Assembly: GCA_022703585.1 (NCBI GenBank)
Contig: JAKLDJ010000002.1
Coordinates: forward strand, 283,413-347,412
DNA length: 64,000 nt
Reading direction: 5' to 3'
From: Candidatus Omnitrophota bacterium
Lineage (GTDB): Bacteria > Omnitrophota > Gorgyraeia > Zapsychrales > JAKLDJ01
Shown: piece after piece, positions 1 through 64,000 of the stretch
Position numbering within the stretch: the first letter of the stretch is position 1
Layout: the number at the start of each line of letters is the position of its first letter
Program-made: the position numbers and the translations under genes
The notes under the pieces: generated by a model
What the model was told of the DNA's origin: nothing
The model's database searches: none
What the model saw: the letters and a program-made list of their open reading frames with translations, nothing else

Positions 1-1415
1 TCATTACATGCTTCTCCGAGATCGGCAGACCATAAATCCTCGTGGGCCCCAAGTATGTTTTTTGCCGCTAAAAATCCTATAAGCGTGGAACGATCCATAT
101 TGGTGTATTGAAACATCCCGTACCGGCCTATACATTGCAAATTGGAGAATCCGGAGACAAAATCTTTTATCACCGCAAGCGCCTGGCGATAGCCGTCATC
201 ATAGATCGGATAAGCCTTCGGAACCCGCAACACATAGCCGTCAGTAACCTCTTTATACGTTGCAAGTTTTAGTTTTTCTAGCTCACGCACTCCTAAGTCT
301 ATCAAATCCCTGTCGCTGAGAGACCAAAATGCGTCTCCTTCATCACAGAAATATTCCATCCCTAGCGATGCCTTATCCGGGCCAGCCACCATAGCCGGAC
401 TCCATTTTCTGAAATTCTGAATCCGAGCAACCCGGACCTGCGGAGAATGGACATAAATCCAATTGTCGGGCGATAGGTCTTTCCGGTCCACGATGCAATA
501 CACCATCACCATACTTCGATAACGCAATCTTTGGCATGTCTCTAGGATAAACCGTCCCGGAGGAGGATCCATCCTGGCCACTAATGACGTAATCGGCATA
601 CTAGAACAAAAATCACTCCCCCCGACTTCAAAAATACTTCCGCTTACAGAATCTTTGCAAACCAAAGACTTGATCCGTTTGTAATCATGCTTAATTTGAA
701 TTACTTCACTGCGTAATTTAACCTCTCCGCCTTTCTCGGTAATCTTCTGAGCAATGGCCTCATACATCATACCTGAGCCGAATCGGGGAAATAAGAATTC
801 TTTAATCAATGTTTTGACCGTATTGTTTCGTCCCCCCGATAAGGCGTTACGTAACGCCGTAGACAGCGAAAGCCCCTTGATGCGCTCTGAAGCCCAGTCG
901 GAAGAAATCTGCCGGCAGGGTATCCCCCATACTTTTTCTGTATACTCTTTAAAGAAGAGCTGATAGAGCTTTCTGCCAAAGCGATTAACAATCCACTGCT
1001 CAAAATTCGTTTCTTTCCTTTGGGGAAAAAGACGGCTTTTTAAATAGCTAAGCGGGATAAGAAAGGCATTCACCCATCCTATATTGGCAAGGACATTCCT
1101 AACCGAAAGAGGGTAATTAAAAAAGGTGTCTTGGTAGTATATTTTTGACGACCGGGGTATCTTTAAAAGATCTTCTTTCAGAAGATCTTGCCACCAGGTC
1201 AACACTTCTTTGTTCTTCGTAAAAAATCGGTGGCCACCGATATCAAAGTAATTGCCCTTGTAACGAATCGTACGACTTAAGCCCCCGACTTGGCTGTCCT
1301 GCTCAACAATCAGAGTATCCATCCCCTGATCGCACAATCGGTACCCTGCAGCAAGCCCCGCAGGACCGGCCCCGATGATAACTACCCTTTTCACAGACTC
1401 ATGACTGCCGCTCAC
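1..1415 (-). CDS. FAD-dependent oxidoreductase (amine-oxidase/UDP-galactopyranose-mutase-like Rossmann enzyme); 3' end runs off window start
   Basis: My own minus-strand translation gives V-S-G-S-H-E-S-V-K-R-VVIIGAGPAGLAAGYRL...GGHRFF...: a GxGxxG FAD/NAD dinucleotide-binding motif within about 12 residues of a GTG start. The GTG is preceded by an AGGAAAGG RBS. About 471 codons are open with no in-frame stop before position 1. The ORF track did not list it because it is truncated. Confidence 0.7.
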   Translation of the reverse strand, partial: MSGSHESVKRVVIIGAGPAGLAAGYRLCDQGMDTLIVEQDSQVGGLSRTIRYKGNYFDIGGHRFFTKNKEVLTWWQDLLKEDLLKIPRSSKIYYQDTFFNYPLSVRNVLANIGWVNAFLIPLSYLKSRLFPQRKETNFEQWIVNRFGRKLYQLFFKEYTEKVWGIPCRQISSDWASERIKGLSLSTALRNALSGGRNNTVKTLIKEFLFPRFGSGMMYEAIAQKITEKGGEVKLRSEVIQIKHDYKRIKSLVCKDSVSGSIFEVGGSDFCSSMPITSLVARMDPPPGRFILETCQRLRYRSMVMVYCIVDRKDLSPDNWIYVHSPQVRVARIQNFRKWSPAMVAGPDKASLGMEYFCDEGDAFWSLSDRDLIDLGVRELEKLKLATYKEVTDGYVLRVPKAYPIYDDGYRQALAVIKDFVSGFSNLQCIGRYGMFQYTNMDRSTLIGFLAAKNILGAHEDLWSADLGEACN

Positions 1416-1545
1416 GTTTGACCTTTCCTGTTCACAATAATCATTTTTACAACTTTTAGCCTTAAAAGCTTTATCGGTTTATAAGCCCGAAATATCTTGA
1501 AATTAGTACCGCTTAATATAAAATATTTAAAAGGGTTAAATTTAA

Positions 1546-2283
1546 ATGTTTATCTTTCTTCGACTGCTATTGGCTCATTTTGTGGGGGATTTTCCCCTCC
1601 AGCTGAATGTCATTTTCAGGCTGAAAAATAAAGGGTTACGAGGTATCATCCCTCATGCATTCATTATCACCCTGTGTTGTATCACGCTTTCCTGGCCCTA
1701 CCTTCATCTGCCCCAACTATGGCTGTTTGTAGCTTTTATCGGGGTCACACACCTCGCCCAGGATTCAATCAAACTCAGCTACGGTACCATCAAGTATAGC
1801 TTCTGGACCTACCTTCTTGATCAACTTTCTCATGTAGGAATCATCGCGCTTGTTTTTTTTACCGATCTTAAGAACCTGCAGCCTCCCTGCGATCAATCCA
1901 GCCTTATCGTCCGAATTTACTCCAATGACATGCTCATCGTCTATTTGATTGCGCTCATTCTCGTCACTTATAACGGATTATTCTTAATCAGAAACTTTAA
2001 GATTACCTTCATGGGAAAATCGGGAATACATCATTCTTTCGAGAAATGGTACGGGATGGTCGAGAGGGCCTTAATAGTTTCGGCCTTCTTTACCGGTGGC
2101 TACGCTTTTCTTTGGCTGCCCGCAGTAATGCTGGCCAGGCCGCTTTTATTCTTCTCGTGGAGAAAACAGCTCGGGCTTCATAAGAATTTTATTTCCTTTG
2201 TAGAAATATCTTTAAGCTGGATAATAGCCGTCATTGTCGGAGTCGCGCTGTATTTATTTCAGGCCAATTACTCTGTATATTGA
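1546..2283 (+). CDS. polytopic membrane protein, DUF3307-like (N-terminal HFVGDFPLQ motif)
   Basis: 245 aa with multiple hydrophobic helices. The N-terminal LLAHFVGDFPLQ resembles the DUF3307 signature as I recall it. No catalytic motif recognised. Confidence 0.45.
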   Translation: MFIFLRLLLAHFVGDFPLQLNVIFRLKNKGLRGIIPHAFIITLCCITLSWPYLHLPQLWLFVAFIGVTHLAQDSIKLSYGTIKYSFWTYLLDQLSHVGIIALVFFTDLKNLQPPCDQSSLIVRIYSNDMLIVYLIALILVTYNGLFLIRNFKITFMGKSGIHHSFEKWYGMVERALIVSAFFTGGYAFLWLPAVMLARPLLFFSWRKQLGLHKNFISFVEISLSWIIAVIVGVALYLFQANYSVY

Positions 2284-4527
2284 AACAGGTTTTGACTTGC
2301 CCTTCACCGAGATCGGTTCCAGCTTTTCCACGAGGACGTGGTCGGCGACTAAAGCAAAGGTGGGTTCGCTGATAATAATTTCGTTCTTGCTGGCGGCAGA
2401 ACAGAGTCTCGCCGCCAAATTCACATTGTCCCCGATGACCGTATAATCCATCCGTTCTGCCGAGCCCATATTTCCCACAACCATTTCTCCGGTATTAATG
2501 CCGACGCCTATCTGCAAAGTTTCTCTTTTCTCTTGTACCCATTGAGCTTGGAGTTCTGCCATTTTGGCCTGAATCTCGACGGCAGTACGCACGGCTACTA
2601 ACGCATGATTATTCAAATGCTGGTTCCCCGGAGCGCCAAAGAACGCCATCACCTCATCACCGACAAATTTATCCAATGTCCCGTTGTATTTAAAAATAAT
2701 CTTTACCTGCTGTGACAAGATTTCATTGAGTGCGGCTACAACCTCTTCCGGCTGATGCGATTCGGAGAAAGTTGTAAACCCTCTCACATCGGAAAAAAGG
2801 ACGGTGATCAGGCGCCGCTCGCCCCCGAGTTTCAGCCGCGAAGGATCCTCAATGAGCTCAGAAATAACTTCGTTGGAAAGGTAGTGGCTAAAAGCTTTTT
2901 TGATCCAAAGTTTTTCCTTCTCTTCCGTAAAGAAACGAAAACTGGTTATGGAAGAAGACCCGAAGACCACAATCGCCAAGGGCCCCACCAAATCTATCCA
3001 GAGACCAAACCAGACAAAGGCAAAAAAAGCAACCAGAAAGTAGCCTAACGCGTAACCGATAGACAAGACGAAGCTTTTCCACAGCTTCATCAAAGAACTG
3101 AATGCTATAACCAGGGCCGTCAAAAGAAAAATAAAAACACGTAAACCGCCTTCCCTTTTTACGATAAAGTTTTCGGTGAGGATGGTATTGATAAAATTAG
3201 AATGCGTCCCCACCATAGGGTAGTTTTCCTGCAGGGGAATCGGACGCAGGTCATGCGTGCCTGTTGCCGTAAGCCCAACAATACAGATCTTTCCCTTGAT
3301 CATTTGGGTCAGTTTTTGCATCAGCTCAAGCTCGGTCTTTTTTAAATGTGCAACCGTGCCCGACCCGCCGGATACTTGAGCCTGGCCATCAGGATCGTTC
3401 TGCTGCTGTGCCAGCTGATCCCTGACTTCCTGAAGCTTGATAATAAGATGGTACGGGATATGTTTAAATGAGGCGTCCCACCTGCCTTGCCAATTGACCA
3501 GCATGCAGCCGTTCTCATCAACCGGAACAGAAATATCCTTCACCTTACCATCTAAGTGAGCGTCCTTGAGAATAACGCGATCAGGCGCAGTTTCTATTTT
3601 CTTAACTTCCAGAAAATCAATAAGAGCGGCTACTGTAAGCTGAGGCAGAATCTTATCCTCGTACTGCACAAAGAGCGGAACCCGGCGGGTCACGCCGTCT
3701 AAGTCGGGATTCGCATTAATAAAACCACTTCCCTTGATATGTTCGGCATACACCCGAATAGGCACAGCCAAATCCCCGTATTCTTTCTTAAAAGGCCATT
3801 TCTCCGACGGAAGGTTGCGGGAAAATTTATTAATAAAAAATCTCTCCAACTTTTGATTCGGAAAACGCTGACTGACATAATCTTCCAATTCGGCAAATAA
3901 AAACCAGCCTTGTGTTTGCTCCATCCTCTCCAAAAGACCTTCAAGCGAGATATCCGGGTCCTGGCGGATCAGATCCTTCGTGATTTCGCTTAAAACCATC
4001 CTCTGCGCCTTGGGAAGCTTATCACTTAAAGATTCAGCCCTCATTCCCAAAGTTTTTGCCGCATCTTCGACTGATATCGCAATATCTTTAAGAAGCAGGG
4101 ATTTAAGTTCCGGCGAAAGAACGGATTGATTTTCGTCAAAGTAAAAAGGCAGGTAGGTTATCCCTGTCCGGGAAAGGACATCTGCAAAAAAGGCATCTTC
4201 TTGGGGGTTATCCTTAAACTCCTCGGTAAAAAGGATATCCATCAGGATCTGTTTCGCCTGACATTCCTTTAAGAGGCTGGTGAGCTGGGCATGGTAATTT
4301 CTCGGCCAGGGCCAACGGCCTAAAGCCGCAAGGCCTTGATCGTCAATGTCAATATGCAAAATAGGGGCCCGGGGAGGATGATTATCCTTAAGGGCAAACC
4401 GCAGGTCTAAAGCCTTGAATTCTAAGATTTGGTAGGTTTTAGATTGTGCAGAAAAGAGAGTGAAACATGCCAGCGATATGGTAATGCCAAGGCTGACAAG
4501 TAATTTAACGCGAGCCTTTTTATTCAC
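2254..4527 (-). CDS. CHASE2 sensor-domain class III adenylate/guanylate cyclase
   Basis: N-terminal signal/TM, then a large periplasmic region and a TM block, matching CHASE2 topology. The C-terminal cyclase catalytic domain shows SDVRGFTTFSE...FVGDEVMAFFGAP...GINTGEMVVGNMGS, which are class III nucleotidyl cyclase motifs. Confidence 0.85.
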   Translation of the reverse strand: MNKKARVKLLVSLGITISLACFTLFSAQSKTYQILEFKALDLRFALKDNHPPRAPILHIDIDDQGLAALGRWPWPRNYHAQLTSLLKECQAKQILMDILFTEEFKDNPQEDAFFADVLSRTGITYLPFYFDENQSVLSPELKSLLLKDIAISVEDAAKTLGMRAESLSDKLPKAQRMVLSEITKDLIRQDPDISLEGLLERMEQTQGWFLFAELEDYVSQRFPNQKLERFFINKFSRNLPSEKWPFKKEYGDLAVPIRVYAEHIKGSGFINANPDLDGVTRRVPLFVQYEDKILPQLTVAALIDFLEVKKIETAPDRVILKDAHLDGKVKDISVPVDENGCMLVNWQGRWDASFKHIPYHLIIKLQEVRDQLAQQQNDPDGQAQVSGGSGTVAHLKKTELELMQKLTQMIKGKICIVGLTATGTHDLRPIPLQENYPMVGTHSNFINTILTENFIVKREGGLRVFIFLLTALVIAFSSLMKLWKSFVLSIGYALGYFLVAFFAFVWFGLWIDLVGPLAIVVFGSSSITSFRFFTEEKEKLWIKKAFSHYLSNEVISELIEDPSRLKLGGERRLITVLFSDVRGFTTFSESHQPEEVVAALNEILSQQVKIIFKYNGTLDKFVGDEVMAFFGAPGNQHLNNHALVAVRTAVEIQAKMAELQAQWVQEKRETLQIGVGINTGEMVVGNMGSAERMDYTVIGDNVNLAARLCSAASKNEIIISEPTFALVADHVLVEKLEPISVKGKSKPVSIYRVIGLK

Positions 4528-4551
4528 GAATTTTCCGTAGGTATAACTGGC

Positions 4552-5565
4552 TTAAAATTTGTAATACGTAGACGCCGAAATGAGCGATCCGGAATATTTA
4601 TCTACGGGTTCATTCGAATAGTTCTGACGATAGGTGTAATTTAAGCCGAAAGAAACGGCTTTATTTAAATTATAAAGAAGGCCCGTCGAAAACAGAAAGG
4701 TCCTCTCTTTTTCCTTATTACCGGCATCATTCATAAGTGTTCGGCTGCGGTAATCTCGATACTGCTCCCAAAAAGAGAAAACCCCGGCGAGCTTGTCATC
4801 AAAAATATGCGTTAAAGAAGTGCCGACTTTATAAGAATCGTAATCATAGTATTTCAAATATGTTTCATTAGAGTTGTTATTAAAATACTGAAAACTTACC
4901 TTGAGCAAATCTTTCTTAAAGTATTTACCGATTTCATACTCCACGACATTGCGGACATCGGTCCTCTCCTTGTCGGTATCGGTCGCTAAGGCTGTTCTCG
5001 TATAACGCTTCATGTAGTTACGATACAAGATATCATAGGCTAAGCTATGAAACATTTTATAGGGCAACTTATGCCGCATTTTAAGCTCTAATGTATTATC
5101 TAAGTAATCATCGCTTCCGCTCTTTAAAAACTCCATGCTGTCAAAACTATAGGTAGCAATAAGATTGACTTTTTTGTTGAGTTTATAATCGGCGCCGAAA
5201 CGCAAGCCGTTTTTGATTAGATTCAAGTCGCTCTCACCGGCATAAAACAGGCTCATCATTTCGTATTCAAATAATCCTTCTGTTTTTTTAGTGAGCGGGG
5301 CAAGAAAAGAAGCCCGAAAAAGAGTCTGGGTAAAGGCATCTGCCTCTCTCTGGCTATCCAGGTAAGCATTATTATCAAACCCTTCGGTGACAGCGAGGAG
5401 GTACTTGAATTTGCCTTTCTCTAAAAGAGACTTTTGCGGCCCCAGATAAATCTTCCTGATTCTGGGAGTAACTTCTTCCTCGCTTAAGTCCGTAGCATAA
5501 GAAATGGCCGGCATCAGCACCAAGGCCAAGATACCTGCTAAGACTATCAGTTTCTTGTTCTTCAT
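4552..5565 (-). CDS. outer-membrane beta-barrel protein (hypothetical)
   Basis: Signal peptide MKNKKLIVLAGILALVLMPAISYA. Alternating amphipathic Y/F/T-rich strands throughout. C-terminal ...STYYKF with a terminal Phe, typical of OMP beta-barrels. Confidence 0.55.
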   Translation of the reverse strand: MKNKKLIVLAGILALVLMPAISYATDLSEEEVTPRIRKIYLGPQKSLLEKGKFKYLLAVTEGFDNNAYLDSQREADAFTQTLFRASFLAPLTKKTEGLFEYEMMSLFYAGESDLNLIKNGLRFGADYKLNKKVNLIATYSFDSMEFLKSGSDDYLDNTLELKMRHKLPYKMFHSLAYDILYRNYMKRYTRTALATDTDKERTDVRNVVEYEIGKYFKKDLLKVSFQYFNNNSNETYLKYYDYDSYKVGTSLTHIFDDKLAGVFSFWEQYRDYRSRTLMNDAGNKEKERTFLFSTGLLYNLNKAVSFGLNYTYRQNYSNEPVDKYSGSLISASTYYKF

Positions 5566-5619
5566 CTTGCCTCCTTTATTTTTACTTTGTCTTTCTATCC
5601 GATAAGGAAAAAATTAATT

Positions 5620-6474
5620 TTAATGTTCGTGCCCGCCACCGCCGCCTATTTCATCGAGACGCTCTTCGGTATTGCGGTCTTCAATATCTTCCTGGGTGCC
5701 GATAACTTCCTCAATAACGCCTCCCTCTTCAGAGGTTTGATCAGTCTGCTGCTCAAGGGCAGATTTTTCCTCTTGCTTTGTCTCTTGCCGTTCTCTGCGC
5801 TCTGCCTCTATCTGGGCTCTGTTGCTCATCCTCCCCTCGACATTAGCAGAAAGATCCTCCATCATACCGTCAAAATTATCAAACTCCCGCGTGCTGATCT
5901 GCATCAGAGCACCTGCTGCCTCAAACCGCTCGATCAGCGTCTTAAATCCTTCCGGGAGCATGGTTTCGGAAATCTCATTCTTGTCAACATCGTAGGTCTT
6001 GATAAAAACAGTATCCTTATATGCGTAGACCTCATCCGCATCCCTCTCTACATAGACGGAATAACTGCTGCCCCTAACACCGGCTACCGCGGAGGGCGTA
6101 CTCACTTCAAAACTTAAGCCTGCCTTAATGCCTTCCAAATTGGAGTAAACTTTTCCCCGGGAAAGATCGAGCCGGTCTATGGACTCTTCGGTCGAGGATT
6201 GCAAGGCTACAAGTGTCTTGGGTTCGACCCTGATCATGTTCTTCTTTTCCGGATCAAGGGCAACCTCAGCCACGGAATGCCGTGCAGTCCTTATCAAATC
6301 TCCGATATCCACCTTCATCCCCTTCTCGGCCTTCTTCCATATATTATCCACCGGAGACTGCACTTGGACATTCCCTTCGACATAGACAATTTCCGCTGCG
6401 TTTAAAATTCTCTGGGTACCAATGACACCAAAGAATAACGCCATGCATAAAACCAACGCCTGATATTTTCTCAT
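5620..6474 (-). CDS. FecR-domain secreted protein with acidic low-complexity C-terminal tail
   Basis: FecR-like core: EIVYVEGNVQVQSPVDNIWKKAEKGMKVDIGDLIRT...VSTPSAVAGVRGSSYSV. Start moved to the internal ATG at 6474 (MRKYQALVLCMALFFGVIG signal-like N-terminus), which has a GGGAGAG RBS 6 nt upstream. C-terminus is E/R/Q-rich and ends GGGGGHEH. Confidence 0.6.
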   Translation of the reverse strand: MRKYQALVLCMALFFGVIGTQRILNAAEIVYVEGNVQVQSPVDNIWKKAEKGMKVDIGDLIRTARHSVAEVALDPEKKNMIRVEPKTLVALQSSTEESIDRLDLSRGKVYSNLEGIKAGLSFEVSTPSAVAGVRGSSYSVYVERDADEVYAYKDTVFIKTYDVDKNEISETMLPEGFKTLIERFEAAGALMQISTREFDNFDGMMEDLSANVEGRMSNRAQIEAERRERQETKQEEKSALEQQTDQTSEEGGVIEEVIGTQEDIEDRNTEERLDEIGGGGGHEH

Positions 6475-6538
6475 AACCATCTCTCCCTTTTGCATAACCC
6501 TTTGAATGAATAGCATCAATTAAACGCTCCCTTTATTG

Positions 6539-8311
6539 CTAAAAGCCCTGAGTAACAGACCACCATACATGCGGATAATGCCCGGTATCGTCTTTGGGAT
6601 CATCCTCCGATGTCGGCCAGCCAACATCCAAACGTGTTGCCAGATTCCGGTCGGGGACATTAAACAACACTCCGAAACCCGCCGAACTTAAAGTGGTAGT
6701 CTCCCTCTGCGATTCTGTGGGATTTTTTAAGATCGCCTCTCCCCAGTCATAGAAGGTAAATAATTTTACAGAATCATATAATTTCGTTTTTGAAAAAGGA
6801 ACATTGAGGTGCCGCGGGACACCAAAAGGAGGAAAAGAGAATCCTCCGCTAAACGATCTTCCTGAATCTCCGGGGGCCTGGGCGCGCGGATATCCCCGGT
6901 TATCGATAACGCCCATGATGCCTCCTATACTAAACACATTGACGCCGGTAAGAGCCTGAGAAGAAAGTTGCCATTTTCCTTTACCAATAAAATCAATTCC
7001 GGCAAAAAGTTTCTGGCGCCGTGCAACCGTTATAATATTCTTCGTATAGGCACTGCCGGCACCCGGTACAGACGTCTCGTCGCTCTTTCTGGGAGAAGCA
7101 CCCCACATCCCGGGGATCCCTTTTTCCAGGTCATTAGTAATAACCCACCGCCCGTATTTATCGGCGCGGTTAAAATCAATCCCCCACATGAGGGATCGAA
7201 ACCTGTCTTTCTTGGTAGCATGTTTCCAATCGCGATCTCCGCCATTCTGATACCAATGAATATCCATGTATTTAAAACCATACTGGGATACGAGTTCGCA
7301 ATTCGGCTCATCGATCAGGGATTGGTTAAACCAAAAATAGAACTTACGCGCGTGTTTCTCAAAATCTGTCTGCTCGTTGTCTGAGTAATAATAATCCTCG
7401 ATCTTATAGGGCATGTAATACAGTTCGAGTTTCCAGGTATTATTCAGAGGAAGAAAATAATCAATGTCCGCCAGCTGATGGGCATCGGCTTCCGTTCTTT
7501 GGACCTTGATCGTCACGGAATCATCATGGCCGGTAATATTGTTATGCGTAAGATAGGTTTTGTAGCGCCTTTGGAAGATATATTCCGATCCATAGTTATC
7601 CACCTGGAGGGTAGAATGCAACGTGGATTTATCTTTAACGGTAATAACGATATTCGTACGCCCTGTCTGCACATTAGGGTCACAGGCAACACTCACTTTT
7701 CGATCCGGATGCTTGTTGATTCTGTAAATATCCTTATTGAGCTGCCTGAAATTAAAAGGCTGGCCCTCTTTTAAGGTAATTTTCTTTTCCAAGAGCTTGG
7801 TAGAAAAGTGTTTATTCCCCTGGAACTCAATGGTACCGGTCTTGCCTTCGACCACCATAATTTCCAAAATACCGGAGCTTAACTTATCGGGAACAATGTA
7901 AGCGTACGAGGTAATATAACCTTCGCGGCTGTAGGCACGGGTAATAAGATCCGCCGCTTTCTGCATCTGTTTGGCGTTAAGTTCTTTATTCTCAAATCCG
8001 GCTTTAATCTCATCAATGGCTTCTTGGGCCAGAAAGGTCGAACCGATAACATCAATCCGGTCGATTTTTGTTTTTCCTGCGGGCAAAGTGGGCTTAGGAA
8101 TTTGCGCGTCCACTGTTTGCTTCAATGCAATAGCCGGAGATTTAGCGCTTTTGCTTACAATGTCTTTTTCTATCTGCGCCGATCTAGCGTCATCATCAGC
8201 GGCATCCTCATCAAAGGCAAAAACCCCTTGAGGATTAACAATAATCGCCAGAGCCAAAAATAGGATAAAAACGACCCCTCCACACACCGCACGCCAATTA
8301 CTTTTTACCAT
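6539..8311 (-). CDS. TpsB/ShlB/FhaC-family outer-membrane transporter (POTRA + beta-barrel)
   Basis: N-terminal TM/signal. POTRA-like segment IDRIDVIGSTFLAQEAIDEI...ILEIMVVEGKTGTIEFQGNKHFSTKLLEKKITLKEGQPFNFRQLNKDIYRINK. Long beta-rich C-terminal domain ending ...WWSVTQGF (terminal Phe). Confidence 0.7.
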   Translation of the reverse strand: MVKSNWRAVCGGVVFILFLALAIIVNPQGVFAFDEDAADDDARSAQIEKDIVSKSAKSPAIALKQTVDAQIPKPTLPAGKTKIDRIDVIGSTFLAQEAIDEIKAGFENKELNAKQMQKAADLITRAYSREGYITSYAYIVPDKLSSGILEIMVVEGKTGTIEFQGNKHFSTKLLEKKITLKEGQPFNFRQLNKDIYRINKHPDRKVSVACDPNVQTGRTNIVITVKDKSTLHSTLQVDNYGSEYIFQRRYKTYLTHNNITGHDDSVTIKVQRTEADAHQLADIDYFLPLNNTWKLELYYMPYKIEDYYYSDNEQTDFEKHARKFYFWFNQSLIDEPNCELVSQYGFKYMDIHWYQNGGDRDWKHATKKDRFRSLMWGIDFNRADKYGRWVITNDLEKGIPGMWGASPRKSDETSVPGAGSAYTKNIITVARRQKLFAGIDFIGKGKWQLSSQALTGVNVFSIGGIMGVIDNRGYPRAQAPGDSGRSFSGGFSFPPFGVPRHLNVPFSKTKLYDSVKLFTFYDWGEAILKNPTESQRETTTLSSAGFGVLFNVPDRNLATRLDVGWPTSEDDPKDDTGHYPHVWWSVTQGF

Positions 8312-8468
8312 TGACCCATCCTCCTTTTACGAATTCTAGCCTGCCAATGATTCCTTTATAGCCGTTTTTCTCTGAAACATAACACCTAGCAATATATAGG
8401 TATTATCGTAAATGCTCTACTTTGTATTGTCAAGAAAATATCTACAAATACATACAATTTTTGAAACC

Positions 8469-9137
8469 CTATTTCTCGTTTATTTTCTGAGAAAAATAAT
8501 TGATAAAGACGAAGATAAACAAAACACCGATAACCAATTGCGCCATAACCGCTATCTGCCCTGCAGCCCCCCGGGCGCAAATATCTCCAAACCCGACGGT
8601 GGTATTCGCCACCATACTGAAATACAATGCCGAAACAGGAGTCAGGTCCTGGTTCAAAAGATCAAAGCCGATATAAATAACCGCAAAATCAAAAATAACT
8701 TCCATGTAATGCACAAAAAGCAGCAAAATAGAACGGTGATACGACATCGAGACGCCGTAAATATCCGATAGGAAGATTATATTAAGGATATGGAGGACTG
8801 TTTCGCTCAATAAGTAAATAATAATAAAAACAATCAGCGGATTTTGGTATAACCCGGAAGACAAGACAAAAAGCGGAAACAGAAATTTAAAAACCGTATA
8901 CGCTTCGACGGCGAGCTTTCTGGAGAGAAATCCTCCCCGGCCGAATGCATCGCGCACCAAAAGAACGGGAAAAACAAACTGGATAGCACAAAGAAATAAC
9001 CGTACGAGGCGCTCCAGGCCGTAGGTATCATCCGCCCAAACCTTTTTGAGCAGCCTTAACTGCTGCACATAAGCTTCTGGCGGCTTATCGTCGGAAGTAC
9101 TCTGCGGGCCAATAAACAGGTGTTTGAATTTAAACAT
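8469..9137 (-). CDS. small potassium-channel-like protein (pore helix + TTVGFGD selectivity filter)
   Basis: Hydrophobic helices followed by YFSMVANTTVGFGDI (a TVGYGD-type K+ filter) and a final TM, IAVMAQLVIGVLFIFVFINYF. Confidence 0.6.
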   Translation of the reverse strand: MFKFKHLFIGPQSTSDDKPPEAYVQQLRLLKKVWADDTYGLERLVRLFLCAIQFVFPVLLVRDAFGRGGFLSRKLAVEAYTVFKFLFPLFVLSSGLYQNPLIVFIIIYLLSETVLHILNIIFLSDIYGVSMSYHRSILLLFVHYMEVIFDFAVIYIGFDLLNQDLTPVSALYFSMVANTTVGFGDICARGAAGQIAVMAQLVIGVLFIFVFINYFSQKINEK

Positions 9138-9150
9138 TGTGCCGGCGTGC

Positions 9151-10038
9151 TTACTTATCCTCAGTGTGTACTTTTTTATAATATCGTTTCGTATAATATT
9201 GCAGCGCGTCGTCGTTGGTAAGCCATATATTATCCTGACCTGGCCCTATATATTTGAATACTTCGGTAGCCAGGCCGTCTTTGTTATAGACGAACACCCT
9301 GGTTGAAGAAATAATATCATCCGGAGTAAACCACTGGCCGTCAGGGCCAAGGCCTTCATGCTGCGCATGGTATTCCATGGCGCGAGTCATCTTCCCTTGA
9401 TCATCATATTCGTGCTTATGGCATTTTTCAATCTCATCGTCAGCGGTAAACCACTTATGATCTGCGCCTTGACCTACATACTCTATATCCTGCGTCACTT
9501 GGCCAAACGGCCCGTAGGCATAGGTAGTGTAGCGTACCACTTCACCCTTGCTATTGTATCGTACCGCCCGAGTCTTTCTTCCTGAAGCATCGTGCTCATA
9601 GAGGGAACGATATTCTTCGGCATCTTCGCCTCTTCCTTTGTTCTTATAAAAAACTTCTTTAACCGGCGCTCCATTTTCATCGTATTCATAATCCTGCATC
9701 TCTTCATCAGAGCCGAGCGCGAAGTCGATTATTCCTGCAAAACATTTCTTTTTGGTCAATTTTCCCTGACGGTTATATTCGGTAATATAATAACGATAGA
9801 CCTTATCATCCTTGGTAAACCATTGGCCGTCTTTACCCGCGACATACTTAACTTCTTTAGCCACGCGTAAATTGCTGCCGGCGGGTAGGGTTGCATCCTC
9901 TATATCTACAACCTCTGCCTTCTGTAAAGAAAGCTGCTCATCGCCCAAGCCTAAGGGCTGGGCGAACAAACCATGCGGCTTAGCGAACAAAAAAGCCCCC
10001 AGAATAATCAAAGCAGCAACAACTCTTTTACGCATCAA
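9151..10038 (-). CDS. secreted repeat protein with 4x about 45-aa 'G.G.D..WFTxDD' repeats (unassigned family)
   Basis: Signal peptide ...LFAKPHGLFAQ. Four repeats: AGKDGQWFTKDDKVYRYY / GQGADHKWFTADDEIEKCHKHEY / GLGPDGQWFTPDDIISST / GPGQDNIWLTNDDALQYY. Paralog of the next gene, with visible DNA-level similarity. Confidence 0.6.
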   Translation of the reverse strand: MMRKRVVAALIILGAFLFAKPHGLFAQPLGLGDEQLSLQKAEVVDIEDATLPAGSNLRVAKEVKYVAGKDGQWFTKDDKVYRYYITEYNRQGKLTKKKCFAGIIDFALGSDEEMQDYEYDENGAPVKEVFYKNKGRGEDAEEYRSLYEHDASGRKTRAVRYNSKGEVVRYTTYAYGPFGQVTQDIEYVGQGADHKWFTADDEIEKCHKHEYDDQGKMTRAMEYHAQHEGLGPDGQWFTPDDIISSTRVFVYNKDGLATEVFKYIGPGQDNIWLTNDDALQYYTKRYYKKVHTEDK

Positions 10039-10135
10039 GTTCCCTGGAATAAAAACTGTTTTTAAGTAAACTTATCTTTTAATCCGAATCCGAGAATAAA
10101 AATGACCCCGGAAATACCCCAATCGTAACGGTTAC

Positions 10136-11050
10136 CTACTGCCAGGAATCTTCGGCGTCTGCCTTCGCATAATACCGCAACGTATAATATTGAAGAACAT
10201 CGTCGTCGGTAAACCAGGCATGATCCGGGCCCGGCTTTAAATACTTGAGCGTCTTGGCAACCAAACCTTCGTTATTGTAGGCGTACACCTTGGTTGAAGA
10301 AACAACATCATCCAGGGTAAACCATTGGCCGTCAGGGCCCCGCCCCTGGTGCTGTGCGTGACATTCGGTAACGTGAATCAATTTTCCCTGGTTGTCATAT
10401 TCGCGCTTGTGATATTTCTCGATTTCATCATCGGCGGTAAACCATTGGTTATCCGTACCCTTAGCTGTATATTCAACATCTTGCATGATTCTTCCCTGCG
10501 GATCGTATTGATAAGTAATATAGCGTATAATCTCTCCCTTGGAATCATATCGTATTGTCTTGGTTTTATTTCCCAAGGCATCATGTTCATAGACCGCATG
10601 ATATTCTTCAAGATCTTTGCCTGACTCTGTCTTTTTATAGCCGGCCTCTTTAACCGGCCCTCCCTCAGCATCATATTTATAGACGATGTAATTCTGCAAT
10701 TTGTCGCCAGCGTTGGACGCAAAGTAATCAAGCTGTGTGGTTAAACATTCTCTTTTGGTCATCTTCCCGCGGTCATCGTAGGTAGCAAGATAATAGTGGT
10801 AGATCTCATCATCATCCGTAAACCACTTGCCGTCCTTGCCGGCGACATATTTAATCTCTTGAGTCGCATGCAGATGCCGGTCGCGAGGGATAGTTGTCTC
10901 CTCGGCCTCCGCAACCCCTGTCTTCTGCACAGAAATCCCATCGCTACCCAGCTCCGAAGGCTGAGCGAATAAATCATGCGATTTAACTATCAGGAAGAAA
11001 CCCGCCCCTAAAATAATAAAAGCAATAACAACAATTCTTTTATGCATCAA
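10136..11050 (-). CDS. secreted WFTxDD-repeat protein (tandem paralog of 9151-10038)
   Basis: Signal peptide ...IVKSHDLFAQ. Repeats GKDGKWFTDDDEIYHYY / AKGTDNQWFTADDEIEKYHKREYDNQGK / GRGPDGQWFTLDDVVSST / KPGPDHAWFTDDDVLQYY. Both paralogs end ...YY.K...ED. Confidence 0.6.
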   Translation of the reverse strand: MMHKRIVVIAFIILGAGFFLIVKSHDLFAQPSELGSDGISVQKTGVAEAEETTIPRDRHLHATQEIKYVAGKDGKWFTDDDEIYHYYLATYDDRGKMTKRECLTTQLDYFASNAGDKLQNYIVYKYDAEGGPVKEAGYKKTESGKDLEEYHAVYEHDALGNKTKTIRYDSKGEIIRYITYQYDPQGRIMQDVEYTAKGTDNQWFTADDEIEKYHKREYDNQGKLIHVTECHAQHQGRGPDGQWFTLDDVVSSTKVYAYNNEGLVAKTLKYLKPGPDHAWFTDDDVLQYYTLRYYAKADAEDSWQ

Positions 11051-11084
11051 TCTCCCCTAAAATGAAAACTGCTTTTGCGCAAAC

Positions 11085-12200
11085 TTATCTCTGTCCGGGA
11101 ATAAAAATAGCCCCGGTCTTTTCGGTCGCCACTGTTTTGACTACCCGGAATCCCTCGACCTGCCGGCTGAACCCCGAAATATCATACGAACGATAACTAT
11201 TCTCAACGGCCTGTTCGTGCATAACAGAATCGATCATAAAAGGAACGCCGTATTCTTTGCGGTAATTAGGATCCAAGAGAAAACTTCCTCCCCGCACCAC
11301 GCGCGCCGAACGGAACTCTTTAAAAAACGGAAGATAATAATACAAGCTCGGGCCCGGGCCTACCGGATCAATTTTCTCGTCGGGAGAAAAATAGGAATCG
11401 TTGTACCAGTCATTGCAAAATTCCGCAACGTTACCGGCCATATCGCAAACACCGAGCTTACTGTCCCCTTTGGGCGACAACGAACAGACGGCAGCGGTCG
11501 CCACTTCAACGGGGTCTTTGATTTCTCTTTTGATGTTGGCATACGATTGATCGGGCTGGGCATCTCCCCACGGATATTTTCGCCCGTCATCAAATTGGGC
11601 AACATATTCCCATTCGGCTTCGGTGGGAAGCCGATAACCGGTCTTTCCGTACACCTGACAGGACCAGTCATCTAGATTATACAAAGGCGTTAAACCCTCA
11701 ATTTCGCTCAGCATATTGGCGTAAAACGCCGCGCCGTTCCAGGTCACCTCGACTACGGGGAAATTTTCCTTGCCCGGCAACGGCTTAAATTGCCCGTCGA
11801 CAAACGTAATTTGGGAATGCTCGTCAGTAAAATCCTGGTATTTTTGGGGCGATTTCGAAACACCTCGCGCTTCGCCTCTCTTATTTCCCTTGGCTACCAT
11901 GGCCTCCTTGTCAAGATAGCCCTTGCTCAGCGCATAATTAAGCACATCCGCATACTGCTGGTTCGTTACCTCGGTCTTCCCGATTGAAAAATCATTAGTT
12001 AGAATTACCTTGTGAACCGGGCTAGCATTAGGAAATGCGTCACTACCTACCTGGAAAGTAATTCCTTTGCCTGCCACCGAAACCGGGATCATCTCCGGCT
12101 TCTGCATTTCAGCTGATTGGCCATGAGAGATTACCGGCAGCAAAAAAAGGCAAACCCCGGCAAACAAAGAAAGAGAGACAAGAATAAATGTCTTTTTCAT
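11085..12200 (-). CDS. FGE-sulfatase (SUMF1/EgtB/PvdO-type) domain protein, secreted
   Basis: Signal peptide. Motifs LPTEAEWEYVA, GNVAEFCNDWY, ARVVRGGSF and GFRVVK are characteristic of the formylglycine-generating-enzyme fold. Confidence 0.75.
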   Translation of the reverse strand: MKKTFILVSLSLFAGVCLFLLPVISHGQSAEMQKPEMIPVSVAGKGITFQVGSDAFPNASPVHKVILTNDFSIGKTEVTNQQYADVLNYALSKGYLDKEAMVAKGNKRGEARGVSKSPQKYQDFTDEHSQITFVDGQFKPLPGKENFPVVEVTWNGAAFYANMLSEIEGLTPLYNLDDWSCQVYGKTGYRLPTEAEWEYVAQFDDGRKYPWGDAQPDQSYANIKREIKDPVEVATAAVCSLSPKGDSKLGVCDMAGNVAEFCNDWYNDSYFSPDEKIDPVGPGPSLYYYLPFFKEFRSARVVRGGSFLLDPNYRKEYGVPFMIDSVMHEQAVENSYRSYDISGFSRQVEGFRVVKTVATEKTGAIFIPGQR

Positions 12201-12245
12201 AAAAACGCTCCTTTGAAAATACTGTTTCTGCTAAAGTAAATTTCT

Positions 12246-13865
12246 TTAGAAACCCAGCCTGCAACCGCTATTTTTTCCGTCTTCGCTCTTGGGGAAATTA
12301 GCCGCAAAACGTAGTGAAATGCGCAAATACTTTGGTGCCGGGCTTGACCACACGCCGCCTCGGTTTCCCGCGCCGGCGCCGTCCTTGCCGGGCCAGTTAG
12401 ACACATTAGAGAAACCGTCCGCATCGAGCTCACCGTCACCGTGCTGCCCGTCATAAATACGGCCCAGCTGATGGCCGATGGTAACGCATCGTTCCCATAC
12501 GTTTCCGGAAAGATTGCGCACGCCGTAATAGGAAGCACCGTCATTGATCATTTGGGTAACACCCTCATGCCGGCTGTTTTCAAAAAGCTCACCCGAAACC
12601 GGGCCTTCAAATCCGGGATTATCCGGAACGGTCTTTTTACCGACATCAAAAGGAGCAATGCCACCGCCAAAACAGGCATTGACCACGCCAGTCTGCGGGA
12701 CCTTCTTTTCGTATCCCGAACCGTCTGCACCGTCAAACGTTTCGGCGCGGCCTACATCCTGGGTCATCGGACTGCCCCATGCCAATTCGTCAATAACCGC
12801 TTCTTTGGGGCCGCGAGCTGCTTTTTCATATTCCAGTTCGGTGATTGGGCGTAATCCGGACCAATCGCCGATAGCTGCGATATTCGACCAAGACATGAAA
12901 TTAACCGCACGTGCCGGGGCATAAGTATAAAACCTCACCGGCTCAGTAGTGCCATTGCCTTTCTTTGCAACAACAACGGCGTTACGCAGATGCTCTTCTG
13001 CGCTGTTCGTCTTGACATAGTAATTTTTAATCTCATCCCCGCTGATATCCGCTTCTACCATGCTCTGTTGTTGTTTTCGATTCAGCGTATTTAAGAAATC
13101 AACAAACTGCTGTGAAGTCAACTCGTATTTCATGACCCAAAACGCTTTGTATCCCTTGGGGAATTCTTTGGGGATAGTAAAAGGCACATCCTCACGGCTG
13201 CGGGGATTATCCTGGTCGCAATATAACACCCCGTCCACTTTATCGACGAGAATAGGGTCCTCCGAGGCAATTAAATAAGAGCCGTTGTTGGGATATACGT
13301 AGAAGGTATTATCCGGGCCGTCCGGGCCCTTGGGGTCTCCAACGTAATGTTTATCCTGCGGTATATAAACCATCTCAAAACCAAATACCTTGACCTTGGT
13401 TTTCAATATCTGCTCGTCGCTGACACCGTCTTTGGTATAATCCCAGACCAGCTGGACATTTTTTGAAACAACATTGCCGCTGCCCTTGGTTTTAAAAAGA
13501 AAGGCCCCTTTTTGTTCCGGAGAAATCCACATCCCCAAGTCCGCAAGGTCGCCTTTGGAAAACATTGCAGGAGTATGATCTGCATTGTCAAAATTAACCC
13601 CGCTTGAGCTTTTCATATTGACGTGTTTCCAGGCGCCTTCCGGGGTCTGGAATTTCACAAACACCCAGACCGCATCACAGTTTGTCTCGTTTTTCCAAGC
13701 ATTATCCCAGGAAATGTTAAATTGGATCTTGGCAATCTTCCGTTCGGTGTTGACTTCGCTTAAGGTCACATTATCTACTTTAAGATGGCTGGCAAAGGCC
13801 ATGCCCGGAACCAACAAAAAAGTAATCCCGAGAACAGTTACGAAACTGCACAATTTCCTTTTCAT
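12246..13865 (-). CDS. FGE-sulfatase-domain protein with about 220-aa N-terminal beta-rich extension, secreted
   Basis: Signal peptide MKRKLCSFVTVLGITFLLVPGMAFA. The C-terminal half has FWVMKYELTSQQF, RPITELEYEKAARG, NLSGNVWERC and GNRGGVWSS...CRLGF, a divergent FGE domain. Confidence 0.65.
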   Translation of the reverse strand: MKRKLCSFVTVLGITFLLVPGMAFASHLKVDNVTLSEVNTERKIAKIQFNISWDNAWKNETNCDAVWVFVKFQTPEGAWKHVNMKSSSGVNFDNADHTPAMFSKGDLADLGMWISPEQKGAFLFKTKGSGNVVSKNVQLVWDYTKDGVSDEQILKTKVKVFGFEMVYIPQDKHYVGDPKGPDGPDNTFYVYPNNGSYLIASEDPILVDKVDGVLYCDQDNPRSREDVPFTIPKEFPKGYKAFWVMKYELTSQQFVDFLNTLNRKQQQSMVEADISGDEIKNYYVKTNSAEEHLRNAVVVAKKGNGTTEPVRFYTYAPARAVNFMSWSNIAAIGDWSGLRPITELEYEKAARGPKEAVIDELAWGSPMTQDVGRAETFDGADGSGYEKKVPQTGVVNACFGGGIAPFDVGKKTVPDNPGFEGPVSGELFENSRHEGVTQMINDGASYYGVRNLSGNVWERCVTIGHQLGRIYDGQHGDGELDADGFSNVSNWPGKDGAGAGNRGGVWSSPAPKYLRISLRFAANFPKSEDGKNSGCRLGF

Positions 13866-13904
13866 ATTCCCTCTCCTTTTCTCTTTACTGAATTATTAAA
13901 AGAT

Positions 13905-15326
13905 TTAATGCATCGGTTTAGCGGCGGCGTATTGTTTAAAACCGCCCTGCCGCACCGTTTTGACGGCGCTAAAGAGTCCGACGACGGTCGCCGCCGCCAA
14001 ACTCATTGAAAGAAAATTAAACTGGCTTCTAAAGGCATCCTGTCCCGGAAATGAAGAAGCCATTTTTAAGATAACCGGCGAAAGAAATTGGCCCAAATAA
14101 ATCCCGACGCTCACGACCGCCATGGCAAATGCCCGGGAGGCCTCCGGCGTTATCTTGGCCGCCCGTAAAAGTAAAAGCGGCATCAATATCCCCGAACTAA
14201 ATCCTATACAGAGCATTGAAATAAGAACAAGGGTTAAAGATGACGCACACCCGAGAAGGCTATAGCCGATCGACATCGCTGCAATGCCGATCACCGAACA
14301 ATAAGGCCCGAACAAACGCAACAACATCGCCAGAATAATACCGGACACAACGCCGACTAATGTCATCGCGGAAAGAAAATATCCCGCGATGCCGGGCCTT
14401 CCCATGCGCTCCGAGGAAACAACCAAACCGTCTTTTTGTTTTGTCACAATATATTTTTTATTTTTATCTACAATGCTCCATCTCTTTCCCGGCTCCTCCA
14501 CGGCGAACGCGGCTTTTTCTGAAATAGCGATCCCGTTATTCTTAAAAGACTCAACCGTCGTCTGGGAAATTGTTCCCTGAGCCAAATTGGCCTCGAGTTC
14601 CGCCTTATCCTTAAATAAAGGAGTCGTGCTGGTATACATGGCCCGTTCGTTCTCAATGAACATCGCCAAGTTGGTCGGCGCCGCGTAAAAAGCGACCATC
14701 ATCAGCGCCCCTAAAACCGCGCATACAAAAACCCCTCCGGGGAGTTTTGATTTAACCAGGCCCGACGGCTTTTTGGATTCCGGTTCCGGCAGCCAGAAAA
14801 ATACAGTCAGCATAATCAGCAAAGACAATCCGTAGACACCAAATGCATAACGCCAGTTCATGCACGCCAGCCATCCCGAAAGCAAAAGAAATACAACCCC
14901 TCCGAAGTGGGACACCGAACCGGAGAGCCCCATCATCTTGGCCCTCTCTTCCTTCTCGTAGAAATCCGCAATCAGGCTTATGGAAAGAGGAATGATTAAA
15001 CCTACCCCGATGCCAAAAAGGCCGCGGATAATCAAAAGCTGGGTTATGCTCTGTGCTAATCCCCCGCCGACTCCGCCTAAGAAATAAATAACAAGCCCAA
15101 TGAGGAGAATGTATTTCTTTTTCATCCGCGAAGCCAGCCATCCCCCGAGCAAACTAAACGGAATAATCAGCAAAGAGGGTAAAGTCAAAACCAGCTTTAT
15201 TAAGGTAGGATCCGTACCGGGAAAGGCCTGGGAGATTTTTGCCAGGGCAGGAGAAATCGCTGCCGAGGCCATCACCGTCAAAAGCGATATCGAAAGAATG
15301 CTTATGCGCACTAACATATTGTTCAT
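13905..15326 (-). CDS. MFS transporter with about 100-aa cytoplasmic insertion between the two 6-TM halves
   Basis: 12 predicted TMs. MFS-like G-rich helices: LLIIRGLFGIGVGLIIP and GLVIYFLGGVGGG. The central soluble segment ...FIENERAMYTSTTPLFKDKAELEAN...KQKDGLVVSSERMGRP is an unusually long loop. Confidence 0.75.
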   Translation of the reverse strand: MNNMLVRISILSISLLTVMASAAISPALAKISQAFPGTDPTLIKLVLTLPSLLIIPFSLLGGWLASRMKKKYILLIGLVIYFLGGVGGGLAQSITQLLIIRGLFGIGVGLIIPLSISLIADFYEKEERAKMMGLSGSVSHFGGVVFLLLSGWLACMNWRYAFGVYGLSLLIMLTVFFWLPEPESKKPSGLVKSKLPGGVFVCAVLGALMMVAFYAAPTNLAMFIENERAMYTSTTPLFKDKAELEANLAQGTISQTTVESFKNNGIAISEKAAFAVEEPGKRWSIVDKNKKYIVTKQKDGLVVSSERMGRPGIAGYFLSAMTLVGVVSGIILAMLLRLFGPYCSVIGIAAMSIGYSLLGCASSLTLVLISMLCIGFSSGILMPLLLLRAAKITPEASRAFAMAVVSVGIYLGQFLSPVILKMASSFPGQDAFRSQFNFLSMSLAAATVVGLFSAVKTVRQGGFKQYAAAKPMH

Positions 15327-15925
15327 TTAGTTTCTGCCTTAAGAGCCTTGAGAAGCGTTTCGCCAAACTCTTTTGCCGAGCCCGGCCCATCGGCGGTAAT
15401 GATATTTCCGTCCTTTTCAACCGGCTTGGCCGTGTAATTAACGCCGCAGGTTTTAAGCTTGTCCCCTTCCGAGGGATAGACGGTCGCATTTTTATCTTTT
15501 AAAACACCGGCATTGGCTAATATACGCGGGGCCAGGCAAATACCGCCGAGGATTTTATTTTTGGCAATGGCTTCCTGGGCAATTTTATGCGCCAGAGGAT
15601 CGTCGATATACTGCGCCGCACCCGACCCGCCGATAAACACAACTGCATCAAAATCATCCACATTAACGTCTTGAACCAATATATCCGGCGTGGTCTTGGC
15701 CCCATTCATGCCGGTTGCTTCATTAAGCGTTGTCGAGGCAACCGTGACCAAAACTTCGTTGTTTTCAAGGATAGCTAAAGGCTGGGCAAATTCATCATCC
15801 TGAAAGTTCTCCTGTGGAATAATAAAAACAGCCTTTTTAATCATCGAATCCTGAGCAAAAACAGGAGGCAACAGGAAAGCACCTGCCACAACCAACGCTA
15901 AAGCTAAACCGAAAATCTTTTTCAT
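15323..15925 (-). CDS. DJ-1/PfpI-family protein with signal peptide (exported)
   Basis: Signal MKKIFGLALALVVAGAFLLPPVFAQ. DJ-1 fold motifs VVFIGGSG and the nucleophile elbow ILGGICLAPRILANAG with a Cys. Confidence 0.8.
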   Translation of the reverse strand: MKKIFGLALALVVAGAFLLPPVFAQDSMIKKAVFIIPQENFQDDEFAQPLAILENNEVLVTVASTTLNEATGMNGAKTTPDILVQDVNVDDFDAVVFIGGSGAAQYIDDPLAHKIAQEAIAKNKILGGICLAPRILANAGVLKDKNATVYPSEGDKLKTCGVNYTAKPVEKDGNIITADGPGSAKEFGETLLKALKAETK

Positions 15926-17934
15926 TGCCCATCTCCTCTCTTTATGTGACGTACCGGCCGGAAAGGATATTTCCCTTCTTTTTTACCGGCATAATATCCG
16001 TCGTAACCGAATTGAAAGTTCACACCCCACCCAAACGTATCTCCGTAGGTCGTCGAAGACCAGTAAAAACCAAGCGGCGCGGTTTTGGTCCCGGGGAAAA
16101 ATTTTTTATGGAACCAGCCGCCGTCCTTAAAAGAAAGGTCCATGAGCGAACCGATCTCCCGGATCGTCGGCAAGCGCCAATCGTTATGGCCGCCTAAATT
16201 TAATTCCTGGCAATGTTTCATCGCCTCTTCCCAGTTTAATTCCGGGCCCTCGTCTTTTTTCCACATGAGGTTCGTATTCAAATCACTGACCGTGCCGTCA
16301 TTGTTATCGGTAAAAGCATAGTGTTCCATATCGCCGAAATTCAAGCTTAAGCCCCCGCGCACCGCGCGCACGGGATAATAAAAACTTTTTAAGTAGCAGA
16401 TCGCGCAACCATAGGCAAAATAAACGCCCCAGGCAAAGATCGGCTCTTTATTATTCGAATCCTTAGACCAATAAAACGCCGGCAGGCAGTCCGGGAAAAA
16501 CTTTCTGTCGGTCGCCGGAGTCTGGCCGTTATAATCGACCATCATGCGCAACTCTTCGCGATTGGGCAACCGCCAATCACGAAAGCCGCCGTATCCTTTT
16601 TTATTTAACTCCTTGATAAAGCCTTGGGCATCGTCCCATGTATAGCTATCCCCTTTATAATTAACATCGTTTTGGCAAGGAGATTTAATTTCCCAAATGA
16701 GCCCGGTGTTGTTATCACGGACCATACGAAAACCTTTTTTCCAGTCAGCCTTTTCATCCAGCTCCCTGCCGCCTTCGGCTAACTTGGTAAACGAAAGCGG
16801 ATTGGTGACATAGGAACCGTCCTGGCCGTAATAACGGCCGCCTTTTTTCGGGGCCGCGATGATCCCGCCCTCGTCGGTATAACATCTTTTCTGTCCGGAA
16901 TCGGGTAATTTGAATTGAACCTTCGAGGCAACCTGCGACGGATAGACATTGCGCACCGCGCGGAACAATAGCTTGGCATTCTTACTGGCATAATAACCGT
17001 CGTAGCCGAAACAAAAATTCGTGACCCAGACATAAATTCCTTCATAGGGTGTTGAGGAAAAATAATGCAGCAACGGCGGTTTCAGTCCTTCCGCCGGAAA
17101 GAAATTCTTGTAATACCACCAGCCGCTTTCATAATTAAGATTCAAAATAGAATTCAGTTCTTTTAAATTCGGCAGGCGCCAGTCGGATTGCCCAGCCAAG
17201 CGCATATCTTTGCATACTTTAAGAGCCGAATACCAATCCATGCGCTCATTTTCGCCTTTTTGCCACATAAGACCGGTTAAGGTATCGGTAATCGTCCCGT
17301 CGGTATTATCCTTAAAACGCGACGCGTCAGACTTGCCGAAATTTTTATCGTACCCGCCCCGAACCGCACGCACATAACGCTCGCTTAACGGCGCATAGCA
17401 GATGCCGCTGCCTAGGCCAAAAAAGATACCCCAGACAAAAGGTTTTTGCATATTGTAGGGTACAATCGTCCAATAAAAATCACTTTGGCAATTGGGAAAA
17501 TATCGGGTATCGACCGCAGGCCCGGTTTTACCGTAATCGAGGATCGAACGCAGCTCATCTTTGTTCGGCAGGCGCCAATCGGAAAACCCGCCGTATTTCT
17601 TTTTATTAAGTTCCTTAATATATACGTCTTGGGCTTTTTTCCAGGTATACCGGTCTTCGCAGTAATTCACATCGCCTTTTTGGGGAGATTTGACCTCCCA
17701 GATGAGGCCGGTATTATTATCCAGAACAGCGCGATAACCGTCTTGCCAATCGGAAGAATCCGCAATGGGTTTACCGGTTTTTCCCAGCTTGGTAAAAGAC
17801 ATGGGGTTTACCACAAAACAGCCGTTCTGGCCCCAGAGTTCATCCTGCGGCGTAACCATGATCTCCTTGCCTTCCTTATCATAGCACCGGATATTTCCGG
17901 CATCGGGCAGGCGGAATATTTTTGATTCCTTCAT
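15922..17934 (-). CDS. DUF1566 (Lcl C-terminal domain) repeat protein
   Basis: Four copies of the DUF1566 signature ...DNNTGLIWE.KSP...Y.W..A......LN...YGGF.DWRLP...EL..... For example DWRLPNKDELRSIL, DWRLPNLKELNSIL, DWRLPNREELRMMV and DWRLPTIREIGSLM. Confidence 0.7.
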   Translation of the reverse strand: MKESKIFRLPDAGNIRCYDKEGKEIMVTPQDELWGQNGCFVVNPMSFTKLGKTGKPIADSSDWQDGYRAVLDNNTGLIWEVKSPQKGDVNYCEDRYTWKKAQDVYIKELNKKKYGGFSDWRLPNKDELRSILDYGKTGPAVDTRYFPNCQSDFYWTIVPYNMQKPFVWGIFFGLGSGICYAPLSERYVRAVRGGYDKNFGKSDASRFKDNTDGTITDTLTGLMWQKGENERMDWYSALKVCKDMRLAGQSDWRLPNLKELNSILNLNYESGWWYYKNFFPAEGLKPPLLHYFSSTPYEGIYVWVTNFCFGYDGYYASKNAKLLFRAVRNVYPSQVASKVQFKLPDSGQKRCYTDEGGIIAAPKKGGRYYGQDGSYVTNPLSFTKLAEGGRELDEKADWKKGFRMVRDNNTGLIWEIKSPCQNDVNYKGDSYTWDDAQGFIKELNKKGYGGFRDWRLPNREELRMMVDYNGQTPATDRKFFPDCLPAFYWSKDSNNKEPIFAWGVYFAYGCAICYLKSFYYPVRAVRGGLSLNFGDMEHYAFTDNNDGTVSDLNTNLMWKKDEGPELNWEEAMKHCQELNLGGHNDWRLPTIREIGSLMDLSFKDGGWFHKKFFPGTKTAPLGFYWSSTTYGDTFGWGVNFQFGYDGYYAGKKEGKYPFRPVRHIKRGDGQ

Positions 17935-18329
17935 AAAGCCTCCATGACCTCAATTAAGATCCCGTCGGGATCTTTGATAAAAAAATAGCAAGCTCCGCTG
18001 TCAAACATGCGCAAATCCGTCGCAAAGGAAATCTTTGCTTTCTTAAATTTCCGATAGGCGCCCGCGATATCCGAAACCTCGACGGAAAAATGTTTAACGC
18101 CTAGAGTCCGCAAATCATTGCCTAAGGTCTTGCGATAGCCGGGAAGCGGTTTATATTTTTTAAACTCAAAAAGCTCTAAAACGATATCGCCTTTCTTCAA
18201 AAGCGCGATGGTAAACCCTTTATCCGGATACGCGTATTTTTTGACGCAGCGCAGATTAAAATATTTGCGGTAAAACGCAACCGATTTATTTAAGCTCGAA
18301 ACACTCAGAGCAATATGGCCAAGTTTCAA
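17931..18329 (-). CDS. VOC-family (glyoxalase/bleomycin-resistance/dioxygenase fold) protein
   Basis: MKLGHIALSVSSLNKSVAFYRKYF...VLELFEF is a typical glyoxalase-I-like betaalphabetabetabeta start. 132 aa. Confidence 0.7.
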   Translation of the reverse strand: MKLGHIALSVSSLNKSVAFYRKYFNLRCVKKYAYPDKGFTIALLKKGDIVLELFEFKKYKPLPGYRKTLGNDLRTLGVKHFSVEVSDIAGAYRKFKKAKISFATDLRMFDSGACYFFIKDPDGILIEVMEAL

Positions 18330-18347
18330 AGCTGTCCCTTTAGATCT

Positions 18348-20000
18348 TTAAACTTTGCCCAACCCAAACGGCGGATAGACTTCTGATTCCACCACAACAT
18401 CAATGAGTGCCGCCTTGCCGCATTTCAAGGCCTGTTGGAATACGGCGTCGAAATCTTCAAGTTTCTCCACGTGCGCGCCAAAGGCCTTGCACGCCTCGGC
18501 ATATTTGACGAAGTCGGGATTGGTAAAATGCATAAACGCTTCTTCGCCGAAAAGATTAAGGAGAAACTTCTTTATAACATTAAACTCGCCGTTATTAAAA
18601 ATGACCCAGATGACCGGAATATCATATTGAATCGCCGTCATCAGCTCAAAGCCTGCCATTTGGTACGCCCCGTCGCCGCAACCGCAGACGACCGTCCTCT
18701 TGGGATCAGAGCATTTGACCCCGATGGTGCCGTTGACATGACTGGCCATGGGCCCGAAACTGCCCGGATTCTGATAAAGCTGATGTTTGTCTAAATGCAG
18801 GTAGCAATTCAGCCACAGCATATGCGAACCGGCATCGCCCATGATAATCGCATTTTCGGGAAGATTCTTGGAGATGGCCCTGACTAAGTCCGCAGGATGT
18901 ATTTTTGTCCCCGGAGCTTGAACCGGCAAGTCATACCATTTTTCTTTTACAATTTTCTTGGGGGCAACTTTTCCGACGGATTTGGAGATTTCATTTGTTA
19001 ATGCGATAATCGCCGGTTTGGCATCGCTCACAACAGGAAAATCGGCCTTGTACACTTTACCGATTTCGTGGCGGTCGATGTTAACGTGAATAAGCGTCTT
19101 TCCTTTAAAAAGATCCGCCTTAAAGCCGTATGTCGCATTCTGGGCAAAGGAATTGCCGATAGTCAACACGAGTTTGGATTCGTTTAAATATTTATTGGCA
19201 CCCGGATCCCCGGACGTCCCGTAAACCCCCAGGCATAAAGGATGATTTTCGGGAATAATCCCTTTCGCGTCCATAGTCGCCGTAAAGGGTATCTGGAATT
19301 TTTCCAAGAGCTCCTGGGCTTCTTTTTCGCCGTGACTGCGGATAATGCCGTAGCCTAAGATTGCCATGACCTGTTCATTATTATTAATGGCGTTGCTCAA
19401 AGCATCGGCCGCCGCTTTGATCTCGGCTTGATTGGGGAGCACCGGTTTAATATTCAATTTAACTTCACGGAAATTAGGAACCTGGGCAATGGTTATATCT
19501 TTGGGAACATGGATGTGCACCGGGCCCGGCCGGCCGTCGTAGGCCAAATTGATCGCCTCTTCTAAAATATCGCAGGTGGACGCCGGGTCTTCGATGATAA
19601 AAGATTTTTTGGTAGTCGCGTTAAACATCTTTGGGGAATCCGGGGTCCGGCTTAAACCCGTGGATTCATTGAGCGCGCCCTTGCCCCGGTCACGTGCCGA
19701 CGTATAACCGGAGATGGCCAAAACCGGCAGAGAATCGGAGAATGCAACCGCGAGACCGGAAAAAAGATTAAACTCACCCGGGCCGCCGGTAGCAAAACAC
19801 ACCCCCAGTTTATCGGAAAACATCGCATAGCCACACGCCATAAAAGAGGCTGCCTGCTCATTGCGGATAATAACGGTCTTGATCTGTTTTGACCGCTTAA
19901 GCGCAAGGAGCATCGAACCGTTGACCTGCCCCGAACCGCCAAAAACATGGTCAACGCCAACATGTTCAAGCGTTTTTACAATCGCCTCATTGACATCCAT
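18348..20000 (-). CDS. thiamine-diphosphate-dependent enzyme (acetolactate-synthase/benzoylformate-decarboxylase family)
   Basis: N-terminal Pyr domain GVDHVFGGSGQ...CFATGGPGEFNLFSGLAVAFSDSLPVLAISG. C-terminal ThDP-binding GDGA...N motif (CGCGDGAYQMAGFELMTAIQYDIPVIWVIFNNGEFN). Confidence 0.8.
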   Translation of the reverse strand: MDVNEAIVKTLEHVGVDHVFGGSGQVNGSMLLALKRSKQIKTVIIRNEQAASFMACGYAMFSDKLGVCFATGGPGEFNLFSGLAVAFSDSLPVLAISGYTSARDRGKGALNESTGLSRTPDSPKMFNATTKKSFIIEDPASTCDILEEAINLAYDGRPGPVHIHVPKDITIAQVPNFREVKLNIKPVLPNQAEIKAAADALSNAINNNEQVMAILGYGIIRSHGEKEAQELLEKFQIPFTATMDAKGIIPENHPLCLGVYGTSGDPGANKYLNESKLVLTIGNSFAQNATYGFKADLFKGKTLIHVNIDRHEIGKVYKADFPVVSDAKPAIIALTNEISKSVGKVAPKKIVKEKWYDLPVQAPGTKIHPADLVRAISKNLPENAIIMGDAGSHMLWLNCYLHLDKHQLYQNPGSFGPMASHVNGTIGVKCSDPKRTVVCGCGDGAYQMAGFELMTAIQYDIPVIWVIFNNGEFNVIKKFLLNLFGEEAFMHFTNPDFVKYAEACKAFGAHVEKLEDFDAVFQQALKCGKAALIDVVVESEVYPPFGLGKV

Positions 20001-20059
20001 GAGATTACCCCTTTTTTTGAATAATTATTTTTTGCCGGTGCGTCCCGGCATTAAGGAAT

Positions 20060-20290
20060 CTATTCGCCCGGTTTTTTCTGGCTGAATTTCCCCACAGCGA
20101 CCTTAGGCGGCCGTTTGGAAAACAGTATTCCGTCCGCTGCCGCATTGTCAAGCGTATAGCCGTCAAAAAAAAGATAAATCCGGTCCTTCGGAACCTTAGT
20201 AACTTCCGATAGAATCGTTATGAATTTATCGGCAACAATTTCTTTTTGCTCATCGGTAAGTTCTAAGGACTGGACAGTGATCGCAGGCAT
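20060..20290 (-). CDS. 4-oxalocrotonate tautomerase-family protein
   Basis: 76 aa with Pro directly after the initiator Met (MPAITVQS...). The size and beta-alpha-beta layout are typical of 4-OT family tautomerases. Confidence 0.7.
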   Translation of the reverse strand: MPAITVQSLELTDEQKEIVADKFITILSEVTKVPKDRIYLFFDGYTLDNAAADGILFSKRPPKVAVGKFSQKKPGE

Positions 20291-20321
20291 AAGTTCCCCC
20301 TTATGTTTAGTATAGGGACGT

Positions 20322-20353
20322 TCCGCCCGCGCCGCTTTAGCGGCGCGGGCGGA
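20322..20353. repeat. GC-rich perfect 14-bp stem / 4-nt loop hairpin (tccgcccgcgccgc-ttta-gcggcgcgggcgga)
   Basis: Read directly from the sequence. Lies in the 82-bp gap between the DJ-1-like gene and the tautomerase gene. No adjacent U-tract on either strand. Confidence 0.6.
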
Positions 20354-20372
20354 GCGTTATTGTTTGATACTT

Positions 20373-21146
20373 TTACTTTGCAGCAAGAACTTCAACTATC
20401 TTCTTGCCATAAGCAATTGAAGATTCGACTGATGTTCCGGTAATAAACGGCCAATCAAAACAAACTTCAGGATTGTCGCGATTAGCTTTGTAATTAGAAA
20501 CACATGTACCCTTAGGCCCTACCGCATCCCTGACCAAGTGCTCCATCGGCCAGAGAAAACCGGGGGTATGCACATCCGTACCTTTATTGTCCGGGGTTGC
20601 GCCGTACAAATCGTAGGTAAAATCCCATTCCGGGCCATAGAAATCCCATGAAGCCGGATGAGCCGCAATTCTTTTTCCCCAGATAACGCTCTTCATATCG
20701 AGCTGCGGATCACGCAAGAAAACAAGCGTAGAAACCGAATAGCACAGCGCGCCGACGAGCTTATCGGTGCGAAGCGCATCGATAATCAGTTTGTGCAGAT
20801 TCCAATTATTGGCCATGTCGATCATCGCTCCCAGGCCGCCGGTCAAGACGATGCAATCATAATTCGCCATCTTGGCATCCTTGAACTTGATCGGTTTTGA
20901 CCACTCGTTGCCGTCTGTCAACTCTTTAATGCGCTTGCAGACATCCGGCGGATTGGTCTTGGCATTAATGACCGGATCCAGGAAATCAGGATTCACGCTT
21001 ACCGCTAAGGGAAGCGGCTTCTTTCCAAGCGGTGTCGCCAGAGTAAGTTCATGGCCGGCCGCCTTGATAATATCCCACGGCGCCTGAAGCTCTTCACCCC
21101 ATGTCCCGTAATTCGTTGCGCAAATCAATACTTTCTTCTTTCCCAT
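20373..21146 (-). CDS. DJ-1/PfpI-like (class I glutamine amidotransferase-like) protein
   Basis: MGKKKVLICATNYGTWGEELQAPWDIIKAAGHELTLATP...CIVLTGGLGAMIDMANN...LVGALCYSVSTL has the layout of the DJ-1/ThiJ fold. Start moved to the internal ATG at 21146, which has an AGGAGG RBS 5 nt upstream. Confidence 0.7.
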   Translation of the reverse strand: MGKKKVLICATNYGTWGEELQAPWDIIKAAGHELTLATPLGKKPLPLAVSVNPDFLDPVINAKTNPPDVCKRIKELTDGNEWSKPIKFKDAKMANYDCIVLTGGLGAMIDMANNWNLHKLIIDALRTDKLVGALCYSVSTLVFLRDPQLDMKSVIWGKRIAAHPASWDFYGPEWDFTYDLYGATPDNKGTDVHTPGFLWPMEHLVRDAVGPKGTCVSNYKANRDNPEVCFDWPFITGTSVESSIAYGKKIVEVLAAK

Positions 21147-21166
21147 TTCTTCCTCCTTTTTGTTTT

Positions 21167-21517
21167 TTACTTTTTCTGCTGTTGACCTTTTTCCATCCAC
21201 GGAAAATCCAATTTTATCGGGCTGAATATATCGATCGCCTCTGTCTGTCCGATAGCGGTAAACTCATGCGGAACATCAGGAGGGATGAAATACGCATCTC
21301 CGGCTTCCAGCACCGAGGTTTCGTTACCGATCATCATTTTAAAACCGCCCTTGATCACATACCCGAATTGTTCTTGGGAATGCGTATGGAGCTTGACCAT
21401 ACTCTTATCAGCCATATCCCAATGCTGTGCATTCATCTTGGTGCATTCGCCCAGATACTGACGAATGACACCGCCACCCATATCCATCTTCTCTAATTTT
21501 TTCCGGTGAACAAACAT
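21167..21517 (-). CDS. cupin-domain protein
   Basis: LHTHSQEQFGYVIKGGFKMMIGNETSVLEAGDAYFIPPDVPHEF gives the two cupin motifs G(X)5HXH...G(X)5PXG(X)2H. Confidence 0.7.
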   Translation of the reverse strand: MFVHRKKLEKMDMGGGVIRQYLGECTKMNAQHWDMADKSMVKLHTHSQEQFGYVIKGGFKMMIGNETSVLEAGDAYFIPPDVPHEFTAIGQTEAIDIFSPIKLDFPWMEKGQQQKK

Positions 21518-21532
21518 GCCACCTCCCCTTTT

Positions 21533-21820
21533 TTAAATTCCTTCCAAAAAAACGGCATTGGTCACAGCAGACCCATGCCGTAGCTTCTTTGCTTCGCTAT
21601 ATTCCGGAGAATGCCACCACTGCCTTGCCTGTTCCATGCTTTTGAATTCGAGAATAATCATGCGTTTAGGAGTCCAATTCCCTTCTAAAACTTCTGTTGC
21701 GCCGCCCCGGGCCAGCGGTTTGCCGCCGTAGGCTAAGATCGTTGGCGCCCCCGCTTTTTTATATTCTTCATAACCGGCGAGATCCTTGACATCAATATCC
21801 AAAATAACGTACGCTGCCAT
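21533..21820 (-). CDS. DUF1330-domain protein
   Basis: 95 aa: MAAYVILDIDVKDLAGYEEYKKAG...YGGKPLARGG...VLEGNWTPKRMIILEFKSMEQARQWWHSPEY. This matches the DUF1330 family pattern (stress-responsive dimeric alpha+beta barrel). Confidence 0.65.
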   Translation of the reverse strand: MAAYVILDIDVKDLAGYEEYKKAGAPTILAYGGKPLARGGATEVLEGNWTPKRMIILEFKSMEQARQWWHSPEYSEAKKLRHGSAVTNAVFLEGI

Positions 21821-22387
21821 TTATTTCTTAGCCGAAAGCAATTCAATAATTTTCTGGGCAAAAAGATTGCAATGGCCACCGCTACGGGCGGTAACCAGAT
21901 CCCCGTCAACAACCACATCCTCATCGCAATACACCGCGCCCATGTTTTTGGCATCCCCAAGAAGATTATTATGCACAACCACCTTGCGTCCCTTGACTAA
22001 TTCCGGACAAGGCGCGACGAGCCACAGGCCATGGCAGATAATTCCTTTAATAATATTTTTATCGGCAAAAGCCCTTTTAAGGAATTCCGTCGCCGGAGGA
22101 AGTTTTTTGATATCTTCCGTATATCTTAAGCGGTCTGCGACCATACCCGCCGGGACAATAATGGCAGAATAACTTTTTAAAGTCGCATCGTCCATGTCAA
22201 AACTCTCCCGGCATTCAAAGGGCGCGCGGTATTCATGTCCGGAAAAAGTCAGCGCCGTCTGCCCCCAAAGACGGGTCAAAAAATGCACTTCCATTCCTTC
22301 TTCGGCAAAACGAAATTTATAATACCAAATTTCAGGCTCGTAATAATCCCCCTCGATCAAAATGCCGATTTTTTTTCCTTTAAGCAT
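21821..22387 (-). CDS. DJ-1/PfpI-family protein (cytoplasmic paralog)
   Basis: MLKGKKIGILIEGDYYEPEI...AIIVPAGM...KGIICHGLWLVAP has the nucleophile-elbow Cys. Start at the internal ATG at 22387, with an AAAGGGG RBS. Confidence 0.75.
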   Translation of the reverse strand: MLKGKKIGILIEGDYYEPEIWYYKFRFAEEGMEVHFLTRLWGQTALTFSGHEYRAPFECRESFDMDDATLKSYSAIIVPAGMVADRLRYTEDIKKLPPATEFLKRAFADKNIIKGIICHGLWLVAPCPELVKGRKVVVHNNLLGDAKNMGAVYCDEDVVVDGDLVTARSGGHCNLFAQKIIELLSAKK

Positions 22388-22388
22388 G

Positions 22389-23951
22389 CTAAACCCCTTT
22401 CGGCTTACCCTTATAGCGAACCGCAAGCATCGTGATATCGTCCGATTGCGGCGCGCCGTTGGCAAAGGCAAAGACCTCCTCGCGGACCTTTCCGATCATT
22501 TCTTTAATATCCTTGTCTTTCTGCTGCATGATGCATGCCTTGAGGCCGGATTCGGAAAACATCTTGCGCTCCAGGTTCATGGCCTCGGTCACTCCGTCGG
22601 TATATAGGAAAATAGTGTCTCCAGGATTGAGTTTATTGTTTATATTCTCGCACTTGGCATTTTCCATAACCCCCACCACAAATCCCCCCGGGACCTTGAT
22701 AAAATCAACTTCTCCGTCTTTACCGATAACTAACGGCGGGTTATGCCCGGCATTGCAATATTGCAGTTCACCGGTTTCGATGTTTAACAGCACACAGAAA
22801 ACCGTGACAAAAAGGCAGGTTTGATTATCCGGATAAAGGATGTTATTGACCCGAGCCAATGTTTCAGCAGCCGAAAATCCCTGTTTGGCCTCGGTTTTGA
22901 TAAGCGCCTTGCTGATAGCCATAAAAAGGGCTGCCGGGACTCCCTTACCCGAAACATCCCCAATAACAAAACATAAATGTTTATCGTCGACAAAGAAAAA
23001 ATCATACAGATCGCCGCCCACCTCTTTGGCCGGGTCCATCATGGCAAAAATATCAAATTCTTTTCTCTGGGGGAACACGCTGGGCAACATGCTCATCTGA
23101 ATTTCTTGAGCAATGCGCAATTCGCTTTCGATGCGTTCCCGGGCTTCGGTCTCCGCCTTAAGATTCTCCATGAAGCGCTTGATGCTTAGCTGCATCAATT
23201 CAATCGCCAACGCCGGGTCCTGGGCAAAGAATTTAATCACCTCATCCCGGCCCATAGTGTAGGCTTCGATATCTTCTTCGCATAATGCGGAGGCCGTCCG
23301 CACTTTGAAGGGAGAAAAAATCCCCATCTCTCCGATAACATCCCCTGATTTAATAAACTTATTAATTTCTACTAATTTGATAGCACCTTTTTTTATATAA
23401 AACATCCTGTCGGCTTTATCGCCCGCTTTAAAAAGAAAATCGCCTTTCTTATATGTCTCTTGTTTCATCAGATCGACGGGCCAGCGGCAGGAAGTTTGCA
23501 CGGCAGAGAGGTCTTTGATGGCGGGTTTCTGGATATTGGTCACCATGCAGCTATTAAATTTAACCAAAGTAAGAACATTCTTTCCGTTCTCTCGTCGATA
23601 TCTGACCTCATCCATGATTTTACGCATCATAAATATCCCCAGGCCGCCTATTTTTCGTTCTTCTAAAGGCGCATGGATATCCGGCTCGGGCAATGAGAGC
23701 GGATCAAAAGGGATCCCGGAATCAATAATCTCGATCTCGAAACAGTTGTCCTGGTTTACATAGGTCACGGCCAACTCGCCGTCTTTCCCGGGATAGGCGT
23801 AGTTGATGACGTTGACCAGGGCTTCCTCGCAGGCAATCTGGATCTTATTGATCTGGTCTTTGACAAAACCCTGGCGGGATGCCCCTTCCTTGATAAAGGT
23901 AAGCATCTTTTGAAGATTTTCTAATTTTGCAGAAAAGGCTAAACGTTCCAT
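22389..23951 (-). CDS. three-domain partner-switching regulator: RsbW/SpoIIAB-like HATPase kinase + cNMP-binding + PP2C (SpoIIE/RsbU-type) phosphatase
   Basis: Residues 1-130 are an anti-sigma Ser kinase fold (ACEEALVNVINYAY...IEIIDSGIPFD...GGLGIFMMRKIMDEV). The middle is CAP-family cNMP binding (FLFKAGDKADRMFYIKKGAIKLVE...GEMGIF). The C-terminus is PP2C (MLPSVFP...GGDLYDFFFVDDKHLCFVIGDVSGKGVPAALFMA...DGVTEA). Confidence 0.8.
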   Translation of the reverse strand: MERLAFSAKLENLQKMLTFIKEGASRQGFVKDQINKIQIACEEALVNVINYAYPGKDGELAVTYVNQDNCFEIEIIDSGIPFDPLSLPEPDIHAPLEERKIGGLGIFMMRKIMDEVRYRRENGKNVLTLVKFNSCMVTNIQKPAIKDLSAVQTSCRWPVDLMKQETYKKGDFLFKAGDKADRMFYIKKGAIKLVEINKFIKSGDVIGEMGIFSPFKVRTASALCEEDIEAYTMGRDEVIKFFAQDPALAIELMQLSIKRFMENLKAETEARERIESELRIAQEIQMSMLPSVFPQRKEFDIFAMMDPAKEVGGDLYDFFFVDDKHLCFVIGDVSGKGVPAALFMAISKALIKTEAKQGFSAAETLARVNNILYPDNQTCLFVTVFCVLLNIETGELQYCNAGHNPPLVIGKDGEVDFIKVPGGFVVGVMENAKCENINNKLNPGDTIFLYTDGVTEAMNLERKMFSESGLKACIMQQKDKDIKEMIGKVREEVFAFANGAPQSDDITMLAVRYKGKPKGV

Positions 23952-23958
23952 AAATTTT

Positions 23959-24279
23959 CTATTCGTTAAAAGCTTCCTGAGTGGTCATGAAGGTGTCCAG
24001 GCCGCTCATTTTAATAACATTGAGAACCCCTTCTTGCGCTCCGATCAGGAAAATGTGCGCGTCCACGCCGACTTTCTGCTTGGCAAAAATGATGACGCGC
24101 AACCCGGCGCTGGAAATATATTCCAGATCTTTTGCAAAAAATACCAGCTTTGAGATTTTTTGCCCGATATTCTTCTTTAATTCCGCCTGTAAGACTTCGG
24201 CGTTTGAGGCATCCAAACGGCCGCACAGTTCGACTTTTAAAGTTTCACCCGTACATGATACCGAAAATTTTGATTCCAT
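23959..24279 (-). CDS. STAS-domain anti-sigma-factor antagonist (SpoIIAA/RsbV-like)
   Basis: 106 aa. YISSAGLRVIIF carries the conserved phosphorylatable Ser of SpoIIAA-type STAS proteins. Confidence 0.8.
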   Translation of the reverse strand: MESKFSVSCTGETLKVELCGRLDASNAEVLQAELKKNIGQKISKLVFFAKDLEYISSAGLRVIIFAKQKVGVDAHIFLIGAQEGVLNVIKMSGLDTFMTTQEAFNE

Positions 24280-24309
24280 GAATTGTTTCTCCTTTCGAGA
24301 AAATCCGCT

Positions 24310-26442
24310 TTAACGCTTTCCTTTACCAACCAGGATAACCACTGAACGCGGCCCGACTAAGAATTCGGACTGATTCTTCAACTTAACCTCTTTGCCGACT
24401 TCCCAGATATCCTGCGGGCTAACGGCGTCAGTGTTCACAGACACATGCCACGACATCCAATCGTGAAGTTTGGGCAATTCGAAACCGCGCATCTCCCAAT
24501 GCATATTCATCGCGACATAAATCGTATTATCCTTAACCGTCCCTCCCTTGGCATGGCCTCCGCAAAGCATAAACGCCAACGTTCGAGCCTGGGCCGACCA
24601 ATCCGCATTCCAGGCCTGGGTACCATGCCAGGAAATATCGGCAAAGCCGCTGCCGGTATAATCTCTGTTTTGAAAATGGGTCCTGCTTCTTAAAACCGGA
24701 TGGGCCCGACGGAAAGCGATCATCTTGCTAAAGAAATCAAAAAGCTCCCGGTTTTTTCCCAAAAGCCCCCAGTCTATCCACGAAATCTCATTATCCTGGC
24801 AATAGGCATTATTGTTACCGAACTGGGTATTAGCCATTTCATCCCCCGAGAGGATCATCGGGGTCCCCTGGCTGGTCAGCAACATGGCAACGGCATTTTT
24901 CATCTGTTTGATACGCAGACGATTGATTCGGGGATCATCGGTTTCCCCTTCATGCCCGCAATTCCAACTGTAGTTATCATTACAGCCGTCGGAACTATTT
25001 TCTCCGTTTGCCTCATTATGTTTATCATTAAAAGAAACCATGTCCTTTAAGGTAAAGCCGTCGTGGGCCGTAATAAAGTTAACCGAAGCGCAGGCTCCTC
25101 GCATCTGTCCCTGGTATAAATCCGGCGATCCCTGCAGCCGCTGGGCCATACATCCCACCATCCCGGCATCGCCTTTTAAGAATTTTCGCAAGTCATCTCT
25201 GTATTTACCGTTCCATTCCGCCCAACGTCCCCAGGCAGGAAAACAACCGACCTGGTAAAGTCCGCCTGCATCCCAGGCCTCGGCGATCAGCTTACATTTA
25301 CCCAAAATGGGATCAAAGGCCAGGGTTTCCAAAAGCGGCGGGCTATGCATCGGGGCACCGTTTTGGTCACGGCCCAGAATAGAGGCAAGATCAAAACGAA
25401 AACCATCCACGTGATAATCGGCAGCCCAATAGCGCAAACAGTCAAGGATCATGTTGCGCACGATCGGATTGTTGCAGTTTAAGGTATTGCCGCATCCGCT
25501 AAAATTAAAGTAGTATCCGTCAGGAGTTAAAAGGTAGTAAGTTTTATTATCAATGCCGCGGTAAGAAATATAGGGCCCGCGCTCATTACCTTCGGCGGTA
25601 TGATTAAAGACAACATCTAAGATAACTTCAATGCCGTTTTTGTGAAGTTCTCTAATCAAGGTTTTACATTCGTCCACCTGCATTCCGAATTTACCGGTGG
25701 CGGCATATCCTGCCTTGGGGGCAAAGAATCCGACATTGCTGTAGCCCCAGTAATTCATCAGCATCTTTCCCGTCGTCGGGGAAGTGCGCGAATTCTCAAA
25801 TTCGTCAAATTCGTGAATCGGCATCAGCTCAACACAATTAACGCCCAGTTCCTTCAAATACGCTATCTTTTCACGGATTCCGGAAAAGGTACCGGGGTGT
25901 TTGACCCCCGAAGAGCTATGCTGGGTAAACCCGCGCACGTGCATTTCATAAATAATCAAATCTTCGATGGGGGTTTCCAGGGGGTGGTCATTTTCCCAGT
26001 CAAAATCGTCAAAGCAGATGCGGGCGCGATGCTGATACATGTCATCCCAGTTGGGCGTCTTGCCCCAGACATCCCTGCCGCCGATGACTTTGGCATACGG
26101 ATCCATAAGCACTTTAGTTTTGTCAAAACGATGTCCCTCGCGGGCGTCAAACGGCCCGTCCATATAAAAACCGTACTCAAGATTTTCATGGTCCAGGTCA
26201 AAAACCACCATGGTAAAAACATTTCCGATTCTAAACTCGTCTTTAAAAGGAATCACACAAAAAGGCTTGGGTTCATGTTTGTTAAATAGGGCCAGCTTGC
26301 ACGACGTGGCCGCGTGGGAATAGACCGAAAAATTGACCCCGCCGGGGACAATGGTGGCGCCGAAGGGCAAGGGTTTACCCATGCGCAAACGGAATTTTCC
26401 GCAGTCACAGACATGCGTCGGATGCAAGTCAACTCGATACAT
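24310..26442 (-). CDS. glgX: glycogen debranching enzyme GlgX / isoamylase (GH13, CBM48 N-terminus)
   Basis: YEMHVRGFT, GVNCVELMPIHEF, VILDVVFNHT, GFRFDLASIL and EAWD catalytic-region motifs. 710 aa. Confidence 0.85.
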   Translation of the reverse strand: MYRVDLHPTHVCDCGKFRLRMGKPLPFGATIVPGGVNFSVYSHAATSCKLALFNKHEPKPFCVIPFKDEFRIGNVFTMVVFDLDHENLEYGFYMDGPFDAREGHRFDKTKVLMDPYAKVIGGRDVWGKTPNWDDMYQHRARICFDDFDWENDHPLETPIEDLIIYEMHVRGFTQHSSSGVKHPGTFSGIREKIAYLKELGVNCVELMPIHEFDEFENSRTSPTTGKMLMNYWGYSNVGFFAPKAGYAATGKFGMQVDECKTLIRELHKNGIEVILDVVFNHTAEGNERGPYISYRGIDNKTYYLLTPDGYYFNFSGCGNTLNCNNPIVRNMILDCLRYWAADYHVDGFRFDLASILGRDQNGAPMHSPPLLETLAFDPILGKCKLIAEAWDAGGLYQVGCFPAWGRWAEWNGKYRDDLRKFLKGDAGMVGCMAQRLQGSPDLYQGQMRGACASVNFITAHDGFTLKDMVSFNDKHNEANGENSSDGCNDNYSWNCGHEGETDDPRINRLRIKQMKNAVAMLLTSQGTPMILSGDEMANTQFGNNNAYCQDNEISWIDWGLLGKNRELFDFFSKMIAFRRAHPVLRSRTHFQNRDYTGSGFADISWHGTQAWNADWSAQARTLAFMLCGGHAKGGTVKDNTIYVAMNMHWEMRGFELPKLHDWMSWHVSVNTDAVSPQDIWEVGKEVKLKNQSEFLVGPRSVVILVGKGKR

Positions 26443-26789
26443 TATGCCTCCTTTTTGAATGCCTCTAACGCTGCGGCAACGGATTCAAAAGACTTAAAGA
26501 AATTATTAAAGCCGGTCATCTCCATCACGTCCTTGATTTCAGCCGAAAGCCCGCTAAGGGCCAGGATGCCGTTTTGGGTCGAAAGCTGCTTGGCCGCCAT
26601 CAATAAAAGGCGCAGGCCAGCGCTGGAAATATAGCTGCACTCTTTCAGATCCAACACCAGCGAGATCTTATCCGAAGACAAAAAAGGCAGAATCTTTTCC
26701 TGGGCTTCATTAACGGTATTTCCGTCTAGGCTACCGGATAGCTGAATAATCGTGGCGCCGTCTTTGGTAGTAGTTTTTATCTCCATCAC
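26442..26789 (-). CDS. STAS-domain anti-sigma-factor antagonist (second paralog)
   Basis: 115 aa with YISSAGLRLLLMAA. A 1-nt overlap with the glgX start suggests translational coupling. Confidence 0.8.
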   Translation of the reverse strand: MMEIKTTTKDGATIIQLSGSLDGNTVNEAQEKILPFLSSDKISLVLDLKECSYISSAGLRLLLMAAKQLSTQNGILALSGLSAEIKDVMEMTGFNNFFKSFESVAAALEAFKKEA

Positions 26790-26797
26790 TCTCTCCT

Positions 26798-28618
26798 TTA
26801 CCCGACAGGGACAAGCCGGACTTTGATCTTCGGCCTGTAATTTAAATTCGGCAGGTTCACGGTTAATTTCTCGGCGTCAAAATTCTTCCAGGGATTACCA
26901 TCAATCCAAACTTCCGATATGCGCACGCTGCCCTTGGGGAGAATATCCGGCTCGACCCGCAGCACATCACCGGGGAAACCCTGCGGCAAAGGCTTGAAAT
27001 AAAGATCCAGCGGTTTTTTGGTATACAGCAAATTCTGGTATATTTGAGCCAAATAACAAAGTTCGATAGAATGGTAACAGGCCATGGAATGGCTGCCTTT
27101 AAGCCGTTCGGTCCCCAGTAAAAACGGCAGGCCGTTGTTGAGCACGTTAAAATATACCGCGCCGTCGTCATGATCAAGATAAAAGGCATTGTAGAAAGAC
27201 GCCGATTCGCGCCCAAGCCGCAGGTATTCGGGGTCTTTGAGTACGCCGTGCATGATCATATAGGCAAGAATAGCCTGTTCCTGCTGCCACCAGGCTTTAC
27301 GGTCATGCCAGACATGGCGATGCCACGTCTCGCCGGGAGCAAGTTCGCGCTCCATCACGTCATACCATCCGCCGCGCTGCACGTCCATGCCGACGGTCGG
27401 CATGATCTGGGCGATCTTTTTTGCAAAATCGACATATTCCTTCTTGGCCACCAAGCTGTTGATCCTTAAAAGGTTCCAGGCAATCTTCAGGTTGTGCCCG
27501 ATAACGCCTCGATTCTGCTGCCATCCCCAGGTCTTGTCGTGGCTCCAGTCTTCGTGAAATTTTTCCTGGACAAACGGACTATGCTCGTAATCCGGGAAAT
27601 ATTTAGCAATACAATCCGCGGTACTGACGAGAAAATCACGGTATTTCGGATCGCCCGTCGCTAACCATAGATTGATCAGATACGCCGGGGCATGGTCTCC
27701 GAGAGAGTTCCAATTTTTACGCGCCTTATTCCTTCCTAAGGATTCACTGCGAGGATCTAACTTAAGAGGATCAATATGCGAAAAATAACCGCCGTTTTTC
27801 TTATCCAGAAAAAAACGGTCAAACAAATCAATGGTCATCTTAATATCTTTCATGATCGCCGGATCGCCGCTAATGCGATAGGTCTGGGTAGGGCCGGCCA
27901 AAGCATAAATCTGCTCGTACATCGGAACTCCGTCATAATCATCGCCAAATTCGGAGGCAAATACTTTATGTTCACGGTCATGCTTGACATCAATGCCGTG
28001 ATACCAATAAATAATATTCTCGTCGGTATCATAGAAACGCATGTGGTCGCGCAGATATTGCGTTCCTTTTTCCGCCGCCTCCAGAAACCGGTCTTCTCCG
28101 GTCAACAAAAACGCTGAGGCCATCCCGTAAACCATGCGCGAGATTGTATCCGTTTCCTGGCGGTGTTCGGGTTTACGTTCCCCGGTCAAAGAAAGCATGG
28201 TGCGATAATTTTTGTAATCAATATTCTGCGGGCCGCCAAATTCGGCTTTAATATAGAAATCGGCGATACTGACCGCCTGCTTAACCCACCAATCAGCCTC
28301 TTCAAAGCGATACTGGCCTACGCCTTCTCCCGGAAAAACCAGGACTTTAGCGTCAAAATCAAAACCCTTCTTCTCGGGATAGTAGATCCCCAGGATAAAA
28401 AGATACTGGCCTTTGACCAATAACTTATCGAGTTTGCCGGTATAATCACACCAGCCTTCGTGAAGATTGCGCGGCCCCTTAGCATAAGCGGTCTGGGTCA
28501 GCCGGGCAGAAAATTCACGGCCGTCGGTAGTCTTAAGCCCAAGCACTCTTTTCTTAGAGTCGTAACTCGTTACGTAACCTGCGATTGTGTCAGAAAACTC
28601 GAATTTAATCTCGTTCAT
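26798..28618 (-). CDS. (alpha/alpha)6-barrel enzyme, N-acylglucosamine 2-epimerase (AGE)-superfamily-like, with extra N- and C-terminal domains
   Basis: The central about 400 aa are rich in W/Y/H-bearing helical hairpins (YWYHGIDVKHD, WNSLGDHAPAYLINLW, WHDRKAWWQQEQAI). This is consistent with a six-hairpin glycosidase/AGE fold. Assignment by pattern only. Confidence 0.4.
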   Translation of the reverse strand: MNEIKFEFSDTIAGYVTSYDSKKRVLGLKTTDGREFSARLTQTAYAKGPRNLHEGWCDYTGKLDKLLVKGQYLFILGIYYPEKKGFDFDAKVLVFPGEGVGQYRFEEADWWVKQAVSIADFYIKAEFGGPQNIDYKNYRTMLSLTGERKPEHRQETDTISRMVYGMASAFLLTGEDRFLEAAEKGTQYLRDHMRFYDTDENIIYWYHGIDVKHDREHKVFASEFGDDYDGVPMYEQIYALAGPTQTYRISGDPAIMKDIKMTIDLFDRFFLDKKNGGYFSHIDPLKLDPRSESLGRNKARKNWNSLGDHAPAYLINLWLATGDPKYRDFLVSTADCIAKYFPDYEHSPFVQEKFHEDWSHDKTWGWQQNRGVIGHNLKIAWNLLRINSLVAKKEYVDFAKKIAQIMPTVGMDVQRGGWYDVMERELAPGETWHRHVWHDRKAWWQQEQAILAYMIMHGVLKDPEYLRLGRESASFYNAFYLDHDDGAVYFNVLNNGLPFLLGTERLKGSHSMACYHSIELCYLAQIYQNLLYTKKPLDLYFKPLPQGFPGDVLRVEPDILPKGSVRISEVWIDGNPWKNFDAEKLTVNLPNLNYRPKIKVRLVPVG

Positions 28619-28685
28619 TTCTTTCTCCCATTTTTAAAGGAAACCTTTATTGAAAAACAGTATTTTGGACGCATAAACAACAAAA

Positions 28686-28713
28686 AAAGATGAGTTAATA
28701 ATAACTCATCTTT
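28686..28713. promoter_or_regulatory. perfect 12-bp inverted repeat AAAGATGAGTTA-ataa-TAACTCATCTTT (candidate operator)
   Basis: Read directly from the sequence. Lies in the divergent 284-bp intergenic region, 68 bp upstream of the AGE-like gene start and 190 bp upstream of the Rrf2 gene. Confidence 0.5.
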
Positions 28714-28865
28714 AAAAAAACCGATAATTTCCGGCTAAACTTTTTAATCAAGAAACCCATCGATGACCGCCCCCGTAGATGCCTATTTTTCCTGAATGCC
28801 TAAAAAGGTTTAGGTATTATAACATTTTATTGGAATTACACAAGAATTTTAGCAATACCCTGCGG

Positions 28866-28893
28866 TTGACAAAAAGGCATTATTCTCTATAAT
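28866..28893 (+). promoter_or_regulatory. sigma70-type promoter (TTGACA-16 nt-TATAAT) giving a leaderless or near-leaderless Rrf2 mRNA
   Basis: Consensus hexamers at 28866-28871 and 28888-28893. The ATG at 28903 is only about 9 nt after the -10 element. Confidence 0.55.
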
Positions 28894-28902
28894 AGGGGTG
28901 TC

Positions 28903-29376
28903 ATGATCAAGATATCCACCAAAACACGCTACGCCTTACGGGCCCTTCTGGAAATGGCCTGCCGCAATGACCGGAAATTATTCCGCTTAGAAGAACTGTC
29001 CGACCATCAAAATATCTCCAGGAAATACCTGGAAAACATCTTTGCCATCCTCAAAAAGCACCATATTGTCCACAGCCGGGTCGGAAAAAACGGCGGATTT
29101 TATCTGCCCACGAATATTAAAGAAATTTCGCTTCTAAAAGTCCTTGAAGCTCTCGAGGGCAAGGTGGCTATCGTCCATTGTCTGGATTCCCGCAACGAAT
29201 GCGAAAGGGTCGCCTTTTGCCCTGCCAATGGTATCTGGAATGAACTCAACACTGCCATAAAAAATATACTTGCCGGCAAGAATTTAAAAGATTTATCGGC
29301 GAAAGAAAAAATCCGCAGAAAGTGTTCCTACGTCTTATCCCGGGCTAAACGACCCTCCGCAAGGCGCCGTCGTTAA
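28903..29376 (+). CDS. Rrf2-family transcriptional regulator (three-Cys, IscR-like Fe-S ligand pattern)
   Basis: N-terminal wHTH TRYALRALLEMA...LEELSDHQNISRKYLENIFAIL. C-terminal Cys cluster CLDSRNEC....C (C-x7-C-x7-C). Confidence 0.8.
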   Translation: MIKISTKTRYALRALLEMACRNDRKLFRLEELSDHQNISRKYLENIFAILKKHHIVHSRVGKNGGFYLPTNIKEISLLKVLEALEGKVAIVHCLDSRNECERVAFCPANGIWNELNTAIKNILAGKNLKDLSAKEKIRRKCSYVLSRAKRPSARRRR

Positions 29377-29382
29377 CTAGCC

Positions 29383-30045
29383 TCATTCGCCTCCCGGTAA
29401 ATTATCACTACCCTGCTGCGTCCGCTGTTGCATCATCCCCTGCTGGCCTTTTTGATTTCGTATCATACCCTGACGGCCAGAAACTTCTTTGGCTCCATGC
29501 GCGCGAAGCAGGGCGACGATTTCATTGTTCCCTCTGGACATGGCCATGGATAGAGGCGTGGCACCGTTATCGATTTTCGCATTCACATCCGCACCGTTCT
29601 CGATGAGGATTTTAGCAGTTTCAATATGTCCGGGTTTTCTGCCTTTGTATGCCGCAAAATGCAGCGGCGTTGACCCGTTTTTGGTCCGCGCGTTAACCGT
29701 AGCCCCGTGAGCGATTAAGATTTTTGCCGCCTCGGGCTGGGCCTGAGAAGCAGCCACATGCAAAGGTGTTCCTTGATTATCATTTCTGACGTCGACATTG
29801 ACATGATATTCATCCAGCAGCACTTTCATCGCTTTTATCTGGCCTCGGCCGACGGTCCAATGCAAAGGAGTTTTACCCATCTCATCCTTTGCATATAGAA
29901 GAGCGGGATCTTTATCTAAAAGAGATCTTAATTTGGCAATATCGCCGCTTTTGGCGGCTTCATGGATTTCACCGGCAAAAACTACGGCCGCAAAGACAAA
30001 AAATAACACCGCGAGCACAAATAAACTTCCCATTGTTCTTTTCAT
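29383..30045 (-). CDS. secreted ankyrin-repeat protein with Q/G-rich C-terminal tail
   Basis: Signal peptide. Four or more ANK repeats (GKTPLHWTV..., GTPLHVAASQAQPEAAKILIAHGATVNA, GSTPLHFAAYKG..., GATPLSMAMSRGNNEIVALL). Confidence 0.8.
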   Translation of the reverse strand: MKRTMGSLFVLAVLFFVFAAVVFAGEIHEAAKSGDIAKLRSLLDKDPALLYAKDEMGKTPLHWTVGRGQIKAMKVLLDEYHVNVDVRNDNQGTPLHVAASQAQPEAAKILIAHGATVNARTKNGSTPLHFAAYKGRKPGHIETAKILIENGADVNAKIDNGATPLSMAMSRGNNEIVALLRAHGAKEVSGRQGMIRNQKGQQGMMQQRTQQGSDNLPGGE

Positions 30046-30204
30046 AACCCATCTCCTCTCTTAACAGCTAAAATAAGATCAGGCCTTTTTAATATTGCCT
30101 GCCCGACAAATAGAGTAAACACCTATCACGTGAGAGGTATTATAATTAGGCGATTATTTTTTGTAAAGGAGTTCCGTGATGGCGGGCATATTTCGACAAT
30201 ACCC

Positions 30205-30233
30205 TTGACCGAACCTTTGTCTTTCCATACAAT
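30205..30233 (+). promoter_or_regulatory. promoter-like TTGACC-17 nt-TACAAT upstream of the SDR/epimerase gene
   Basis: Hexamers read from the sequence, 32 bp upstream of the TTG start at 30265. Confidence 0.4.
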
Positions 30234-30264
30234 ACTAACAAAACTTAAAATGACGGAGTAAAAA

Positions 30265-31014
30265 TTGAACGGGCCTCATTCCTTAATCAAGAAAGTCGGC
30301 ATTACCGGGTCGTCGGGAAATATCGGCTCAACCCTGCAAAAAGGGCTCTCGAGAAACTACGGCCTTTCCCTTTATGATATTCGGGAGGGTAAACGCCTGT
30401 GCGAAGCAAAATTTACCAAGGTCGACTGTGCGCAAAAAGATGAGCTCGACGGGATTTTTGACGGATTAGATGCGCTTATTCACTTAGCCGGTAATCCGCA
30501 TCCGGATGCCCCACGCCAGGTAACGCTCCGCAATAATTTTACCGCCACCAGCCTTGCCTTTGAAGAGGCCCGCAAGGCGGGAATAAAGAAAATAGTTTAT
30601 GCCAGCTCAAACTTTTATCACCAGGGGGCAATCGCCAAGGCCCTGCAAGAAGGCCCCCGGCAGCAGATCACCTTAGATATGCCGCCCACCCCTCTTTGCC
30701 CTTACGGCGAATCAAAGGTATTCGGAGAGAATCTCGGCCGAAAGCTATCTCAGGCGGGAATATCGTTCGTGGCCTTACGCATTGGCTGGACGGTTCCCCA
30801 GGATAGCCCGGTATTGTACGACAGCGATTATATGCGCGCGGTTTTCTGCAGCCACAGAGACCTGGTGCAGGCTTTTACCAAAGCCCTCGAAGTGGATACG
30901 GATTTTCTTGCCGCATTCGCGGTCAGCAATAACACCCACGGCGTCTTTGACCTCACCGAGACAAAAGAGAAATTAGGTTTTTCTCCCCAGGATAACGCGG
31001 AAGATTATTTTTGA
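30265..31014 (+). CDS. NAD-dependent epimerase/dehydratase-family (extended SDR) protein
   Basis: KKVGITGSSGNIGSTL glycine-rich NAD motif near the N-terminus. YxxxK-type region YGESKVFGE. TTG start called by the ORF track; the start is uncertain. Confidence 0.65.
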   Translation: MNGPHSLIKKVGITGSSGNIGSTLQKGLSRNYGLSLYDIREGKRLCEAKFTKVDCAQKDELDGIFDGLDALIHLAGNPHPDAPRQVTLRNNFTATSLAFEEARKAGIKKIVYASSNFYHQGAIAKALQEGPRQQITLDMPPTPLCPYGESKVFGENLGRKLSQAGISFVALRIGWTVPQDSPVLYDSDYMRAVFCSHRDLVQAFTKALEVDTDFLAAFAVSNNTHGVFDLTETKEKLGFSPQDNAEDYF

Positions 31015-32171
31015 GAAATAACCCAAAAGACATGAAACGTCCCCTTACCATTCTCGCCATAGCCTGTATTCTTATCGTGGGCATTTCTATTCTTGCCAAA
31101 CCGTTCATCATCGCCCTGGCAAAGAAACAGCTGGCAAATGTTTTTGTCCAAGCCCGAGTTTCAGTGGGCGATTGCGCCCTTAAACCCACGCACGGATTAA
31201 GCCTTTTCAATATCGAGATCACAAGGACAGGGGCTTACGATATCAAAATTAAAGAAGCGACTATTCGATATAACCTCTTTTCAATATTTAATGCCGCCCC
31301 CCTTACATTGTTTTTAAAAGACACCTCTGTTCGCTTGAATGCCCCGGAGAAGAGAATTCAAGAGCTGGGCAATTATCTTCATCTCGGCCAAGGCCGACCA
31401 TTGGTTAGGTCAGCAGAGATATCAAACCTGGATTTAGATTTAAACGCCTTGGATCTAACGGTCAAGGCCCATTTATCTTCGGGTTTAAATCTCACCGCAC
31501 AATCCTTAGATTATGTGGATCTTAAAATAGATAACTTCGAAATGCTTGGAGTGCAACTCGAGAACACCTCCTTAAAACTTGACCCCGGCTCCGATCAGGG
31601 AGATTTTCATATCGCTCAGTTAAAATACGACAAACTCATCGTCACCGATATTAAAGGAAAGACGAAGGTACAAAAGACAGGATTATCTCTATCTGACGTA
31701 ACCGCCAAGGCCCTGGACGGAGATATTGAAGGAAATCTGGATTTAAAAATCGGCAGAGAGCCGCAATATCTGGTAAACCTACAATGCACAGGCTTAGATA
31801 TTGAAAGGCTTGTCCGGGATTTTAAGCTCGAGGAGAAATTCAATATGACCGGCAGGTTAAGCGGAAATTTAAAACTGCAAGGCATCGGCGCGCAATTTAA
31901 AATACTGCAAGGCGGCTTTTCGACACTCGCTCCCGGCGGCACGCTCGTTATCACCGATACAAAATTCCTGGAGAATATGGCGCGCACCACCCAACAGCCT
32001 ATCGGTTTGCTGCTGGAAAGTTTTAAGAATTACCGTTATAATACTGGCCTGATGACTTTGGATTTTTCGGACAACAACATCATTCTTAAAACCGATTTGG
32101 AAGGCGAAGCAGGTAAACGCAATCTAAGCATAACCGTCCATGATTTTAAATTAAAAAAGGAGGAGCAATGA
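31011..32171 (+). CDS. AsmA-like / YdbH-like membrane-anchored periplasmic protein (short form)
   Basis: N-terminal TM anchor. Repetitive beta-rich body with an AsmA-family-like C-terminal pattern (GRLSGNLKLQG...). The operon context with a YnbE/YdbL-like lipoprotein supports the assignment. Confidence 0.45.
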   Translation: MRNNPKDMKRPLTILAIACILIVGISILAKPFIIALAKKQLANVFVQARVSVGDCALKPTHGLSLFNIEITRTGAYDIKIKEATIRYNLFSIFNAAPLTLFLKDTSVRLNAPEKRIQELGNYLHLGQGRPLVRSAEISNLDLDLNALDLTVKAHLSSGLNLTAQSLDYVDLKIDNFEMLGVQLENTSLKLDPGSDQGDFHIAQLKYDKLIVTDIKGKTKVQKTGLSLSDVTAKALDGDIEGNLDLKIGREPQYLVNLQCTGLDIERLVRDFKLEEKFNMTGRLSGNLKLQGIGAQFKILQGGFSTLAPGGTLVITDTKFLENMARTTQQPIGLLLESFKNYRYNTGLMTLDFSDNNIILKTDLEGEAGKRNLSITVHDFKLKKEEQ

Positions 32172-32734
32172 AAAGATTCTTATTGGTATTAGCGATAGCT
32201 GCATTCTCTCTTGGGTGCGCGCGGGTAAGTGTCCAAGGAACAAAAGAACCGATTAAGGTTGATATTGCCATGCGCCTGGATATCTACCAGCACGTGGAAA
32301 AAGATATCGATGCCATCGAAAACATCGTCTCGGGGTCCCAGGAAAAAAGCAAGCCTGCCGACGACCAAAGCTTCCTGGAATTTTTTGTTAATACCGCCTA
32401 CGCCCAGGAAAGCCTTAGCCCCGAAGTAGAGCAAGCCGCTTTACGACGCAAGGACCGGGTTAACGAATTGCGTACGCTTGAAGCTCAGGGCGCTATCGGC
32501 GAGAATAAAAGCGGAATGGTCGAGGCAAGAAATTCTTCCGGCGATTCTCAACTGATCGCGGCAGAAAACAGCGACCGGATGACCATCTATAAATCATTGG
32601 CCGCCAAAAACGGCACTTCCGTAGATGAAGTTGGACGGCTTTACGCCAAGCGTCTTCAGAGCGACGCCCCCGCGGGAACTCCGATTGAGATTCCGAACGG
32701 GACCACCGGGGCCTATGAGTGGAAAATAAAATAA
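32168..32734 (+). CDS. lipoprotein, apparent YnbE(DUF1375)-YdbL(DUF1318) fusion
   Basis: Lipobox LGC. N-terminus GCARVSVQGTKEPIKVDIAMRLDI resembles the YnbE signature (C...PKEPI.I.M...). C-terminus EAQGAIGENKSGMVEAR...DRMTIYKSLA resembles the DUF1318/YdbL pattern. Confidence 0.5.
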   Translation: MKRFLLVLAIAAFSLGCARVSVQGTKEPIKVDIAMRLDIYQHVEKDIDAIENIVSGSQEKSKPADDQSFLEFFVNTAYAQESLSPEVEQAALRRKDRVNELRTLEAQGAIGENKSGMVEARNSSGDSQLIAAENSDRMTIYKSLAAKNGTSVDEVGRLYAKRLQSDAPAGTPIEIPNGTTGAYEWKIK

Positions 32735-32770
32735 CGGGAAGATTATTCTTTTAAACTATTTTCGGATTTG

Positions 32771-32815
32771 AATTCCGGGTCCGCCCGCTAGCAAGTAGCG
32801 GGCGGACCCGGAATT
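32771..32815. repeat. perfect 20-bp inverted repeat AATTCCGGGTCCGCCCGCTA-gcaag-TAGCGGGCGGACCCGGAATT
   Basis: Read directly from the sequence. Lies between the ynbE/ydbL-like stop and the TMEM175-like start. No U-tract, so it may be a weak terminator or a REP-like / protein-binding palindrome. Confidence 0.6.
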
Positions 32816-32835
32816 AATAAAGAAGGAACCGATAC

Positions 32836-33435
32836 GTGTCTACGGAAAACTATATACCCAAAACCCGACTGGAGGCCTTCAGCGACGGGGTCATTGCCAT
32901 TATTATCACCATCATGGTGCTGGAGTTAAAAGTGCCGCACGGGACCGATTTCGCATCCCTGCGGCCCATTCTCCCCTCATTCTTAAGTTACATACTAAGC
33001 TTCATCGTCCTTGGCATATACTGGAATAACCACCATCATCTTTTGCACGCGGCAAAACATATTAACGGCAAAATCATGTGGGCCAATTTGCATTTGCTAT
33101 TCTGGCTATCCCTGGTACCTTTCGTCACTAACTGGCTGGGAGAGAATCATAACGAATCCTGGCCGACATTTTTATACGGAATAGTATTTCTGATGGCGGC
33201 TGTTGCTTACGTCATTCTTCAAACATTGATTGTAGAAAAGCACGGCAAAGACTCATTACTGGCTCAAGCACTAGGAAGCGATTGGAAAGGCAAGCTTTCC
33301 TTAATGAGTTACGTTTCGGCCCTCGGGCTTGCATTTATCAATCATTGGTTTTCAGTTGCATTGTATATACTGGTTGCCATCCTATGGCTCATTCCTGACC
33401 AGCGTATTGAAAAAGTGATAGAAAAGGAACGGTAG
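32836..33435 (+). CDS. TMEM175/DUF1211-family putative K+ channel
   Basis: N-terminal RLEAFSDGVIAIIITIMVLEL is the hallmark 'FSDGV' motif of helix 1. Six predicted TMs in 199 aa. Confidence 0.75.
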   Translation: MSTENYIPKTRLEAFSDGVIAIIITIMVLELKVPHGTDFASLRPILPSFLSYILSFIVLGIYWNNHHHLLHAAKHINGKIMWANLHLLFWLSLVPFVTNWLGENHNESWPTFLYGIVFLMAAVAYVILQTLIVEKHGKDSLLAQALGSDWKGKLSLMSYVSALGLAFINHWFSVALYILVAILWLIPDQRIEKVIEKER

Positions 33436-33495
33436 AAACCTTAGAATACATCCCTGCCTACCATAAACAGACAAAGAAATTACTTCTTTCTATTA

Positions 33496-35436
33496 ATGAA
33501 TAAAACTCCCTTCAAAACAATCTTGTTAACCGCAGGGATTCTTTTGTGCAGCTGCCTTGCGGCATGCGCCGAAGAATCAACCGTTTCTTTTGAGCAGAAA
33601 TACAGCGATAAAGACGCTATTTTCTTGCTGAATAATCTTTCTCTTACGCTTAACGAAGACGGATCCTACGTGACCAAAGTTCACAAACGCCTGAGGATAC
33701 TCAAAGAAGAAGCAAAAAGCTTAGGCGAGATCCCCTTACCCTACAAAAACGGAAAAGATGTTATTGAAATCATTTCCGCTTTCACCGTAACCCCCGACGG
33801 AAAAAAGCACCCCTACTCTGAAATCCAAGATTTTAAGATTTACCGAGACTTCCCCATGTATTCGGATGCCATGGTAAAAGTGATCACCATGCCCGAGGTC
33901 AACATCGGCTCCGTTATAGAGTTTGAAATTGTCATCGCCTCTAGTGGGATGCCAATCAAAGGTGCCTGGTGGGATTCGGTCAATTTGGATTTTCCCCGTC
34001 CCTGCAAAGAAGTCAATACAACGATTACTCTGCCTAGAAAGTTTAATGTTGCCTATAAAGAATTTGGCCTCAGCCATAAACCGGAAATAACCGAAACACC
34101 CGAGACTATAACCTATTCCTGGAAGTTAACCGACGTTACCCCCATCGAGAAACCGGAAGAATACCTGCCGCCGCCGACTCCGGATTCTTTTACCAACATC
34201 GTTGAGTTCTCTTCCATTAAAAGCTGGGAGGATATCTCCGGCTGGTACTACGGCCTGGTCGAGAAAAACTTAAAGATCACAAAAGAAATTGAGGAGACAG
34301 CAAAGGCCGTCTGCCAGGGAAAGGAAACACTGAAAGATAAAACCAGGGCAATCCTGGAATACATCCAGGATAACTTCCGGTATGTCTCGATGTCGTTTGG
34401 GGAGAATTCTCTTGAGCCGCATCCGACGGATGATGTTTTCCGCAATAAATACGGCGACTGCAAGGACCTTTCGCTTTTGACAATGGCCATGCTTAAAAGT
34501 GCAGGCATCCATTCCTACGTAGCCCTTTTTAACAATGAATTCGCGATTAGTGATCCCCAATTTGATCTGCCGTTTCCTTATCTATTTGACCACGTGATCC
34601 TTTTAGTCGAAGATAAGGCAAACGGCGATTTTTATATTGATCCGTTATTGGACGGTTACGATATCGGAGAATTCCCCCCTTCCCATCAAGGCGCGTATAC
34701 TTTTATAATTAACGAACAGGGTGGAAAATTTGACAAACTCCCGATATTCGATGAAAAAAGAAATTCAACCAGGACGGCTAGAAAGATCGAGCTGAATGCC
34801 GACGGCTCCGCGCTCTATGATGTCGAATACACCTGGGAACTAAGCTCTTCCATCGAGATGCGTGACGCCATGAAGGCCATGGACAAAGAGGCAGAAACCA
34901 AATTTTATCAGTCGCTGGACGCGTCCCTTATTTCCGGCGGGGAAATGATCACTCGCCACATTGAAGGAATTGATAAAAAATACGGCCTGGTTAAAGGGTA
35001 CGCCAAATATCGAAAGAAAGGCGCATTTCCATTAGATGGCCCCATGATGGTTATCGATATCGAAGGCTACGACCGGGATGTGGATTTCACCCAAAAGGAA
35101 CGCAAGAAACCCCTTTTCTTTCCGAGCAATTCGCTTGCCGAAGACATCACAACCTACAAAATTCCCAAAGGGTTTATCGTATCGCATCTACCGAATGATA
35201 TTCATTTGAATGCGGGATTCTTTGAGATAAAAAGAGAATACGTACGCGCTAACGATACGATTGCCGTTATTGAGACGACTCGATATAAACGAGCGCAATA
35301 TCCCAAAGAAGAGTACGGGAAATTTAAAGATTTTTTTGATGCGTTGCCTAGTCAAACCCGGCAGAGAATCATCTTAAAAAAAACGAGATCCTGGAAAAAG
35401 AAGATCAGCGATATCATAGCGATTATCAAGGAATAA
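33496..35436 (+). CDS. DUF3857 + transglutaminase-like cysteine-protease-fold lipoprotein
   Basis: Lipobox LLCSCLAAC. Transglutaminase core YGDCKDLSLLTMAMLKSAGI, with downstream His/Asp (FDHVILLVE...DPL). Confidence 0.7.
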   Translation: MNKTPFKTILLTAGILLCSCLAACAEESTVSFEQKYSDKDAIFLLNNLSLTLNEDGSYVTKVHKRLRILKEEAKSLGEIPLPYKNGKDVIEIISAFTVTPDGKKHPYSEIQDFKIYRDFPMYSDAMVKVITMPEVNIGSVIEFEIVIASSGMPIKGAWWDSVNLDFPRPCKEVNTTITLPRKFNVAYKEFGLSHKPEITETPETITYSWKLTDVTPIEKPEEYLPPPTPDSFTNIVEFSSIKSWEDISGWYYGLVEKNLKITKEIEETAKAVCQGKETLKDKTRAILEYIQDNFRYVSMSFGENSLEPHPTDDVFRNKYGDCKDLSLLTMAMLKSAGIHSYVALFNNEFAISDPQFDLPFPYLFDHVILLVEDKANGDFYIDPLLDGYDIGEFPPSHQGAYTFIINEQGGKFDKLPIFDEKRNSTRTARKIELNADGSALYDVEYTWELSSSIEMRDAMKAMDKEAETKFYQSLDASLISGGEMITRHIEGIDKKYGLVKGYAKYRKKGAFPLDGPMMVIDIEGYDRDVDFTQKERKKPLFFPSNSLAEDITTYKIPKGFIVSHLPNDIHLNAGFFEIKREYVRANDTIAVIETTRYKRAQYPKEEYGKFKDFFDALPSQTRQRIILKKTRSWKKKISDIIAIIKE

Positions 35437-35457
35437 AAAAATAAGACATAAAAAGAA

Positions 35458-36558
35458 TTGATGAATAAGAAACTAATTACTTTTCTATCTTTGATCCTAC
35501 TTTTAATTCTCTGCGGCAGAACACAGACACAAGGAGCGGCTATGGTTAATAAAGACAAGGCTGATAAGAAAGATCCTGCGCCCATCATATGCGACCTTCC
35601 TTTAAGCGATGCCCAGTTAAGAAAAATGCTCACCCCCGAGCAGTACCGCATCACCCGCGAAAACGGCACCGAAGCACCCTTTACCAACCCCTACTGGAAG
35701 AATAAAAAAGAAGGAATTTACGTCGATGTCATTACCGGCGAACCTCTTTTTAGCTCGACGGAAAAATTTGATTCCGATAGCGGCTGGCCAAGCTTTACCG
35801 CGCCCATTGATAAAGGAGTTGTCACCGAAAAGACGGATAAGAGCCTGGGGATGGAGCGCACCGAGGTGCGCGCCCAAAAGAGTGATTCGCACCTGGGCCA
35901 TGTCTTTGACGACGGGCCGAAACCCACGAGAAAGCGTTTCTGCATCAACTCGGCAGCCCTGCGCTTTATTCCGGCTGAAGATATGGAAAAAGAGGGTTAC
36001 GGAAAATATCTTTATCTGCTTAAAAAAGATGCGCAGAAAAAGAGTCCGGTCGCCGTGAAAGCATTAAAAACCGAAACAGCCATCTTTGGCGCAGGATGCT
36101 TCTGGGGCGTTGAAGCCATATTTCGCCAGGTTAAGGGAGTCGTTAATGTCACCGCCGGCTATACGGGCGGGACATTAAAGAATCCTACCTACGAAGATGT
36201 TTGTACGGATAAAACCGGACATGCCGAAGCAGTCCTTGTCGAATATGATCCGGGCCAGGTTTCTTATCCGGAACTTCTCGATGTCTTCTGGAATAGCCAC
36301 GAACCGACCACCCCCAACCGCCAGGGAGTAGACACGGGAACTCAATACCGCTCAGTTATTTTTTATTATACGCCACAACAAAAATCCGAGGCACTAGCGT
36401 CAAAGAAAGAATTAGAGAAATCGGGAGAATTTAAGAATCCCGTCGTAACCGAAATTGTGCCTGCGCAAGAATTTTACCGGGCCGAAGAATACCATCAGAG
36501 TTATTACGAAAAACACGGCATAACCACACCCGTGTGCCATATCCCGAGAAAAAAGTAA
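35458..36558 (+). CDS. msrAB: exported bifunctional peptide-methionine sulfoxide reductase MsrB-MsrA
   Basis: Signal peptide. MsrB: [28 protein letters not shown]...[10 protein letters not shown]...RFCINSAAL. MsrA: [21 protein letters not shown]...GYTGG...YHQ. Confidence 0.9.
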
Positions 36559-36677
36559 TTGCCAACCCCGCATTTACAGTGGGAAAGCACTGCCAAATAT
36601 GCGATAATAGCAAAAAGATAATCGGGATTTAAGGCGAAACTTTTCCGAAAATAAAAAATCACAAAACGGAGGATTAT

Positions 36678-36995
36678 ATGCCGCGATTAAAGATAGGCGT
36701 TTTGATAGTGCTGTTCTTTTTCCCGGCAATGATTGTCTGTGCCCAGAATATTAATGTTCAAAACATCCCCGAGGGGATGGAAGTTATTGAAATTAACGGC
36801 AGTGGCCAAATCATCGTCCCTAAGGGCGCAAAGACAAGAAAGATCGGCGCCCAGATCTTTGTGGAGGGCACCAAGGAATATATGTCCCGAAGGTTTGAGG
36901 AAATAGACGAGCGGCTTGCCAATATAGAGAAAACTCTGGAAAACCTTCAGAAAGAAATTGAATCCCTTAAAACACCTCAAGCCAGAAATAGATAA
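36678..36995 (+). CDS. small secreted protein with C-terminal coiled-coil (hypothetical)
   Basis: Signal-like IGVLIVLFFFPAMIVCAQN. C-terminal EEIDERLANIEKTLENLQKEIESLK heptad pattern. Confidence 0.4.
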   Translation: MPRLKIGVLIVLFFFPAMIVCAQNINVQNIPEGMEVIEINGSGQIIVPKGAKTRKIGAQIFVEGTKEYMSRRFEEIDERLANIEKTLENLQKEIESLKTPQARNR

Positions 36996-36998
36996 AAT

Positions 36999-37463
36999 AT
37001 GCTTACCGAGAAGATAAAAAAGTTGCTGATGGCCCGGGAATTCGTCTATGTCGCCACCGCGAATCCAGACGGAAAACCGAATGCAGCCCCAAAATTTCTA
37101 GTCAAGGTCGAACAAAATTTTATATACCTGATTGATTATGTTTCGGGAAAAACCTGGGAGAATATTAAAGTAAATCCCCGGGCATCGATTTCTTTTATCG
37201 ACAATGAAACCCTGACAGGTTATCAGGTCAACGGCCCCGTTGACTTGATCTCATCCGGCCCCGAGTTTAATGAAATCATAGACGAAGTCCAGGAAAAACA
37301 GTTATCCCTGACCGTTGAGCGCATCGTCAAGGGTGTTCAACGAGGCAAAAAACACAGCAATTTTGAAGTCGCCCTGCCGGAAAATGGCGTCGTCTTGAAA
37401 ATGAAAATGGAAGAAATAGTCGAAATAAGCCCAACGGGAAAACTCCAGCGGGAAAAAACCTAA
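36999..37463 (+). CDS. pyridoxamine-5'-phosphate-oxidase-like FMN-binding split-barrel protein
   Basis: EFVYVATANPDGKPNAAPKFLV....IYLIDY pattern typical of the PNPOx/general-stress-protein-26 fold. Confidence 0.6.
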   Translation: MLTEKIKKLLMAREFVYVATANPDGKPNAAPKFLVKVEQNFIYLIDYVSGKTWENIKVNPRASISFIDNETLTGYQVNGPVDLISSGPEFNEIIDEVQEKQLSLTVERIVKGVQRGKKHSNFEVALPENGVVLKMKMEEIVEISPTGKLQREKT

Positions 37464-37495
37464 ACCATTAACAAAATCCAAAAAAGGAGGATGGA

Positions 37496-37840
37496 ATGAA
37501 AAGAACATCGGTTGTTTTACTCGGCATCATTTTAATGGTTAATCTCAGTATCTTAGGCTGCACCAAAAAGGCTGCTTCTTCGCAGGAAGCCATTGCGGCT
37601 ACGCAGACCATGAAAACCGTTGACGAAAAAGTCAACTATCTGGTCGGCCAGGCGAACGCGTTCATTAACAGCAAAGAGTTTGACCAGGCTATTCAAACAG
37701 CCCAGTATATCCTAAGCAACCTCGATAAGAATTCAACCGCCGCACAGGGTATTATTGAAAAGGCAAAGGCTGAGTTGACCAAGGCCGCCCAAAGCGCCAT
37801 GCAGGACGTTAAGAGCAAATTGGGCAGCTTCGGAAAGTAA
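37496..37840 (+). CDS. small lipoprotein (hypothetical)
   Basis: AAAAGGAGGA RBS. Signal + lipobox ILGC. Helical A/Q/K-rich body. Confidence 0.45.
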   Translation: MKRTSVVLLGIILMVNLSILGCTKKAASSQEAIAATQTMKTVDEKVNYLVGQANAFINSKEFDQAIQTAQYILSNLDKNSTAAQGIIEKAKAELTKAAQSAMQDVKSKLGSFGK

Positions 37841-37897
37841 CGGGCCGGCCGCTGAACCAAACACAGCGGCCAATTTGATAAAAAGGGGGTGAATCAG

Positions 37898-38299
37898 ATG
37901 TCCATAGTAAAAGAATTTAAAGAATTCGCCATGCGAGGGAATGTCGTGGATATGGCCGTCGGTATTATTATCGGAGCCGCGTTCGGGAAAATCGTAAGCT
38001 CCCTCGTAACTGACGTGATCATGCCTCCTATCGGTTTTTTGATGGGCGGAGTTGATTTCAGCAATCTAGTCATAACTCTAAAACAGGCGACGGTTGATAA
38101 ACCGGCAGTCACCATAGGATACGGCCTTTTTATCAACACCCTAATCAACTTCCTTATTGTCGCTTTTGCCATTTTTATGCTGATCAAGGGAATCAACATC
38201 TTGAAGAAGAAAGAAGTAGCGAAACCACCGGAACCCACACGGCCGACACAACAAGAATTACTGTTGGCTGAAATTAGGGACCTGCTTCAGAAAAAATAA
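37898..38299 (+). CDS. mscL: large-conductance mechanosensitive channel MscL
   Basis: [45 protein letters not shown] is the near-universal MscL N-terminus. AAGGGGGTG RBS 10 nt upstream of the ATG at 37898, rather than the ORF-track GTG at 37889. Confidence 0.85.
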
Positions 38300-38315
38300 T
38301 TAAGTGCGATAGCCA

Positions 38316-38359
38316 GAAAAAGCGCCCCGCCGATTTATGAATCGGCGGGGCGCTTTTTT
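38316..38359. terminator. rho-independent terminator (bidirectional architecture)
   Basis: AAAAA-GCGCCCCGCCGAT-ttatgaa-TCGGCGGGGCGC-TTTTTT immediately after the mscL stop. Confidence 0.8.
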
Positions 38360-38411
38360 ATAGCATCTCAACTTCTTGCATTATTCCTGATAGCTTGATA
38401 TTATAAAAAAG

Positions 38412-39437
38412 ATGGCAACACCTTCCAACAAAATCTTAGTCTTGGGCGCCTCGGGTTACGTCGGCTCGCGGCTGGTTACCCTCTTGCTTCAGAAAGGCTA
38501 CACTGTGCGGGCAACCGCTCGCTCCCTTGATACTCTTAAGAAACGCCCCTGGTCCAAAGACCCAAACGTTGAATTATTTCCCGCTGATATCCTTAATCAA
38601 AATTCCCTGAAGCAGGCCTGTCAGGGATGCGGAACAGCGTATTATTTAGTTCATTCGATGAGTTCCTCGGGCAGGAATTTTGCGGATGCAGACCGGAAAG
38701 CAGCTCAAAACATGATCGCCATTAGCCCCGAATCAACTTTAAAACGCATCATTTATTTAAGCGGCCTGGGAGATGTCAAAAGCGATTTGAGCGAACATCT
38801 ACGTTCCCGCATGGAAGTTTGCCGCATCCTTCATTCGGGCAAAGTCCCAACAACGACCTTACGGGCGGCGATTATCATCGGAACAGCCAGCGTCCCCTTT
38901 GAACTCATGCGCTACCTGATTGAACGCTTACCGATTATGATAACGCCCCGGGGAGTCAACACCAAGGTCCAGCCCATCGGAATCCGCAACGTCTTAGGCT
39001 ATCTCATCGGCTGCCTGGAAAAAGAAGAAACAACCGGAGAAACTTATGATATCGGCGGGCCGGATATTATGAGTTACAAAGATTTAATGGGCCTCTACGC
39101 TCAAGTGGCGGGTTTTCCCAAAAGACCTGTTATTGCGGTGCCTTTTCTCACGCCGCGCCTGATTTCTTGCTGGACTCATTTAATCACGCCTATTCCGGAT
39201 TCCATCGCGCGTCCCCTGACCGAAGGCTTGACCAATACAGTCATCTGCCGAGAGAATCGCATTCAAAGAATCATTCCCCAGGAATTAATCAACTGCCGGC
39301 AGGCTATCCGCCTGGCCCTTAACCTGGAACAGAAAAATCTTACGGATTTACTGGGGCAGGATGAGAAGGAATTTATCGCCCCCGAATACAAATACCCCGG
39401 AGACCCCTTCTGGGCCGGTACGGCCAAGGTGAGATAA
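38412..39437 (+). CDS. atypical SDR / NmrA-like NAD(P)-binding protein with C-terminal DUF2867-like region
   Basis: ILVLGASGYVGSRLV Rossmann motif at the N-terminus. About 340 aa. The C-terminal third is non-SDR. Confidence 0.6.
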   Translation: MATPSNKILVLGASGYVGSRLVTLLLQKGYTVRATARSLDTLKKRPWSKDPNVELFPADILNQNSLKQACQGCGTAYYLVHSMSSSGRNFADADRKAAQNMIAISPESTLKRIIYLSGLGDVKSDLSEHLRSRMEVCRILHSGKVPTTTLRAAIIIGTASVPFELMRYLIERLPIMITPRGVNTKVQPIGIRNVLGYLIGCLEKEETTGETYDIGGPDIMSYKDLMGLYAQVAGFPKRPVIAVPFLTPRLISCWTHLITPIPDSIARPLTEGLTNTVICRENRIQRIIPQELINCRQAIRLALNLEQKNLTDLLGQDEKEFIAPEYKYPGDPFWAGTAKVR

Positions 39438-39452
39438 ATAGAATTTCTTAAA

Positions 39453-39917
39453 TCACTTTCCTTTATAACGGCTGCGGGTAGCGCGCTTGAGCTCTCGATC
39501 CAAGTCCCTCTTTTTAATCGTGTCCCTCTTGTCGTATAATTTCTTGCCCTTGCCGACGGCCAGCTCAATCTTGGCAAACCCGCGCTTATTAAAATAGATT
39601 CTCGTCGGAACCAGCATCAGCCCTTTTTGGCTGATGATTCCCATGATCTTAGCAATTTCTTTTTTATGCAGCAGAAGTTTTCTGGGCCGGTCAGGCTCCA
39701 GGTTTAGATAGCTTGCCTGAGCGTAGGGATTGATATGGAGGTTATACAGAGCGATTTCCTCGCCCTGGAGCACCGCAAAGCTGTCTTTAAAATTAACCCC
39801 TCCGGCCCGCAAGGATTTCACCTCGCCGCCTTTTAAGGCAATGCCACATTCCCAGCGCTCAAGGAGCACGAAATCCCGAAAGGCCTTCTTATTCGATGCA
39901 ATAACTCTTGATTCCAT
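39453..39917 (-). CDS. smpB: SsrA-binding protein SmpB
   Basis: KKAFRDFVLLERWECGIALKGGEVKSLRAGGVNFKDSFA...LYNLHINPY...RKLLLHKKEI matches the SmpB consensus throughout. Confidence 0.9.
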   Translation of the reverse strand: MESRVIASNKKAFRDFVLLERWECGIALKGGEVKSLRAGGVNFKDSFAVLQGEEIALYNLHINPYAQASYLNLEPDRPRKLLLHKKEIAKIMGIISQKGLMLVPTRIYFNKRGFAKIELAVGKGKKLYDKRDTIKKRDLDRELKRATRSRYKGK

Positions 39918-39956
39918 AATAGATTTCTTTCCTAAAACATTCAGCCACTATTGATT

Positions 39957-40913
39957 TTAGAATCCGACCAGCCACGCATAAGCAGACAGAAAGATAGGAA
40001 TTGTTATAAGGCTGGCTATGTAAGTAAAGAATATCCCCTGATTAATAAATTTATCTTCGGTTTTGTAATGACGACTAACAACCGAAAGGGACGTTGCGCT
40101 CGGCACCGCCGCCTCGAGAACAATCAGAAATCCTATCAAGCCTTTGATTTGAAAAGCCGAGGTAAATAAAAGCGCCAACAGCGGCAGCAGCAGCAATTTC
40201 CCTAAAACAACCCAAGAAATATCTTTTTTGTTCCCTTCGGATATCGCGATCCGGGCTAGATTCCCTCCCACGACCACCATGGCCAAAGGCAGGGCGCAAT
40301 CGCCAAGCATCTTCACCGGCTTTAAGAGAATATCCGGAATAAAACGTTGCAACCCTAACGCAATCAGCAAAAGAGAAATTAACACCGCCCCCAGAGGAGA
40401 GACTAACAGGTTCGTAAGGTCAAATTTGTCAATTTTGTTTCTGGTTAAAAGCCATACCCCCAGTGACCAGAATACCAGGTCAAATCCAATCAAGAATAAA
40501 AGAATGAAAATAAATAATTCCTGGGCTTGGGGTCCCGGGAACATTGTCGCCACCAACAGAAGCGGGACATAGCCGGAATTCTGAAATGCCACCAGTGAAA
40601 TAAATTCTTTCTTGGAAACAACACCTCTTCTAAGAATTAAGAGAAACCTTCCGACCAAGAAACCGCTTAAGGTAATACCAAAACTTATCAGCGGAAAAAT
40701 CCACCACGTCGGATATAACTGAAAATTGAACCTCTGTATAAGTTGGTTAAAAGTAAAAAAAGGAAGAAAAATCGTCACGACTAACCCGGACAACAGATTC
40801 AAGCCGTTATCATCGACAATCTTCTTTTTAACCAAAATATAGCCTACGGCGCCCATCAAGAATATCTGGAATACAGCCGAGAGGGTTGTTGCGAAAGAAA
40901 GATTTGCATTCAT
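39957..40913 (-). CDS. AEC-family (auxin efflux carrier-like) transporter
   Basis: 318 aa, about 10 TMs. Membrane-transport-protein family pattern: an N-terminal 5-TM block, a hydrophilic loop, then a C-terminal 5-TM block. Confidence 0.65.
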   Translation of the reverse strand: MNANLSFATTLSAVFQIFLMGAVGYILVKKKIVDDNGLNLLSGLVVTIFLPFFTFNQLIQRFNFQLYPTWWIFPLISFGITLSGFLVGRFLLILRRGVVSKKEFISLVAFQNSGYVPLLLVATMFPGPQAQELFIFILLFLIGFDLVFWSLGVWLLTRNKIDKFDLTNLLVSPLGAVLISLLLIALGLQRFIPDILLKPVKMLGDCALPLAMVVVGGNLARIAISEGNKKDISWVVLGKLLLLPLLALLFTSAFQIKGLIGFLIVLEAAVPSATSLSVVSRHYKTEDKFINQGIFFTYIASLITIPIFLSAYAWLVGF

Positions 40914-40986
40914 GGACGATATTATAACAAACAGTTTTAAGCTCTACCAACTCTATTTCAATTCCATTCACAATTCCGCTCAACGG

Positions 40987-41015
40987 TTGACATCAAAAAT
41001 GTTTACGATTATACT
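40987..41015 (+). promoter_or_regulatory. near-consensus sigma70 promoter TTGACA-17 nt-TATACT upstream of tRNA-Leu
   Basis: Hexamers at 40987-40992 and 41010-41015. The only plus-strand feature downstream is a hairpin at 41076-41104, then the tRNA. Confidence 0.55.
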
Positions 41016-41143
41016 GTTGGTGGTTTTGATTCTTGAAAGATTGAGCGGATCCTGCTTCGTCGAATACAGAAATTCGCGTCCCGCCTCAAGAAGCGGCGGG
41101 ACGTTCGAGCTTTTTCTAAATTCGTCAGTTAAGGTAAGCTCTC

Positions 41144-41228
41144 GCGGAAGTGGCGGAATTGGTATACGCGTACGCCTCAGGCGCGTATGGGGAAACCCTT
41201 GAGGGTTCGAGTCCCTCCTTCCGCACCA
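41144..41228 (+). tRNA. tRNA-Leu (anticodon CAG), class II with long variable arm, CCA encoded
   Basis: Acceptor stem GCGGAAG/CTTCCGC (7 bp). Anticodon stem TACGC/GCGTA with loop CT-CAG-GC. Variable-arm hairpin GGGG-aaa-CCC. T-arm GAGGG-TTCGAGT-CCCTC. Discriminator A then CCA. Confidence 0.85.
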
Positions 41229-41473
41229 CCCTGCCTCTAGACATAAAGGATTACCATCTAGAAAAGGGTGGTGCTGCTCCGCCTACCTCTAATTATGATC
41301 ATAGAAAAGACGGAGCCGCACTTGGTTTCTTCAAATTAGGATTATAGTAAAGGCAAATCGGTACCGGCATCCCCTAATCAACATTCTAGAAAAGTCGGTG
41401 CCGTACCAGATTGCCGATAGCGTTATCGCCGAAGAAAGTTGCCATATTCACAACCGGAGGATAAAATAAAACT

Positions 41474-42001
41474 ATGGACACCAAGAAAAATATTCCCCTA
41501 ATCGTCGGCCTCTTGATTCCGGTTTTAATGATCCTTTTTGTCGCCGCCAGCATCTATCTGCCGGGCTTATTCGTACAGCCCAAAGTTAGTTTTATTTTTT
41601 CGTACGGCGGCGATTATTATTCCCGGTCCCAATATGATATCCTCAACGGCAGGATTACCTTAAAATCGGCCAATTATCCCAAAAAAGAAAGCAATCAATG
41701 GAGCGAACCCCGGCGTGAATCCAAATTATACCTCTACGATGTTATTAGAAATAAGAGCGTAGAAATTTCTCTTGAGGAAGCGCAAAAGTTCTTTCTTGAT
41801 CCCAGCGTAAAGTCTCCCGACGGTTTCGAAATCACCCGCGGAGAGCATGGCTTTAGTATTTTTGAAATACTAACGACACACGGAGGCCGCTGGGATTCGT
41901 CGTTCATCACGGGACATAACGTCAGTAAAAGGCTCAACCTCCCTTATAAGGACCGTTATTACAGCCGCTATCTTGATTTCATCGGCTGGATAATAGAGTA
42001 G
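41474..42001 (+). CDS. membrane-anchored hypothetical protein
   Basis: GGAGG RBS. Single N-terminal TM (IPLIVGLLIPVLMILFVAASIYLP), then a 140-aa soluble domain. No recognisable motif. Confidence 0.4.
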   Translation: MDTKKNIPLIVGLLIPVLMILFVAASIYLPGLFVQPKVSFIFSYGGDYYSRSQYDILNGRITLKSANYPKKESNQWSEPRRESKLYLYDVIRNKSVEISLEEAQKFFLDPSVKSPDGFEITRGEHGFSIFEILTTHGGRWDSSFITGHNVSKRLNLPYKDRYYSRYLDFIGWIIE

Positions 42002-42004
42002 CCC

Positions 42005-42997
42005 ATGAGAAAAGAAGAACTCCTACAGTTGATCCGATGCCACGCCCGTGAAAGCACCATAACCAAAGAAGAGCTTATCGACGCCTATGAACAGGGCCTC
42101 AAATCTCCTGCGGCGGAAAGTCAAACCTTAATTCAAAGCCGCCTCTCGGCCATCCTTTATTTCATTGGCGGCTTAATTGTTGTCCTAGGGATAGCCATCC
42201 TGATCGGGCAAAACTGGAACAGCCTCAACGCCCCGTCTAAAATCCTTTCGACACTCGGCTCCGGAATTGCTGCCTTTGTTGTGGGGGTTCTGTTCAGCCA
42301 AAACAAAAAATTTGACCTCATCGGGCAGGCCTTCTTTTTTATCTCGGTTTTGGTCATGCCAACGGGTCTTAGCATCACCTTTGATATCGCCGGATTTGAC
42401 ATCGGCAGCAATACCCTGCAGTTTCTAACCTCGATTATTCTTTTGGCAACATTTTTGGGCGCTTACAGTATTTTCAAAAAGACGGTTCTTCTCATTGCCT
42501 GCTTTATCTTCGGGACATGGGCCTTTTTTAGCCTGACCAATCTTATAGTCGGCAACAATCCCATCGTCCGAGACTGGAAATTCTTTGACTACCGTGTGCT
42601 GATGACAGGATTGACCTACATATTCCTGGGCTATTATTTATCCGAGAATGACACAGAAAATAAAGAAACTCTCGCAAACTGGCTTTACGGCCTTGGAATC
42701 ATCGGCTTCCTGGGAGCCGCGCTTAAGCTCGGAGGATGGCCTCCCCATCAAAACCCCTTCTGGGAACTCGTTTTCCCCGGCCTTGTGTTCGGAACTATTT
42801 TCTTAAGCATTTATCTTAAGAATAAATCGTTCCTTCTTTTCGGCTCTCTTTATCTGATGGCTTATATCGGAAAGATTTCGGCGGAATATTTCGCCCACAG
42901 CCTTGGATGGCCTCTTGCCCTGGTCATCGCCGGATTGGCATTAATGGCTACCGGTTATTTCTCTTTCTATCTGAATAAGAAATATATATCCGCATAG
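42005..42997 (+). CDS. polytopic membrane protein (hypothetical, about 8 TM)
   Basis: 4-nt spacing to the previous gene. Soluble N-terminal 50 aa, then repeated hydrophobic helices. Confidence 0.4.
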   Translation: MRKEELLQLIRCHARESTITKEELIDAYEQGLKSPAAESQTLIQSRLSAILYFIGGLIVVLGIAILIGQNWNSLNAPSKILSTLGSGIAAFVVGVLFSQNKKFDLIGQAFFFISVLVMPTGLSITFDIAGFDIGSNTLQFLTSIILLATFLGAYSIFKKTVLLIACFIFGTWAFFSLTNLIVGNNPIVRDWKFFDYRVLMTGLTYIFLGYYLSENDTENKETLANWLYGLGIIGFLGAALKLGGWPPHQNPFWELVFPGLVFGTIFLSIYLKNKSFLLFGSLYLMAYIGKISAEYFAHSLGWPLALVIAGLALMATGYFSFYLNKKYISA

Positions 42998-43119
42998 CCT
43001 TGATTACTGCCTCTGAACAAATCCTCAGGCAAATTCTCCTTGCGGATACAATTATTCCATAATAAAATACACCTACCTTTATCATATTTATTCCAACACC
43101 AATAACCCGTGAGAACACT

Positions 43120-44550
43120 TTGAGCACCCCTCCAAAAAAAACTCAACTCGCCATTATCGGTGCCGGGCCTGCCGGATATCCGGCAGCCTTCTTAGCCTCC
43201 GACCTGGGGCTCGAAGTAACTCTTATTGACATGCAACCCAATCCCGGCGGGGTATGCCTCTATCAGGGCTGCATTCCCTCTAAAGCGCTGCTCCATGTCG
43301 CCCGAATTCTTTCCGAGGCCAAGGAAGCTAAGAATTTCGGCCTGGAATTTTCCCAGCCTACGATTAACATCGAGGCTGTGCGCGCATGGAAACAAAGCGT
43401 CGTTGCCAAATTGACTTCCGGCTTAGGGCAGCTATGCAAGCAGCGAAAGATAAAATTTATTCAAGGGACAGCGTCTTTTTTTAAATTCAATACCCTACAC
43501 ATTAAAAACAATTCGGGTGAATCAAGTGAACTGGAATTTGAAAACGCCATTATTGCCACCGGTTCTCACCCCATCATCCCCCCTGATTTTAAGAATCTCG
43601 GACTCTCCCATATCCTTGATTCAACCGCGGCGCTTGAATTAAACAGCATCCCTAAAAGTTTATTAATTGTCGGTGGCGGCTATATCGGCCTGGAATTAGG
43701 CACCATTTACGCGACCTTGGGCAGCCAGGTATCTGTCGCAGAGATGATGCCGAATATATTGCCGGGAATAGACCGGGACCTGACCACGATTCTCTTAAAA
43801 CGCCTGCAGAATACTTTTCATTCGATCATGCTTAACACTAAAGTCGCCGGCCTCAAAGAAACAAAGGACGGCATCCATGTCACCTTTGAAGGCGCCGATA
43901 TTCAGCGAAACGAACAGCTCTTTGAGAAGGTGTTGGTCGCGGTGGGGCGAAAACCAAACTCCGACGGACTGGGACTGGAAAAAACAAAAGTCGAAATTAA
44001 TCCCAAAGGGTTTTTAAGGACAAATCTGCAGTGCCAGACAACGCAACCCAACATCTATGCCATCGGGGATGTTGCCGGAGAACCGATGCTGGCTCACAAA
44101 GCAACTCATGATGCCCGGGTAGCCGTTGAATCCATTACCGGACAAAAGGTAAGTTTTACGCCTAAAATCATCCCCGGAGTTGTTTTTACCGATCCCGAAA
44201 TCGCCACCTGCGGATTAACCGAGCATCAAATTCAAAAAGAAGGCCTTCAGGCCAAGACCGCCAAATTCCCCTGGGCGGCCTCGGGCCGGGCGACAACGCT
44301 GGGACGCAATGACGGATTTACAAAAATCATCATTGACCCTGCGACGCAAAAGGTCTTAGGGGTAGGTATCGTCGGCGCAAATGCGGGCGAACTTATCTCG
44401 GAGGCCGTATTAGCCATCGAAATGGGCGCTACGGCTTCCGATATAGCATCGAGCATTCATCCTCACCCTGTCCTTTCAGAAACACTAAAAGAGGCTGCCG
44501 AAGTGTTCCTGGGACAATGCACCCACCTTTTTATTCCCAAACGCCCTTAG
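43120..44550 (+). CDS. lpdA: dihydrolipoyl dehydrogenase (E3)
   Basis: IIGAGPAGYPAA FAD motif. Redox-active disulfide GGVCLYQGCIPSK. NAD motif LLIVGGGYIGLELG. C-terminal interface His-Pro (HPHP...E). Confidence 0.85.
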   Translation: MSTPPKKTQLAIIGAGPAGYPAAFLASDLGLEVTLIDMQPNPGGVCLYQGCIPSKALLHVARILSEAKEAKNFGLEFSQPTINIEAVRAWKQSVVAKLTSGLGQLCKQRKIKFIQGTASFFKFNTLHIKNNSGESSELEFENAIIATGSHPIIPPDFKNLGLSHILDSTAALELNSIPKSLLIVGGGYIGLELGTIYATLGSQVSVAEMMPNILPGIDRDLTTILLKRLQNTFHSIMLNTKVAGLKETKDGIHVTFEGADIQRNEQLFEKVLVAVGRKPNSDGLGLEKTKVEINPKGFLRTNLQCQTTQPNIYAIGDVAGEPMLAHKATHDARVAVESITGQKVSFTPKIIPGVVFTDPEIATCGLTEHQIQKEGLQAKTAKFPWAASGRATTLGRNDGFTKIIIDPATQKVLGVGIVGANAGELISEAVLAIEMGATASDIASSIHPHPVLSETLKEAAEVFLGQCTHLFIPKRP

Positions 44551-44571
44551 CTTGAAATATCTTCTAAAAAT

Positions 44572-44602
44572 AAAAAAACCGTGTTGCCTAAACACGGTTT
44601 TT
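44572..44602. terminator. bidirectional rho-independent terminator shared by lpdA and the convergent response-regulator gene
   Basis: AAAAAAACCGTGTT-gccta-AACACGGTTTTT, with the A-tract upstream and the T-tract downstream. Confidence 0.8.
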
Positions 44603-44624
44603 AAAAATCTTTAATACCTTTCCT

Positions 44625-44999
44625 TCAGATTTCAACTCCCAGAACTTCCTTGACCACCGCTTTCACATCGTCGATTTCAAAAGGTTTCTTTAGGCAAGTC
44701 ACAGCCCCCAGCTCCTGGGCTTTCTTCTTTTTGTCCTCGACCGAATAACCGCTCATCATAATAACAGGCAAGTTGGGCGCTGCCTTCTTAAGATCTTGGA
44801 GCACCTCTGTCCCGTCTTTATCCGGCATTACAATGTCCAAGAAAACAACATCAAACTTACGCGCCCCCACGGCATCAAGAGCTGCCTTGGCATTATCTAC
44901 CACCGTGATAGCATGGCCGCTGTAGCCTAAGGTAAAATCAAAAAGGTCGCCTATAACCTTTTTATCATCAATAACCAGAATATTTAACTTCTGCCCCAT
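44625..44999 (-). CDS. single-domain response regulator (CheY-like receiver)
   Basis: LVIDD...D54 in FDVVFLDIVMPDKDG...T/S in MMSGY...K in LKKPF. 124 aa with no output domain. Confidence 0.85.
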   Translation of the reverse strand: MGQKLNILVIDDKKVIGDLFDFTLGYSGHAITVVDNAKAALDAVGARKFDVVFLDIVMPDKDGTEVLQDLKKAAPNLPVIMMSGYSVEDKKKKAQELGAVTCLKKPFEIDDVKAVVKEVLGVEI

Positions 45000-45035
45000 A
45001 GGATTCCTTCCTTAAACACGTATTATACAATAAAA

Positions 45036-46562
45036 TCAAATCTTCTGTATATTCAAATCTGATTGCGTTCCGGAGTCGACCGGGGGCAGCCAGATAATAA
45101 ACGTAGCCCCCTGATTAGGCTGACTTTCGATTGTGACCTCGCCGCCGTGCTCAGCAATAAGGTCCTTGCATAGCGCCAGACCGATTCCCGAGCCCTTTGT
45201 CTTAGTCGAAAAGAAGGGTTCAAAAATCTGCTGCTGCAATTCGGGAGGTATCCCGGGACCGGTGTCTTTAAAGGCAATGGCGATTTTATTGACATCTTTA
45301 TCAAAACGCGAAACAATCGTCATGTGGCGGCGCGACCCCTTGGGTAAAGCACTCATCGCCTGCATGGCATTGACGATAATATTCATAAAGATCTGCTGCA
45401 GGTGTACGGTATCGGCATACACCTGCGGGAGATGGTCATCTAAAATCAAATCCCAGTCAATACGCCGGATACGAAGTTCGTCGGTCAAAAGATTGGTAGC
45501 CCTTTTTACACAGCTGTTCACATCAATGCTTTCTTTCTTTATTTCCCGATGGCGGATCAACTCCATTAAATCTTCCAGCATCTCTTTTAGGTAAATCGAC
45601 TGTTCTTCCATAAGGGCAATCGGCCGGTAAAAAGGATCGGTCTCTTTCATTTCCTTGTGAATAAATCTGACAAAACCGTGGATCGCCGTAATCGGCTGGC
45701 TTATCTGATGCAAAATACCGGCGCTTAAGCTCGCCAAAACCGAAATTTTTCCCGACTCCAAAAGCTTAAGCTGGGTCGTACGCAGCTCCTCTAAGACCTG
45801 AGAAATCTCCCTGGTCTTCCCCTCGACTTCGCGCTCAAGTTCCCGGGCATGGCGTTCAACCATTAAATTACGGTATTTAATGATTGAATACATCATGCAT
45901 AAGATAAAACCCAAAACCGCCAGATAGCCAAAAGGATAGACGCCGATTCCATAACCCGGCAGGACATCGACATAACTGAACAGAATGAAAATAAACGCGA
46001 TCAATAGATATTTAGTGCGTTTTTTATCAAAGGTATTCGACAGGCTACGATAATGGCTAATGAGTTTTACAAATCCCAACAAAGGTACGGAGAAAATAAA
46101 TAATAATAAAACAGGATGTAGCCCGCCGGCTTCGGGATAAAAACCCCAGAAATGTTCCCGGACACCGCTTAAGAAGAGAGTGCTCCCCGTCAGAAGGATA
46201 AAAACAAAAGCCGTAGCGTAAATACCCCGGACAAAAAATTTTTCCTGCGGATAACTTTCGGTAAAATGAACCGCAATGTGAAAAATATGGACCGGAACCA
46301 AGATAAGGCCGATATAGAAAATTCGGGACCAAAATAGGGCAGCGACGCCATCATGGGAATTCAAAACAAGGCTATAGGCGTACAGCCAGGCAGCGTAGCT
46401 GGCGCACAGATACAGAAAAGAACGGTTAAGATAAGATTGCCTTTCGAGGCTGCGGATAAGAAAGCTGAATGTCAACACAAGAGTGCCGACAATGAGCGAA
46501 GGAATGGCGTAAGGATTAAAATAATAGTTGTGCGGATGAAAGATTTGAATAAAGTCGGCCAT
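45036..46562 (-). CDS. sensor histidine kinase with N-terminal about 7-TM sensing domain
   Basis: Seven hydrophobic helices. H-box LHQISQPITAIHGF. N/G1/F/G2 boxes (IIVNAMQA, DTGPGIP, FEPFFSTK, GSGIGLALC). Confidence 0.85.
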   Translation of the reverse strand: MADFIQIFHPHNYYFNPYAIPSLIVGTLVLTFSFLIRSLERQSYLNRSFLYLCASYAAWLYAYSLVLNSHDGVAALFWSRIFYIGLILVPVHIFHIAVHFTESYPQEKFFVRGIYATAFVFILLTGSTLFLSGVREHFWGFYPEAGGLHPVLLLFIFSVPLLGFVKLISHYRSLSNTFDKKRTKYLLIAFIFILFSYVDVLPGYGIGVYPFGYLAVLGFILCMMYSIIKYRNLMVERHARELEREVEGKTREISQVLEELRTTQLKLLESGKISVLASLSAGILHQISQPITAIHGFVRFIHKEMKETDPFYRPIALMEEQSIYLKEMLEDLMELIRHREIKKESIDVNSCVKRATNLLTDELRIRRIDWDLILDDHLPQVYADTVHLQQIFMNIIVNAMQAMSALPKGSRRHMTIVSRFDKDVNKIAIAFKDTGPGIPPELQQQIFEPFFSTKTKGSGIGLALCKDLIAEHGGEVTIESQPNQGATFIIWLPPVDSGTQSDLNIQKI

Positions 46563-46686
46563 AGAAAAAGAGAAAAGTCTATAATTAGGAAATCATTATT
46601 TCGCGCTTAAAAATTATTCTAACACGAAATAACGCATGCCGCCATTTTAAAAGCCGATTATTGGAGCTTCAATCAAACGGGAAAAT

Positions 46687-47151
46687 CTAGAATCGGAATT
46701 CGGCCTGCCCGCCCACGCTAATTCCGAGCCGGCGAGCGCAACCCGCATTGATTTCCAGGACATAGCGCGATGGCGCTAAGGGGCCATACGTCGGGCAGGA
46801 ATCGCCCGGACAAGGGGGGACATCCGTTTCGATAAAGATAACTTTTTTATCCTCGTCCATCCAAATCATATCCAGCGGGATTTTTGTATCTTTCATCCAG
46901 AACCTAACCACATCCGGGCCGGGAAAAACAAATAGCATGCCGGAATTCTTATCCAAAGACGTTCGAAATTGCAGCCCTTTGATCAAGTCCTCTTTCCGGC
47001 TTGCTATTTCTACATCAATACACCGGTTTTTAAAGCAAACTTTTTCTTTCGTTTCCGGAAGCGAACAGGATCCCCATAAAAAACAGCCTATGCAAAAAAC
47101 GATTATCGGAAATATCTTCATACGCCCTTCGTGCCTTAAAGACAGGATCAT
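46687..47151 (-). CDS. DUF192-domain secreted protein
   Basis: Signal peptide. GLQFRTSLDKNSGMLFVF....RFWMKDTKIPLDMIWMDEDKKVI matches the DUF192 (COG1430) pattern. Confidence 0.65.
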   Translation of the reverse strand: MILSLRHEGRMKIFPIIVFCIGCFLWGSCSLPETKEKVCFKNRCIDVEIASRKEDLIKGLQFRTSLDKNSGMLFVFPGPDVVRFWMKDTKIPLDMIWMDEDKKVIFIETDVPPCPGDSCPTYGPLAPSRYVLEINAGCARRLGISVGGQAEFRF

Positions 47152-48476
47152 TACTCACCGGTCAAATTAAGATAGTCCTTAAATTCCAGCTGGCCCGAAA
47201 CCACCTGATTGGACGCGGCAATCCTTTGAGGAATAAACGGATGGGTACGCCAGTAACTGAAATCCCGGGGCGGCTCCTTCGCTTGAATCTCCAGCAATCT
47301 TTTTAAGAATCCCGCCATAGCCTTCGGGTCATAGCCGGCCTTTTGGGCATATTTAATGCCAAGCCTATCGGCCTCAAATTCGTCCTGCTGAGAATACGCC
47401 GTAAAGATCGAGGCCATGGCCAAATCAACGCCCTGGGCCAAATCCGCGTTGCCCGACTGCGCTGCGAGAATCATCAAAACACTGTAACCATACATCCCCT
47501 GTATTTTCTTAATGCTATGCCTGGCTGTGATATGCCCGACCTCGTGGGCAATAACACAGGCAAGCTGGTCATCGTTATCAACTTTATCAACCAGCCCTTT
47601 AAAGAGATAGACAAAACCGCCGGGCAAGCTTAAGGCATTGACCTTATCATCGTCGATAATTTTAATGGTGTACACGAGCTCCTTGCGGTCACAGACCTCG
47701 AAAATTTTATCGGCTATTTCGTTGACCCGCTCGTTAACATCCACATCCGTGACCATTTTGTTTTGCTTGTCAAATTCCCGGGCTACGGACTCTCCTATCT
47801 TAATTTCTTTATCGGTCCCGTAGAGAAGCGTCTCTTGCTGCTTTGTTGCAAGGTTATACTCGGTCACACAGCCTCCCGCCCCGACCATTAAGACCAGCAT
47901 GCCGATAACAACCCCAAACTTTTTTAACATCTGATACAGCCTGGAAATCGGAAGACCGACAACATTAAAATAGCAGCCCTCGATTCTTTTTATCCACACC
48001 CCTCCTCTGCCCTCAATATCAAAACCGCCTGCCTTGTCAAAAGGTGAGACATGGGCGTAATAACGGTTGATCTCGGTATCGGATAATTCTTCCATGAATA
48101 TCTTCGTCTTCTCGCAGCCTTGAATTGTCTTTCCGGTTTTCGCGTCGATGACCGCCAAGCCGGTATAAACCCAGGAAGGATGGCAGGAAAGGTATTTGAG
48201 TATTTTCTTCGCCTCCGCCAGGTTACGGGGTTTACCGATAATTGTTCCGTTCTCCAAATAAACCAGGGTATCGGCACCGATGACAATGCCTTCGTTAAGC
48301 CGACCGGCAACATCACGGGCTTTATTGAGCGCATTCTCCTTGACCAACGCCTCGCAAGTTGTCACGATTTCTTTTGTCTCACGCGCACGGCTTTTTTTGA
48401 CAATAAACTTTAAGCCCAGAAGCTTAAGAAGTTCTTTCCTGTGTGGGGAACCCGAAGCCAGAATAATTTTTTTCAT
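47151..48476 (-). CDS. Maf nucleotide pyrophosphatase fused in-frame to an M48-family Zn-metallopeptidase lipoprotein
   Basis: N-terminus MKKIILASGSPHRKELL...GADTLVYLENGTIIGKPRN...GGFDIEG = Maf (about 195 aa). Directly followed by MLKKFGVVIGMLVLMVGAGGC (signal + lipobox), then M48 HEXXH VIAHEVGHITARH...EFEADRLG. There is no stop codon between the two halves. Confidence 0.65.
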   Translation of the reverse strand: MKKIILASGSPHRKELLKLLGLKFIVKKSRARETKEIVTTCEALVKENALNKARDVAGRLNEGIVIGADTLVYLENGTIIGKPRNLAEAKKILKYLSCHPSWVYTGLAVIDAKTGKTIQGCEKTKIFMEELSDTEINRYYAHVSPFDKAGGFDIEGRGGVWIKRIEGCYFNVVGLPISRLYQMLKKFGVVIGMLVLMVGAGGCVTEYNLATKQQETLLYGTDKEIKIGESVAREFDKQNKMVTDVDVNERVNEIADKIFEVCDRKELVYTIKIIDDDKVNALSLPGGFVYLFKGLVDKVDNDDQLACVIAHEVGHITARHSIKKIQGMYGYSVLMILAAQSGNADLAQGVDLAMASIFTAYSQQDEFEADRLGIKYAQKAGYDPKAMAGFLKRLLEIQAKEPPRDFSYWRTHPFIPQRIAASNQVVSGQLEFKDYLNLTGE

Positions 48477-48508
48477 TGTTTAAGAAGGTAGTAATACGGC
48501 AAAATTTA

Positions 48509-49069
48509 TTATTTTAAAAAATCCGAGGATTGGAAGATTGAAACCAGGGGGCATTTTTTTCCGGCAAGGGCCTCGACGGCACCTTCCTTGCGGTCGACAA
48601 TACAAACAGCCTTAACAACCTTTAGGCCCAGCTGCTCTAAGACATCAATGGACTGAACGAGCGATTTGCCGCTGGTAGCTACGTCATCAATCACCGCAAC
48701 ACGCGCACCCGGATTTAAAAGCGGCCCCTCTACCTGCTGCTGTTTTCCATACGGCTTGGGGGCCTTACGGACGATAAAGGTCAAAACAGGTTTTTTAGCC
48801 TGAAAGCTTAAAGCGGCGATAGCGCCGGCAAGAGGATCCGCCCCCAAAGTGGGGCCGCCGATCGCATCGATACGGTCGTCTTTAATAAGTTCGAGGATAA
48901 TCTTGGCGCACAAATACGACCCTTCAGGGCTTAATGTCACCCTTCTGGCGTCGATATAGAAATCGCTCTGTTTCCCCGAAGAGAGGGTAATTTTTTCCTT
49001 AAAGAAAGCCTGCGTTTTAAGAATTTCCAGCAATCTTTTTTTATCTTCCGCAAGAGTGGTCGTAGTCAT
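48509..49069 (-). CDS. pyrE: orotate phosphoribosyltransferase
   Basis: SGKQSDFYID...PRPP motif VAVIDDVATSGKS. 186 aa. Confidence 0.85.
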   Translation of the reverse strand: MTTTTLAEDKKRLLEILKTQAFFKEKITLSSGKQSDFYIDARRVTLSPEGSYLCAKIILELIKDDRIDAIGGPTLGADPLAGAIAALSFQAKKPVLTFIVRKAPKPYGKQQQVEGPLLNPGARVAVIDDVATSGKSLVQSIDVLEQLGLKVVKAVCIVDRKEGAVEALAGKKCPLVSIFQSSDFLK

Positions 49070-49087
49070 TGTTAGATAGTACCGTGG

Positions 49088-49381
49088 TTATTGGGTTTGA
49101 GGAACTTCGAGTTTGCGTTTCTTAATTTCATTGATCAGAACAATACGGTAACGTAACAATCCTTTAAAGCTGTCATATTCTTCCGGGGTGTATCCGGATG
49201 TATTGCGTAGGGCGGTCGACGCCTCAATTTCTACCGATACATCGATATAGGCATCCGTCAGTTCTTTATCGGATAGCTTGGCAATCTCATCATCGTTTAG
49301 AATCTTTGTCGCCGGCGAGGCTGAAAACGCTCCCGCAGTAAAGGCCGTCAGCATAGCCGCTAACAAAATTATTTTAGCCAT
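49088..49381 (-). CDS. small secreted protein (hypothetical)
   Basis: Start moved to the internal ATG at 49381 (GGGAGG RBS 7 nt upstream), giving MAKIILLAAMLTAFTAGAFSA as a signal peptide. Confidence 0.45.
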   Translation of the reverse strand: MAKIILLAAMLTAFTAGAFSASPATKILNDDEIAKLSDKELTDAYIDVSVEIEASTALRNTSGYTPEEYDSFKGLLRYRIVLINEIKKRKLEVPQTQ

Positions 49382-49602
49382 CGTTAACCTCCCTTTGCAT
49401 CGAGTTACCAAAATGCACCGTCCGGGGACAACGGATCTTAAAAGAGCATCCATCAAATTTTAATGGTTATTATACGACGATTGTCAAAAGCTTACAAGTT
49501 CATTTGCGAAAATAGGTTCCCCGGAATTATCAAATAATTTTTTAGAGAACCTGAAATCGCGCCGGGTTTGACATTAAAAATAGGCCATGTTATTATAACG
49601 GC

Positions 49603-50340
49603 GTGTTTGGGAAATTATTAAACGGCCTCTGCGATCTTGTCTACCCCCGCAATTGCCTTGTCTGCAAAAAATACATCACCTCAGACAAAAAGGGGCAGGC
49701 CCTGTGCGCAAGCTGTCTCGGCCTGATTGAACCCAACCATCCCCCCTTTTGTCTAAAGTGTTCGCGTCATTTGGCAAGTGACCTCGGCCAATCTTATTGC
49801 CAAGAATGCCGCCACGACAAACATCATTTTGACAGCGCCTGGGCAGCGGTTATTTATAACGATGCGATGAAAAAACTCCTTCACTTGTTTAAATACGGCG
49901 ACAGGACAGCCCTGGCGGACACCTTTGCAGAGTTGACATTCTCTTTTGTCGAAAACTACCATATCGATATCTGCCGTTTCGACTTGGTCATACCCATCCC
50001 GTTACATCCCACGCGCTTACGTGAACGGGGCTATAACCAATCCCAATTACTGTCACAACGATTATCAGGAAAATTCAACCTTCAACAAAATGAAAAGATC
50101 TTAAAAAGGATTGTTCATACCAAAAACCAGGCGCTTTTAGGCAAAAAAGAGCGCTGGACAAATATACACGGTGCCTTTAGAATAAATGATCAATTCCCTG
50201 TATTCAAAAAGTCCGTTCTGGTCGTCGATGATCTTTTAACTACCGGGGCGACAATTTCCGAGGTGGCCAAGGTTTTGAAAGAAGCGGGTGCCAAAGAAGT
50301 CTGCGGCTTAACATTGGCCGTCGCACTTCAGGATGGATAG
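49603..50340 (+). CDS. comF: ComF-family protein (double zinc-ribbon + phosphoribosyltransferase domain)
   Basis: N-terminal CLVC...CASC...CLKC...CQEC. C-terminal PRTase motif VLVVDDLLTTGATI. Confidence 0.75.
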   Translation: MFGKLLNGLCDLVYPRNCLVCKKYITSDKKGQALCASCLGLIEPNHPPFCLKCSRHLASDLGQSYCQECRHDKHHFDSAWAAVIYNDAMKKLLHLFKYGDRTALADTFAELTFSFVENYHIDICRFDLVIPIPLHPTRLRERGYNQSQLLSQRLSGKFNLQQNEKILKRIVHTKNQALLGKKERWTNIHGAFRINDQFPVFKKSVLVVDDLLTTGATISEVAKVLKEAGAKEVCGLTLAVALQDG

Positions 50341-50377
50341 CACTTTAAACAGGCAACAATTAAACAGACGATAAAAA

Positions 50378-51472
50378 ATGAAAATACTCAGAAATTATAT
50401 CTTACGCGAATGCGTCACGCCCTTTCTGCTGTCTTTAGGCGTCCTCACTTGCGTTTTCTTGCTGGGCAATCTTATTCGCCTGGCCAATATGGTTATTAAT
50501 AAAGGAGTGAGCTTAAACCTGATCGGGAAAATATTTGTTTTGTATATCCCCCTGCTTTTAGGATACACCCTGCCGATTGCGTGCCTAGTCACCGTCATCT
50601 TAACCTTCAGCCGGTTTTCCGCCGATAACGAGATCCTGGCCATACGCGCCAGCGGCATTCATTTAAGGAAGCTGCTAGCCCCCTTAATCGCCCTGGGGAT
50701 TATCGTGAGCCTCTTTTCGATCGTCCTAAACGAAAAAATTATTCCCTACGCCCATCACGAACAACGCAAGCTCTTTAAGAATATCGGTGCCAGCAACCCT
50801 ACCGCCATCCTGGAGGCGGGTTCGTTTATTAACGCCTTTAAAGATCAGATTATATTTATTTACAAAATTGAAGGCAACCGGCTTTACAACATCCATATCT
50901 ACCAGCCCCAGCCCGACAACAAGCCGACCCGCACCATCATTGCCCGTGAAGGGGAATTTACCCCCGTACCCGGCGAAAATAAAATAAAGCTTAAGCTCAT
51001 GAACGGCACCTCGGATGAGCCTAATTTTGAAAACCCCAATAGTTTTTATAAACTTAACTTCAAAAACTATTTTATGACTCTGGATTTATCCGGAGGGGAA
51101 AAACAAAAGGTCGACAAAAAACCCAAGGGCATGACTTTAAAAGAACTGTCGGATAAAATCAAGACCTTCGATAAAATCTCGGTCGACTCCTCGCCTTTGA
51201 TTGCAGAGTATCATCGAAAAATCAGCTGGTCTTTTTCGGCGTTTCTATTCATTCTTCTGGGATTTCCTATCGCCGTTATTACCCACCGGCGGGAGCGCAG
51301 CGCTAACGTCGGCCTGGCTGTCCTTTGCGCGGCCGCCTATTATTTGCTGTCCTTAGGCTGCGAAGGCTTAAGCATTCAAAATATCACACCGCCGGCTATC
51401 ACTATGTGGATCCCGAATATCGTCGGCGGGGCTATCGCCATCTTCTTAAATTACAAACTATGCAAATCCTAG
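50378..51472 (+). CDS. lptF: LptF/LptG-family LPS export permease (LptF-like)
   Basis: MKILRNYILRECVTPFLLSLGVLTCVFLLGNLIRL and ...NEILAIRASGI are typical of the YjgP/YjgQ family. Six TMs with a central periplasmic beta-jellyroll region. Confidence 0.75.
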   Translation: MKILRNYILRECVTPFLLSLGVLTCVFLLGNLIRLANMVINKGVSLNLIGKIFVLYIPLLLGYTLPIACLVTVILTFSRFSADNEILAIRASGIHLRKLLAPLIALGIIVSLFSIVLNEKIIPYAHHEQRKLFKNIGASNPTAILEAGSFINAFKDQIIFIYKIEGNRLYNIHIYQPQPDNKPTRTIIAREGEFTPVPGENKIKLKLMNGTSDEPNFENPNSFYKLNFKNYFMTLDLSGGEKQKVDKKPKGMTLKELSDKIKTFDKISVDSSPLIAEYHRKISWSFSAFLFILLGFPIAVITHRRERSANVGLAVLCAAAYYLLSLGCEGLSIQNITPPAITMWIPNIVGGAIAIFLNYKLCKS

Positions 51473-52566
51473 ACCGTTACATCACACGTTCGATCATCAT
51501 TACTTTTTTTACCACCATCCTGGTATTTTCCTGTATGTACGTCCTTATTGACGCTGCCAGCAATTTGGATGAAATTATCCGGGCCAAGGTACCTACGCGT
51601 ATCATGGTGCAGTATTACCTGTCCTTTATCCCTATCATCATCGTGCAAACCGCCTCGATTGCTTGCCTGATTGCCACCCTTCTCACTTTTGGAACCCTTA
51701 ACTTGCATAATGAGATCATTGCGCTGCGCAGCTGCGGCATGAGCTTCTGGCGCATCGCCAAACCCGCGCTTTATTTTGGGCTTCTCGTTTCCGTTGTTAT
51801 CTTTTGGGTCAACGAACAATTTGTCCCGCAGGCCACCGCCATCTCGACTCAAATCCGCAATGAAAATATCGTTGTTGAAGCCGATACCAATAAGAAGAAA
51901 AAGGAGAAAATTAAAAATCTCACCTTCTACGGATTAAAAAACCGCCTTTACTTTATCGACTCTTTTGACCCTAACAATTTTGAGCTGGAAGGTATTACTG
52001 TTATCGGCCGGGATAATAACCAGAATATCAAAGAGAAGATTGTCGCTTTTAAAGGCCAGTGGACGGGGATAGCCTGGAAATTCTTGAATGCCCACGTAAC
52101 GACATTCGAGACCGCCGACGTCGGCGCCCCCGGAGAAATAAAATACTATGAACAAAAACTAATGGACATCAAAGAAAACCCGCAGGATTTTATGCGGCAA
52201 AGGCTGGATGTTAACTCGATGAATATCCGCCAGCTATACGAGTATATCACCCGCTTCTCCAGCAGCGGTGCTGTTAAAGCCCTCAACAGCCTGCGTGTTG
52301 ACCTGCATCAAAAGATAGCTTTTCCTGTAGGAAATATCGTGATTTTGTTGGTCGGGCTTCCCTTAGCCATGATGACCGGAAGAAGAAAGGCCTTTACCTT
52401 TACCGCTTTAGGAATCGGCATTGTTGTCGGCTTTCTGTTCCAGGTCCTTAACGCCGTCGGGCTGGCCTTAGGTAAAGGCGGCTGGCTCCCTCCCATCTTG
52501 TCTGCGTGGCTAACGCCCATCATATTTTTGGGCGTTGCTCTTTATATCATCAAGACTAAATTCTAA
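51460..52566 (+). CDS. lptG: LptF/LptG-family LPS export permease (LptG-like)
   Basis: MQILDRYITRSIIITFFTT...NEIIALRSCGMSFWRI. ATG at 51460, overlapping the lptF stop by 13 nt. The ORF-track start at 51325 lies inside lptF. Confidence 0.75.
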   Translation: MQILDRYITRSIIITFFTTILVFSCMYVLIDAASNLDEIIRAKVPTRIMVQYYLSFIPIIIVQTASIACLIATLLTFGTLNLHNEIIALRSCGMSFWRIAKPALYFGLLVSVVIFWVNEQFVPQATAISTQIRNENIVVEADTNKKKKEKIKNLTFYGLKNRLYFIDSFDPNNFELEGITVIGRDNNQNIKEKIVAFKGQWTGIAWKFLNAHVTTFETADVGAPGEIKYYEQKLMDIKENPQDFMRQRLDVNSMNIRQLYEYITRFSSSGAVKALNSLRVDLHQKIAFPVGNIVILLVGLPLAMMTGRRKAFTFTALGIGIVVGFLFQVLNAVGLALGKGGWLPPILSAWLTPIIFLGVALYIIKTKF

Positions 52567-52641
52567 TCAAACCGCAATAGTCCGATTTCCGGAAATTCCT
52601 TAAGAGATCAATTCTGTGATTGGCTAAAAGAGAATTTGCGT

Positions 52642-53790
52642 TTACCGTTTATAAACGCGGGGGAGGCGGTTTCCCAGACTGCAGGTAATTTCGTAGTTAA
52701 TGGTATCCGCGAGAGAGGCAAGGTCATCGGCGAATATCGTTTTCTTTTTTTGGGTACCCAATAGCACGACGGGAATGCCGATTTTTGCCGATTTTACGCG
52801 GCTGACATCCACCATCACTTGATCCATCGTTACCCGGCCCACCAGGGGGCAAAAAATCCCATTCACTAAAACCCGAGCGCTATTAGAAAAGCAGCGAAAA
52901 TACCCGTCATTGTAGCCGATGGGAAGAGTGGCAATATTCATATCTTTCTTCGCGATAAAGGTGCGCCCATAACTGATGCTGCGGCCCTTCGCCACTGTCT
53001 TTAAGAATATAATTTTTGATTTAACGCTCAGGGCGGGCTTTAATTCGATTTTAGATCTTAGCGTAGGGCTCGGGTAAAGCCCGTAGAGCATCAGTCCCGG
53101 GCGGATGAGATTAAAAACATCCATCCGGTAATCCACCAGCCCCATACTGTTGGCAACATGCCGATAGGGAATAACAATATCGAATTTCTTCAGCTGTTCC
53201 ATTAATTCTAAGAAATGCCCTATTTGTGAGCGAGTGAAGTGCTTATCGCTATCCGCAGCCGGAAAATGGGTGTAGACCCCTTCGATTGCGATCATCGGCA
53301 GCCGGCCGATAGTTTTGATAAACTGTAAAGCCTCCTCGTACCAAACCCCCAGCCGCCCCATGCCGGTATCGATCTTGATATGAATGCCGATCTTCCTTCC
53401 TTTCTTCTTGGCATAGCGGTTTAGGGCATTGGCCAACGGGAGAGTACACACCGTCGGTGTCAAATCATAATCGATCACTTCTTTCGCGTACAAGGGAAAC
53501 ACATTTTCGAATATCAGAATCGGCTTCTTAATTCCGTGATTTCTTAAGATAATGCCTTCGTCCAAGTCGGCAACGCCCAAGAGATCCGCCCCCTCTCGCT
53601 GTAAAAGATGCGCTACCTCAATCATGCCGTGCCCGTAGGCATTGGCTTTGACCACGGAAAGAATAGCTGTTTGCCGGCCGGCTATGCGACTGATTTCCTT
53701 AAAATTATATCTGATGGCCTTTAAGTCCACCTCGGCCCAGGTCGGTTGAAAAGGCTTTTTAATTCTTTTGTCAAAGATTTTCGTCTTCAT
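52642..53790 (-). CDS. alr: alanine racemase
   Basis: PLP-Lys motif AILSVVKANAYGHG. The catalytic Tyr region is near the C-terminus. ATGA overlap with the tsaB stop. Confidence 0.85.
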   Translation of the reverse strand: MKTKIFDKRIKKPFQPTWAEVDLKAIRYNFKEISRIAGRQTAILSVVKANAYGHGMIEVAHLLQREGADLLGVADLDEGIILRNHGIKKPILIFENVFPLYAKEVIDYDLTPTVCTLPLANALNRYAKKKGRKIGIHIKIDTGMGRLGVWYEEALQFIKTIGRLPMIAIEGVYTHFPAADSDKHFTRSQIGHFLELMEQLKKFDIVIPYRHVANSMGLVDYRMDVFNLIRPGLMLYGLYPSPTLRSKIELKPALSVKSKIIFLKTVAKGRSISYGRTFIAKKDMNIATLPIGYNDGYFRCFSNSARVLVNGIFCPLVGRVTMDQVMVDVSRVKSAKIGIPVVLLGTQKKKTIFADDLASLADTINYEITCSLGNRLPRVYKR

Positions 53791-54479
53791 TTCTTGCTCA
53801 CCTGGCAATCATCCGGATAAAGATAAAGCGGAATTAACTTTTGCGGGTTATCAAAATGCTTCTTCCTGAACCGCGGCTCGGCCAAGAACGCCAATTGATC
53901 CGCATAGGGAAACCACTGTTTGGTATCTGCAAATTCCACGGTGAGGTGCCGTTGTGCGCCATAGTGTTCAATGGCTTCCCTGCAAAGGCTGATTCCGTCA
54001 CCGATAAAAAGAGTTTGTTTCTTAATTTTTCCCAATAATTTCTTAATATCAACGAGAAGATATTCTGTTTTCTTTCTTAACGTGCCGTTTTTTAATTCGT
54101 AAACACAGCTGAAAAGCAGATTCCGCTTGGCATCACAGATAACACAAATATCCATTCCCGGCCTGGGAATAGCATTCATCGCCAGGATATCCAGGCTGGG
54201 GATCCCGACAACAGGCTTTTGTGTTGCGAAGGCCAGGGCTTTGACCGTGGACAAGCCCACTCGCAGGCTGGTAAACGATCCCGGGCCTAAGCCCACCGCA
54301 AAGCCATCCAGCCCTTTAAGGGTGACTTTGGCCTTCTTTAAAATTTCTTCAATCGCCGGAATAATCGAAGATGAAAGAATTTTCTCAAGGTAAAGGTTAC
54401 GAACCTTAAGCATTTTTCCGTCTTGGGCCAGACCCAAGCTAAAATTCTTTGTCGAAGTTTCCAGGCAGAGAATCTTCAT
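53787..54479 (-). CDS. tsaB: tRNA t6A37 biosynthesis protein TsaB (YeaZ)
   Basis: MKILCLETSTKNFSLGLAQDG...GLDGFAVGLGPGSFTSLRVGLSTVKALAFA. Confidence 0.8.
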   Translation of the reverse strand: MKILCLETSTKNFSLGLAQDGKMLKVRNLYLEKILSSSIIPAIEEILKKAKVTLKGLDGFAVGLGPGSFTSLRVGLSTVKALAFATQKPVVGIPSLDILAMNAIPRPGMDICVICDAKRNLLFSCVYELKNGTLRKKTEYLLVDIKKLLGKIKKQTLFIGDGISLCREAIEHYGAQRHLTVEFADTKQWFPYADQLAFLAEPRFRKKHFDNPQKLIPLYLYPDDCQVSKK

Positions 54480-54937
54480 AGTTTTAGATGCTCCATGAGC
54501 AGCCGGCTGCGTTTTCCCGAGGCGGAGATTCTAATAAGCCGCTGATCATCCTTGCGATGAAAGAAATGCACCGCCAGATGGTCATCGGGAAGAAGCGTTC
54601 CCATCCTCTGCGCCCATTCCACGACCGAGACCCCTTCGCCGTAGAGATATTCCTCCGAACCGACGGAGAGAACCTGTTTGTAATTTTCGGCACGGTAAAG
54701 GTCAAAATGATACAGCGGCAATTTGCCTTCATAAATATTGAGTAAAACAAAAGAAGGACTGCTGACGGTATCCGGTTCGATTCTTAATCCTTTGGCTATC
54801 CCTTTGGTCAAAGTGGTTTTGCCGCTACCCAGCTCCCCAAAAAGACAGACAATGTCGCCGCGTTTTAAATGACCGGCCAAATGCTGCCCCAAGGTAATCG
54901 TCTCTTCTCTGCTTTTGGATAAATGTTCAATAATCAT
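54476..54937 (-). CDS. tsaE: tRNA t6A37 biosynthesis ATPase TsaE (YjeE)
   Basis: Walker A GELGSGKTTLTKGIAKGL. 153 aa, matching the YjeE family layout. ATGA overlap with tsaB. Confidence 0.8.
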   Translation of the reverse strand: MIIEHLSKSREETITLGQHLAGHLKRGDIVCLFGELGSGKTTLTKGIAKGLRIEPDTVSSPSFVLLNIYEGKLPLYHFDLYRAENYKQVLSVGSEEYLYGEGVSVVEWAQRMGTLLPDDHLAVHFFHRKDDQRLIRISASGKRSRLLMEHLKL

Positions 54938-54940
54938 GGC

Positions 54941-55861
54941 TTAGAAATGAATGTAACTTTTCGCGGCGATCAATCGTCTTTTCCCTTTGTTGTCCACCAA
55001 AACCAGTTGGCGAGAGCTGCCGGTCACATCACCGATATAATAAAATTTGAATTTGCGATTGTGCCTTTTTATCAATGCCCGAACCTTGCTGGACGGCAAA
55101 GTAAAAATCAGTTCGAAATCTTCGCCGTCATAAAGGGCGTTACGAAGTTGGGCGCGGTGATTTCTGGGGATCAGCCTGTCAAAAATCACCGCGCCCACCT
55201 TGCTTTCCTCTAAAATGTGATTCAAATCCCCGGCAAGCCCGTCGGAAATATCAATCATCGCCGTGGGCGTAAAATTTTTGACAAGGTACTGCGCTTCTTT
55301 AATCCGTGGGGTAAAGTTAAGATGTTTGCCCGTGGTAAGCGAACGGCCCAACGGGCCGGTGACAAAAATTTTATCGCCCTTTTTTGCACCGGAGCGGAAA
55401 ATAATCTGGCGCTTCTGGGCTTCGCCCAGAAGCGCCACATTAATCACAATCTTTTCACTACTCACCGTGTCCCCGCCGACAATACCGATCTTAAACTGTT
55501 TCGCCAAGACAGACATTCCTTTATAAATTCTTTGTACATAATCCACGCTCAAACCCGGCGGCACACCCAAAGACACAACCGCGTACGTCGGCACTCCCCC
55601 CATCGCCGCAATATCGCTGATACTGCAAGCAAGGGATTTGCGCCCGATGAGCTCAGGCCCCATAATTTTGGTAAAATGCTTCCCTTCAACCAGCATATCG
55701 GCCGTAAACAGAAGATATCGCTTAGGACTGTACGCCAAAACAGCTGTGTCATCACCAATACCCTTAATGACGCCTTTTTGACGCCTGGCCGATTTGGCGA
55801 TACGCCCGATCAAGCCGAATTCACCGATATCTTTTAAGCGAACTTTGTTCCCATGCGACAT
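54941..55861 (-). CDS. thiL: thiamine-monophosphate kinase
   Basis: GEFGLIGRI...IGDDTAVL...LLFTADMLVEGKHF is the AIR-synthase-related N-terminus typical of ThiL. Confidence 0.8.
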   Translation of the reverse strand: MSHGNKVRLKDIGEFGLIGRIAKSARRQKGVIKGIGDDTAVLAYSPKRYLLFTADMLVEGKHFTKIMGPELIGRKSLACSISDIAAMGGVPTYAVVSLGVPPGLSVDYVQRIYKGMSVLAKQFKIGIVGGDTVSSEKIVINVALLGEAQKRQIIFRSGAKKGDKIFVTGPLGRSLTTGKHLNFTPRIKEAQYLVKNFTPTAMIDISDGLAGDLNHILEESKVGAVIFDRLIPRNHRAQLRNALYDGEDFELIFTLPSSKVRALIKRHNRKFKFYYIGDVTGSSRQLVLVDNKGKRRLIAAKSYIHF

Positions 55862-55862
55862 A

Positions 55863-56909
55863 TCAATCCAGAAACTTTCTTATATGCTTCTTAAAAGACG
55901 AATAAATAATACCCTTTTCCGTAACAATCCCTTTAACCAAACGATGGTCGGTCACATCAAATGCGGGGTTGTAGGTTTTAACTCCTCGCGGCGCAATACG
56001 CACGCCCTTAATTTCGGTAATTTCCTTAGAATCACGTTCTTCAATCGGAATATCTCGTCCAGTTTTGGTTTTCCGGTCAAACGTCGACAGCGGCGCCGCC
56101 ACGTAAAACGGAATTTTATGATACCGCGCCAAGACTGCCAGATTATAGGTGCCGATTTTGTTAGCGGTGTCCCCGTTAAGAGCAATCCTATCGGCACCGG
56201 TCATCACCATATCGATTTTTCCCTGACGCATCAACGTGGCCGCCATGCTGTCGGTAATAAGGGTGACGTCAATCCCCGCGCGCATCAATTCCCAGGTGGT
56301 AAGCCGCGCACCCTGCAATAAAGGCCGCGTCTCACAGGCATAGACCTTAAACCGCTTTCCCCGGGCTTTGGCGCTGTACATGACGCCTAAGGCCGTTCCG
56401 TAATCAACTGTCACTAGAGCCCCGGTGTTACAAATAGTTAGAATACGACTGCCATTTTTAATAAGCCCTGAACCATTCTTACCGATTTGCCGACAGACTA
56501 TTCTGTCTTCATTGTAAATATCAAAGGCCTCTTTTTTAAGAAGTATTTTTAATTGCTCAACGGACGCTTTGGGGTTTCCGGCCAAAACACTTTTCATTTG
56601 CGTCAGCGCATTGAATAAATTGACTGCGGTCGGCCGAGACGAGCCGACATACACACACAATTTATCCAAGAATTTCTCAAAGGCGAATCTATCTTTGCCC
56701 TTAAAATCTTTTAATCCTAACAACACCGCAAATGCCGCCGCCACCCCCAACGCAGGAGCCCCGCGGATCGTTAAGGTTTTTATCGCTGCCCAAAGAGTTT
56801 TAACATCTTTACAAACAACATACTTAAGCGTAAGCGGCAGTTTCCGCTGGTCGATGATGATTACCGCGCTGTTCGTCCATTTAATCGTTTGAATCGCCAT
56901 GTTTGCCAT
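55863..56909 (-). CDS. mtnA: S-methyl-5-thioribose-1-phosphate isomerase (eIF-2B/MtnA family)
   Basis: VIIIDQRKLPLTLKYV.C....LW.AIKTLTIRGAPALGVAAAF matches the MtnA consensus. 348 aa. Confidence 0.75.
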   Translation of the reverse strand: MANMAIQTIKWTNSAVIIIDQRKLPLTLKYVVCKDVKTLWAAIKTLTIRGAPALGVAAAFAVLLGLKDFKGKDRFAFEKFLDKLCVYVGSSRPTAVNLFNALTQMKSVLAGNPKASVEQLKILLKKEAFDIYNEDRIVCRQIGKNGSGLIKNGSRILTICNTGALVTVDYGTALGVMYSAKARGKRFKVYACETRPLLQGARLTTWELMRAGIDVTLITDSMAATLMRQGKIDMVMTGADRIALNGDTANKIGTYNLAVLARYHKIPFYVAAPLSTFDRKTKTGRDIPIEERDSKEITEIKGVRIAPRGVKTYNPAFDVTDHRLVKGIVTEKGIIYSSFKKHIRKFLD

Positions 56910-56917
56910 GCCCTTCG

Positions 56918-58408
56918 TTATCTACCATCCTTTTTCAGAATAATCTGCTGTATGCCCTCTCGAGACCGCACCCACCCTTCCAGAAAGTCAAGCCAGTATG
57001 CCGCATCTTGTGAATCGATCGTTCGCCGTGGGGTCCGGCTCACCTCGACATTGCCCCCCCGCGCCAGAATATCTCTATTCTTATCAATATAATAGCGAAA
57101 AACTTTTATAATATCCAGATCACGGGAGGTGTTGTAATAATCCATTAAACGAAGGATAAAATCAATGTCAATCATAGCAGACTCAGCTTCAAGCGTCGAA
57201 AGATATTTCTTTTCCAGGTTATGAAAATCAGGGATACGGTCAACGGCCGGCGAGCGCAGGATATCGGCTAAAATGACCTGCGCTAAGGCTCTAGCTAATA
57301 CTAATCCGCTGCGCGCCGTCCAGGCCCCCTCAAGGTTTGGAAGAGGAAGATACTTGGTGTTAAAAACATGCAGGTTCTCATAGAACGCCTGAGAGGCTCG
57401 GAAAACAAAAAGCCCCTGAGAAGGCAATCCGGGCAGCACGACAGCGTTAATATCGGGAATCGGTTCGAACTTCTCAAACATATCGCCTCCGAGAGGCACA
57501 TCCGGCGCGGTATGCCATGCCGGAAACATCGCGATTACCGGGATTTTATTGTCCCTCGTAACGGCAACCAGCTCCTGAACGTTGGATCGTATCTTCTCTA
57601 ACAGCTGGGCCTTGTCTGCCTGGGAACGCCGATAGCGCTCGAAAAATCCATAACAGACATGTCCCAAAATGGGCGTGCGTGCATGGAGCGTCAAGAGCCG
57701 CTCTAAAACCTCGTCGCTGTAGGCACCTTTGACCTGCCGTATCTCCTGCAAAAATGATTTCAGGGGAGCTTCCTCTTCTTGCCGCTTCGGTATCCGATCC
57801 GCAAGATAGATCCGTTGTAACTTTTTTACGATACAGACAACATAACTCCGCAAGACAATCCCGCGGGGAAACTGGTGTACATTTCTATATTCATCAAAAT
57901 ATTCCCTGTCACTATACGTGTGCTCCCAGGACACGGGAAATAATACCACGTCGGGTTTGTAGCCCAGGGATTTCTTCAGAGTCCGCAGATTCAACCCCAT
58001 ACCCCAACCGTTATGGGCAAGGTTAATGACTTTAAATTTCTTGTTGGCGCCAAGTGAATTGAGAATATCTTCCAGAAAAAATGCCGCGGAACCAAAATGC
58101 ATATTGCAATCGCCAAAAATAAAAATTCTAAATTCATCGCCGGGTTTTTTAACCGAGAAACTTTGCGGATTAACATCCCAGTACTGCGTCCTCCAGACAT
58201 AAAACCGGCCCGCCTTTTGATAGCACAAAGGAAGGTTGTCATACCCACGGCTATAGAACGGAGTCGTCTTGACATAGAGATCTTCACCGATATAACGGGG
58301 AGTATAAAAGAGCCTGGCGGCAATCTCCAGAGCGATAAAAAGAATGACAGCCCCCATGATAGAGGCCGGTATTTTCTTAAAACCTGGCATAAAAGAATTC
58401 TTTCCCAC
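56918..58408 (-). CDS. membrane-anchored SGNH/DltD- or AlgX/AlgJ-like partner protein of the MBOAT
   Basis: N-terminal TM. About 450-aa periplasmic domain containing FIFGDCNMHFGSA (an SGNH-like block-I position). Overlaps the MBOAT gene by 32 nt. The assignment rests largely on context. Confidence 0.45.
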   Translation of the reverse strand: MGKNSFMPGFKKIPASIMGAVILFIALEIAARLFYTPRYIGEDLYVKTTPFYSRGYDNLPLCYQKAGRFYVWRTQYWDVNPQSFSVKKPGDEFRIFIFGDCNMHFGSAAFFLEDILNSLGANKKFKVINLAHNGWGMGLNLRTLKKSLGYKPDVVLFPVSWEHTYSDREYFDEYRNVHQFPRGIVLRSYVVCIVKKLQRIYLADRIPKRQEEEAPLKSFLQEIRQVKGAYSDEVLERLLTLHARTPILGHVCYGFFERYRRSQADKAQLLEKIRSNVQELVAVTRDNKIPVIAMFPAWHTAPDVPLGGDMFEKFEPIPDINAVVLPGLPSQGLFVFRASQAFYENLHVFNTKYLPLPNLEGAWTARSGLVLARALAQVILADILRSPAVDRIPDFHNLEKKYLSTLEAESAMIDIDFILRLMDYYNTSRDLDIIKVFRYYIDKNRDILARGGNVEVSRTPRRTIDSQDAAYWLDFLEGWVRSREGIQQIILKKDGR

Positions 58409-59834
58409 CGCTTACTCCTGACGCTACAATTAAAATCGACAAAATACAATACACGAACATTTTAACCCAGGGGCTCCATTTGAGAATAAGAAACTGATCC
58501 CGGCGTATATACTGCATAACTTCCAGAGTGACGAGTATTCCGATATACCAGAACATCGCTTTGAGGGTTGCCAGGCCATAGGGAGTAATTTCAAATCGAA
58601 GAAAAATGTTCTTGATAAAATGGCCGGCTTGGCGCACCGATTGGGAACAAAATAATAATTCGCCAAGAACAAAAAGGTGAAAGGTGACAATAATTTTAAA
58701 TCCATCAAGCCACGGGCGCACCTTTGAGGAAAAAATGAAACTATCCTGCCGCGTAGAAAACAGCCCCCACTCTCGTATAGAATATTGAAGACACAGAAGC
58801 ATCCCGTGATATACCCCCCAGAGAACAAACACCCACCGGGCTCCGTGCCAAACCCCCATAATCGCCATGGTCGCAATAATGGCGATTCCCGTCCCAAATG
58901 CCTTTTGCCCGCCAAGCCGCAGCTGCGTCCGGTTAAGATAGTAGAAAATATAATCCCGGCACCATCCGGACAGACTGATGTGCCACCGTCGCCAGATATC
59001 AGAAGGGTTCTTGGCGAAGAATGGCAGGTTAAAGTTAGGCATTGTTTTAAATCCAAGGCAACCCGCCAGGCCTATGGCGATATCGCTATAGCCGGAAAAA
59101 TCCGCATAAATCCAAAAAGTCGCCGCATAGGCCCCGATAAGCGTCTCAAAGCCCGAATCGACGGCCCCTTGAGAAAATACACCATTGACGATCGGCAAGA
59201 GGTTATCGGCAATAAAACATTTTTTGAACAGGCCCCAAAAAATCAGGTAGCAGTTTTTATTAAACTCGTCGCGGGAAAATAACCTCGGCGCGGCAAGCTG
59301 GGGCAAGAAATGCACTGCCCGCTCAATAGGCCCGGCAAGAATCTGCGGGAAAAAAGACAGGTAGGTTGCGTAATGGCTAAAATCCCTTACCGGCTCTGTA
59401 ATGACTTTCCGGTAGACATCTATGGTGTAACTCATCGATTTGAACAAATAGTATGAGATGCCGATCGGAAGGATAATGCCCAGATGCCACGGCGAGACAA
59501 TAGGCATCCCCATCTTTCCCAGCAAAAGACAGAAGGTATCGATAAAGAAATTGCAGTATTTAAAAAGAAACAGGATGGCAAGGTCGCTCGAGAGGGCTAT
59601 CCAAAGAAGGATAGTCTTTGTCCGCTTAGTTTCCGCACGGGAGATTTTTATCGCACACGCATAATCGACGCAGGTAGGAACTAATATCAAAAACAAAAAC
59701 CGCCAATCCCACACGGCATAAAAAAGATAGCTGCCGAGAAGCAGCAACAGATTCTGTCCGCGGCACTTGAGGCGCCAATACACGGCCAGAAAGAGAACAA
59801 ATAATATCCAAAAGTAAAACGAAGTAAAGGACAT
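58377..59834 (-). CDS. MBOAT-family membrane O-acyltransferase (DltB/AlgI-like)
   Basis: Multi-TM. Conserved MBOAT His region WRRWHISLSGWCRDYIFY and downstream MGVWHGARW. Confidence 0.85.
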   Translation of the reverse strand: MSFTSFYFWILFVLFLAVYWRLKCRGQNLLLLLGSYLFYAVWDWRFLFLILVPTCVDYACAIKISRAETKRTKTILLWIALSSDLAILFLFKYCNFFIDTFCLLLGKMGMPIVSPWHLGIILPIGISYYLFKSMSYTIDVYRKVITEPVRDFSHYATYLSFFPQILAGPIERAVHFLPQLAAPRLFSRDEFNKNCYLIFWGLFKKCFIADNLLPIVNGVFSQGAVDSGFETLIGAYAATFWIYADFSGYSDIAIGLAGCLGFKTMPNFNLPFFAKNPSDIWRRWHISLSGWCRDYIFYYLNRTQLRLGGQKAFGTGIAIIATMAIMGVWHGARWVFVLWGVYHGMLLCLQYSIREWGLFSTRQDSFIFSSKVRPWLDGFKIIVTFHLFVLGELLFCSQSVRQAGHFIKNIFLRFEITPYGLATLKAMFWYIGILVTLEVMQYIRRDQFLILKWSPWVKMFVYCILSILIVASGVSGGKEFFYARF

Positions 59835-59838
59835 AATG

Positions 59839-61149
59839 TTAGTTGAGCAAATCCGGTGTAAAGGATTCTCGCGCTATGCTCACGGAAGCACCGTTAACAA
59901 GCAGTTCGCGCGGCGTCGGACGCGACAAGAAAAAGAGCGGGCTTGCGCTATACGCATACGCCCCTGAATTCAAAATGGCAATATAGTGGCCGATCTGGGG
60001 ATTGGCGATCGCGACCTTTTCACCGAGAATATCAAAAGCGGTACACAATGGGCCCGTCAGCGTCACGCGTTTTCTTGCCGCGGAGCCCGCATTCGAAAGG
60101 TTACACATTTTAAAATTCTGCCGCAGGAGCGGCCCGAACCTTCCCGCTGCCGCCAAATGATGATTGAGGCCTCCGTCGAGCGTACAGATCGTTCTTCCCC
60201 GCGACTGCTTGATGTCAACGACCTGTGCGATATAGATCCCTGCCTCAGCCACGAGATAGCGCCCCAATTCAAATATCGCTGTCATACGCGAAAGGCCATT
60301 CTCGCGCTTAAACACCTCTATCTGACGGCGCGCCCGGGAACAGACGCGCTCAATATTTAACGGCTTTTGACCGGAATGATAGGTAACGCCAAAACCGCCG
60401 CCGAAATTGATGCGCTCGGGCTTAAGCGATGTCACCTTCATCATCTGCGCGGATACCTGTAAGACATACCTCACATTCTCCAAAAGCGCCTCTTCATCAA
60501 GGCACTGTGTCCCCGAATAAACGTGAATGCCGGTATACCGGCAATGGGGCATCTTTTTCAAGCATCTGAAAACATCCGCGCATTGTTCCTCGTCGATACC
60601 AAATTGCGACGGCCCCCCTCCCATCTTGACCATAAATTTTCCCGGAACGCTGGCGGGATTAATGCGAACGGAAACATTCGCCCGCTTTCTTAAAGTCGCG
60701 GCGATCTTCTCTATCCGCTTAAGCTCAGCAAGAGATTCCGTGCTGATGGAACCGATTTGATGAGTAATCGCCAGTGATAGCTCCGCATCCGTTTTCCCGG
60801 GCGCGGCAAAGCTGATTTGCCCGGGGCGAAAACCAACGCTTAACGCCAGCGCAAGTTCTCCGCCCGAAGAGACATCAACTCCATCGATCAAGGGACGCAT
60901 GTGCGCAAGAATTGCCGCATTCGGATTTGCCTTAACTGAGTAGTAGAGCGCGGTACCGTCGGTAAAATACTGTTTAACCGTCTTAATCGTATGGCTGATG
61001 CACCCAAGATCATAGAGAAAAAGCGGCGTACCGTATTTCCTAGCGACGGCATGCAGGTCAACCGCGTTAAGGCAAACATGATTATTGTTAACCCGAAGAT
61101 TAAGTCCCATCGCTATGCCCTTGAGTTTTTTTCCGTGCATCGGCCTCAT
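59839..61149 (-). CDS. PLP-dependent decarboxylase of the diaminopimelate/ornithine decarboxylase (fold-type III) family
   Basis: PLP-Lys motif LYYSVKANPN. GGG motif INFGGGFGVTY. ELGRYLVAEAG. Substrate-specificity region TGPLCTAFDILGE. Confidence 0.8.
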   Translation of the reverse strand: MRPMHGKKLKGIAMGLNLRVNNNHVCLNAVDLHAVARKYGTPLFLYDLGCISHTIKTVKQYFTDGTALYYSVKANPNAAILAHMRPLIDGVDVSSGGELALALSVGFRPGQISFAAPGKTDAELSLAITHQIGSISTESLAELKRIEKIAATLRKRANVSVRINPASVPGKFMVKMGGGPSQFGIDEEQCADVFRCLKKMPHCRYTGIHVYSGTQCLDEEALLENVRYVLQVSAQMMKVTSLKPERINFGGGFGVTYHSGQKPLNIERVCSRARRQIEVFKRENGLSRMTAIFELGRYLVAEAGIYIAQVVDIKQSRGRTICTLDGGLNHHLAAAGRFGPLLRQNFKMCNLSNAGSAARKRVTLTGPLCTAFDILGEKVAIANPQIGHYIAILNSGAYAYSASPLFFLSRPTPRELLVNGASVSIARESFTPDLLN

Positions 61150-61417
61150 GCGTGCTTTCGGCTTTTTTGATTTCTGTAATTAACGATACCATGCCTTCGA
61201 TAGAGCGAAACTTTTTGTCAAAGAAATGTTCCTCTTGAAATTTGACTTTAAATGTCGCCTCAAGAAAAGCCGCCAGATCAAACGCCCCCAGCGAGTCGAT
61301 GACACCTTCCTCGAAGAGATTAGCCGTTTCGTCAACAGCATCCTCGCCATTCAGCTTATACTGTCCGATAATATACTGTCGTATCTTGTTCTTAATATCA
61401 GCGTACTGAGCGTCCAT
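61100..61417 (-). CDS. acyl/peptidyl carrier protein (DltC-like)
   Basis: About 100 aa with the phosphopantetheine-attachment motif GVIDSLGAFDL. The start is ambiguous: ATG at 61417 or 61435, both overlapping the ligase stop at 61398. Confidence 0.7.
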   Translation of the reverse strand: MDAQYADIKNKIRQYIIGQYKLNGEDAVDETANLFEEGVIDSLGAFDLAAFLEATFKVKFQEEHFFDKKFRSIEGMVSLITEIKKAESTHEADARKKTQGHSDGT

Positions 61418-62954
61418 TTTCTTCCCGCAGTCCATATTGTTTTTTTACGTATGCCCTGTCGATTTTTCCGGTGGGCGTTTTCGGCAACTCATCGACGATT
61501 TCTATCTCGCGGGGCACCATATGCCCGGGGAGCTCTTTCTTGCAAAAATCGGATATTGTTTTTTCATAAACCCCATGCGCCGGCGGCACGCCGTTGAGAG
61601 AAACAACCGCTTTAATCTTGTGCCCCAGCATCTCGTCATCAACCCCGAAAACAACGGCCTCGCGTACCGGTTCCAATCGATGCAGGACGTGTTCGATCTC
61701 ATGCGGGCTGATCCGATGGCCCAGGCACTTGATCATCTCATCATTCCTGCCGATAAAATACAAAAAACCTTGCGCGTCTTTTTTAACAATATCGCCGGAC
61801 CAGACCGCCGGCGTTTGCTGCCGGTCAAAGGGTAACGGTTTGAGCACCCGGGCAGTTGCCGAGGAATCGTTCCAGTACCCTTGGAATATGACGCCGCCGC
61901 GATGAACCAACTCGCCGGCCTCATCAACGCCACATTCCTTACCCTCCGGATTGATAATCGATAGCGTAACGCCGTCAATCGCCTTTCCTATCGAGGTTGG
62001 CCGGTGGTCAATCTCCTCAGGCGGCAGATACGTCGAGCGAAAAGCCTCGGTCAAACCGTACATCAGATATATTTGTGTGTTTTTTAGCTTTTGTCTTAAT
62101 TCACGGATATAAGCAACAGGAATAGAACCTCCTGAATTGGTAATATACCGTAAATCCGGAAACATGAGCTTTCGAAACATCGATAGCGGCTGCAGCAGCA
62201 TCACCCAGATGCTCGGCACCCCGGCAAAACCCGTAACCCGCTTATGGATCAGCGTATCGCAAATATCATTGGGAAACAACGACCGCTGCAAAACCAGTGT
62301 CGCGCCAACCCGCAATGCCGTCAGCAGTTGATTGAGGCCGTAATCAAAGTAAAACGGCAAAACGCTGATAATGACATCATCAGGCGTATTCTTTAAATAC
62401 CCCGTTACGATCTCTGCGCCAAGGGTTAAATTCCCATGATTCAGCATAACCCCTTTGGGAAACCCTGTCGAACCGGAGGTATAGATAATCGTCGCCAAAT
62501 CCGTTTTAGCGATCCCTTCACCGCTGGAAGGCGTCCGGAGATACGGAGCGAGAATAGAATCAAACGCACCCGCGTCGATCATCAACAAATCTTTAACACC
62601 CCCCAACCCCCCGTTTTTCCCGGGCGCCATGATCATACATTTTATACCGCAGTGCTCGATATGATAGAGGAGCTGCGCTGTGGTCAGGCGCGGGTTAAGG
62701 CTGACAAATACCCCGCCGGCAGCAGCAATACCAAAAATAGCAATGACGGCCTCAATGCTTTTTCCCAAAGAAATCCCAACCCTGTCTCCCGCGCGAACCC
62801 CCTGCTCGATTAAATACCGCGCCAGGGCATTAGCACGCGTTTGAAGCTGTCCATAGGTCAGGGAAACAGCGCCGTCCATAAGCGCTGCCTTCTCCGGAAA
62901 AAGTTCCGCGCTTTTCTGAAGCATGTCAACAATCGTCACAAAAGAATCTGTCAT
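61398..62954 (-). CDS. AMP-dependent synthetase/ligase (adenylation enzyme, DltA-like)
   Basis: AMP-binding core IIYTSGSTGFPKGV. YGLTE, GEL, DE and C-terminal PKTPTGKIDR motifs. Confidence 0.85.
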   Translation of the reverse strand: MTDSFVTIVDMLQKSAELFPEKAALMDGAVSLTYGQLQTRANALARYLIEQGVRAGDRVGISLGKSIEAVIAIFGIAAAGGVFVSLNPRLTTAQLLYHIEHCGIKCMIMAPGKNGGLGGVKDLLMIDAGAFDSILAPYLRTPSSGEGIAKTDLATIIYTSGSTGFPKGVMLNHGNLTLGAEIVTGYLKNTPDDVIISVLPFYFDYGLNQLLTALRVGATLVLQRSLFPNDICDTLIHKRVTGFAGVPSIWVMLLQPLSMFRKLMFPDLRYITNSGGSIPVAYIRELRQKLKNTQIYLMYGLTEAFRSTYLPPEEIDHRPTSIGKAIDGVTLSIINPEGKECGVDEAGELVHRGGVIFQGYWNDSSATARVLKPLPFDRQQTPAVWSGDIVKKDAQGFLYFIGRNDEMIKCLGHRISPHEIEHVLHRLEPVREAVVFGVDDEMLGHKIKAVVSLNGVPPAHGVYEKTISDFCKKELPGHMVPREIEIVDELPKTPTGKIDRAYVKKQYGLREENGRSVR

Positions 62955-62962
62955 AAATTATA

Positions 62963-64000
62963 TTACCCTCTAGTAACAGCCCTCAATGGCGGCACGCTAT
63001 TATTGTGTAATTTCTTCCATCGGTTATCCGCCATTATAATATCAGGCAGGGAATACGGGTTGGGTATCCCTTTTTGAAGACACCGCTCCTGGAACCGGCA
63101 CAAGCGGTTAAACATCTCTTCTCTCGTCGGATTATTGGACGTTGTCAGCGTATGCATCAAAAGCGCGTCGGCAACCTTTGGGGGATACACAAAGTCAACG
63201 TTACGTTCCTTCATCCATGATTCGGAATCCGACTGCCCCGCAGAAAAAAAATAAAAAGGATGCGGATTAGCCTCATAAATATCATCCGCGCACTCATCCA
63301 GGAGCGCAAGGCTTGCCTGAAAATCATCCTCGGTTTCTCCGGGATGCCCGATAACCCAGAAGGTCGTCACCTTGATGCCGGCCCCGGCAAGGCTGGTTAT
63401 TGTCCCTTTTATTTCTTCAACGCTCACGTCCTTATGCATCGTATCAAGAACACGCTGCGAAGCACTCTCAACGCCAATGCGGGCACGGTACAACCCCGCC
63501 TGACGGTAACGCGCACAGTTCTGCGCATCCGCTATGCGCGCATCTGCCCGCAGGTAAACATCCCAATAGACCGTCAGCTTTCTATGTATAATCTCTTCGG
63601 CTACCTCATCAATAATCGGATTCATCAGTGAATCTGTAAAGAAAAATGCCGATGTGCGGTGCGTATTACGAAGCGCATCCAGATCATCGACGATACGCCC
63701 CGTCTTTTTTCTGCGGTACGTGCCCCAGTACATTGATTCTGAACAAAAACTGCAGTGGAACGGACAGCCGCGCGATGCATATGTTGGAACGTACAGGTAA
63801 CGATGCATATCCATATCCGAATAATCGGCTAATGCAAGAGATGCCATGTCCGCAACACTATTACCAACATCTTTTAGGCAAAAAAATCGTTTCTCCTTCG
63901 GTAATTCACCGGTCAACAATTTAAGAAATGTTACTTCACCTTCTCCGGTAATAACCTTATCCACGTATGGGGCCTTGGCTAAAAATTTTTCAAAGTCCAG
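62963..64000 (-). CDS. radical SAM enzyme, probably cobalamin-binding class; 5' end runs off the window
   Basis: YASRGCPFHCSFCS gives the CxxxCxxC cluster motif. Upstream ...VITGEGEVTFLKLL resembles the end of a B12-binding domain. My translation shows the frame stays open to position 64000 (LDFEKFLAKAPYVDK...), so the ORF-track 'M' is an internal GTG. Confidence 0.75.
   Translation of the reverse strand: MDFEKFLAKAPYVDKVITGEGEVTFLKLLTGELPKEKRFFCLKDVGNSVADMASLALADYSDMDMHRYLYVPTYASRGCPFHCSFCSESMYWGTYRRKKTGRIVDDLDALRNTHRTSAFFFTDSLMNPIIDEVAEEIIHRKLTVYWDVYLRADARIADAQNCARYRQAGLYRARIGVESASQRVLDTMHKDVSVEEIKGTITSLAGAGIKVTTFWVIGHPGETEDDFQASLALLDECADDIYEANPHPFYFFSAGQSDSESWMKERNVDFVYPPKVADALLMHTLTTSNNPTREEMFNRLCRFQERCLQKGIPNPYSLPDIIMADNRWKKLHNNSVPPLRAVTRG

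Follow-up and report, generated by a model that had tools for sequence, protein, structure and literature searches.

Results

Two adjacent genes encode exported repeat proteins

Two paralogous genes, geneA and geneB, lie side by side on the minus strand of the window, by which we mean the whole 64-kb stretch of DNA analyzed here. The genes and their predicted leaders are as follows:

10136..11050, minus strand: geneB (REP-B), exported YD-like/WFTxDD repeat protein (open reading frame from TTG, 304 aa)
10964..11050, minus strand: geneB signal peptide, aa 1-29, predicted cleavage between A and Q of LFAQ (sequence, AF2 helix and linker, family alignment)
9151..10038, minus strand: geneA (REP-A), paralogue of geneB (open reading frame from TTG, 295 aa)
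9961..10038, minus strand: geneA signal peptide, aa 1-26, predicted cleavage between A and Q of LFAQ (sequence and family alignment)

Both open reading frames begin with TTG-ATG, and the database entries for both use the ATG, which is the likely start of geneB at 11047 (303 aa) and of geneA at 10035 (294 aa). The geneB product is identical to database protein P0001 from a Candidatus Omnitrophota MAG (PL155_01465), that of geneA is P0003 (PL155_01460), and about 40 full-length homologues were found. The hydrophobic leader ending in LFA before a Q, already noticed in the preliminary description, was confirmed for both proteins by sequence and family alignment, in which the A-Q cleavage site is kept, and for geneB also by the AF2 model, where helix 2-20 is followed by a disordered linker of low pLDDT (residues 25-52). 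Signal peptides were read off the sequence and the family alignment. Leader and cleavage site predict that both products are exported by the Sec pathway, leaving a mature protein of approximately 270 aa with a linker of about 30 residues ahead of the beta-sheet.

The repeat unit spans 36 residues and carries an alternating WFTxDD loop

The repeat domains and the loop cores within them map to these positions:

10163..10873, minus strand: geneB repeat domain, seven 36-aa units, 14 beta-strands (unit HMM and DSSP of the AF2 model)
10808..10825, minus strand: geneB WFTDDD loop core, unit 1 (motif scan)
10427..10444, minus strand: geneB WFTADD loop core, unit 5 (motif scan)
10307..10324, minus strand: geneB WFTLDD loop core, unit 6 (motif scan)
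10199..10216, minus strand: geneB WFTDDD loop core, unit 7 (motif scan)
9175..9870, minus strand: geneA repeat domain, seven units (unit HMM)
9805..9822, minus strand: geneA WFTKDD loop core, unit 1 (motif scan)
9436..9453, minus strand: geneA WFTADD loop core, unit 5 (motif scan)
9316..9333, minus strand: geneA WFTPDD loop core, unit 6 (motif scan)
9208..9225, minus strand: geneA WLTNDD loop core, unit 7 (motif scan)

W[FL]TxDD occurs exactly four times per protein, at residues 73, 196, 236, and 272 in the geneA product and 76, 203, 243, and 279 in that of geneB. Among all six-frame open reading frames of the 64 kb with a length of 100 aa or more, these eight exact copies are the only ones, and just 74 of 200,000 shuffled versions of geneB contain even one motif. 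Thus, the four cores per protein reported earlier stand. The description of four repeats of about 45 aa holds for the number of motif copies but neither for their spacing nor for the number of repeats. The motifs follow each other at 123/127, 40, and 36 aa, and the repeat period in relatives is 36 aa (419 of approximately 1,000 measured spacings), with the consensus GpDGxWFTaDDvvssYxxyxYDaxGnxtxxxxYxGP derived from 374 units. An HMM of this unit, trained exclusively on proteins from outside Omnitrophota, detected seven units in each protein (E values of 2e-58 and 2.5e-54), four with the WFT loop and three, units 2-4, retaining the YD half alone; the latter have lost the loop. Only 8-12 residues remain after the last repeat of either protein.

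The seven two-strand units agree with the AF2 model of geneB (pLDDT 85.5 overall and above 90 in the repeat core), which comprises 14 strands arranged as consecutive hairpins and predicts a single open antiparallel beta-sheet. The hairpin turns alternate between the short classical Y-x-Y-D-x-x-G turn and a 12-residue G-x-D-G-x-W-F-T-x-D-D loop. All long loops fall on odd-numbered turns and therefore form a row along a single sheet edge. No other element of the family is as well conserved: the long loops score 0.68-0.79 (0.60 in the degenerate third turn) versus 0.46-0.57 in the YD turns.

The unit is a divergent YD/RHS hairpin without a family model

The preliminary description could not place the repeat in any family and proposed a structure search with an AlphaFold model. 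This search, together with profile matches, placed the unit as a divergent variant of the YD/RHS beta-hairpin repeat. Against the PDB, the leading Foldseek matches of the geneB model were the YD shells of Rhs effectors, TcB/TcC, and teneurins (E values from 5.8e-9 to 1e-5), among them 8uy4, 7q97, 8cp6, 4igl, 4o9x, and 6fb3 with E values from 5.8e-9 to 5e-6 and probability up to 1.0. The single-layer sheets of OspA and the 'porin-like' DUF4595 proteins ranked lower. The TM-scores to the YD shells were low (0.08-0.26), and therefore the similarity is local rather than global. Pfam RHS_repeat (PF05593) matched geneA with 22.5 bits and geneB with 25.9 bits, which is marginal at a cut-off of 22, and it matched 15 of 32 family members (best 4.5e-7); TIGR01643 (YD_repeat_2x) stayed below its cut-off. 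A strict regular expression found four to five YxYDxxG turns in each.

The mapping to this known family extends to the YD half of the unit but not to the WFTxDD loop, and the earlier impression of a signature without a dedicated family proved correct in this respect: profile searches of Pfam and NCBIfam revealed no model covering the WFTxDD variant, and PDB sequences gave no meaningful match when searched by profile and by sequence, using the family alignment and the 404-aa repeat region of P0055. No description of the WFTxDD repeat or of the Omnitrophota gene cluster was found in the literature.

Three other assignments were rejected. A beta-propeller was dismissed given the absence of propeller Pfam matches, the two-strand hairpins of the model, and the lack of any propeller among the top 50 Foldseek matches. 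A dockerin or EF-hand module was discarded, as neither profile matched the proteins of the window or other family members, and the model is all-beta; GxDGxWFTxDD also differs from the DxDxDG, EF-hand, and dockerin signatures. Membership in MORN_2 was rejected with geneA scoring 14 bits against a cut-off of 29.6 and 7 of 32 family members matching at E<0.1.

The 36-aa 'GxDGxWFTxDD + YD' unit matches 3,920 protein clusters (50% identity) from many phyla, with carriers in iron-oxidizing Zeta- and Betaproteobacteria, Gammaproteobacteria, Myxococcota, Leptospirales, and Omnitrophota. A cultured carrier is Thalassolituus maritimus DSM 24913, in which the generic repeat is part of a lipoprotein of 1604 aa. 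Most carriers of WFTxDD are Big_5 lipoproteins, and Ig-like Big_5 or HYR domains accompany the repeat in the long relatives, which are lipoproteins; RHS_repeat was found in just 10 of 96 long WFT-rich relatives. With the unit lacking a family model, structure, or function, its carriers are annotated as 'hypothetical' or 'Ig-like domain-containing'.

The duplication is old and both copies are under purifying selection

Similarity at the DNA level had been taken to indicate a recent tandem duplication. geneA and geneB are indeed tandem paralogues, but the duplication is old, since they share only 67% of nucleotides (54% at third codon positions) and 54-56% of amino acids, with saturated dS (0.9-1.6). 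Their amino acid identity to each other equals that to orthologues in other MAGs, and their DNA alignment contains no long identical tracts indicative of recent gene conversion. The suggested comparison for positive selection between the paralogues gave no gross sign of it: dN/dS was 0.18-0.40, and every computable whole-gene or sliding-window value was below 0.45, at saturated dS. Both genes are thus old tandem copies maintained by purifying selection.

The repeat genes belong to a conserved gene cluster with FGE-fold proteins

The genes surrounding geneA and geneB include the following:

12246..13865, minus strand: second FGE-fold protein, 539 aa, conserved operon (Pfam and synteny)
11085..12200, minus strand: FGE-sulfatase-fold protein, 371 aa, with signal peptide, proposed partner (Pfam PF03781, 1.2e-37; fusions; synteny)
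8469..9137, minus strand: small K+-channel-type membrane protein (Ion_trans_2, TVGFGD filter), adjoining geneA downstream (Pfam and adjacency in other MAGs)
6539..8311, minus strand: TpsB/Omp85-like outer membrane protein, POTRA_2 and ShlB barrel (Pfam and synteny)
5620..6519, minus strand: FecR-domain protein (Pfam and synteny)
4552..5565, minus strand: putative beta-barrel, weak BBP2_2 match below cut-off (Pfam and synteny)
2254..4527, minus strand: CHASE2-domain adenylate/guanylate cyclase (Pfam and synteny)

Pfam-scanned neighbors (window positions 1546 to 21200) comprise FGE-fold, MFS, K+ channel, TpsB-like, FecR, and CHASE2 proteins, among others. The order FGE539-FGE371-REP-Kch-(ShlB)-FecR-BBP2-CHASE2 cyclase recurs in about 18 of 24 species-level loci of Omnitrophota, whose repeat protein subfamily measures approximately 300 aa. 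The intergenic gaps of the cluster contain no terminator-like sites, Rfam and tRNA scans revealed nothing close to the genes, and PADLOC returned no matches for the cluster. Within it, the repeat gene evolves fastest, with 33-55% identity compared to 42-86% for its neighbors.

In one clade, the FGE-fold and repeat domains form a single polypeptide. Such natural FGE::REP fusions (n=10; P0046 and P0197-P0205) are 590-603 aa long and have diverged to 48% identity; one of them (locus L006) lies in the same operon setting, and the gene order of the fusion clade is FGE::REP-ShlB-Kch. FGE structures lead the Foldseek list for the model of fusion P0046. A fixed docking geometry of the two domains is not supported, because the pTM of this model is only 0.67 and linker residues 341-350 are of low confidence (pLDDT 58). 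The partnership is not obligatory either, given that divergent members at loci L009, L019, L021, and L030 sit without FGE or ShlB genes. In the 371-aa FGE-fold protein, the segment after RGGS, the presumed site of the catalytic, copper-binding Cys pair of FGE, reads FLLDPNYRKEY and has no Cys; the protein probably lacks this pair.

Discussion

Relation to known systems

With the RHS/YD proteins (PF05593, TIGR01643; T6SS Rhs effectors, TcB/TcC, and teneurins), the geneA and geneB products share tandem hairpins with the YxYDxxG turn and a two-hairpin unit, of 36 aa here and 38 in the Pfam model. However, every second turn is here a GxDGxWFTxDD loop missing from the RHS model, and the predicted open sheet of 14 strands contrasts with the YD shells, closed cocoons that comprise many tens of repeats and have an N-terminal plug. 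Unlike Rhs proteins, those studied here contain no plug, no PxxxxDPxGL autoprotease motif, and no variable toxin domain. MORN_2 (PF07661), DUF2963 (PF11178), DUF4595, and OspA likewise form open antiparallel sheets of hairpins, comparable in size, albeit none of them has a WFTxDD loop. In geneA and geneB, the Pfam scores of these other families stay under their curated cut-offs. Sub-threshold Pfam matches to other hairpin families occurred in 3-9 of 32 family members, the DUF4595 proteins of Bacteroides (4ghb and 3tzg) gave the best global Foldseek fits (TMq 0.36-0.38), and MORN proteins led a viral library search, reflecting structural resemblance. MORN_2/YwqK proteins are cytoplasmic, whereas the geneA and geneB products have a signal peptide.

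The neighborhood is reminiscent of type IX secretion, in which the FGE-fold protein PorK/GldK and its beta-rich periplasmic partner PorN/GldN occur beside ion-driven inner membrane components. Here too, an FGE-fold protein that probably lacks the catalytic Cys residues is encoded beside an exported, beta-rich protein and a membrane protein that conducts ions, which we regard as an analogy only. The FGE neighbor matches GldK at the domain level (75 bits against a cut-off of 350), and PorK structures were among the fold matches; yet the sequences of the FGE-fold proteins are not those of lipoproteins, PorN and the repeat protein are unrelated, PorL/PorM, Sov, and other T9SS genes are absent here, and the organism belongs to Omnitrophota and not Bacteroidota. 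The downstream half of the cluster, in which genes for a CHASE2 receptor and a FecR-domain protein are paired, resembles the Burkholderia 'BiofilmReg' operon, which combines FecR with a CHASE2 sensor (PMC5192318), and Sinorhizobium meliloti, in which the cAMP regulator Clr targets the FecR-domain protein SMc02177 and CyaD1 is a CHASE2 cyclase (PMC5498481). In contrast to the present cluster, those systems lack YD-like and FGE-fold proteins.

A possible scaffold or binding partner in an envelope module

On balance, we consider it somewhat probable that the geneA and geneB products, exported YD-variant sheets encoded by old paralogues, serve as scaffold or binding partner of an FGE-fold protein in a conserved envelope module. 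The repeat protein, devoid of a catalytic signature, probably acts as a rigid envelope scaffold or binding subunit, and its partner would be the C-type-lectin-like, probably non-catalytic FGE-fold protein encoded immediately upstream. Candidate contact sites between the two would be the conserved WFT edge and the invariant residues H213, E228, and K268. The Trp and Phe residues of the loops probably pack against the sheet, and each loop may be capped by its three invariant Asp residues, unless these bind Ca2+. Such packing and capping would stiffen a sheet that is otherwise one layer thick and line its edge with acidic and aromatic groups at regular intervals for binding. The preliminary description had considered Ca2+ or glycan binding by the Asp-rich motif; we treat binding of either by the WFTxDD loop as a hypothesis. 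The putative module would comprise two FGE-fold proteins, the repeat protein, the K+-channel-like inner membrane protein, the TpsB/Omp85-like barrel, the FecR protein, a second barrel, and the CHASE2 cyclase, and it may plausibly couple envelope sensing or assembly to cyclic-nucleotide signaling.

Other roles have to be weighed against this proposal. The repeat protein could be a surface adhesin or ligand binder that the TpsB/ShlB-like transporter carries across the outer membrane, with its Asp/Trp loops binding Ca2+, glycans, mineral, or a host surface. In most loci, a ShlB/POTRA_2 gene follows the repeat gene at a distance of one or two genes, and at L030, L032, and L006 it is the next gene downstream; the lipoprotein and Big_5/HYR architecture of the long relatives is typical of surface proteins, and the acidic loops are invariant. 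The fast evolution of the repeat gene is at least as easily reconciled with an exposed adhesin or ligand binder as with a scaffold. We nevertheless regard an adhesin as rather unlikely, considering that loci L031 and L036 keep the repeat gene without ShlB and that fusion to an FGE-fold domain of periplasmic type points to a partner role. The secretion domain of two-partner systems is also absent: Pfam detected no Haemagg_act match in geneA, geneB, or the family, and a TpsA passenger was rejected on this ground. A role as periplasmic auxiliary subunit of the adjoining K+-channel-like protein appears improbable. The Ion_trans_2 gene directly follows the repeat gene, in other MAGs it begins before the repeat gene has ended, with an overlap of 4-29 nt, and the pair is retained in most loci. 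However, their adjacency is not fixed, as seen from the order in the fusion clade, the channel is missing at L033 and L030, and its sequence suggests that so small a channel offers little periplasmic surface.

The RHS_repeat and Foldseek matches to Rhs/Tc shells might suggest a fragment or relative of a polymorphic-toxin shell enclosing a toxin, which we judge very improbable. Seven units (approximately 240 aa) are too few to close a cocoon, which takes roughly at least 700 aa, and the similarity to the shells is local. The C-terminal DPxGL motif and a toxin domain are missing, no toxin family scored above its cut-off, PADLOC found no match, and T6SS, PAAR/VgrG, and Tc genes are absent from the Pfam-scanned neighbors. 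Size and missing motifs thus effectively refute a toxin shell. Chance recurrence of the motif, or open reading frames that are non-coding, can be given a negligible probability in view of the full-length homologues, dN/dS below 1, the high-confidence AF2 model, and the rarity of the motif in shuffled sequences.

Returning to the scaffold or binding partner, it is tempting to speculate further that the repeat protein and the TpsB-like barrel might join the K+-channel-like inner membrane protein and both FGE-fold proteins, presumably non-catalytic, in an unrecognized envelope-spanning assembly of Omnitrophota. In function, this assembly would resemble the ring of PorK and PorN and its ion-driven component in the inner membrane, and its state would be read by FecR and the CHASE2 cyclase. 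The WFTxDD loop would then be a new Ca2+-dependent rigidifier reused in thousands of surface lipoproteins across phyla. We consider this extended picture quite improbable.

The finding touches no long-standing open question, and the fold class of the repeat is already known. It does, however, reveal an unnamed variant that is widespread in environmental bacteria, and many surface lipoproteins could be better annotated once the WFTxDD/YD unit is defined. For the uncultured and poorly understood phylum Omnitrophota, the stable fusion and operon tie of its subfamily to an FGE-fold protein, within a cluster for envelope and cyclic-nucleotide signaling, provides a testable lead.

Sequence features of the two repeat proteins

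The neighbouring genes under study, geneA and geneB, encode the following repeat proteins.

9151..10038, minus strand: geneA, ORF of 295 aa, starts TTG-ATG
10136..11050, minus strand: geneB, ORF of 304 aa, starts TTG-ATG
9961..9963, minus strand: Ala codon before the predicted cleavage site, geneA (family alignment A2)
10964..10966, minus strand: Ala codon before the predicted cleavage site, geneB (family alignment A2)

In the public-database copies, which derive from a Candidatus Omnitrophota MAG, ATG is the start (294 aa for geneA, 303 aa for geneB). Read from the sequence, both products carry a basic/hydrophobic N-terminal leader ending in LFA/Q, and the A/Q site is conserved across the family alignment, in agreement with the export proposed in the preliminary description. 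An AF2 model shows a helix at residues 2-20 of the leader region, then disorder at 25-52. The predicted signal-peptidase cut leaves an N-terminal Gln in most family members, which could be converted to pyroglutamate; this cleavage feature is not shared by the other exported proteins of the cluster.

W[FL]TxDD occurs exactly four times in each protein, as initially described, and these eight copies are its sole occurrences in six-frame ORFs of at least 100 aa of the 64-kb window. Shuffled geneB contained at least one motif in just 74 of 200,000 shuffles. Because the motif is unique in the window and rare in shuffles, and the two proteins share 54-56% amino acid identity (54% at E 3e-121), both the motif and the proposed paralogy are real. 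The repeat length of ~45 aa had to be revised: motif spacings within the two proteins are 123/127, 40, and 36 aa, and 36 aa is the dominant period in remote relatives (419 of ~1,000 spacings), with the consensus GpDGxWFTaDDvvssYxxyxYDaxGnxtxxxxYxGP (n=374 units). A unit HMM trained on non-Omnitrophota proteins alone found seven units in geneA (E 2.5e-54) and seven in geneB (E 2e-58). In both, units 1, 5, 6, and 7 contain the full loop and units 2-4 the YD half alone. Many orthologues in the family alignment keep 'G.D...FT.DD' in units 2 and 3, and thus the window copies of these two units are degenerate.

Fold and family placement

The repeat, previously considered unplaceable, can be assigned to the YD-type hairpin repeats. 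Pfam RHS_repeat scored 22.5 bits for geneA and 25.9 bits for geneB, barely above the gathering threshold of 22, and matched 15 of 32 family members; three further families of beta-hairpin repeats (DUF2963, MORN_2, and DUF4595) were detected below threshold. The AF2 model, built from a 32-sequence alignment (pLDDT 85.5, >90 across the repeats; pTM 0.75), shows 14 strands arranged as successive hairpins. Foldseek against the PDB ranked Rhs effectors, TcB/TcC, and teneurin YD shells at the top (E 5.8e-9 and weaker, probability 1.0, low TM-scores), the best global fits were the small open hairpin sheets of the DUF4595 proteins 4ghb and 3tzg (TMq 0.36-0.38), and MORN-repeat proteins were matched among viral models. 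The odd-numbered turns, at one sheet edge, are formed by the 12-residue WFT loops and the even-numbered ones by short D-x-x-G turns. Conservation in the family peaks in the WFT loops, at 0.68-0.79 (0.60 for the degenerate third turn), and is 0.46-0.57 in the YD turns. Together, the RHS_repeat scores, Foldseek matches, and turn map identify the unit as a double hairpin of the YD type, one of whose turns is replaced by the GxDGxWFTxDD loop. The YD hairpin is common to the Rhs, TcB/TcC, and teneurin shells and the repeat protein; the WFT loop is absent from the RHS model. None of the Pfam or NCBIfam models covers this loop, in line with the preliminary description, which knew no family for the repeat. 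A PDB sequence search did not retrieve the repeat, nor is it described in the literature that was searched. The fold class and YD half are already known; the WFTxDD loop variant, the 36-aa unit, and the FGE-linked Omnitrophota subfamily are undescribed.

Distribution and age of the duplication

In a profile search, the repeat was found well beyond the window: 1.84 billion representative proteins yielded 3,920 matches at E<=1e-3, 776 at E<=1e-10, and 208 at E<=1e-30. The ~300-aa full-length family was found exclusively in Omnitrophota MAGs, some labelled Planctomycetales or Victivallaceae by binning pipelines. Strong matches outside this family are mostly 400-1,700 aa long, with up to 12 exact motifs, usually a lipobox, an N-terminal Big_5 Ig-like domain in 47 of 96 scanned, and sometimes HYR. 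Carriers belong to the Zeta-, Beta-, and Gammaproteobacteria (including Sideroxydans, Sideroxyarcus, and Rhodoferax), Desulfobacterota and Geobacteraceae, Myxococcota, Leptospirales and Spirochaetota, and Nitrospiria and Acidobacteria. Within the Omnitrophota subfamily, geneB residues H213, E228, K268, and Q286-Y287-Y288 (303-aa numbering; window ~10187..10411) are invariant and lie outside the generic consensus, in the segments 'EKYH', 'EYH', and 'LQYYT', and could form a subfamily-specific interaction site.

The duplication is not recent, contrary to the preliminary description. geneA and geneB share 67% nucleotide identity (54% at third positions), dS is saturated (0.9-1.6), and in a neighbour-joining tree they are weak sisters on long branches, about as distant from each other (~54-56% identity) as from orthologues in other MAGs (53-59%). 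With dN at 0.29 and dN/dS at 0.18-0.40, the pair is under purifying selection, with no gross sign of positive selection. At the homologous position, the repeat gene is single-copy in other Omnitrophota. One locus (L014) carries an independent second copy 3 kb downstream (5989..6888 and 9838..10551), and one genome (L021, 6004..6810, on the contig of locus L011) has a dispersed paralogue that lies ~18 kb away and lacks the cluster neighbours. Such independently arisen extra copies indicate that copy number is labile.

A conserved gene cluster

Both genes are part of a super-cluster whose order is conserved across Omnitrophota MAGs.

2254..21200, minus strand: super-cluster
Upstream part, minus strand, in order: ThiJ-like, TPP enzyme, DUF1566/Lcl_C x4 protein, DJ-1, MFS transporter
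Middle, minus strand, in order: FGE-fold 539 aa, FGE-fold 371 aa, geneB, geneA
11085..12200, minus strand: FGE-sulfatase-fold protein, RGGSFLLDPNYRKEY at the expected Cys-pair position, without Cys
8469..9137, minus strand: small K+-channel-type membrane protein (Ion_trans_2, TVGFGD), 222 aa, 13 nt downstream of geneA
Downstream part, minus strand, in order: TpsB/ShlB-like POTRA_2 barrel, FecR, putative beta-barrel, CHASE2 cyclase
1546..2283, plus strand: divergent DUF3307 gene at the cluster end

The order FGE539-FGE371-repeat protein-K+ channel-(ShlB)-FecR-barrel-CHASE2 recurs in ~18 of 24 Omnitrophota species-level loci, and the intergenic gaps of the cluster contain no terminator-like sites. 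Of all cluster members, the repeat gene has diverged most (33-55% identity versus 42-86% for its neighbours). In L009/L010 (the locus of protein P0020) and L030, a divergent repeat gene adjoins the ThiJ-tautomerase-TPP-Lcl_C-MFS half on the opposite strand, without FGE-fold genes, which hints at a relation to this half as well. The sole RNA gene of the window, by ARAGORN and Rfam at gathering thresholds, is a tRNA-Leu(CAG) (41144..41228, plus strand).

Ten natural fusions (P0046 and P0197-P0205; 590-603 aa) join an FGE-fold domain to the repeat domain via a short linker. They have diverged to 48% identity, and P0046 (L006, 748..2538) lies in the same operon context; one of the ten carries the source label Candidatus Latescibacterota. 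This classical 'Rosetta-stone' evidence argues that the FGE-fold and repeat proteins work together. The fusion model is confident per domain (pLDDT 89), with fold matches to FGE, PvdO, CarF, and PorK for one half and Rhs for the other; with its overall pTM of 0.67 and low-confidence linker, it does not argue for a fixed docking mode. Judged by what we take to be the position of the FGE catalytic Cys pair, the neighbour at 11085..12200 is probably non-catalytic, like PorK/GldK and PvdO. Its likeness to GldK/PorK extends to the domain level and no further. Databases may over-annotate its orthologues by naming them 'SUMF1/EgtB/PvdO family nonheme iron enzyme'.

Possible function

Several roles can be considered. 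Export by TpsB, to act as an adhesin or ligand binder at the surface, is plausible given the barrel gene in the cluster; however, the repeat protein lacks a TPS domain, and some loci do without ShlB. Alternatively, it might be an auxiliary subunit of the K+ channel, whose TVGFGD is the canonical K+ selectivity filter. In other MAGs, the channel start overlaps the repeat-gene stop by 4-29 nt, suggesting translational coupling. An Rhs toxin shell was rejected: the protein falls short of the length required, it carries neither an autoprotease motif nor a toxin, and its Pfam-scanned neighbours between 1546 and 21200 include no T6SS genes.

We show here that geneA and geneB encode non-enzymatic, exported proteins, each a YD-like hairpin sheet of seven units whose acidic/aromatic loop edge is conserved; they are under purifying selection and tied to an FGE-fold protein by operon and fusion. 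We propose that they would serve as a rigid scaffold or binding subunit for this lectin-like partner, the loop Trp/Phe probably packing on the sheet and the loop Asp capping the loop or binding Ca2+. They might act inside an envelope module ending in the FecR/CHASE2 cyclase; in other systems, FecR/CHASE2 pairs are envelope sensors (PMC5192318, PMC5498481). A tractable organism for work on this repeat is the cultured gammaproteobacterium Thalassolituus maritimus DSM 24913, in which generic WFTxDD/YD repeats form the central block of a 1604-aa lipoprotein (L088, 4060..8874).

What the first reader, a model, noticed from the sequence alone, without database searches (positions are those of the whole stretch)
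22389..24279. Self-contained cyclic-nucleotide-gated partner switch: RsbW-like kinase, cNMP-binding and PP2C phosphatase in one polypeptide next to its STAS substrate
A single 520-aa protein carries an N-terminal anti-sigma-type Ser kinase (HATPase_c), a central CAP-family cNMP-binding domain and a C-terminal SpoIIE/RsbU-type PP2C phosphatase. The gene immediately upstream encodes a STAS antagonist with the conserved phospho-Ser context (YISSAGLR). So both the writer and the eraser of STAS phosphorylation are fused and plausibly switched by cAMP or cGMP. A CHASE2 adenylate cyclase lies in the same co-directional gene run. I see no sigma factor nearby. In known fusions the HATPase domain usually follows the PP2C domain. 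The N-terminal kinase arrangement with an intercalated cNMP domain is not one I recognise as described.
Basis: partly seen in the sequence, partly recalled or inferred. Interest (0 to 1): 0.75.

Follow-up and report, generated by a model that had tools for sequence, protein, structure and literature searches.

The report
cNMP-sensing STAS kinase/phosphatase fusion enzyme
One Omnitrophota protein joins a serine kinase, a cyclic-nucleotide sensor and a serine phosphatase that probably act on two small STAS proteins in a glycogen-debranching operon, an untested variant of known bacterial switches (SypE/SypA, the cyanobacterial icfG cluster).

Summary
Window 22389-23951 (-) encodes a 520-aa protein with three domains: an RsbW-type kinase (6-131), a cNMP-binding domain (165-245) and a SpoIIE/RsbU-type PP2C phosphatase (322-513). 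A STAS gene lies 7 nt upstream. The ATP-binding, cNMP phosphate-cassette and metal-binding residues are present, and most are invariant in 68 homologues.

The interpretation needs trimming.
- The layout (N-terminal kinase, central sensor, C-terminal phosphatase) is that of Vibrio fischeri SypE, with cNMP-binding in place of REC.
- In sister Omnitrophota genomes the kinase is a separate gene.
- The model shows a disordered kinase-sensor tether but one continuous helix from sensor into phosphatase. So cNMP most likely gates the phosphatase, and the kinase is merely tethered.
- The CHASE2 cyclase lies 18 kb away and is not part of the operon.
- No sigma factor is in the window.

The operon is AGE-like, STAS2, GlgX, STAS1, then the fusion. 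It has the gene content of the Synechocystis icfG cluster. It recurs with other phosphatase sensors (dCache-HAMP, REC-GAF, 5TMR-LYT).

The fused three-domain order is rare: about 3-4 clusters at 50% identity among 1.84 billion representatives. I rate it a new variant of a known kind, of moderate interest.

The parts
22389..23951 (-). Fusion gene, 520 aa: RsbW-type Ser kinase, cNMP-binding domain and SpoIIE/RsbU-type PP2C phosphatase
   Evidence: ORF. Pfam. 100% identical public protein P0001 from Candidatus Omnitrophota. Found on 19 contigs.
23559..23936 (-). Kinase domain (residues 6-131): N-box EEALVNVINYAY, G1 IDSGIPFD, G2 GGLGIFMM
   Evidence: Pfam HATPase_c_2, 4.8e-28. Aligns with B. subtilis RsbW 6M36 and SpoIIAB 1TH8. 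The motif residues are invariant or at least 90% conserved in A2. Foldseek matches RsbW 6m37.
23490..23546 (-). Flexible tether (residues 136-154) between kinase and sensor; this is where the gene is split in sister genomes
   Evidence: pLDDT below 50 across 136-154. Length and sequence vary in A1. Split genes are seen in L005, L090 and L091.
23217..23459 (-). CAP-family cNMP-binding domain (residues 165-245) with phosphate-binding cassette GEMGIFSPFKVRTASA
   Evidence: Pfam cNMP_binding, 1.9e-14. Aligns with the cAMP-binding proteins GlxR 4CYD/3R6S and Mtb Crp 3D0S, and with PKG domains. G207, E208 and R218 are invariant; T219 and A220 are at least 90% conserved.
23088..23216 (-). Continuous helix (residues 246-288) linking the sensor's C-helix to the phosphatase; candidate coiled-coil signal transducer
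   Evidence: DSSP helix H246-288 in the model. Strongly conserved, e.g. R259, E262, N263, E272, S276-R279. Aligns with the RssB linker plus PP2C, 3EQ2. Mechanism by analogy with PMC12143880.
22413..22988 (-). PP2C (SpoIIE/RsbU-type) phosphatase domain (residues 322-513) with metal-ligand Asp D314, D332, D452, D504/D505
   Evidence: Pfam SpoIIE, 5.3e-50. PDB sequence and fold matches to Rv1364c, RssB, SiaA and SpoIIE. The Asp residues are invariant.
23959..24279 (-). STAS1 (106 aa), predicted substrate; predicted phospho-site Ser57 (codon 24109-24111)
   Evidence: Pfam and TIGR00377. Alignment to SpoIIAA Ser58. An adjacent STAS gene is present in all three clades that carry the fusion.
24310..26442 (-). 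GlgX glycogen debranching enzyme (710 aa), between the two STAS genes
   Evidence: TIGR02100 equivalog, 716.8 bits against a cut-off of 640.9. Pfam CBM_48 and Alpha-amylase. 65-86% identity in related loci.
26442..26789 (-). STAS2 (114/115 aa); its stop overlaps the GlgX start by 1 nt (TAATG); predicted phospho-site Ser56 in 115-aa numbering
   Evidence: Pfam STAS, 6.7e-20. Junction sequence. Within the Y[IV]SSAGLR motif, SSAGLR is invariant in 115 homologues. STAS2-GlgX adjacency in L005, L027, L087-L090, L092-L095.
26798..28618 (-). First gene of the operon: 606-aa protein of the N-acylglucosamine 2-epimerase (six-hairpin) superfamily, specific function unknown
   Evidence: Pfam GlcNAc_2-epim, 2.4e-15. 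No NCBIfam hit. Weak PDB hit to cellobiose 2-epimerase. Syntenic and 64-88% identical in related loci.
21821..22387 (-). DJ-1/PfpI-family gene starting 1 nt after the fusion's stop (TAG-C-ATG); conserved downstream partner
   Evidence: Pfam. Junction. Synteny in L004, L005, L087-L090.
28816..28824 (-). Extended -10 promoter element TGTTATAAT upstream of the operon, conserved in 5 loci
   Evidence: Alignment A3 has the TG.TATAAT columns invariant. Coordinates.

Best explanation
The 520-aa protein is a bifunctional enzyme that sets the phosphorylation state of the co-encoded STAS proteins (STAS1 Ser57 and probably STAS2 Ser56). It works as follows.

1. The N-terminal RsbW-type kinase writes the mark. 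It hangs on a flexible tether of about 20 residues and is probably constitutively active.
2. The C-terminal PP2C phosphatase erases the mark. It is the regulated half.
3. A cyclic nucleotide binds the central CAP-type domain. cAMP is the more likely ligand, since a K/T-type class III cyclase is encoded in the window.
4. The signal passes down a conserved helix of about 43 residues into the phosphatase's regulatory switch. This follows the mechanism shown for RsbU and RssB-type phosphatases.
5. The cNMP level therefore sets the ratio of phospho-STAS to STAS.

The protein is a gene fusion of a three-gene module: STAS, then an RsbW-like kinase, then a cNMP-PP2C phosphatase. That module also exists unfused in sister genomes.

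The module sits inside a conserved carbohydrate operon (AGE-like, STAS2, GlgX, STAS1, kinase/phosphatase, DJ-1 and onward). This operon is the counterpart of the Synechocystis icfG cluster. The output is therefore most likely control of glycogen or carbon catabolism by the unphosphorylated or phosphorylated STAS proteins. It could act directly on an enzyme such as GlgX, or through a sigma factor encoded elsewhere.

Shown here: domains, motifs, synteny, fusion/fission and model topology. Inferred: catalytic activities, ligand identity, the direction of cNMP control, and the output.
For: Domains and thresholds. Residue-level matches to RsbW/SpoIIAB, cAMP-bound CRP-family proteins and PP2Cs. Catalytic and ligand residues invariant or at least 90% conserved in 68 homologues.

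An adjacent STAS gene is present in all three divergent clades with this architecture: Omnitrophota, the GC-rich clade (L084, L086) and the P0158 clade (L096). The phospho-Ser motif core SSAGLR is invariant in 115 STAS2 homologues and aligns with SpoIIAA Ser58.

Tether against rigid helix. Split kinase genes with intact motifs, their own stop, a spacer and a new start. Fused and split forms are interleaved in the tree.

The same operon slot is filled by dCache-HAMP-, REC-GAF- or 5TMR_LYT-SpoIIE phosphatases with a separate kinase. This shows that the sensor belongs to the phosphatase.

Coiled-coil linker mechanism for RsbU/RssB-type phosphatases with exchangeable sensor domains: PMC12143880. 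SypE precedent for a kinase-sensor-phosphatase protein acting on a STAS output protein: PMC10120452, PMC8256260. The icfG cluster has two STAS proteins, an isoamylase, a PP2C and an RsbW-like kinase, with carbon-metabolism phenotypes: PMC12329169. Tight gene junctions, including the 1-nt STAS2/GlgX overlap. A cyclase with a K-x-x-G-D motif and Thr at the second specificity position.
Against: - No biochemical data exist for any family member, and no paper on it was found.
- The monomer model has pTM of only 0.52, so inter-domain geometry is unreliable. A dimer or coiled coil was not modelled.
- In SypE and HsbR the sensor reciprocally controls both activities. A tether does not exclude the same here.
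- Ligand identity (cAMP, cGMP or other) cannot be read from the sequence.
- The STAS-to-GlgX link rests on synteny alone. GlgX in the related loci is 65-86% identical, so most of those loci may be one phylum. Part of the adjacency could be inherited rather than independently maintained.
- Homology of this operon to the Synechocystis genes was not tested by sequence.
Confidence: 0.6

Rival explanations
1. This is a canonical partner switch whose final target is a sigma factor encoded elsewhere. The kinase domain doubles as an anti-sigma factor. Dephosphorylated STAS displaces the sigma factor from it, as with Slr1861/SigC in Synechocystis or RsbW/SigB.
For: Slr1861 of the icfG cluster is both a STAS kinase and an anti-SigC factor, and SigC is not encoded in that cluster (PMC12329169). 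The kinase domain is closest to RsbW and SpoIIAB. In the GC-rich clade an ECF sigma gene lies about 1.3 kb away.
Against: No sigma-factor domain occurs in any ORF of 150 aa or more in 64 kb, nor within +/-10 kb in the Omnitrophota loci. The ECF sigma in the other clade lies beyond a convergent PrsW gene, and a 257-aa ORF follows it directly (the pairing is inference). The module is embedded in a metabolic operon, and STAS2 is translationally coupled to GlgX.
Confidence: 0.25
2. This is a true SypE-like reciprocal toggle. cNMP binding switches the polypeptide between a kinase-on/phosphatase-off state and a kinase-off/phosphatase-on state.
For: SypE and HsbR are described as switching between kinase and phosphatase modes depending on REC phosphorylation. 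Fusion in three clades suggests some benefit from physical coupling.
Against: The kinase is joined by a disordered, poorly conserved tether. Fused and split forms alternate among close relatives. Where the sensor is dCache-HAMP, REC-GAF or 5TMR-LYT, it is attached only to the phosphatase and the kinase is a stand-alone gene.
Confidence: 0.25
3. One catalytic or sensory domain is degenerate. The protein would then be a pseudo-kinase scaffold, or its CAP domain would be a dimerisation module or bind a non-nucleotide ligand.
For: CAP-family domains in CooA, FNR, NtcA and CprK bind other ligands (own knowledge). The distant homologue P0158 has Ala at the G1 glycine. P0036 and P0039 have Met in place of T219.
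Against: The N, G1 and G2 boxes, the PBC Gly-Glu and Arg, and all PP2C metal-binding Asp residues are invariant or at least 90% conserved in 68 sequences down to 48% identity. The PBC matches cAMP-bound GlxR/Crp.
Confidence: 0.07

Closest known systems
Vibrio fischeri SypE / SypA (PMC10120452, PMC8256260)
   Same: One polypeptide carries an N-terminal RsbW-like Ser kinase, a central sensor domain and a C-terminal PP2C Ser phosphatase. It acts on a small single-domain STAS protein (SypA Ser56) encoded in the same polysaccharide-related locus. No sigma factor is involved, and the STAS protein is the output.
   Different: The central domain is a REC receiver in SypE and a CAP-type cNMP-binding domain here. 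No REC was found by Pfam or by a CheY HMM. There are two STAS genes here instead of one. The locus concerns glycogen debranching, not Syp exopolysaccharide. Sequence relatedness to SypE itself was not measured.
Synechocystis sp. PCC 6803 icfG cluster: slr1856 (STAS), slr1857 (isoamylase), slr1859 (STAS), slr1860 (IcfG, PP2C), slr1861 (RsbW-like kinase) (PMC12329169)
   Same: The gene content is the same: two STAS proteins flanking an isoamylase/GlgX gene, plus a PP2C phosphatase and an RsbW-type kinase. In Synechocystis the kinase phosphorylates both STAS proteins, the phosphatase acts on one of them, and mutants have carbon/glucose phenotypes.
   Different: Kinase and phosphatase are separate genes in the order phosphatase then kinase (order inferred from the locus tags). 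The source read does not describe a cNMP domain in IcfG. Slr1861 is also an anti-SigC factor.
Pseudomonas aeruginosa HsbR / HsbA (PMC5085249)
   Same: A bifunctional kinase/phosphatase acts on a STAS protein (HsbA Ser56). Phospho-HsbA binds an enzyme, the diguanylate cyclase HsbD. This is a precedent for a STAS protein regulating an enzyme directly.
   Different: The sensor is a REC domain fed by a phosphorelay. The domain order is REC, PP2C, kinase (own knowledge), not kinase, sensor, PP2C.
RsbU / RssB-type PPM phosphatases with N-terminal sensor domains and coiled-coil linkers (PMC12143880); Rv1364c
   Same: The phosphatase domain's best sequence and fold matches are Rv1364c, RssB, SiaA and SpoIIE. 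A long helix joins the sensor to the phosphatase, as in RsbU and RssB.
   Different: The sensor domains listed in that paper are PAS, REC, GAF and HAMP. Cyclic-nucleotide domains are not mentioned. Rv1364c has the order PAS, PP2C, kinase, STAS (own knowledge).
Myxobacterial PP2C phosphatases with a C-terminal cNMP domain (Mxan4398, sce2855, sce6950; PMC2887360)
   Same: A Ser/Thr phosphatase is combined with a cNMP-binding domain, and regulation by cAMP/cGMP has been proposed.
   Different: Those are PP2c-type (not SpoIIE-like) phosphatases with the cNMP domain at the C-terminus. They lack a kinase domain and a described STAS partner, and they are uncharacterised.

Membership tests
RsbW/SpoIIAB-type GHKL serine kinases (Pfam HATPase_c_2) | Profile match above the curated threshold | tested here: met
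   98.1 bits against a cut-off of 27.4. Sequence and fold matches to RsbW 6M36/6M37 and SpoIIAB 1TH8.
RsbW/SpoIIAB-type GHKL serine kinases (Pfam HATPase_c_2) | Bergerat-fold ATP-binding motifs: N-box Glu and Asn, G1 D-x-G, G2 G-x-G-x-G, and a lid between G1 and G2 | tested here: met
   E43, N47, D77, G79 and G102-G105 are present and invariant in 68 homologues; E42 is at least 90% conserved. A lid segment of about 20 residues has lower pLDDT.
RsbW/SpoIIAB-type GHKL serine kinases (Pfam HATPase_c_2) | Phosphorylates the conserved Ser of a STAS partner | not testable with these tools
   Only inferred, from the adjacent STAS genes with a Ser aligned to SpoIIAA Ser58.
RsbW/SpoIIAB-type GHKL serine kinases (Pfam HATPase_c_2) | Binds and inhibits a sigma factor (anti-sigma function) | not testable with these tools
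   No sigma gene in the window. The rest of the genome was not examined.
CAP/CRP-family cyclic-nucleotide-binding domains (Pfam cNMP_binding) | Profile match above threshold and a beta-roll fold | tested here: met
   53.8 bits against a cut-off of 27.5. The model shows strands across 163-234 followed by helices. Foldseek matches GlxR 3r6s.
CAP/CRP-family cyclic-nucleotide-binding domains (Pfam cNMP_binding) | Phosphate-binding cassette: Gly-Glu ... Arg-(Thr/Ser)-Ala | tested here: met
   GEMGIFSPFKVRTASA aligns with GELSIFDPG-PRTSSA of cAMP-binding GlxR/Crp. G207, E208 and R218 are invariant.
CAP/CRP-family cyclic-nucleotide-binding domains (Pfam cNMP_binding) | Binds cAMP or cGMP; which one | not testable with these tools
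   R-T-A occurs in both cAMP- and cGMP-binding domains (one search lists both). A K/T-type class III cyclase in the window favours cAMP only weakly.
SpoIIE/RsbU-type PPM (PP2C) phosphatases | Profile match and PPM fold | tested here: met
   170.5 bits against a cut-off of 25. Foldseek E 1e-12 to 1e-15 to Rv1364c, RssB, SiaA and SpoIIE.
SpoIIE/RsbU-type PPM (PP2C) phosphatases | Metal-coordinating Asp residues (motifs GGD, GDVSGKG, TDG, DD) | tested here: met
   D314, D332, D452 and D504/D505 are present and invariant.
SypE-type tripartite regulators | Order: N-terminal Ser kinase, central sensor, C-terminal PP2C, next to a STAS substrate | tested here: met
   SypE is described in PMC10120452.
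SypE-type tripartite regulators | The central domain is a response-regulator receiver (REC) | tested here: not met
   Pfam finds cNMP_binding and no Response_reg. The CheY HMM finds nothing in this ORF.
icfG-type cluster (Synechocystis slr1856-slr1861) | Two STAS genes, an isoamylase/GlgX, a PP2C phosphatase and an RsbW-like kinase in one co-directional cluster | tested here: met
   Window genes at 26789-22389. Cluster content from PMC12329169.
icfG-type cluster (Synechocystis slr1856-slr1861) | Orthology of the component proteins to Slr1856/1857/1859/1860/1861 | not tested
Canonical partner-switching module (RsbU-RsbV-RsbW-sigma) | A cognate sigma factor co-encoded with, or demonstrably bound by, the kinase | tested here: not met
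   No Sigma70 or Sigma54 domains in the window, nor in the +/-10 kb flanks of the Omnitrophota homologues. Binding to an unlinked sigma factor was not testable.

The most novel reading that the evidence does not exclude
A bacterial counterpart of the eukaryotic chain from cAMP through protein phosphorylation to glycogen breakdown. cAMP would bind the fusion enzyme and switch on its phosphatase. The resulting change in phosphorylation of STAS2 and/or STAS1 would directly control the co-translated GlgX debranching enzyme (and perhaps the AGE-like enzyme) by protein-protein binding. No sigma factor and no transcription would be involved. The same STAS-GlgX output unit would be re-used with other sensors (dCache-HAMP, REC-GAF, 5TMR-LYT) and, in cyanobacteria, as the icfG cluster.
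Probability: 0.2. Interest if true: 0.8.

Novelty: new variant of a known kind. Interest (0 to 1): 0.45.

Why it matters
Partner-switching phosphatases are known with PAS, REC, GAF and HAMP sensors. A cyclic-nucleotide input has not been characterised, and I found no paper describing one. If confirmed, this would link cAMP/cGMP signalling to STAS phosphorylation in a barely studied phylum (Omnitrophota).

The repeated embedding of two STAS genes around GlgX is mirrored by the still poorly understood icfG cluster of Synechocystis. That gives a concrete, testable hypothesis for what icfG-type modules do: post-translational control of glycogen debranching. The natural fused and split variants also offer a ready-made comparison for asking what tethering a kinase to its opposing phosphatase achieves.

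Tried and rejected
1. Artefactual fusion (frameshift or assembly error): rejected. The identical protein occurs on 19 contigs and 71 clusters share the architecture.
3. CHASE2 cyclase as part of the module: rejected. It is 18 kb away, in a different neighbourhood, and lies outside the 10-kb flanks fetched for homologous loci.
4. Sigma factor in the window: none found after Pfam scans of essentially all ORFs of 150 aa or more.
5. Taxonomy of the GC-rich 50%-identity clade via cluster names: nothing returned. The only hint is L006, labelled Acidobacteriota.
6. STAS2 homologue search to reach other phyla: only 134 candidates, all apparently close relatives. L027 is labelled Fusobacteriaceae, but its GlgX is 67% identical to the window's. 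I therefore do not count it as independent cross-phylum evidence.
7. Shi et al. 1999 (PMC93959), the primary icfG paper, is not held. I relied on PMC12329169 instead.
8. Rfam search of the operon leader: no family.
9. Literature searches for a described cNMP-RsbW-PP2C protein: none found.
10. Complex or dimer structure prediction (STAS with kinase, STAS2 with GlgX, coiled-coil dimer): not possible with the single-chain tool, so not attempted.
Full report
**1. What is there**

The finding's coordinates hold two co-directional genes on the minus strand. Window 22389-23951 encodes a 520-aa protein. Pfam places HATPase_c_2 at residues 6-131 (E 4.8e-28), cNMP_binding at 165-245 (1.9e-14) and SpoIIE at 322-513 (5.3e-50), all well above the curated cut-offs. 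NCBIfam gives sub-threshold matches to RsbW, SpoIIAB, CRP, RssB, SiaA and SpoIIE.

Window 23959-24279 encodes a 106-aa STAS / anti-sigma-antagonist protein, STAS1. Only 7 nt separate its stop from the fusion's start. The identical 520-aa protein is public (P0001). NCBI names it 'SpoIIE family protein phosphatase' from Candidatus Omnitrophota. It lies on 19 independently assembled contigs, so the fusion is real.

**2. Are the domains functional?**

I aligned 13 and then 68 full-length homologues at 48-73% identity (A1 and A2).

- Kinase: N-box (E42/E43, N47), G1 (D77-x-G79) and G2 (G102-G105).
- cNMP phosphate-binding cassette: G207-E208-M209-G210 ... R218-T219-A220.
- PP2C metal ligands: D314, D332, D452, D504/D505.

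All are present in the window protein. Most are invariant in the 68 sequences, and E42, T219 and A220 are at least 90% conserved.

HMMER alignments to solved structures put these residues opposite their counterparts. The matches are B. subtilis RsbW (6M36) and SpoIIAB (1TH8), cAMP-binding GlxR and mycobacterial Crp (GELSIFDPG-PRTSSA against GEMGIFSPFKVRTASA), and Rv1364c and RssB.

An AlphaFold model built on A2 has mean pLDDT 83.8 and pTM 0.52. Its domains match Rv1364c, RssB, SiaA, SpoIIE, RsbW and GlxR by Foldseek. Neither the kinase nor the cNMP pocket looks degenerate.

STAS1 Ser57 aligns with the phospho-Ser58 of SpoIIAA. A second STAS protein, STAS2 (26442-26789), has the same YISSAGLR motif. 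Within the Y[IV]SSAGLR motif, SSAGLR is invariant in 115 STAS2 homologues.

**3. Architecture: how unusual, and how is it wired?**

I searched residues 1-270 (kinase plus sensor) against 1.84 billion 50%-identity representatives. Only 32 hits had E of 1e-30 or better. The kinase-cNMP junction appears only in:

- P0020, the Omnitrophota clade;
- P0079, a GC-rich clade at about 50% identity (one genome copy is labelled Acidobacteriota; L006);
- the fragment P0131;
- P0158, a third clade at 33% identity.

The fused order is therefore rare in sequence space, although well populated within its clades: 71 of the best 120 clusters at 90% identity.

The same domains also occur permuted or with additions. 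P0132 and P0133 run cNMP, PP2C, kinase. P0227 runs REC, cNMP, PP2C. P0224 is a STAS-kinase fusion. In a genome scan, the usual fused form in other phyla is PP2C followed by kinase (10 loci), or else three separate genes.

Two results bear on wiring.

- In the model, residues 136-154 between kinase and sensor are disordered (pLDDT below 50) and variable in length and sequence. Residues 246-288 form one uninterrupted, highly conserved helix running from the sensor's C-helix into the phosphatase.
- In many close Omnitrophota relatives the kinase is a separate 133-145-aa gene. It has intact motifs, its own stop codon, a spacer and a new start for a cNMP-PP2C gene of about 365-410 aa (L005, L090; divergently arranged in L091).

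In a neighbour-joining tree of the cNMP-PP2C part, fused and split forms are interleaved within the Omnitrophota clade.

The sensor is thus structurally and evolutionarily part of the phosphatase, and the kinase is an add-on. This fits the mechanism shown for RsbU and proposed for RssB-type phosphatases with REC, GAF, HAMP and PAS sensors: a coiled-coil linker transmits the sensor state to the PP2C switch helices (PMC12143880). I therefore infer that the cyclic nucleotide gates the phosphatase. Whether it also modulates the kinase, as REC phosphorylation does in SypE and HsbR, remains open.

**4. Genomic context**

The gene belongs to a tightly packed, co-directional operon:

- AGE-like six-hairpin enzyme (26798-28618);
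- STAS2, whose stop overlaps the next start by 1 nt (TAATG);
- GlgX (24310-26442; passes the TIGR02100 equivalog cut-off, 716.8 against 640.9 bits);
- STAS1;
- the fusion;
- DJ-1/PfpI, starting 1 nt after the fusion's stop.

DUF1330, cupin, ThiJ-like, a TPP enzyme, glyoxalase, Lcl_C, another DJ-1 and an MFS transporter follow. This order is conserved in Omnitrophota loci at 59-73% identity of the fusion (L087-L090, L005, L004).

The same operon slot is occupied elsewhere by a stand-alone kinase plus a PP2C phosphatase with a different sensor:

- dCache-HAMP in L092 and L027;
- 5TMR_LYT in L094;
- REC-GAF in L095.

STAS2-GlgX stays adjacent in all of them. GlgX and the AGE-like protein are more conserved (65-86% and 64-88%) than the signalling proteins.

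In the two other clades with the fused architecture, only the STAS gene accompanies the fusion (L084, L086, L096). The minimal conserved unit is therefore STAS plus the fusion. The GlgX association is a feature of the Omnitrophota-type operon.

No sigma factor is encoded anywhere in the window. The CHASE2 cyclase (2254-4527) has F-S-D, K-x-x-G-D, Thr, Asn and Arg in the expected places for an adenylate cyclase (residue roles from my own knowledge). It is 18 kb away, next to FecR, ShlB/POTRA and DUF2490 genes. It is not part of the module.

**5. Comparison with known systems**

- **SypE/SypA.** The domain plan is that of V. fischeri SypE: N-terminal Ser kinase, central REC, C-terminal Ser phosphatase. 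SypE acts on the STAS protein SypA (Ser56), which is the output and has no sigma factor (PMC10120452, PMC8256260). The window protein fails the REC criterion, so it is not a SypE family member. It very probably works like one.
- **icfG cluster.** The operon plan matches the Synechocystis icfG cluster: two STAS proteins (Slr1856, Slr1859), an isoamylase (Slr1857), the PP2C IcfG (Slr1860) and the RsbW-like kinase Slr1861. There the kinase phosphorylates both STAS proteins and IcfG dephosphorylates one. Mutants are impaired in glucose and inorganic-carbon handling, and Slr1861 is also an anti-SigC factor (PMC12329169). I could not test orthology by sequence.
- **HsbR/HsbA.** This system shows that a phospho-STAS protein can regulate an enzyme directly, the diguanylate cyclase HsbD (PMC5085249).
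- **cNMP plus PP2C.** Such combinations have been noted only as uncharacterised myxobacterial proteins with a different order and subfamily (PMC2887360). Searches for a described cNMP-RsbW-PP2C protein found nothing.

**6. Verdict**

The best explanation (confidence about 0.6) is a cNMP-regulated phosphatase with a tethered RsbW-type kinase. Together they set the phosphorylation state of the adjacent STAS proteins within an icfG-like glycogen-debranching operon. The main rivals are:

- a classic partner switch onto an unlinked sigma factor (about 0.25);
- full reciprocal toggling of both activities by cNMP (about 0.25; compatible with the main model apart from the kinase step).

Novelty: a new variant of a known kind. 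The sensor is new for a SypE-like or RsbU-like enzyme, and the fusion order is rare. Interest is moderate (0.45). Domain swapping on PP2C phosphatases is expected. The cAMP-to-STAS-to-GlgX hypothesis is attractive and directly testable, but it currently rests on synteny alone.

Noticed in passing
window 28686-28713 (-), T-run to about 28676; also L087, L089, L090 and L005 upstream of their AGE-like genes: The 5' leader of the operon has a terminator-like hairpin followed by T6-7, lying 27-70 nt before the AGE-like start codon. Its position is conserved but not its sequence in 5 loci (dG -12 to -18 kcal/mol). This suggests transcription attenuation. No Rfam family matches, and the region between promoter and hairpin is poorly conserved.
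   Followed up: partly
window 28816-28843 (-); divergent Rrf2 gene at 28903-29376 (+): An invariant extended -10 element (TGnTATAAT) and a conserved TTAGG(C/T)A just downstream of it sit in the intergenic region shared with a divergently transcribed Rrf2-family regulator. The Rrf2 gene is syntenic in L001, L089 and L090, so it is a candidate transcriptional regulator of the operon.
   Followed up: partly
window 15323-22387 (-): A conserved gene block lies downstream of the fusion: three DJ-1/PfpI-family genes, a ThiJ-like gene, a glyoxalase/VOC gene, a cupin, DUF1330 and an acetolactate-synthase-like TPP enzyme. The theme looks like reactive-carbonyl (methylglyoxal/glyoxal) handling coupled to sugar catabolism. 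Syntenic in L087-L090.
   Followed up: no
window 26798-28618 (-): The 606-aa AGE-superfamily protein has an extra N-terminal region of about 140 aa. It has no NCBIfam hit and only a weak PDB match (cellobiose 2-epimerase, 1.7e-5). Yet it is 64-88% identical across loci and always the first gene of the operon. Its function is unknown.
   Followed up: partly
L092 5947-8085; L027 5524-7710; L094 9682-11046; L095 4725-6215: The same STAS2-GlgX-(STAS1)-kinase operon carries SpoIIE phosphatases with different sensors: dCache-HAMP, 5TMR_LYT and REC-GAF. This is a natural series of sensor swaps on one output module.
   Followed up: partly
P0132, P0133, P0227, P0224: Permuted or extended relatives exist: cNMP-PP2C-kinase (533-541 aa), REC-cNMP-PP2C (532 aa) and a STAS-kinase fusion (247 aa).
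   Followed up: no
window 2254-8311 (-): A CHASE2 class III cyclase (K/T-type, predicted adenylate cyclase) is clustered with DUF2490, a FecR-domain protein and a ShlB/POTRA two-partner-secretion-type outer-membrane protein. A DUF2490 gene also sits next to the AGE-like gene in L094.
   Followed up: partly
L027 (record labelled uncultured Fusobacteriaceae MAG): Its GlgX is 67% identical to the Omnitrophota GlgX of the window, with the same operon order and 35% GC. The taxonomic label may reflect mis-binning or horizontal transfer.
   Followed up: no
L084 11584-14171; L086 11617-16293: In the GC-rich clade the STAS + fusion pair is followed by a convergent PrsW-protease gene. After that come an ECF sigma factor gene and large ORFs with no Pfam hit. 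Any link to the switch is untested.
   Followed up: no
window 9151-13865 (-) and 15922-17934 (-): There are two RHS-repeat proteins, two FGE-sulfatase-domain proteins and a 670-aa protein with four Lcl_C domains. All are uncharacterised and lie downstream of the operon block.
   Followed up: no

What the first reader, a model, noticed from the sequence alone, without database searches (positions are those of the whole stretch)
56918..64000. Dlt-like surface acylation system with a DapDC-type PLP decarboxylase and a B12/radical-SAM enzyme
The gene order is radical-SAM, AMP-ligase (DltA-like), carrier protein with a DSL site (DltC-like), DapDC/ODC-fold PLP decarboxylase, MBOAT (DltB-like), then a membrane-anchored SGNH/DltD-like partner. 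Neighbouring genes overlap or nearly abut. That order reproduces the Dlt / Alm logic: adenylate an amino acid, load it on a carrier, and transfer it across the membrane to an envelope polymer via MBOAT. A DapDC-family decarboxylase is inserted between the carrier and the MBOAT. The closest known precedent I can recall is butirosin BtrI/BtrK. There a DapDC-like decarboxylase works on a carrier-protein-tethered glutamate to give GABA-S-ACP. By analogy this operon may install a decarboxylated amino-acyl group (GABA-, beta-alanyl- or cadaverine-type) on a cell-surface glycan or lipid. The radical-SAM enzyme might modify it further. I do not know of a described Dlt-type system that includes a decarboxylase.
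Basis: partly seen in the sequence, partly recalled or inferred. Interest (0 to 1): 0.8.

Follow-up and report, generated by a model that had tools for sequence, protein, structure and literature searches.

The report
Carrier-fed MBOAT envelope acylation operon
An uncultured Omnitrophota bacterium carries a tight operon that probably builds a decarboxylated amino-acyl group on a small carrier protein and passes it through a membrane acyltransferase pair onto a cell-envelope polymer, a combination of known modules that I could not find described.

Summary
The six genes are real, at the stated coordinates, and overlap or abut on the minus strand. In order they are a B12-type radical SAM enzyme, an adenylating ligase, a PCP-like carrier, a PLP decarboxylase, an MBOAT and a membrane-anchored SGNH-fold protein.

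- **Decarboxylase.** It is not LysA. Its closest solved relative is BtrK, which decarboxylates glutamate tethered to a carrier protein.
- **Ligase and decarboxylase.** They fall just below the cut-offs of an already annotated but uncharacterised pair, the "exosortase A system-associated" TIGR03098/TIGR03099 families. The ligase shares that family's near-invariant predicted pocket.
- **MBOAT.** DltB is its only solved relative, but it has the PatA/AlgI build, with the FxYxxF "acyl shuttle" (FFYARF) at its C-terminus.
- **Synteny.** All five examined loci from this MBOAT's closest clade have a ligase and a carrier directly upstream, and three also have the decarboxylase. Nine more distant MBOAT–SGNH loci have none. 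Carrier similarity tracks the MBOAT, not the ligase.

Best reading: a Dlt-like, carrier-fed MBOAT–SGNH system that installs a β-alanyl-type or GABA-type group.

Caveats: there is no biochemistry, the acceptor is unknown, and the SGNH partner has Cys in place of the catalytic Ser and lacks the His and Asp.

I rate it a new variant of a known kind.

The parts
62963..64000 (-). C-terminal 345 codons of a B12-binding (class B) radical SAM enzyme. The N-terminal B12 domain lies beyond the window end.
   Evidence: Radical_SAM 1.6e-18. The CPFHCSFC motif fits CX3CX2C. The full 537-aa gene with B12-binding plus Radical_SAM is on the same contig (L001 6574-8187). The best NCBIfam hits are B12-rSAM families, all far below cut-off. 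There is an 8-nt gap to the ligase.
61398..62954 (-). Stand-alone adenylating ligase (ANL superfamily) that loads the carrier protein. Its predicted substrate is an acidic amino acid.
   Evidence: AMP-binding 6e-81. TIGR03098 scores 540 bits against a cut-off of 592. The closest solved proteins are NRPS A domains, malonyl-CoA synthetase and beta-aminoacyl-ACP synthetases. The pocket code DYNATSMRSK has Asp235 and an Arg invariant in 74 family ligases.
61100..61435 (-). Carrier protein (PCP-like). The phosphopantetheine Ser48 codon is at 61292-61294.
   Evidence: PP-binding 27.9 bits. IDSLG confirmed. The closest solved proteins are type II peptidyl carriers PigG and PltL, and DltC is weak. It scores 57-96 bits to the carriers of the five in-clade MBOAT loci and at most 40 bits to carriers of the other ligase-decarboxylase loci.
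59839..61149 (-). Alanine-racemase-fold PLP decarboxylase of the BtrK type. The PLP-binding Lys73 codon is at 60931-60933.
   Evidence: Orn_Arg_deC_N plus Orn_DAP_Arg_deC. TIGR03099 scores 428 against a cut-off of 478, and lysA scores 266 against 298. BtrK scores 267 bits against 157 for the best DAPDC. Catalytic columns are invariant in a 31-sequence alignment. YSVKAN confirmed.
58377..59834 (-). MBOAT membrane acyltransferase with a fused C-terminal acyl-shuttle motif.
   Evidence: MBOAT 1e-17. DltB is the only solved sequence relative at 104 bits, and its WHG and RWH histidine motifs are conserved in the alignment. The closest clade of homologues always sits after a ligase and a carrier.
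58380..58397 (-). C-terminal hexapeptide FFYARF, matching the FxYxxF acyl-shuttle motif whose Tyr carries the acyl group in PatA and DltX.
   Evidence: Translation confirmed. The motif is defined in PMC12148441. The same terminal motif occurs in the MBOATs of L003, L034, L039, L051, L083-L085 and L108-L111.
56918..58408 (-). Membrane-anchored SGNH-fold partner (p6) with a C-terminal helical extension. Its active site is non-canonical, with the Cys101 codon at 58106-58108.

Best explanation
This is a carrier-protein-fed MBOAT-SGNH system for acylating an envelope polymer.

**Step 1 (inferred).** The ligase adenylates an acidic amino acid, most likely aspartate or a 3-methyl derivative, less likely glutamate. 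It activates the side-chain carboxyl and thioesterifies it to the phosphopantetheine arm of the carrier.

**Step 2 (inferred from homology to BtrK and from the VinO, FlvO and CtaF precedents).** The PLP decarboxylase removes the free alpha-carboxyl while the substrate is on the carrier. The product is a beta-alanyl-type (or GABA-type) thioester.

**Step 3 (speculative).** The B12 radical SAM enzyme C-methylates the tethered group or the acceptor.

**Step 4 (inferred from gene context).** The MBOAT takes the acyl group from the carrier at the cytoplasmic face, as DltB does from DltC. It moves the group onto the Tyr of its own C-terminal FFYARF motif on the outer face, as PatA does with acetyl.

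**Step 5 (inferred).** The SGNH-fold partner passes the group to an unidentified periplasmic or surface polymer. The result is an ester carrying a free amine.

The expected physiological outcome is a less negative surface charge, as with D-alanylation.
For: **Anatomy**
- Six co-directional genes overlap or abut.
- Catalytic motifs are intact: carrier Ser in IDSLG, PLP Lys in YSVKAN and the other invariant decarboxylase columns, MBOAT His motifs, and the rSAM CX3CX2C.

**Decarboxylase**
- The best solved match is BtrK, the L-glutamyl-[BtrI carrier] decarboxylase, at 267 bits. The best DAPDC scores 157 bits.
- It is not LysA by the curated cut-off.

**Known precedents for ligase + carrier + PLP decarboxylase.** BtrJ/I/K, VinN/L/O, FlvN/L/O and CtaD/E/F all load Asp or Glu through the side-chain carboxyl and decarboxylate on the carrier (PMC11284099; PMC11350588).

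**Ligase**
- It resembles NRPS A domains, beta-aminoacyl-ACP synthetases and malonyl-CoA synthetase.
- The amine-binding Asp and a pocket Arg are invariant in 74 family members.
- In L109 the decarboxylase is absent and that Asp is replaced by Ser.
- A decarboxylase 52% identical to the window's sits next to a glutamate mutase, which makes 3-methylaspartate, together with a ligase and a carrier.

**Carrier.** It is PCP-like, not FAS-like.

**Coupling to the MBOAT**
- All 5 examined loci from the closest MBOAT clade (48-57% identity) have a ligase and a carrier directly upstream of MBOAT + SGNH. Three of them also have the decarboxylase.
- None of 9 more distant FxYxxF-MBOAT + SGNH loci with at least 2 kb of upstream sequence has one.
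- Carrier similarity follows the MBOAT clade (57-96 bits) even where the ligase is of another type or the decarboxylase is missing. Carriers of 41 other ligase-decarboxylase loci score at most 40 bits.
- The gene island contains no other acyltransferase.

**Export module**
- The FxYxxF motif sits at the extreme C-terminus.
- The SGNH fold of the partner and its invariable position after an MBOAT are supported.
Against: - There are no biochemical data for any family member.
- MBOATs of this architecture are otherwise thought to use acyl-CoA, and the more distant homologues lack a carrier. The MBOAT could therefore simply be an O-acetyltransferase.
- Across the wider ligase-decarboxylase family, only 7 of 80 loci have an MBOAT within 10 kb. 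The cassette clearly works with other transferases elsewhere.
- Two of the closest decarboxylase homologues (P0004 and P0005, 52-54% identity) have no ligase or carrier on their contigs. Carrier dependence is therefore not universal in this clade.
- The SGNH partner has Cys for the nucleophilic Ser and lacks the catalytic His and Asp. It may be inactive or work differently.
- The mapping of the pocket Arg to Stachelhaus position 330 depends on an ungapped alignment. A second alignment puts a 2-residue gap there.
- The substrate identity (Asp or Glu) and the acceptor are not established. No polysaccharide genes were seen in the window ORFs I sampled.
Confidence: 0.55

Rival explanations
1. Two independent modules share an operon. 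The MBOAT-SGNH pair O-acetylates a polymer from acetyl-CoA, as PatA/PatB and AlgI/AlgJ do. The ligase-carrier-decarboxylase cassette makes an aminoacyl donor for a different transferase encoded elsewhere.
For: The MBOAT has the PatA/AlgI build with a fused FxYxxF motif. More distant homologues with the same SGNH partner family have no carrier. In L034 and L039 the two modules are separated by three other genes, and the same operon holds other acyltransferases. Most ligase-decarboxylase loci have no MBOAT.
Against: All 5 in-clade loci have a ligase and a carrier directly upstream. The carrier lineage tracks the MBOAT clade and not the ligase or decarboxylase. The window island has no other candidate acyltransferase and is flanked by housekeeping genes. 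Coupling is tight, with a 4-nt gap between decarboxylase and MBOAT.
Confidence: 0.22
2. The decarboxylase acts on a free amino acid, for example a DAP-like or Asp-like substrate. The ligase then loads the resulting amine-bearing acid on the carrier, so there is no chemistry on the carrier.
For: The family descends from diaminopimelate decarboxylases, with a lysA model score of 266 bits. Close homologues P0004 and P0005 have no carrier nearby.
Against: BtrK is much the closest characterised relative. For VinO, thioester formation has to precede decarboxylation (PMC11284099). The invariant pocket Arg of the ligase suggests that its substrate still carries a second carboxylate. The lysA score is below cut-off.
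Confidence: 0.13
3. The cluster makes a small diffusible or lipid product, for example a beta-amino-acid starter unit or an aminoacylated lipid, rather than modifying an envelope polymer.
For: All characterised ligase-carrier-decarboxylase triads belong to secondary metabolism. A radical SAM enzyme is present.
Against: There is no PKS, NRPS or condensation enzyme in the island or in the related loci examined. The characterised bacterial MBOAT-SGNH pairs described in PMC12148441 all acylate extracellular polymers. Related loci contain flippases, glycosyltransferases and polysaccharide deacetylases.
Confidence: 0.07

Closest known systems
Dlt pathway (DltA, DltC, DltB, DltX, DltD) for D-alanylation of teichoic acids
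   Same: An adenylating ligase loads an amino acid on a small carrier. An MBOAT moves it across the membrane to a Tyr in an FxYxxF motif. An SGNH-fold protein delivers it to a polymer (PMC12148441). DltB is the only solved sequence relative of the window MBOAT.
   Different: None of the window proteins reaches a Dlt family cut-off. There is no DltX, because the shuttle motif is fused to the MBOAT. A PLP decarboxylase and a B12 radical SAM enzyme are added. The host is a diderm candidate phylum, with LptF/LptG nearby. The SGNH partner lacks the Ser-His-Asp triad.
PatA/PatB, and by extension AlgI/AlgJ and other MBOAT-SGNH O-acetyltransferase pairs
   Different: Those systems use acetyl-CoA and are stated to lack a carrier protein. 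Here, and in the five closest loci examined, a dedicated ligase and carrier sit directly upstream.
On-carrier decarboxylation cassettes of secondary metabolism: BtrJ/BtrI/BtrK (butirosin), VinN/VinL/VinO (vicenistatin), FlvN/L/O (fluvirucin), CtaD/E/F (closthioamide)
   Same: The logic is ligase plus stand-alone carrier plus PLP decarboxylase. BtrK is the top solved match of the decarboxylase. VinN-type beta-aminoacyl-ACP synthetases are among the better ligase matches. A 52%-identical decarboxylase sits next to a glutamate mutase, as in the vicenistatin cluster.
   Different: In those pathways the product feeds a PKS, an NRPS or an aminoglycoside acyltransferase in the cytoplasm. Here it is placed before a membrane export and acylation pair. 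BtrJ is an ATP-grasp enzyme, not an ANL ligase (my own knowledge).
TIGR03098 / TIGR03099, the 'exosortase A system-associated' acyl-CoA ligase and PLP decarboxylase pair (uncharacterised, defined by genome context)
   Same: These are the best NCBIfam hits of the window ligase and decarboxylase. The predicted ligase pocket is identical to that of a bona fide member in Geobacter hydrogenophilus. Ligase and decarboxylase are adjacent in 73 of 80 loci.
   Different: The window proteins score below both curated cut-offs (540 against 592, and 428 against 478). The carrier lies between ligase and decarboxylase rather than before the ligase. No exosortase or EPS genes were seen in the window. The carrier belongs to a different lineage.
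AlmE/AlmF/AlmG glycine modification of Vibrio cholerae lipid A (from my own knowledge, not tested here)
   Same: It is a carrier-based aminoacylation of an envelope component in a Gram-negative bacterium.
   Different: AlmG is a lipid A acyltransferase of the LpxL type, not an MBOAT. There is no SGNH partner and no decarboxylase.

Membership tests
Dlt D-alanylation system | DltA-type D-alanine--carrier ligase (NCBIfam TIGR01734 / PRK04813) | tested here: not met
   The best ligase model is TIGR03098 at 540 bits. No DltA model is among the 25 best hits.
Dlt D-alanylation system | DltC carrier (NF003464 cut-off 68; TIGR01688 cut-off 52) | tested here: not met
   Scores are 23.0 and 18.5 bits. 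The closest solved carriers are PigG and PltL.
Dlt D-alanylation system | DltB equivalog (TIGR04091 cut-off 375), with the shuttle motif on a separate DltX microprotein | tested here: not met
   The score is 175.8 bits. The FxYxxF motif is fused to the MBOAT C-terminus, and the abutting genes leave no room for a microprotein ORF.
Dlt D-alanylation system | DltD family SGNH protein with a Ser-His-Asp triad | tested here: not met
   There is no Pfam or NCBIfam hit for p6. DltD is only a weak Foldseek match. The triad residues are replaced.
Bacterial MBOAT-SGNH polymer acyltransferase pair (PatA/PatB type) | MBOAT domain with the conserved histidines | tested here: met
   PF03062 at 64.9 bits against a cut-off of 27. 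The WHG and RWH motifs align with DltB.
Bacterial MBOAT-SGNH polymer acyltransferase pair (PatA/PatB type) | C-terminal FxYxxF acyl-shuttle hexapeptide on the MBOAT | tested here: met
   FFYARF forms the last six residues. The motif definition comes from PMC12148441.
Bacterial MBOAT-SGNH polymer acyltransferase pair (PatA/PatB type) | Adjacent membrane-anchored SGNH-fold partner | tested here: met
Bacterial MBOAT-SGNH polymer acyltransferase pair (PatA/PatB type) | Catalytic Ser-His-Asp triad in the SGNH partner | tested here: not met
   The substitutions are Ser to Cys101, Asp to Leu359 and His to Ala362, and the oxyanion Asn becomes His163. Partners in L003 and L108-L111 keep the Ser.
Bacterial MBOAT-SGNH polymer acyltransferase pair (PatA/PatB type) | Acyl-CoA as donor, with no carrier protein | tested here: inconclusive
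   A carrier and a ligase are encoded directly upstream here and in all 5 in-clade loci. Actual donor use cannot be read from sequence.
TIGR03098/TIGR03099 exosortase A-associated ligase-decarboxylase pair | Scores above the curated cut-offs (592.35 and 478.45) | tested here: not met
   Scores are 540.0 and 428.3 bits. The Geobacter locus L019 passes with 788 and 555.
TIGR03098/TIGR03099 exosortase A-associated ligase-decarboxylase pair | Same predicted ligase substrate pocket as family members | tested here: met
   The code DYNATSMRSK is identical to L019 and nearly invariant in 74 sequences. The position mapping is my own, from motif alignment.
TIGR03098/TIGR03099 exosortase A-associated ligase-decarboxylase pair | Location in an exosortase / PEP-CTERM exopolysaccharide locus | tested here: inconclusive
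   The flanks are housekeeping genes. Ten sampled large ORFs of the window show no such genes. The rest of the genome was not examined.
BtrK-type aminoacyl-carrier-protein decarboxylase | Closer to BtrK than to free-substrate decarboxylases of the same fold | tested here: met
   267 bits to BtrK against 157 or less for DAPDC, 114 or less for D-Orn/Lys decarboxylase and 56 or less for Lys/Orn decarboxylase.
BtrK-type aminoacyl-carrier-protein decarboxylase | Activity on a carrier-tethered amino acid | not testable with these tools
   This needs an in vitro assay. The gene context of ligase plus carrier is consistent with it.
Diaminopimelate decarboxylase LysA | TIGR01048 equivalog cut-off (297.9) and the CES substrate motif | tested here: not met
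   The score is 265.7 bits. The motif reads GPLCTAFD, and Cys-Thr is invariant in the family. The role of the CES motif is from my own knowledge.
Class B (B12-binding) radical SAM enzyme | N-terminal B12-binding domain plus a CX3CX2C radical SAM core | tested here: met
   PF02310 plus PF04055 on the full-length gene. The CPFHCSFC motif is in the window. No specific subfamily cut-off is reached.

The most novel reading that the evidence does not exclude
The window represents an unrecognised clade of carrier-protein-fed MBOAT-SGNH systems in Omnitrophota and other uncultured lineages. These would export acyl groups other than acetyl or D-alanyl onto envelope polymers: a beta-alanyl or 3-aminoisobutyryl-type group here, and other groups where the tailoring enzymes differ (L109, L111). 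If so, the Dlt principle (carrier donor) and the PatA principle (fused Tyr shuttle) are combined in nature. The long-orphan TIGR03098/TIGR03099 pair would then be an on-carrier decarboxylation cassette that makes omega-aminoacyl donors for polysaccharide decoration.
Probability: 0.45. Interest if true: 0.8.

Novelty: new variant of a known kind. Interest (0 to 1): 0.7.

Why it matters
Current models divide bacterial MBOAT-SGNH systems in two. Dlt uses a carrier-protein donor and a separate DltX shuttle. All the others use an acyl-CoA donor and a shuttle fused to the MBOAT.

This operon and its relatives suggest a third arrangement: a carrier donor with a fused shuttle, and an acyl group that is chemically edited on the carrier before export.

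If that is confirmed, three things follow:
- It would predict a new cationic decoration of the envelope in little-known diderm phyla.
- It would give the first mechanistic hypothesis for a widespread, curated but uncharacterised gene pair of exopolysaccharide loci.
- It would supply a set of natural variants (L109 without the decarboxylase, L111 with other tailoring enzymes) for testing how MBOATs choose their donors.

Tried and rejected
**Searches that led nowhere**
- The word-indexed homologue search with p6 found only p6 itself. The exhaustive HMMER search was needed.
- The genome scan with the single decarboxylase sequence found nothing. It worked with an alignment.
A narrower alignment worked.
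- PADLOC had no hit for p6.
- The VinN structure paper and the Craig et al. paper on N-acyl amino acid synthases were not held. VinN pocket residues could therefore not be compared.
- The promoter and terminator scan gave no usable operon boundary. There are 8 nt between p6 and mtnA and no convincing terminator.

**Ideas rejected**
- **Bona fide LysA.** Rejected on the scores and motif.
- **Fatty-acyl ligase with a lipid ACP.** Rejected because the amine-binding Asp is invariant, the carrier is PCP-like and the decarboxylase is BtrK-like.
- **An MBOAT-carrier fusion in L033.** This was a wrong-frame ORF in a high-GC contig.
- **The radical SAM as a conserved orthologous member of the system.** L003 and L110 share an orthologous B12-rSAM next to the ligase (55% identity). 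The window enzyme is only 22-25% identical to it, so only the enzyme class recurs.
- **The island as part of an exosortase locus.** Nothing in the window supports this.

Full report
**Observation**

The minus strand of 56918-64000 carries six ORFs that overlap or abut:
- a radical SAM gene running off the window end (62963 to beyond 64000)
- a 518-aa AMP-ligase (61398-62954)
- a 111-aa carrier (61100-61435)
- a 436-aa PLP decarboxylase (59839-61149)
- a 485-aa MBOAT (58377-59834)
- a 496-aa protein I call p6 (56918-58408)

The junctions are an 8-nt gap, a 38-nt overlap, a 50-nt overlap, a 4-nt gap and a 32-nt overlap. Pfam and NCBIfam confirm the first five.

The same gene string is found on independent assemblies of the organism. 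NCBI labels it Candidatus Omnitrophota.

On that contig the radical SAM gene is 537 aa and has an N-terminal B12-binding domain. Upstream lie metG, LemA, DUF2207 and an unknown gene of about 240 aa. Downstream lie mtnA, thiL, tsaE, tsaB, alr and lptF/lptG. The cluster is therefore a self-contained island among housekeeping genes of a diderm. Ten large ORFs sampled elsewhere in the window show no exosortase or polysaccharide genes.

**The sixth protein**

p6 has no hit in Pfam, NCBIfam or PADLOC, and it has only itself in the word-indexed search.

An exhaustive HMMER search found 66 relatives. Two are full-length, and most of the rest are proteins of about 345 aa that match the N-terminal 200 residues.

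In an alignment of p6 with 31 of these relatives, 28 of the 32 sequences hit Lipase_GDSL_2 and 8 hit ALGX. The alignment shows the four SGNH blocks.

The active site, however, is not canonical (GDCNMH confirmed):
- The block I Ser, present in 29 of 32 sequences, is Cys101.
- The block III Asn is His163.
- The block V Asp and His are Leu359 and Ala362.

The closest relative, P0122, shares the Cys and the loss of Asp and His. The partners in the related loci keep the Ser. I cannot explain this. Possible substitutes are His104 (CNMH is shared with P0122), His163 and His347.

**The cytoplasmic cassette: decarboxylase and ligase**

*Decarboxylase.* Its best NCBIfam model is TIGR03099, "PLP-dependent decarboxylase, exosortase A system-associated", at 428 bits against a cut-off of 478. 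The lysA model scores 266 bits, below its cut-off of 298.

Among solved structures, the best match by a wide margin is BtrK, the L-glutamyl-[BtrI carrier protein] decarboxylase. BtrK scores 267 bits (E 2e-78), and the best diaminopimelate decarboxylase scores 157 bits.

The PLP lysine and the other catalytic columns are invariant in a 31-sequence family alignment. The motif that reads CES in LysA (my own knowledge) is CTA here and CTP in BtrK.

*Ligase.* Its best model is TIGR03098, the partner family, at 540 bits against a cut-off of 592. Its closest solved relatives are NRPS adenylation domains, malonyl-CoA synthetase and beta-aminoacyl-ACP synthetases, including VinN.

I mapped the ten specificity positions by motif alignment. 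This is my own mapping. The stretch after YGxTE aligns without a gap to one LgrA module and with a 2-residue gap to the other.

The resulting code is DYNATSMRSK. It is identical to that of a bona fide TIGR03098 member in Geobacter hydrogenophilus. It is nearly invariant in 74 family ligases, with the amine-binding Asp and a pocket Arg invariant. This fits an amino acid that keeps a second carboxylate.

**The cytoplasmic cassette: carrier and precedents**

The carrier is closest to the type II peptidyl carriers PigG and PltL, and only weakly similar to DltC.

The literature gives four characterised cassettes with exactly this logic: BtrJ/I/K, VinN/L/O, FlvN/L/O and CtaD/E/F. In each, Asp, 3-methyl-Asp or Glu is attached through its side-chain carboxyl and loses its alpha-carboxyl on the carrier, giving beta-alanyl, 3-aminoisobutyryl or GABA thioesters (PMC11284099; PMC11350588).

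A decarboxylase 52% identical to the window's sits between a ligase with its carrier and a glutamate mutase E subunit. This mirrors the vicenistatin route through 3-methylaspartate.

I favour an Asp-type substrate for two reasons. One is this mutase link. The other, from general chemistry, is that GABA thioesters lactamise readily, and no protecting-group enzyme is present. This is a weak preference.

**The membrane module**

DltB is the only solved sequence relative of the MBOAT (104 bits), and its WHG and RWH histidine motifs are conserved in the alignment. The DltB equivalog score of 176 is far below its cut-off of 375.

The protein ends in FFYARF. This matches the FxYxxF "acyl shuttle" hexapeptide. 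Its Tyr is auto-acetylated in PatA, and in the Dlt system the motif lies on the separate microprotein DltX (PMC12148441).

That paper states that MBOAT-SGNH pathways other than Dlt lack a carrier protein because they use acyl-CoA. The window MBOAT therefore has the non-Dlt architecture, yet it sits in an operon with a carrier.

**Census from the decarboxylase side**

I examined 80 genomic loci with family decarboxylases at 36-53% identity:
- A family ligase is adjacent in 73. The carrier usually lies upstream of the ligase.
- An MBOAT lies within 10 kb in only 7.
- L003 has the window's exact gene order.
- L034, L039 and L051 have an FxYxxF MBOAT and an SGNH partner in the same gene cluster. 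In L034 and L039 these follow a hexapeptide transferase, a Wzx-type flippase and an AT3 acyltransferase on the same strand. In L051 the pair lies upstream on the opposite strand.
- L027, L033 and L048 have short MBOATs without the motif.

**Census from the SGNH side**

In every p6-family locus with sequence available upstream, the SGNH gene directly follows an FxYxxF MBOAT. That covers 16 loci. None of them has a carrier or a decarboxylase.

**Census from the MBOAT side**

The closest homologues form a distinct clade at 48-57% identity, and identity then drops to 44% or less.

All five in-clade loci I could inspect have an AMP-ligase and a PP-binding carrier immediately upstream of MBOAT + partner:

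| Locus | Decarboxylase | Note |
|---|---|---|
| L003 | yes | window's exact gene order |
| L108 | yes | another Omnitrophota genome |
| L110 | yes | window's gene order |
| L109 | no | — |
| L111 | no | aminotransferase, HMGL-like, NicX and RraA-like genes instead |

An out-of-clade control, P0197, has MBOAT + partner only.

Counting out-of-clade loci with at least 2 kb upstream, the contrast is 5 of 5 against 0 of 9.

**The carrier tracks the MBOAT**

The window carrier scores 96, 95, 83.5, 82.6 and 57 bits against the carriers of the five in-clade loci. This holds even where the ligase is of another ANL type (L108 at 31% identity, L111 at 22%) or the decarboxylase is absent.

Against the carriers of 41 other ligase-decarboxylase loci it scores at most 40 bits, with a median near 27 over all 46 carriers compared. 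Yet the ligases and decarboxylases of those loci are 36-50% identical to the window's.

This is the pattern expected if the carrier is the MBOAT's donor.

In L109 the ligase is 50% identical to the window's but there is no decarboxylase. There, the amine-binding Asp is replaced by Ser while the Arg is kept. This single case fits the assignment of roles to those two residues.

**Proposed mechanism**

1. The ligase loads Asp, 3-methyl-Asp or Glu through the side-chain carboxyl onto the carrier.
2. The decarboxylase removes the alpha-carboxyl on the carrier.
3. The MBOAT moves the omega-aminoacyl group to the Tyr of its C-terminal motif.
4. The SGNH partner delivers it to an unidentified envelope polymer.

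All steps are inferred. What is actually shown is the set of domain identities, intact catalytic motifs, fold, homology ranking and conserved synteny.

The role of the B12 radical SAM enzyme is open. A B12-rSAM sits next to the ligase in the window (same strand), and in L003 and L110 (divergent strand, 55% identical to each other). The window enzyme is only 22-25% identical to those two. C-methylation of the tethered group, in parallel with the glutamate mutase route, is a speculation.

**Rival explanations**

- **Two independent modules, about 0.22.** The MBOAT-SGNH pair is an ordinary acetyl-CoA-dependent O-acetyltransferase that merely shares an operon with the cassette. In favour: the MBOAT's architecture, the carrier-less distant homologues, and the fact that the cassette mostly occurs without an MBOAT. 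Against: the clade-specific synteny, the carrier co-variation, and the lack of any other transferase in the island.
- **Decarboxylation of a free substrate before loading, about 0.13.** Two close decarboxylase homologues without a nearby ligase or carrier keep this possibility alive.
- **A small-molecule product, about 0.07.** This is the least likely.

**Comparison with known systems**

The system works like Dlt, but it fails every Dlt membership test.

It meets the structural definition of a PatA/PatB-type MBOAT-SGNH pair, apart from the SGNH triad and the presumed acyl-CoA donor.

Its cassette resembles Btr, Vin, Flv and Cta, and is closest to the curated but uncharacterised TIGR03098/TIGR03099 pair without reaching their cut-offs.

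Full-text searches found no paper describing an MBOAT together with a carrier and a decarboxylase, and no functional study of the exosortase-associated pair. The held library is incomplete, so this absence is weak evidence.

**Verdict**

I rate the finding a new variant of a known kind and score interest at 0.7.

Noticed in passing
window 58097-58114 (-), p6 residues 99-104; also residues 163, 347, 359 and 362: The SGNH partner has Cys101 in place of the nucleophilic Ser and has lost the catalytic Asp and His. Only its closest relative P0122 (L083) shares this. Both keep a CNMH motif and a His in an HxFxxKY stretch. It could be a pseudo-enzyme or a re-invented Cys-His site.
   Followed up: partly
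contig of P0006 (no DNA held): A decarboxylase 52% identical to the window's lies in the order carrier, ligase, glutamate mutase E subunit (Met_asp_mut_E), decarboxylase. Two B12 radical SAM genes, a methyltransferase and a polysaccharide deacetylase flank it. This is the vicenistatin-like route through 3-methylaspartate, outside actinomycetes.
   Followed up: partly
L109 3722-9006: Ligase, carrier, MBOAT and SGNH partner occur with no decarboxylase. The ligase is 50% identical to the window's, but the amine-binding Asp is Ser (code SYSATAMRSK). This suggests a non-amino dicarboxylic acyl group.
   Followed up: partly
L111 941-10026: An in-clade MBOAT is preceded by a carrier, a class I/II aminotransferase, an HMGL-like enzyme, NicX, an unrelated AMP-ligase and an RraA-like protein. 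The same export module appears to be fed by a different acyl-building pathway.
   Followed up: no
L027 4844-9881; L048 7218-12247; L033 2956-9456: Short DltB-length MBOATs (391-462 aa) without the FxYxxF tail lie close to the family decarboxylase and ligase, within about 1.5 kb. In L048 and L033 a sulfotransferase and an unannotated partner of about 385 aa are also present. These may need a separate DltX-like microprotein.
   Followed up: no
L009 11222-13371; L012 11339-13271: In the closest ligase-decarboxylase loci without an MBOAT, the decarboxylase is followed by a conserved 286-aa unknown protein and an LmbE/BshB1-like deacetylase. This hints at N-acylation of a de-N-acetylated amino sugar.
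   Followed up: no
L003 12735-15416; L110 6253-8385: In two related loci the SGNH partner is fused to a long TPR array (893 and 710 aa).
   Followed up: no
L001 3320-6549 (just beyond the window end): LemA, DUF2207 and an unknown protein of about 240 aa lie directly upstream of the radical SAM gene, with a 24-nt gap before it. The unknown protein has no significant family hit and might belong to the operon.
   Followed up: partly
L086 7391-13541; L088 937-5647: The decarboxylase homologues closest to the window's (52-54% identity) sit without a ligase or carrier. They lie next to an M20 peptidase or an unknown protein, and near an rSAM-SPASM gene with two small ORFs. This looks like a RiPP-type context.
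   Followed up: no
window 2254-4527 (-), 6539-8311 (-), 15922-17934 (-), 22389-23951 (-): Elsewhere in the window there are a CHASE2-adenylate/guanylate cyclase, a ShlB/FhaC-type two-partner-secretion transporter, a protein with four Lcl_C domains, and a SpoIIE phosphatase fused to an HATPase and a cNMP-binding domain. The only RNA gene found is a tRNA-Leu(CAG) at 41144-41228.
   Followed up: no
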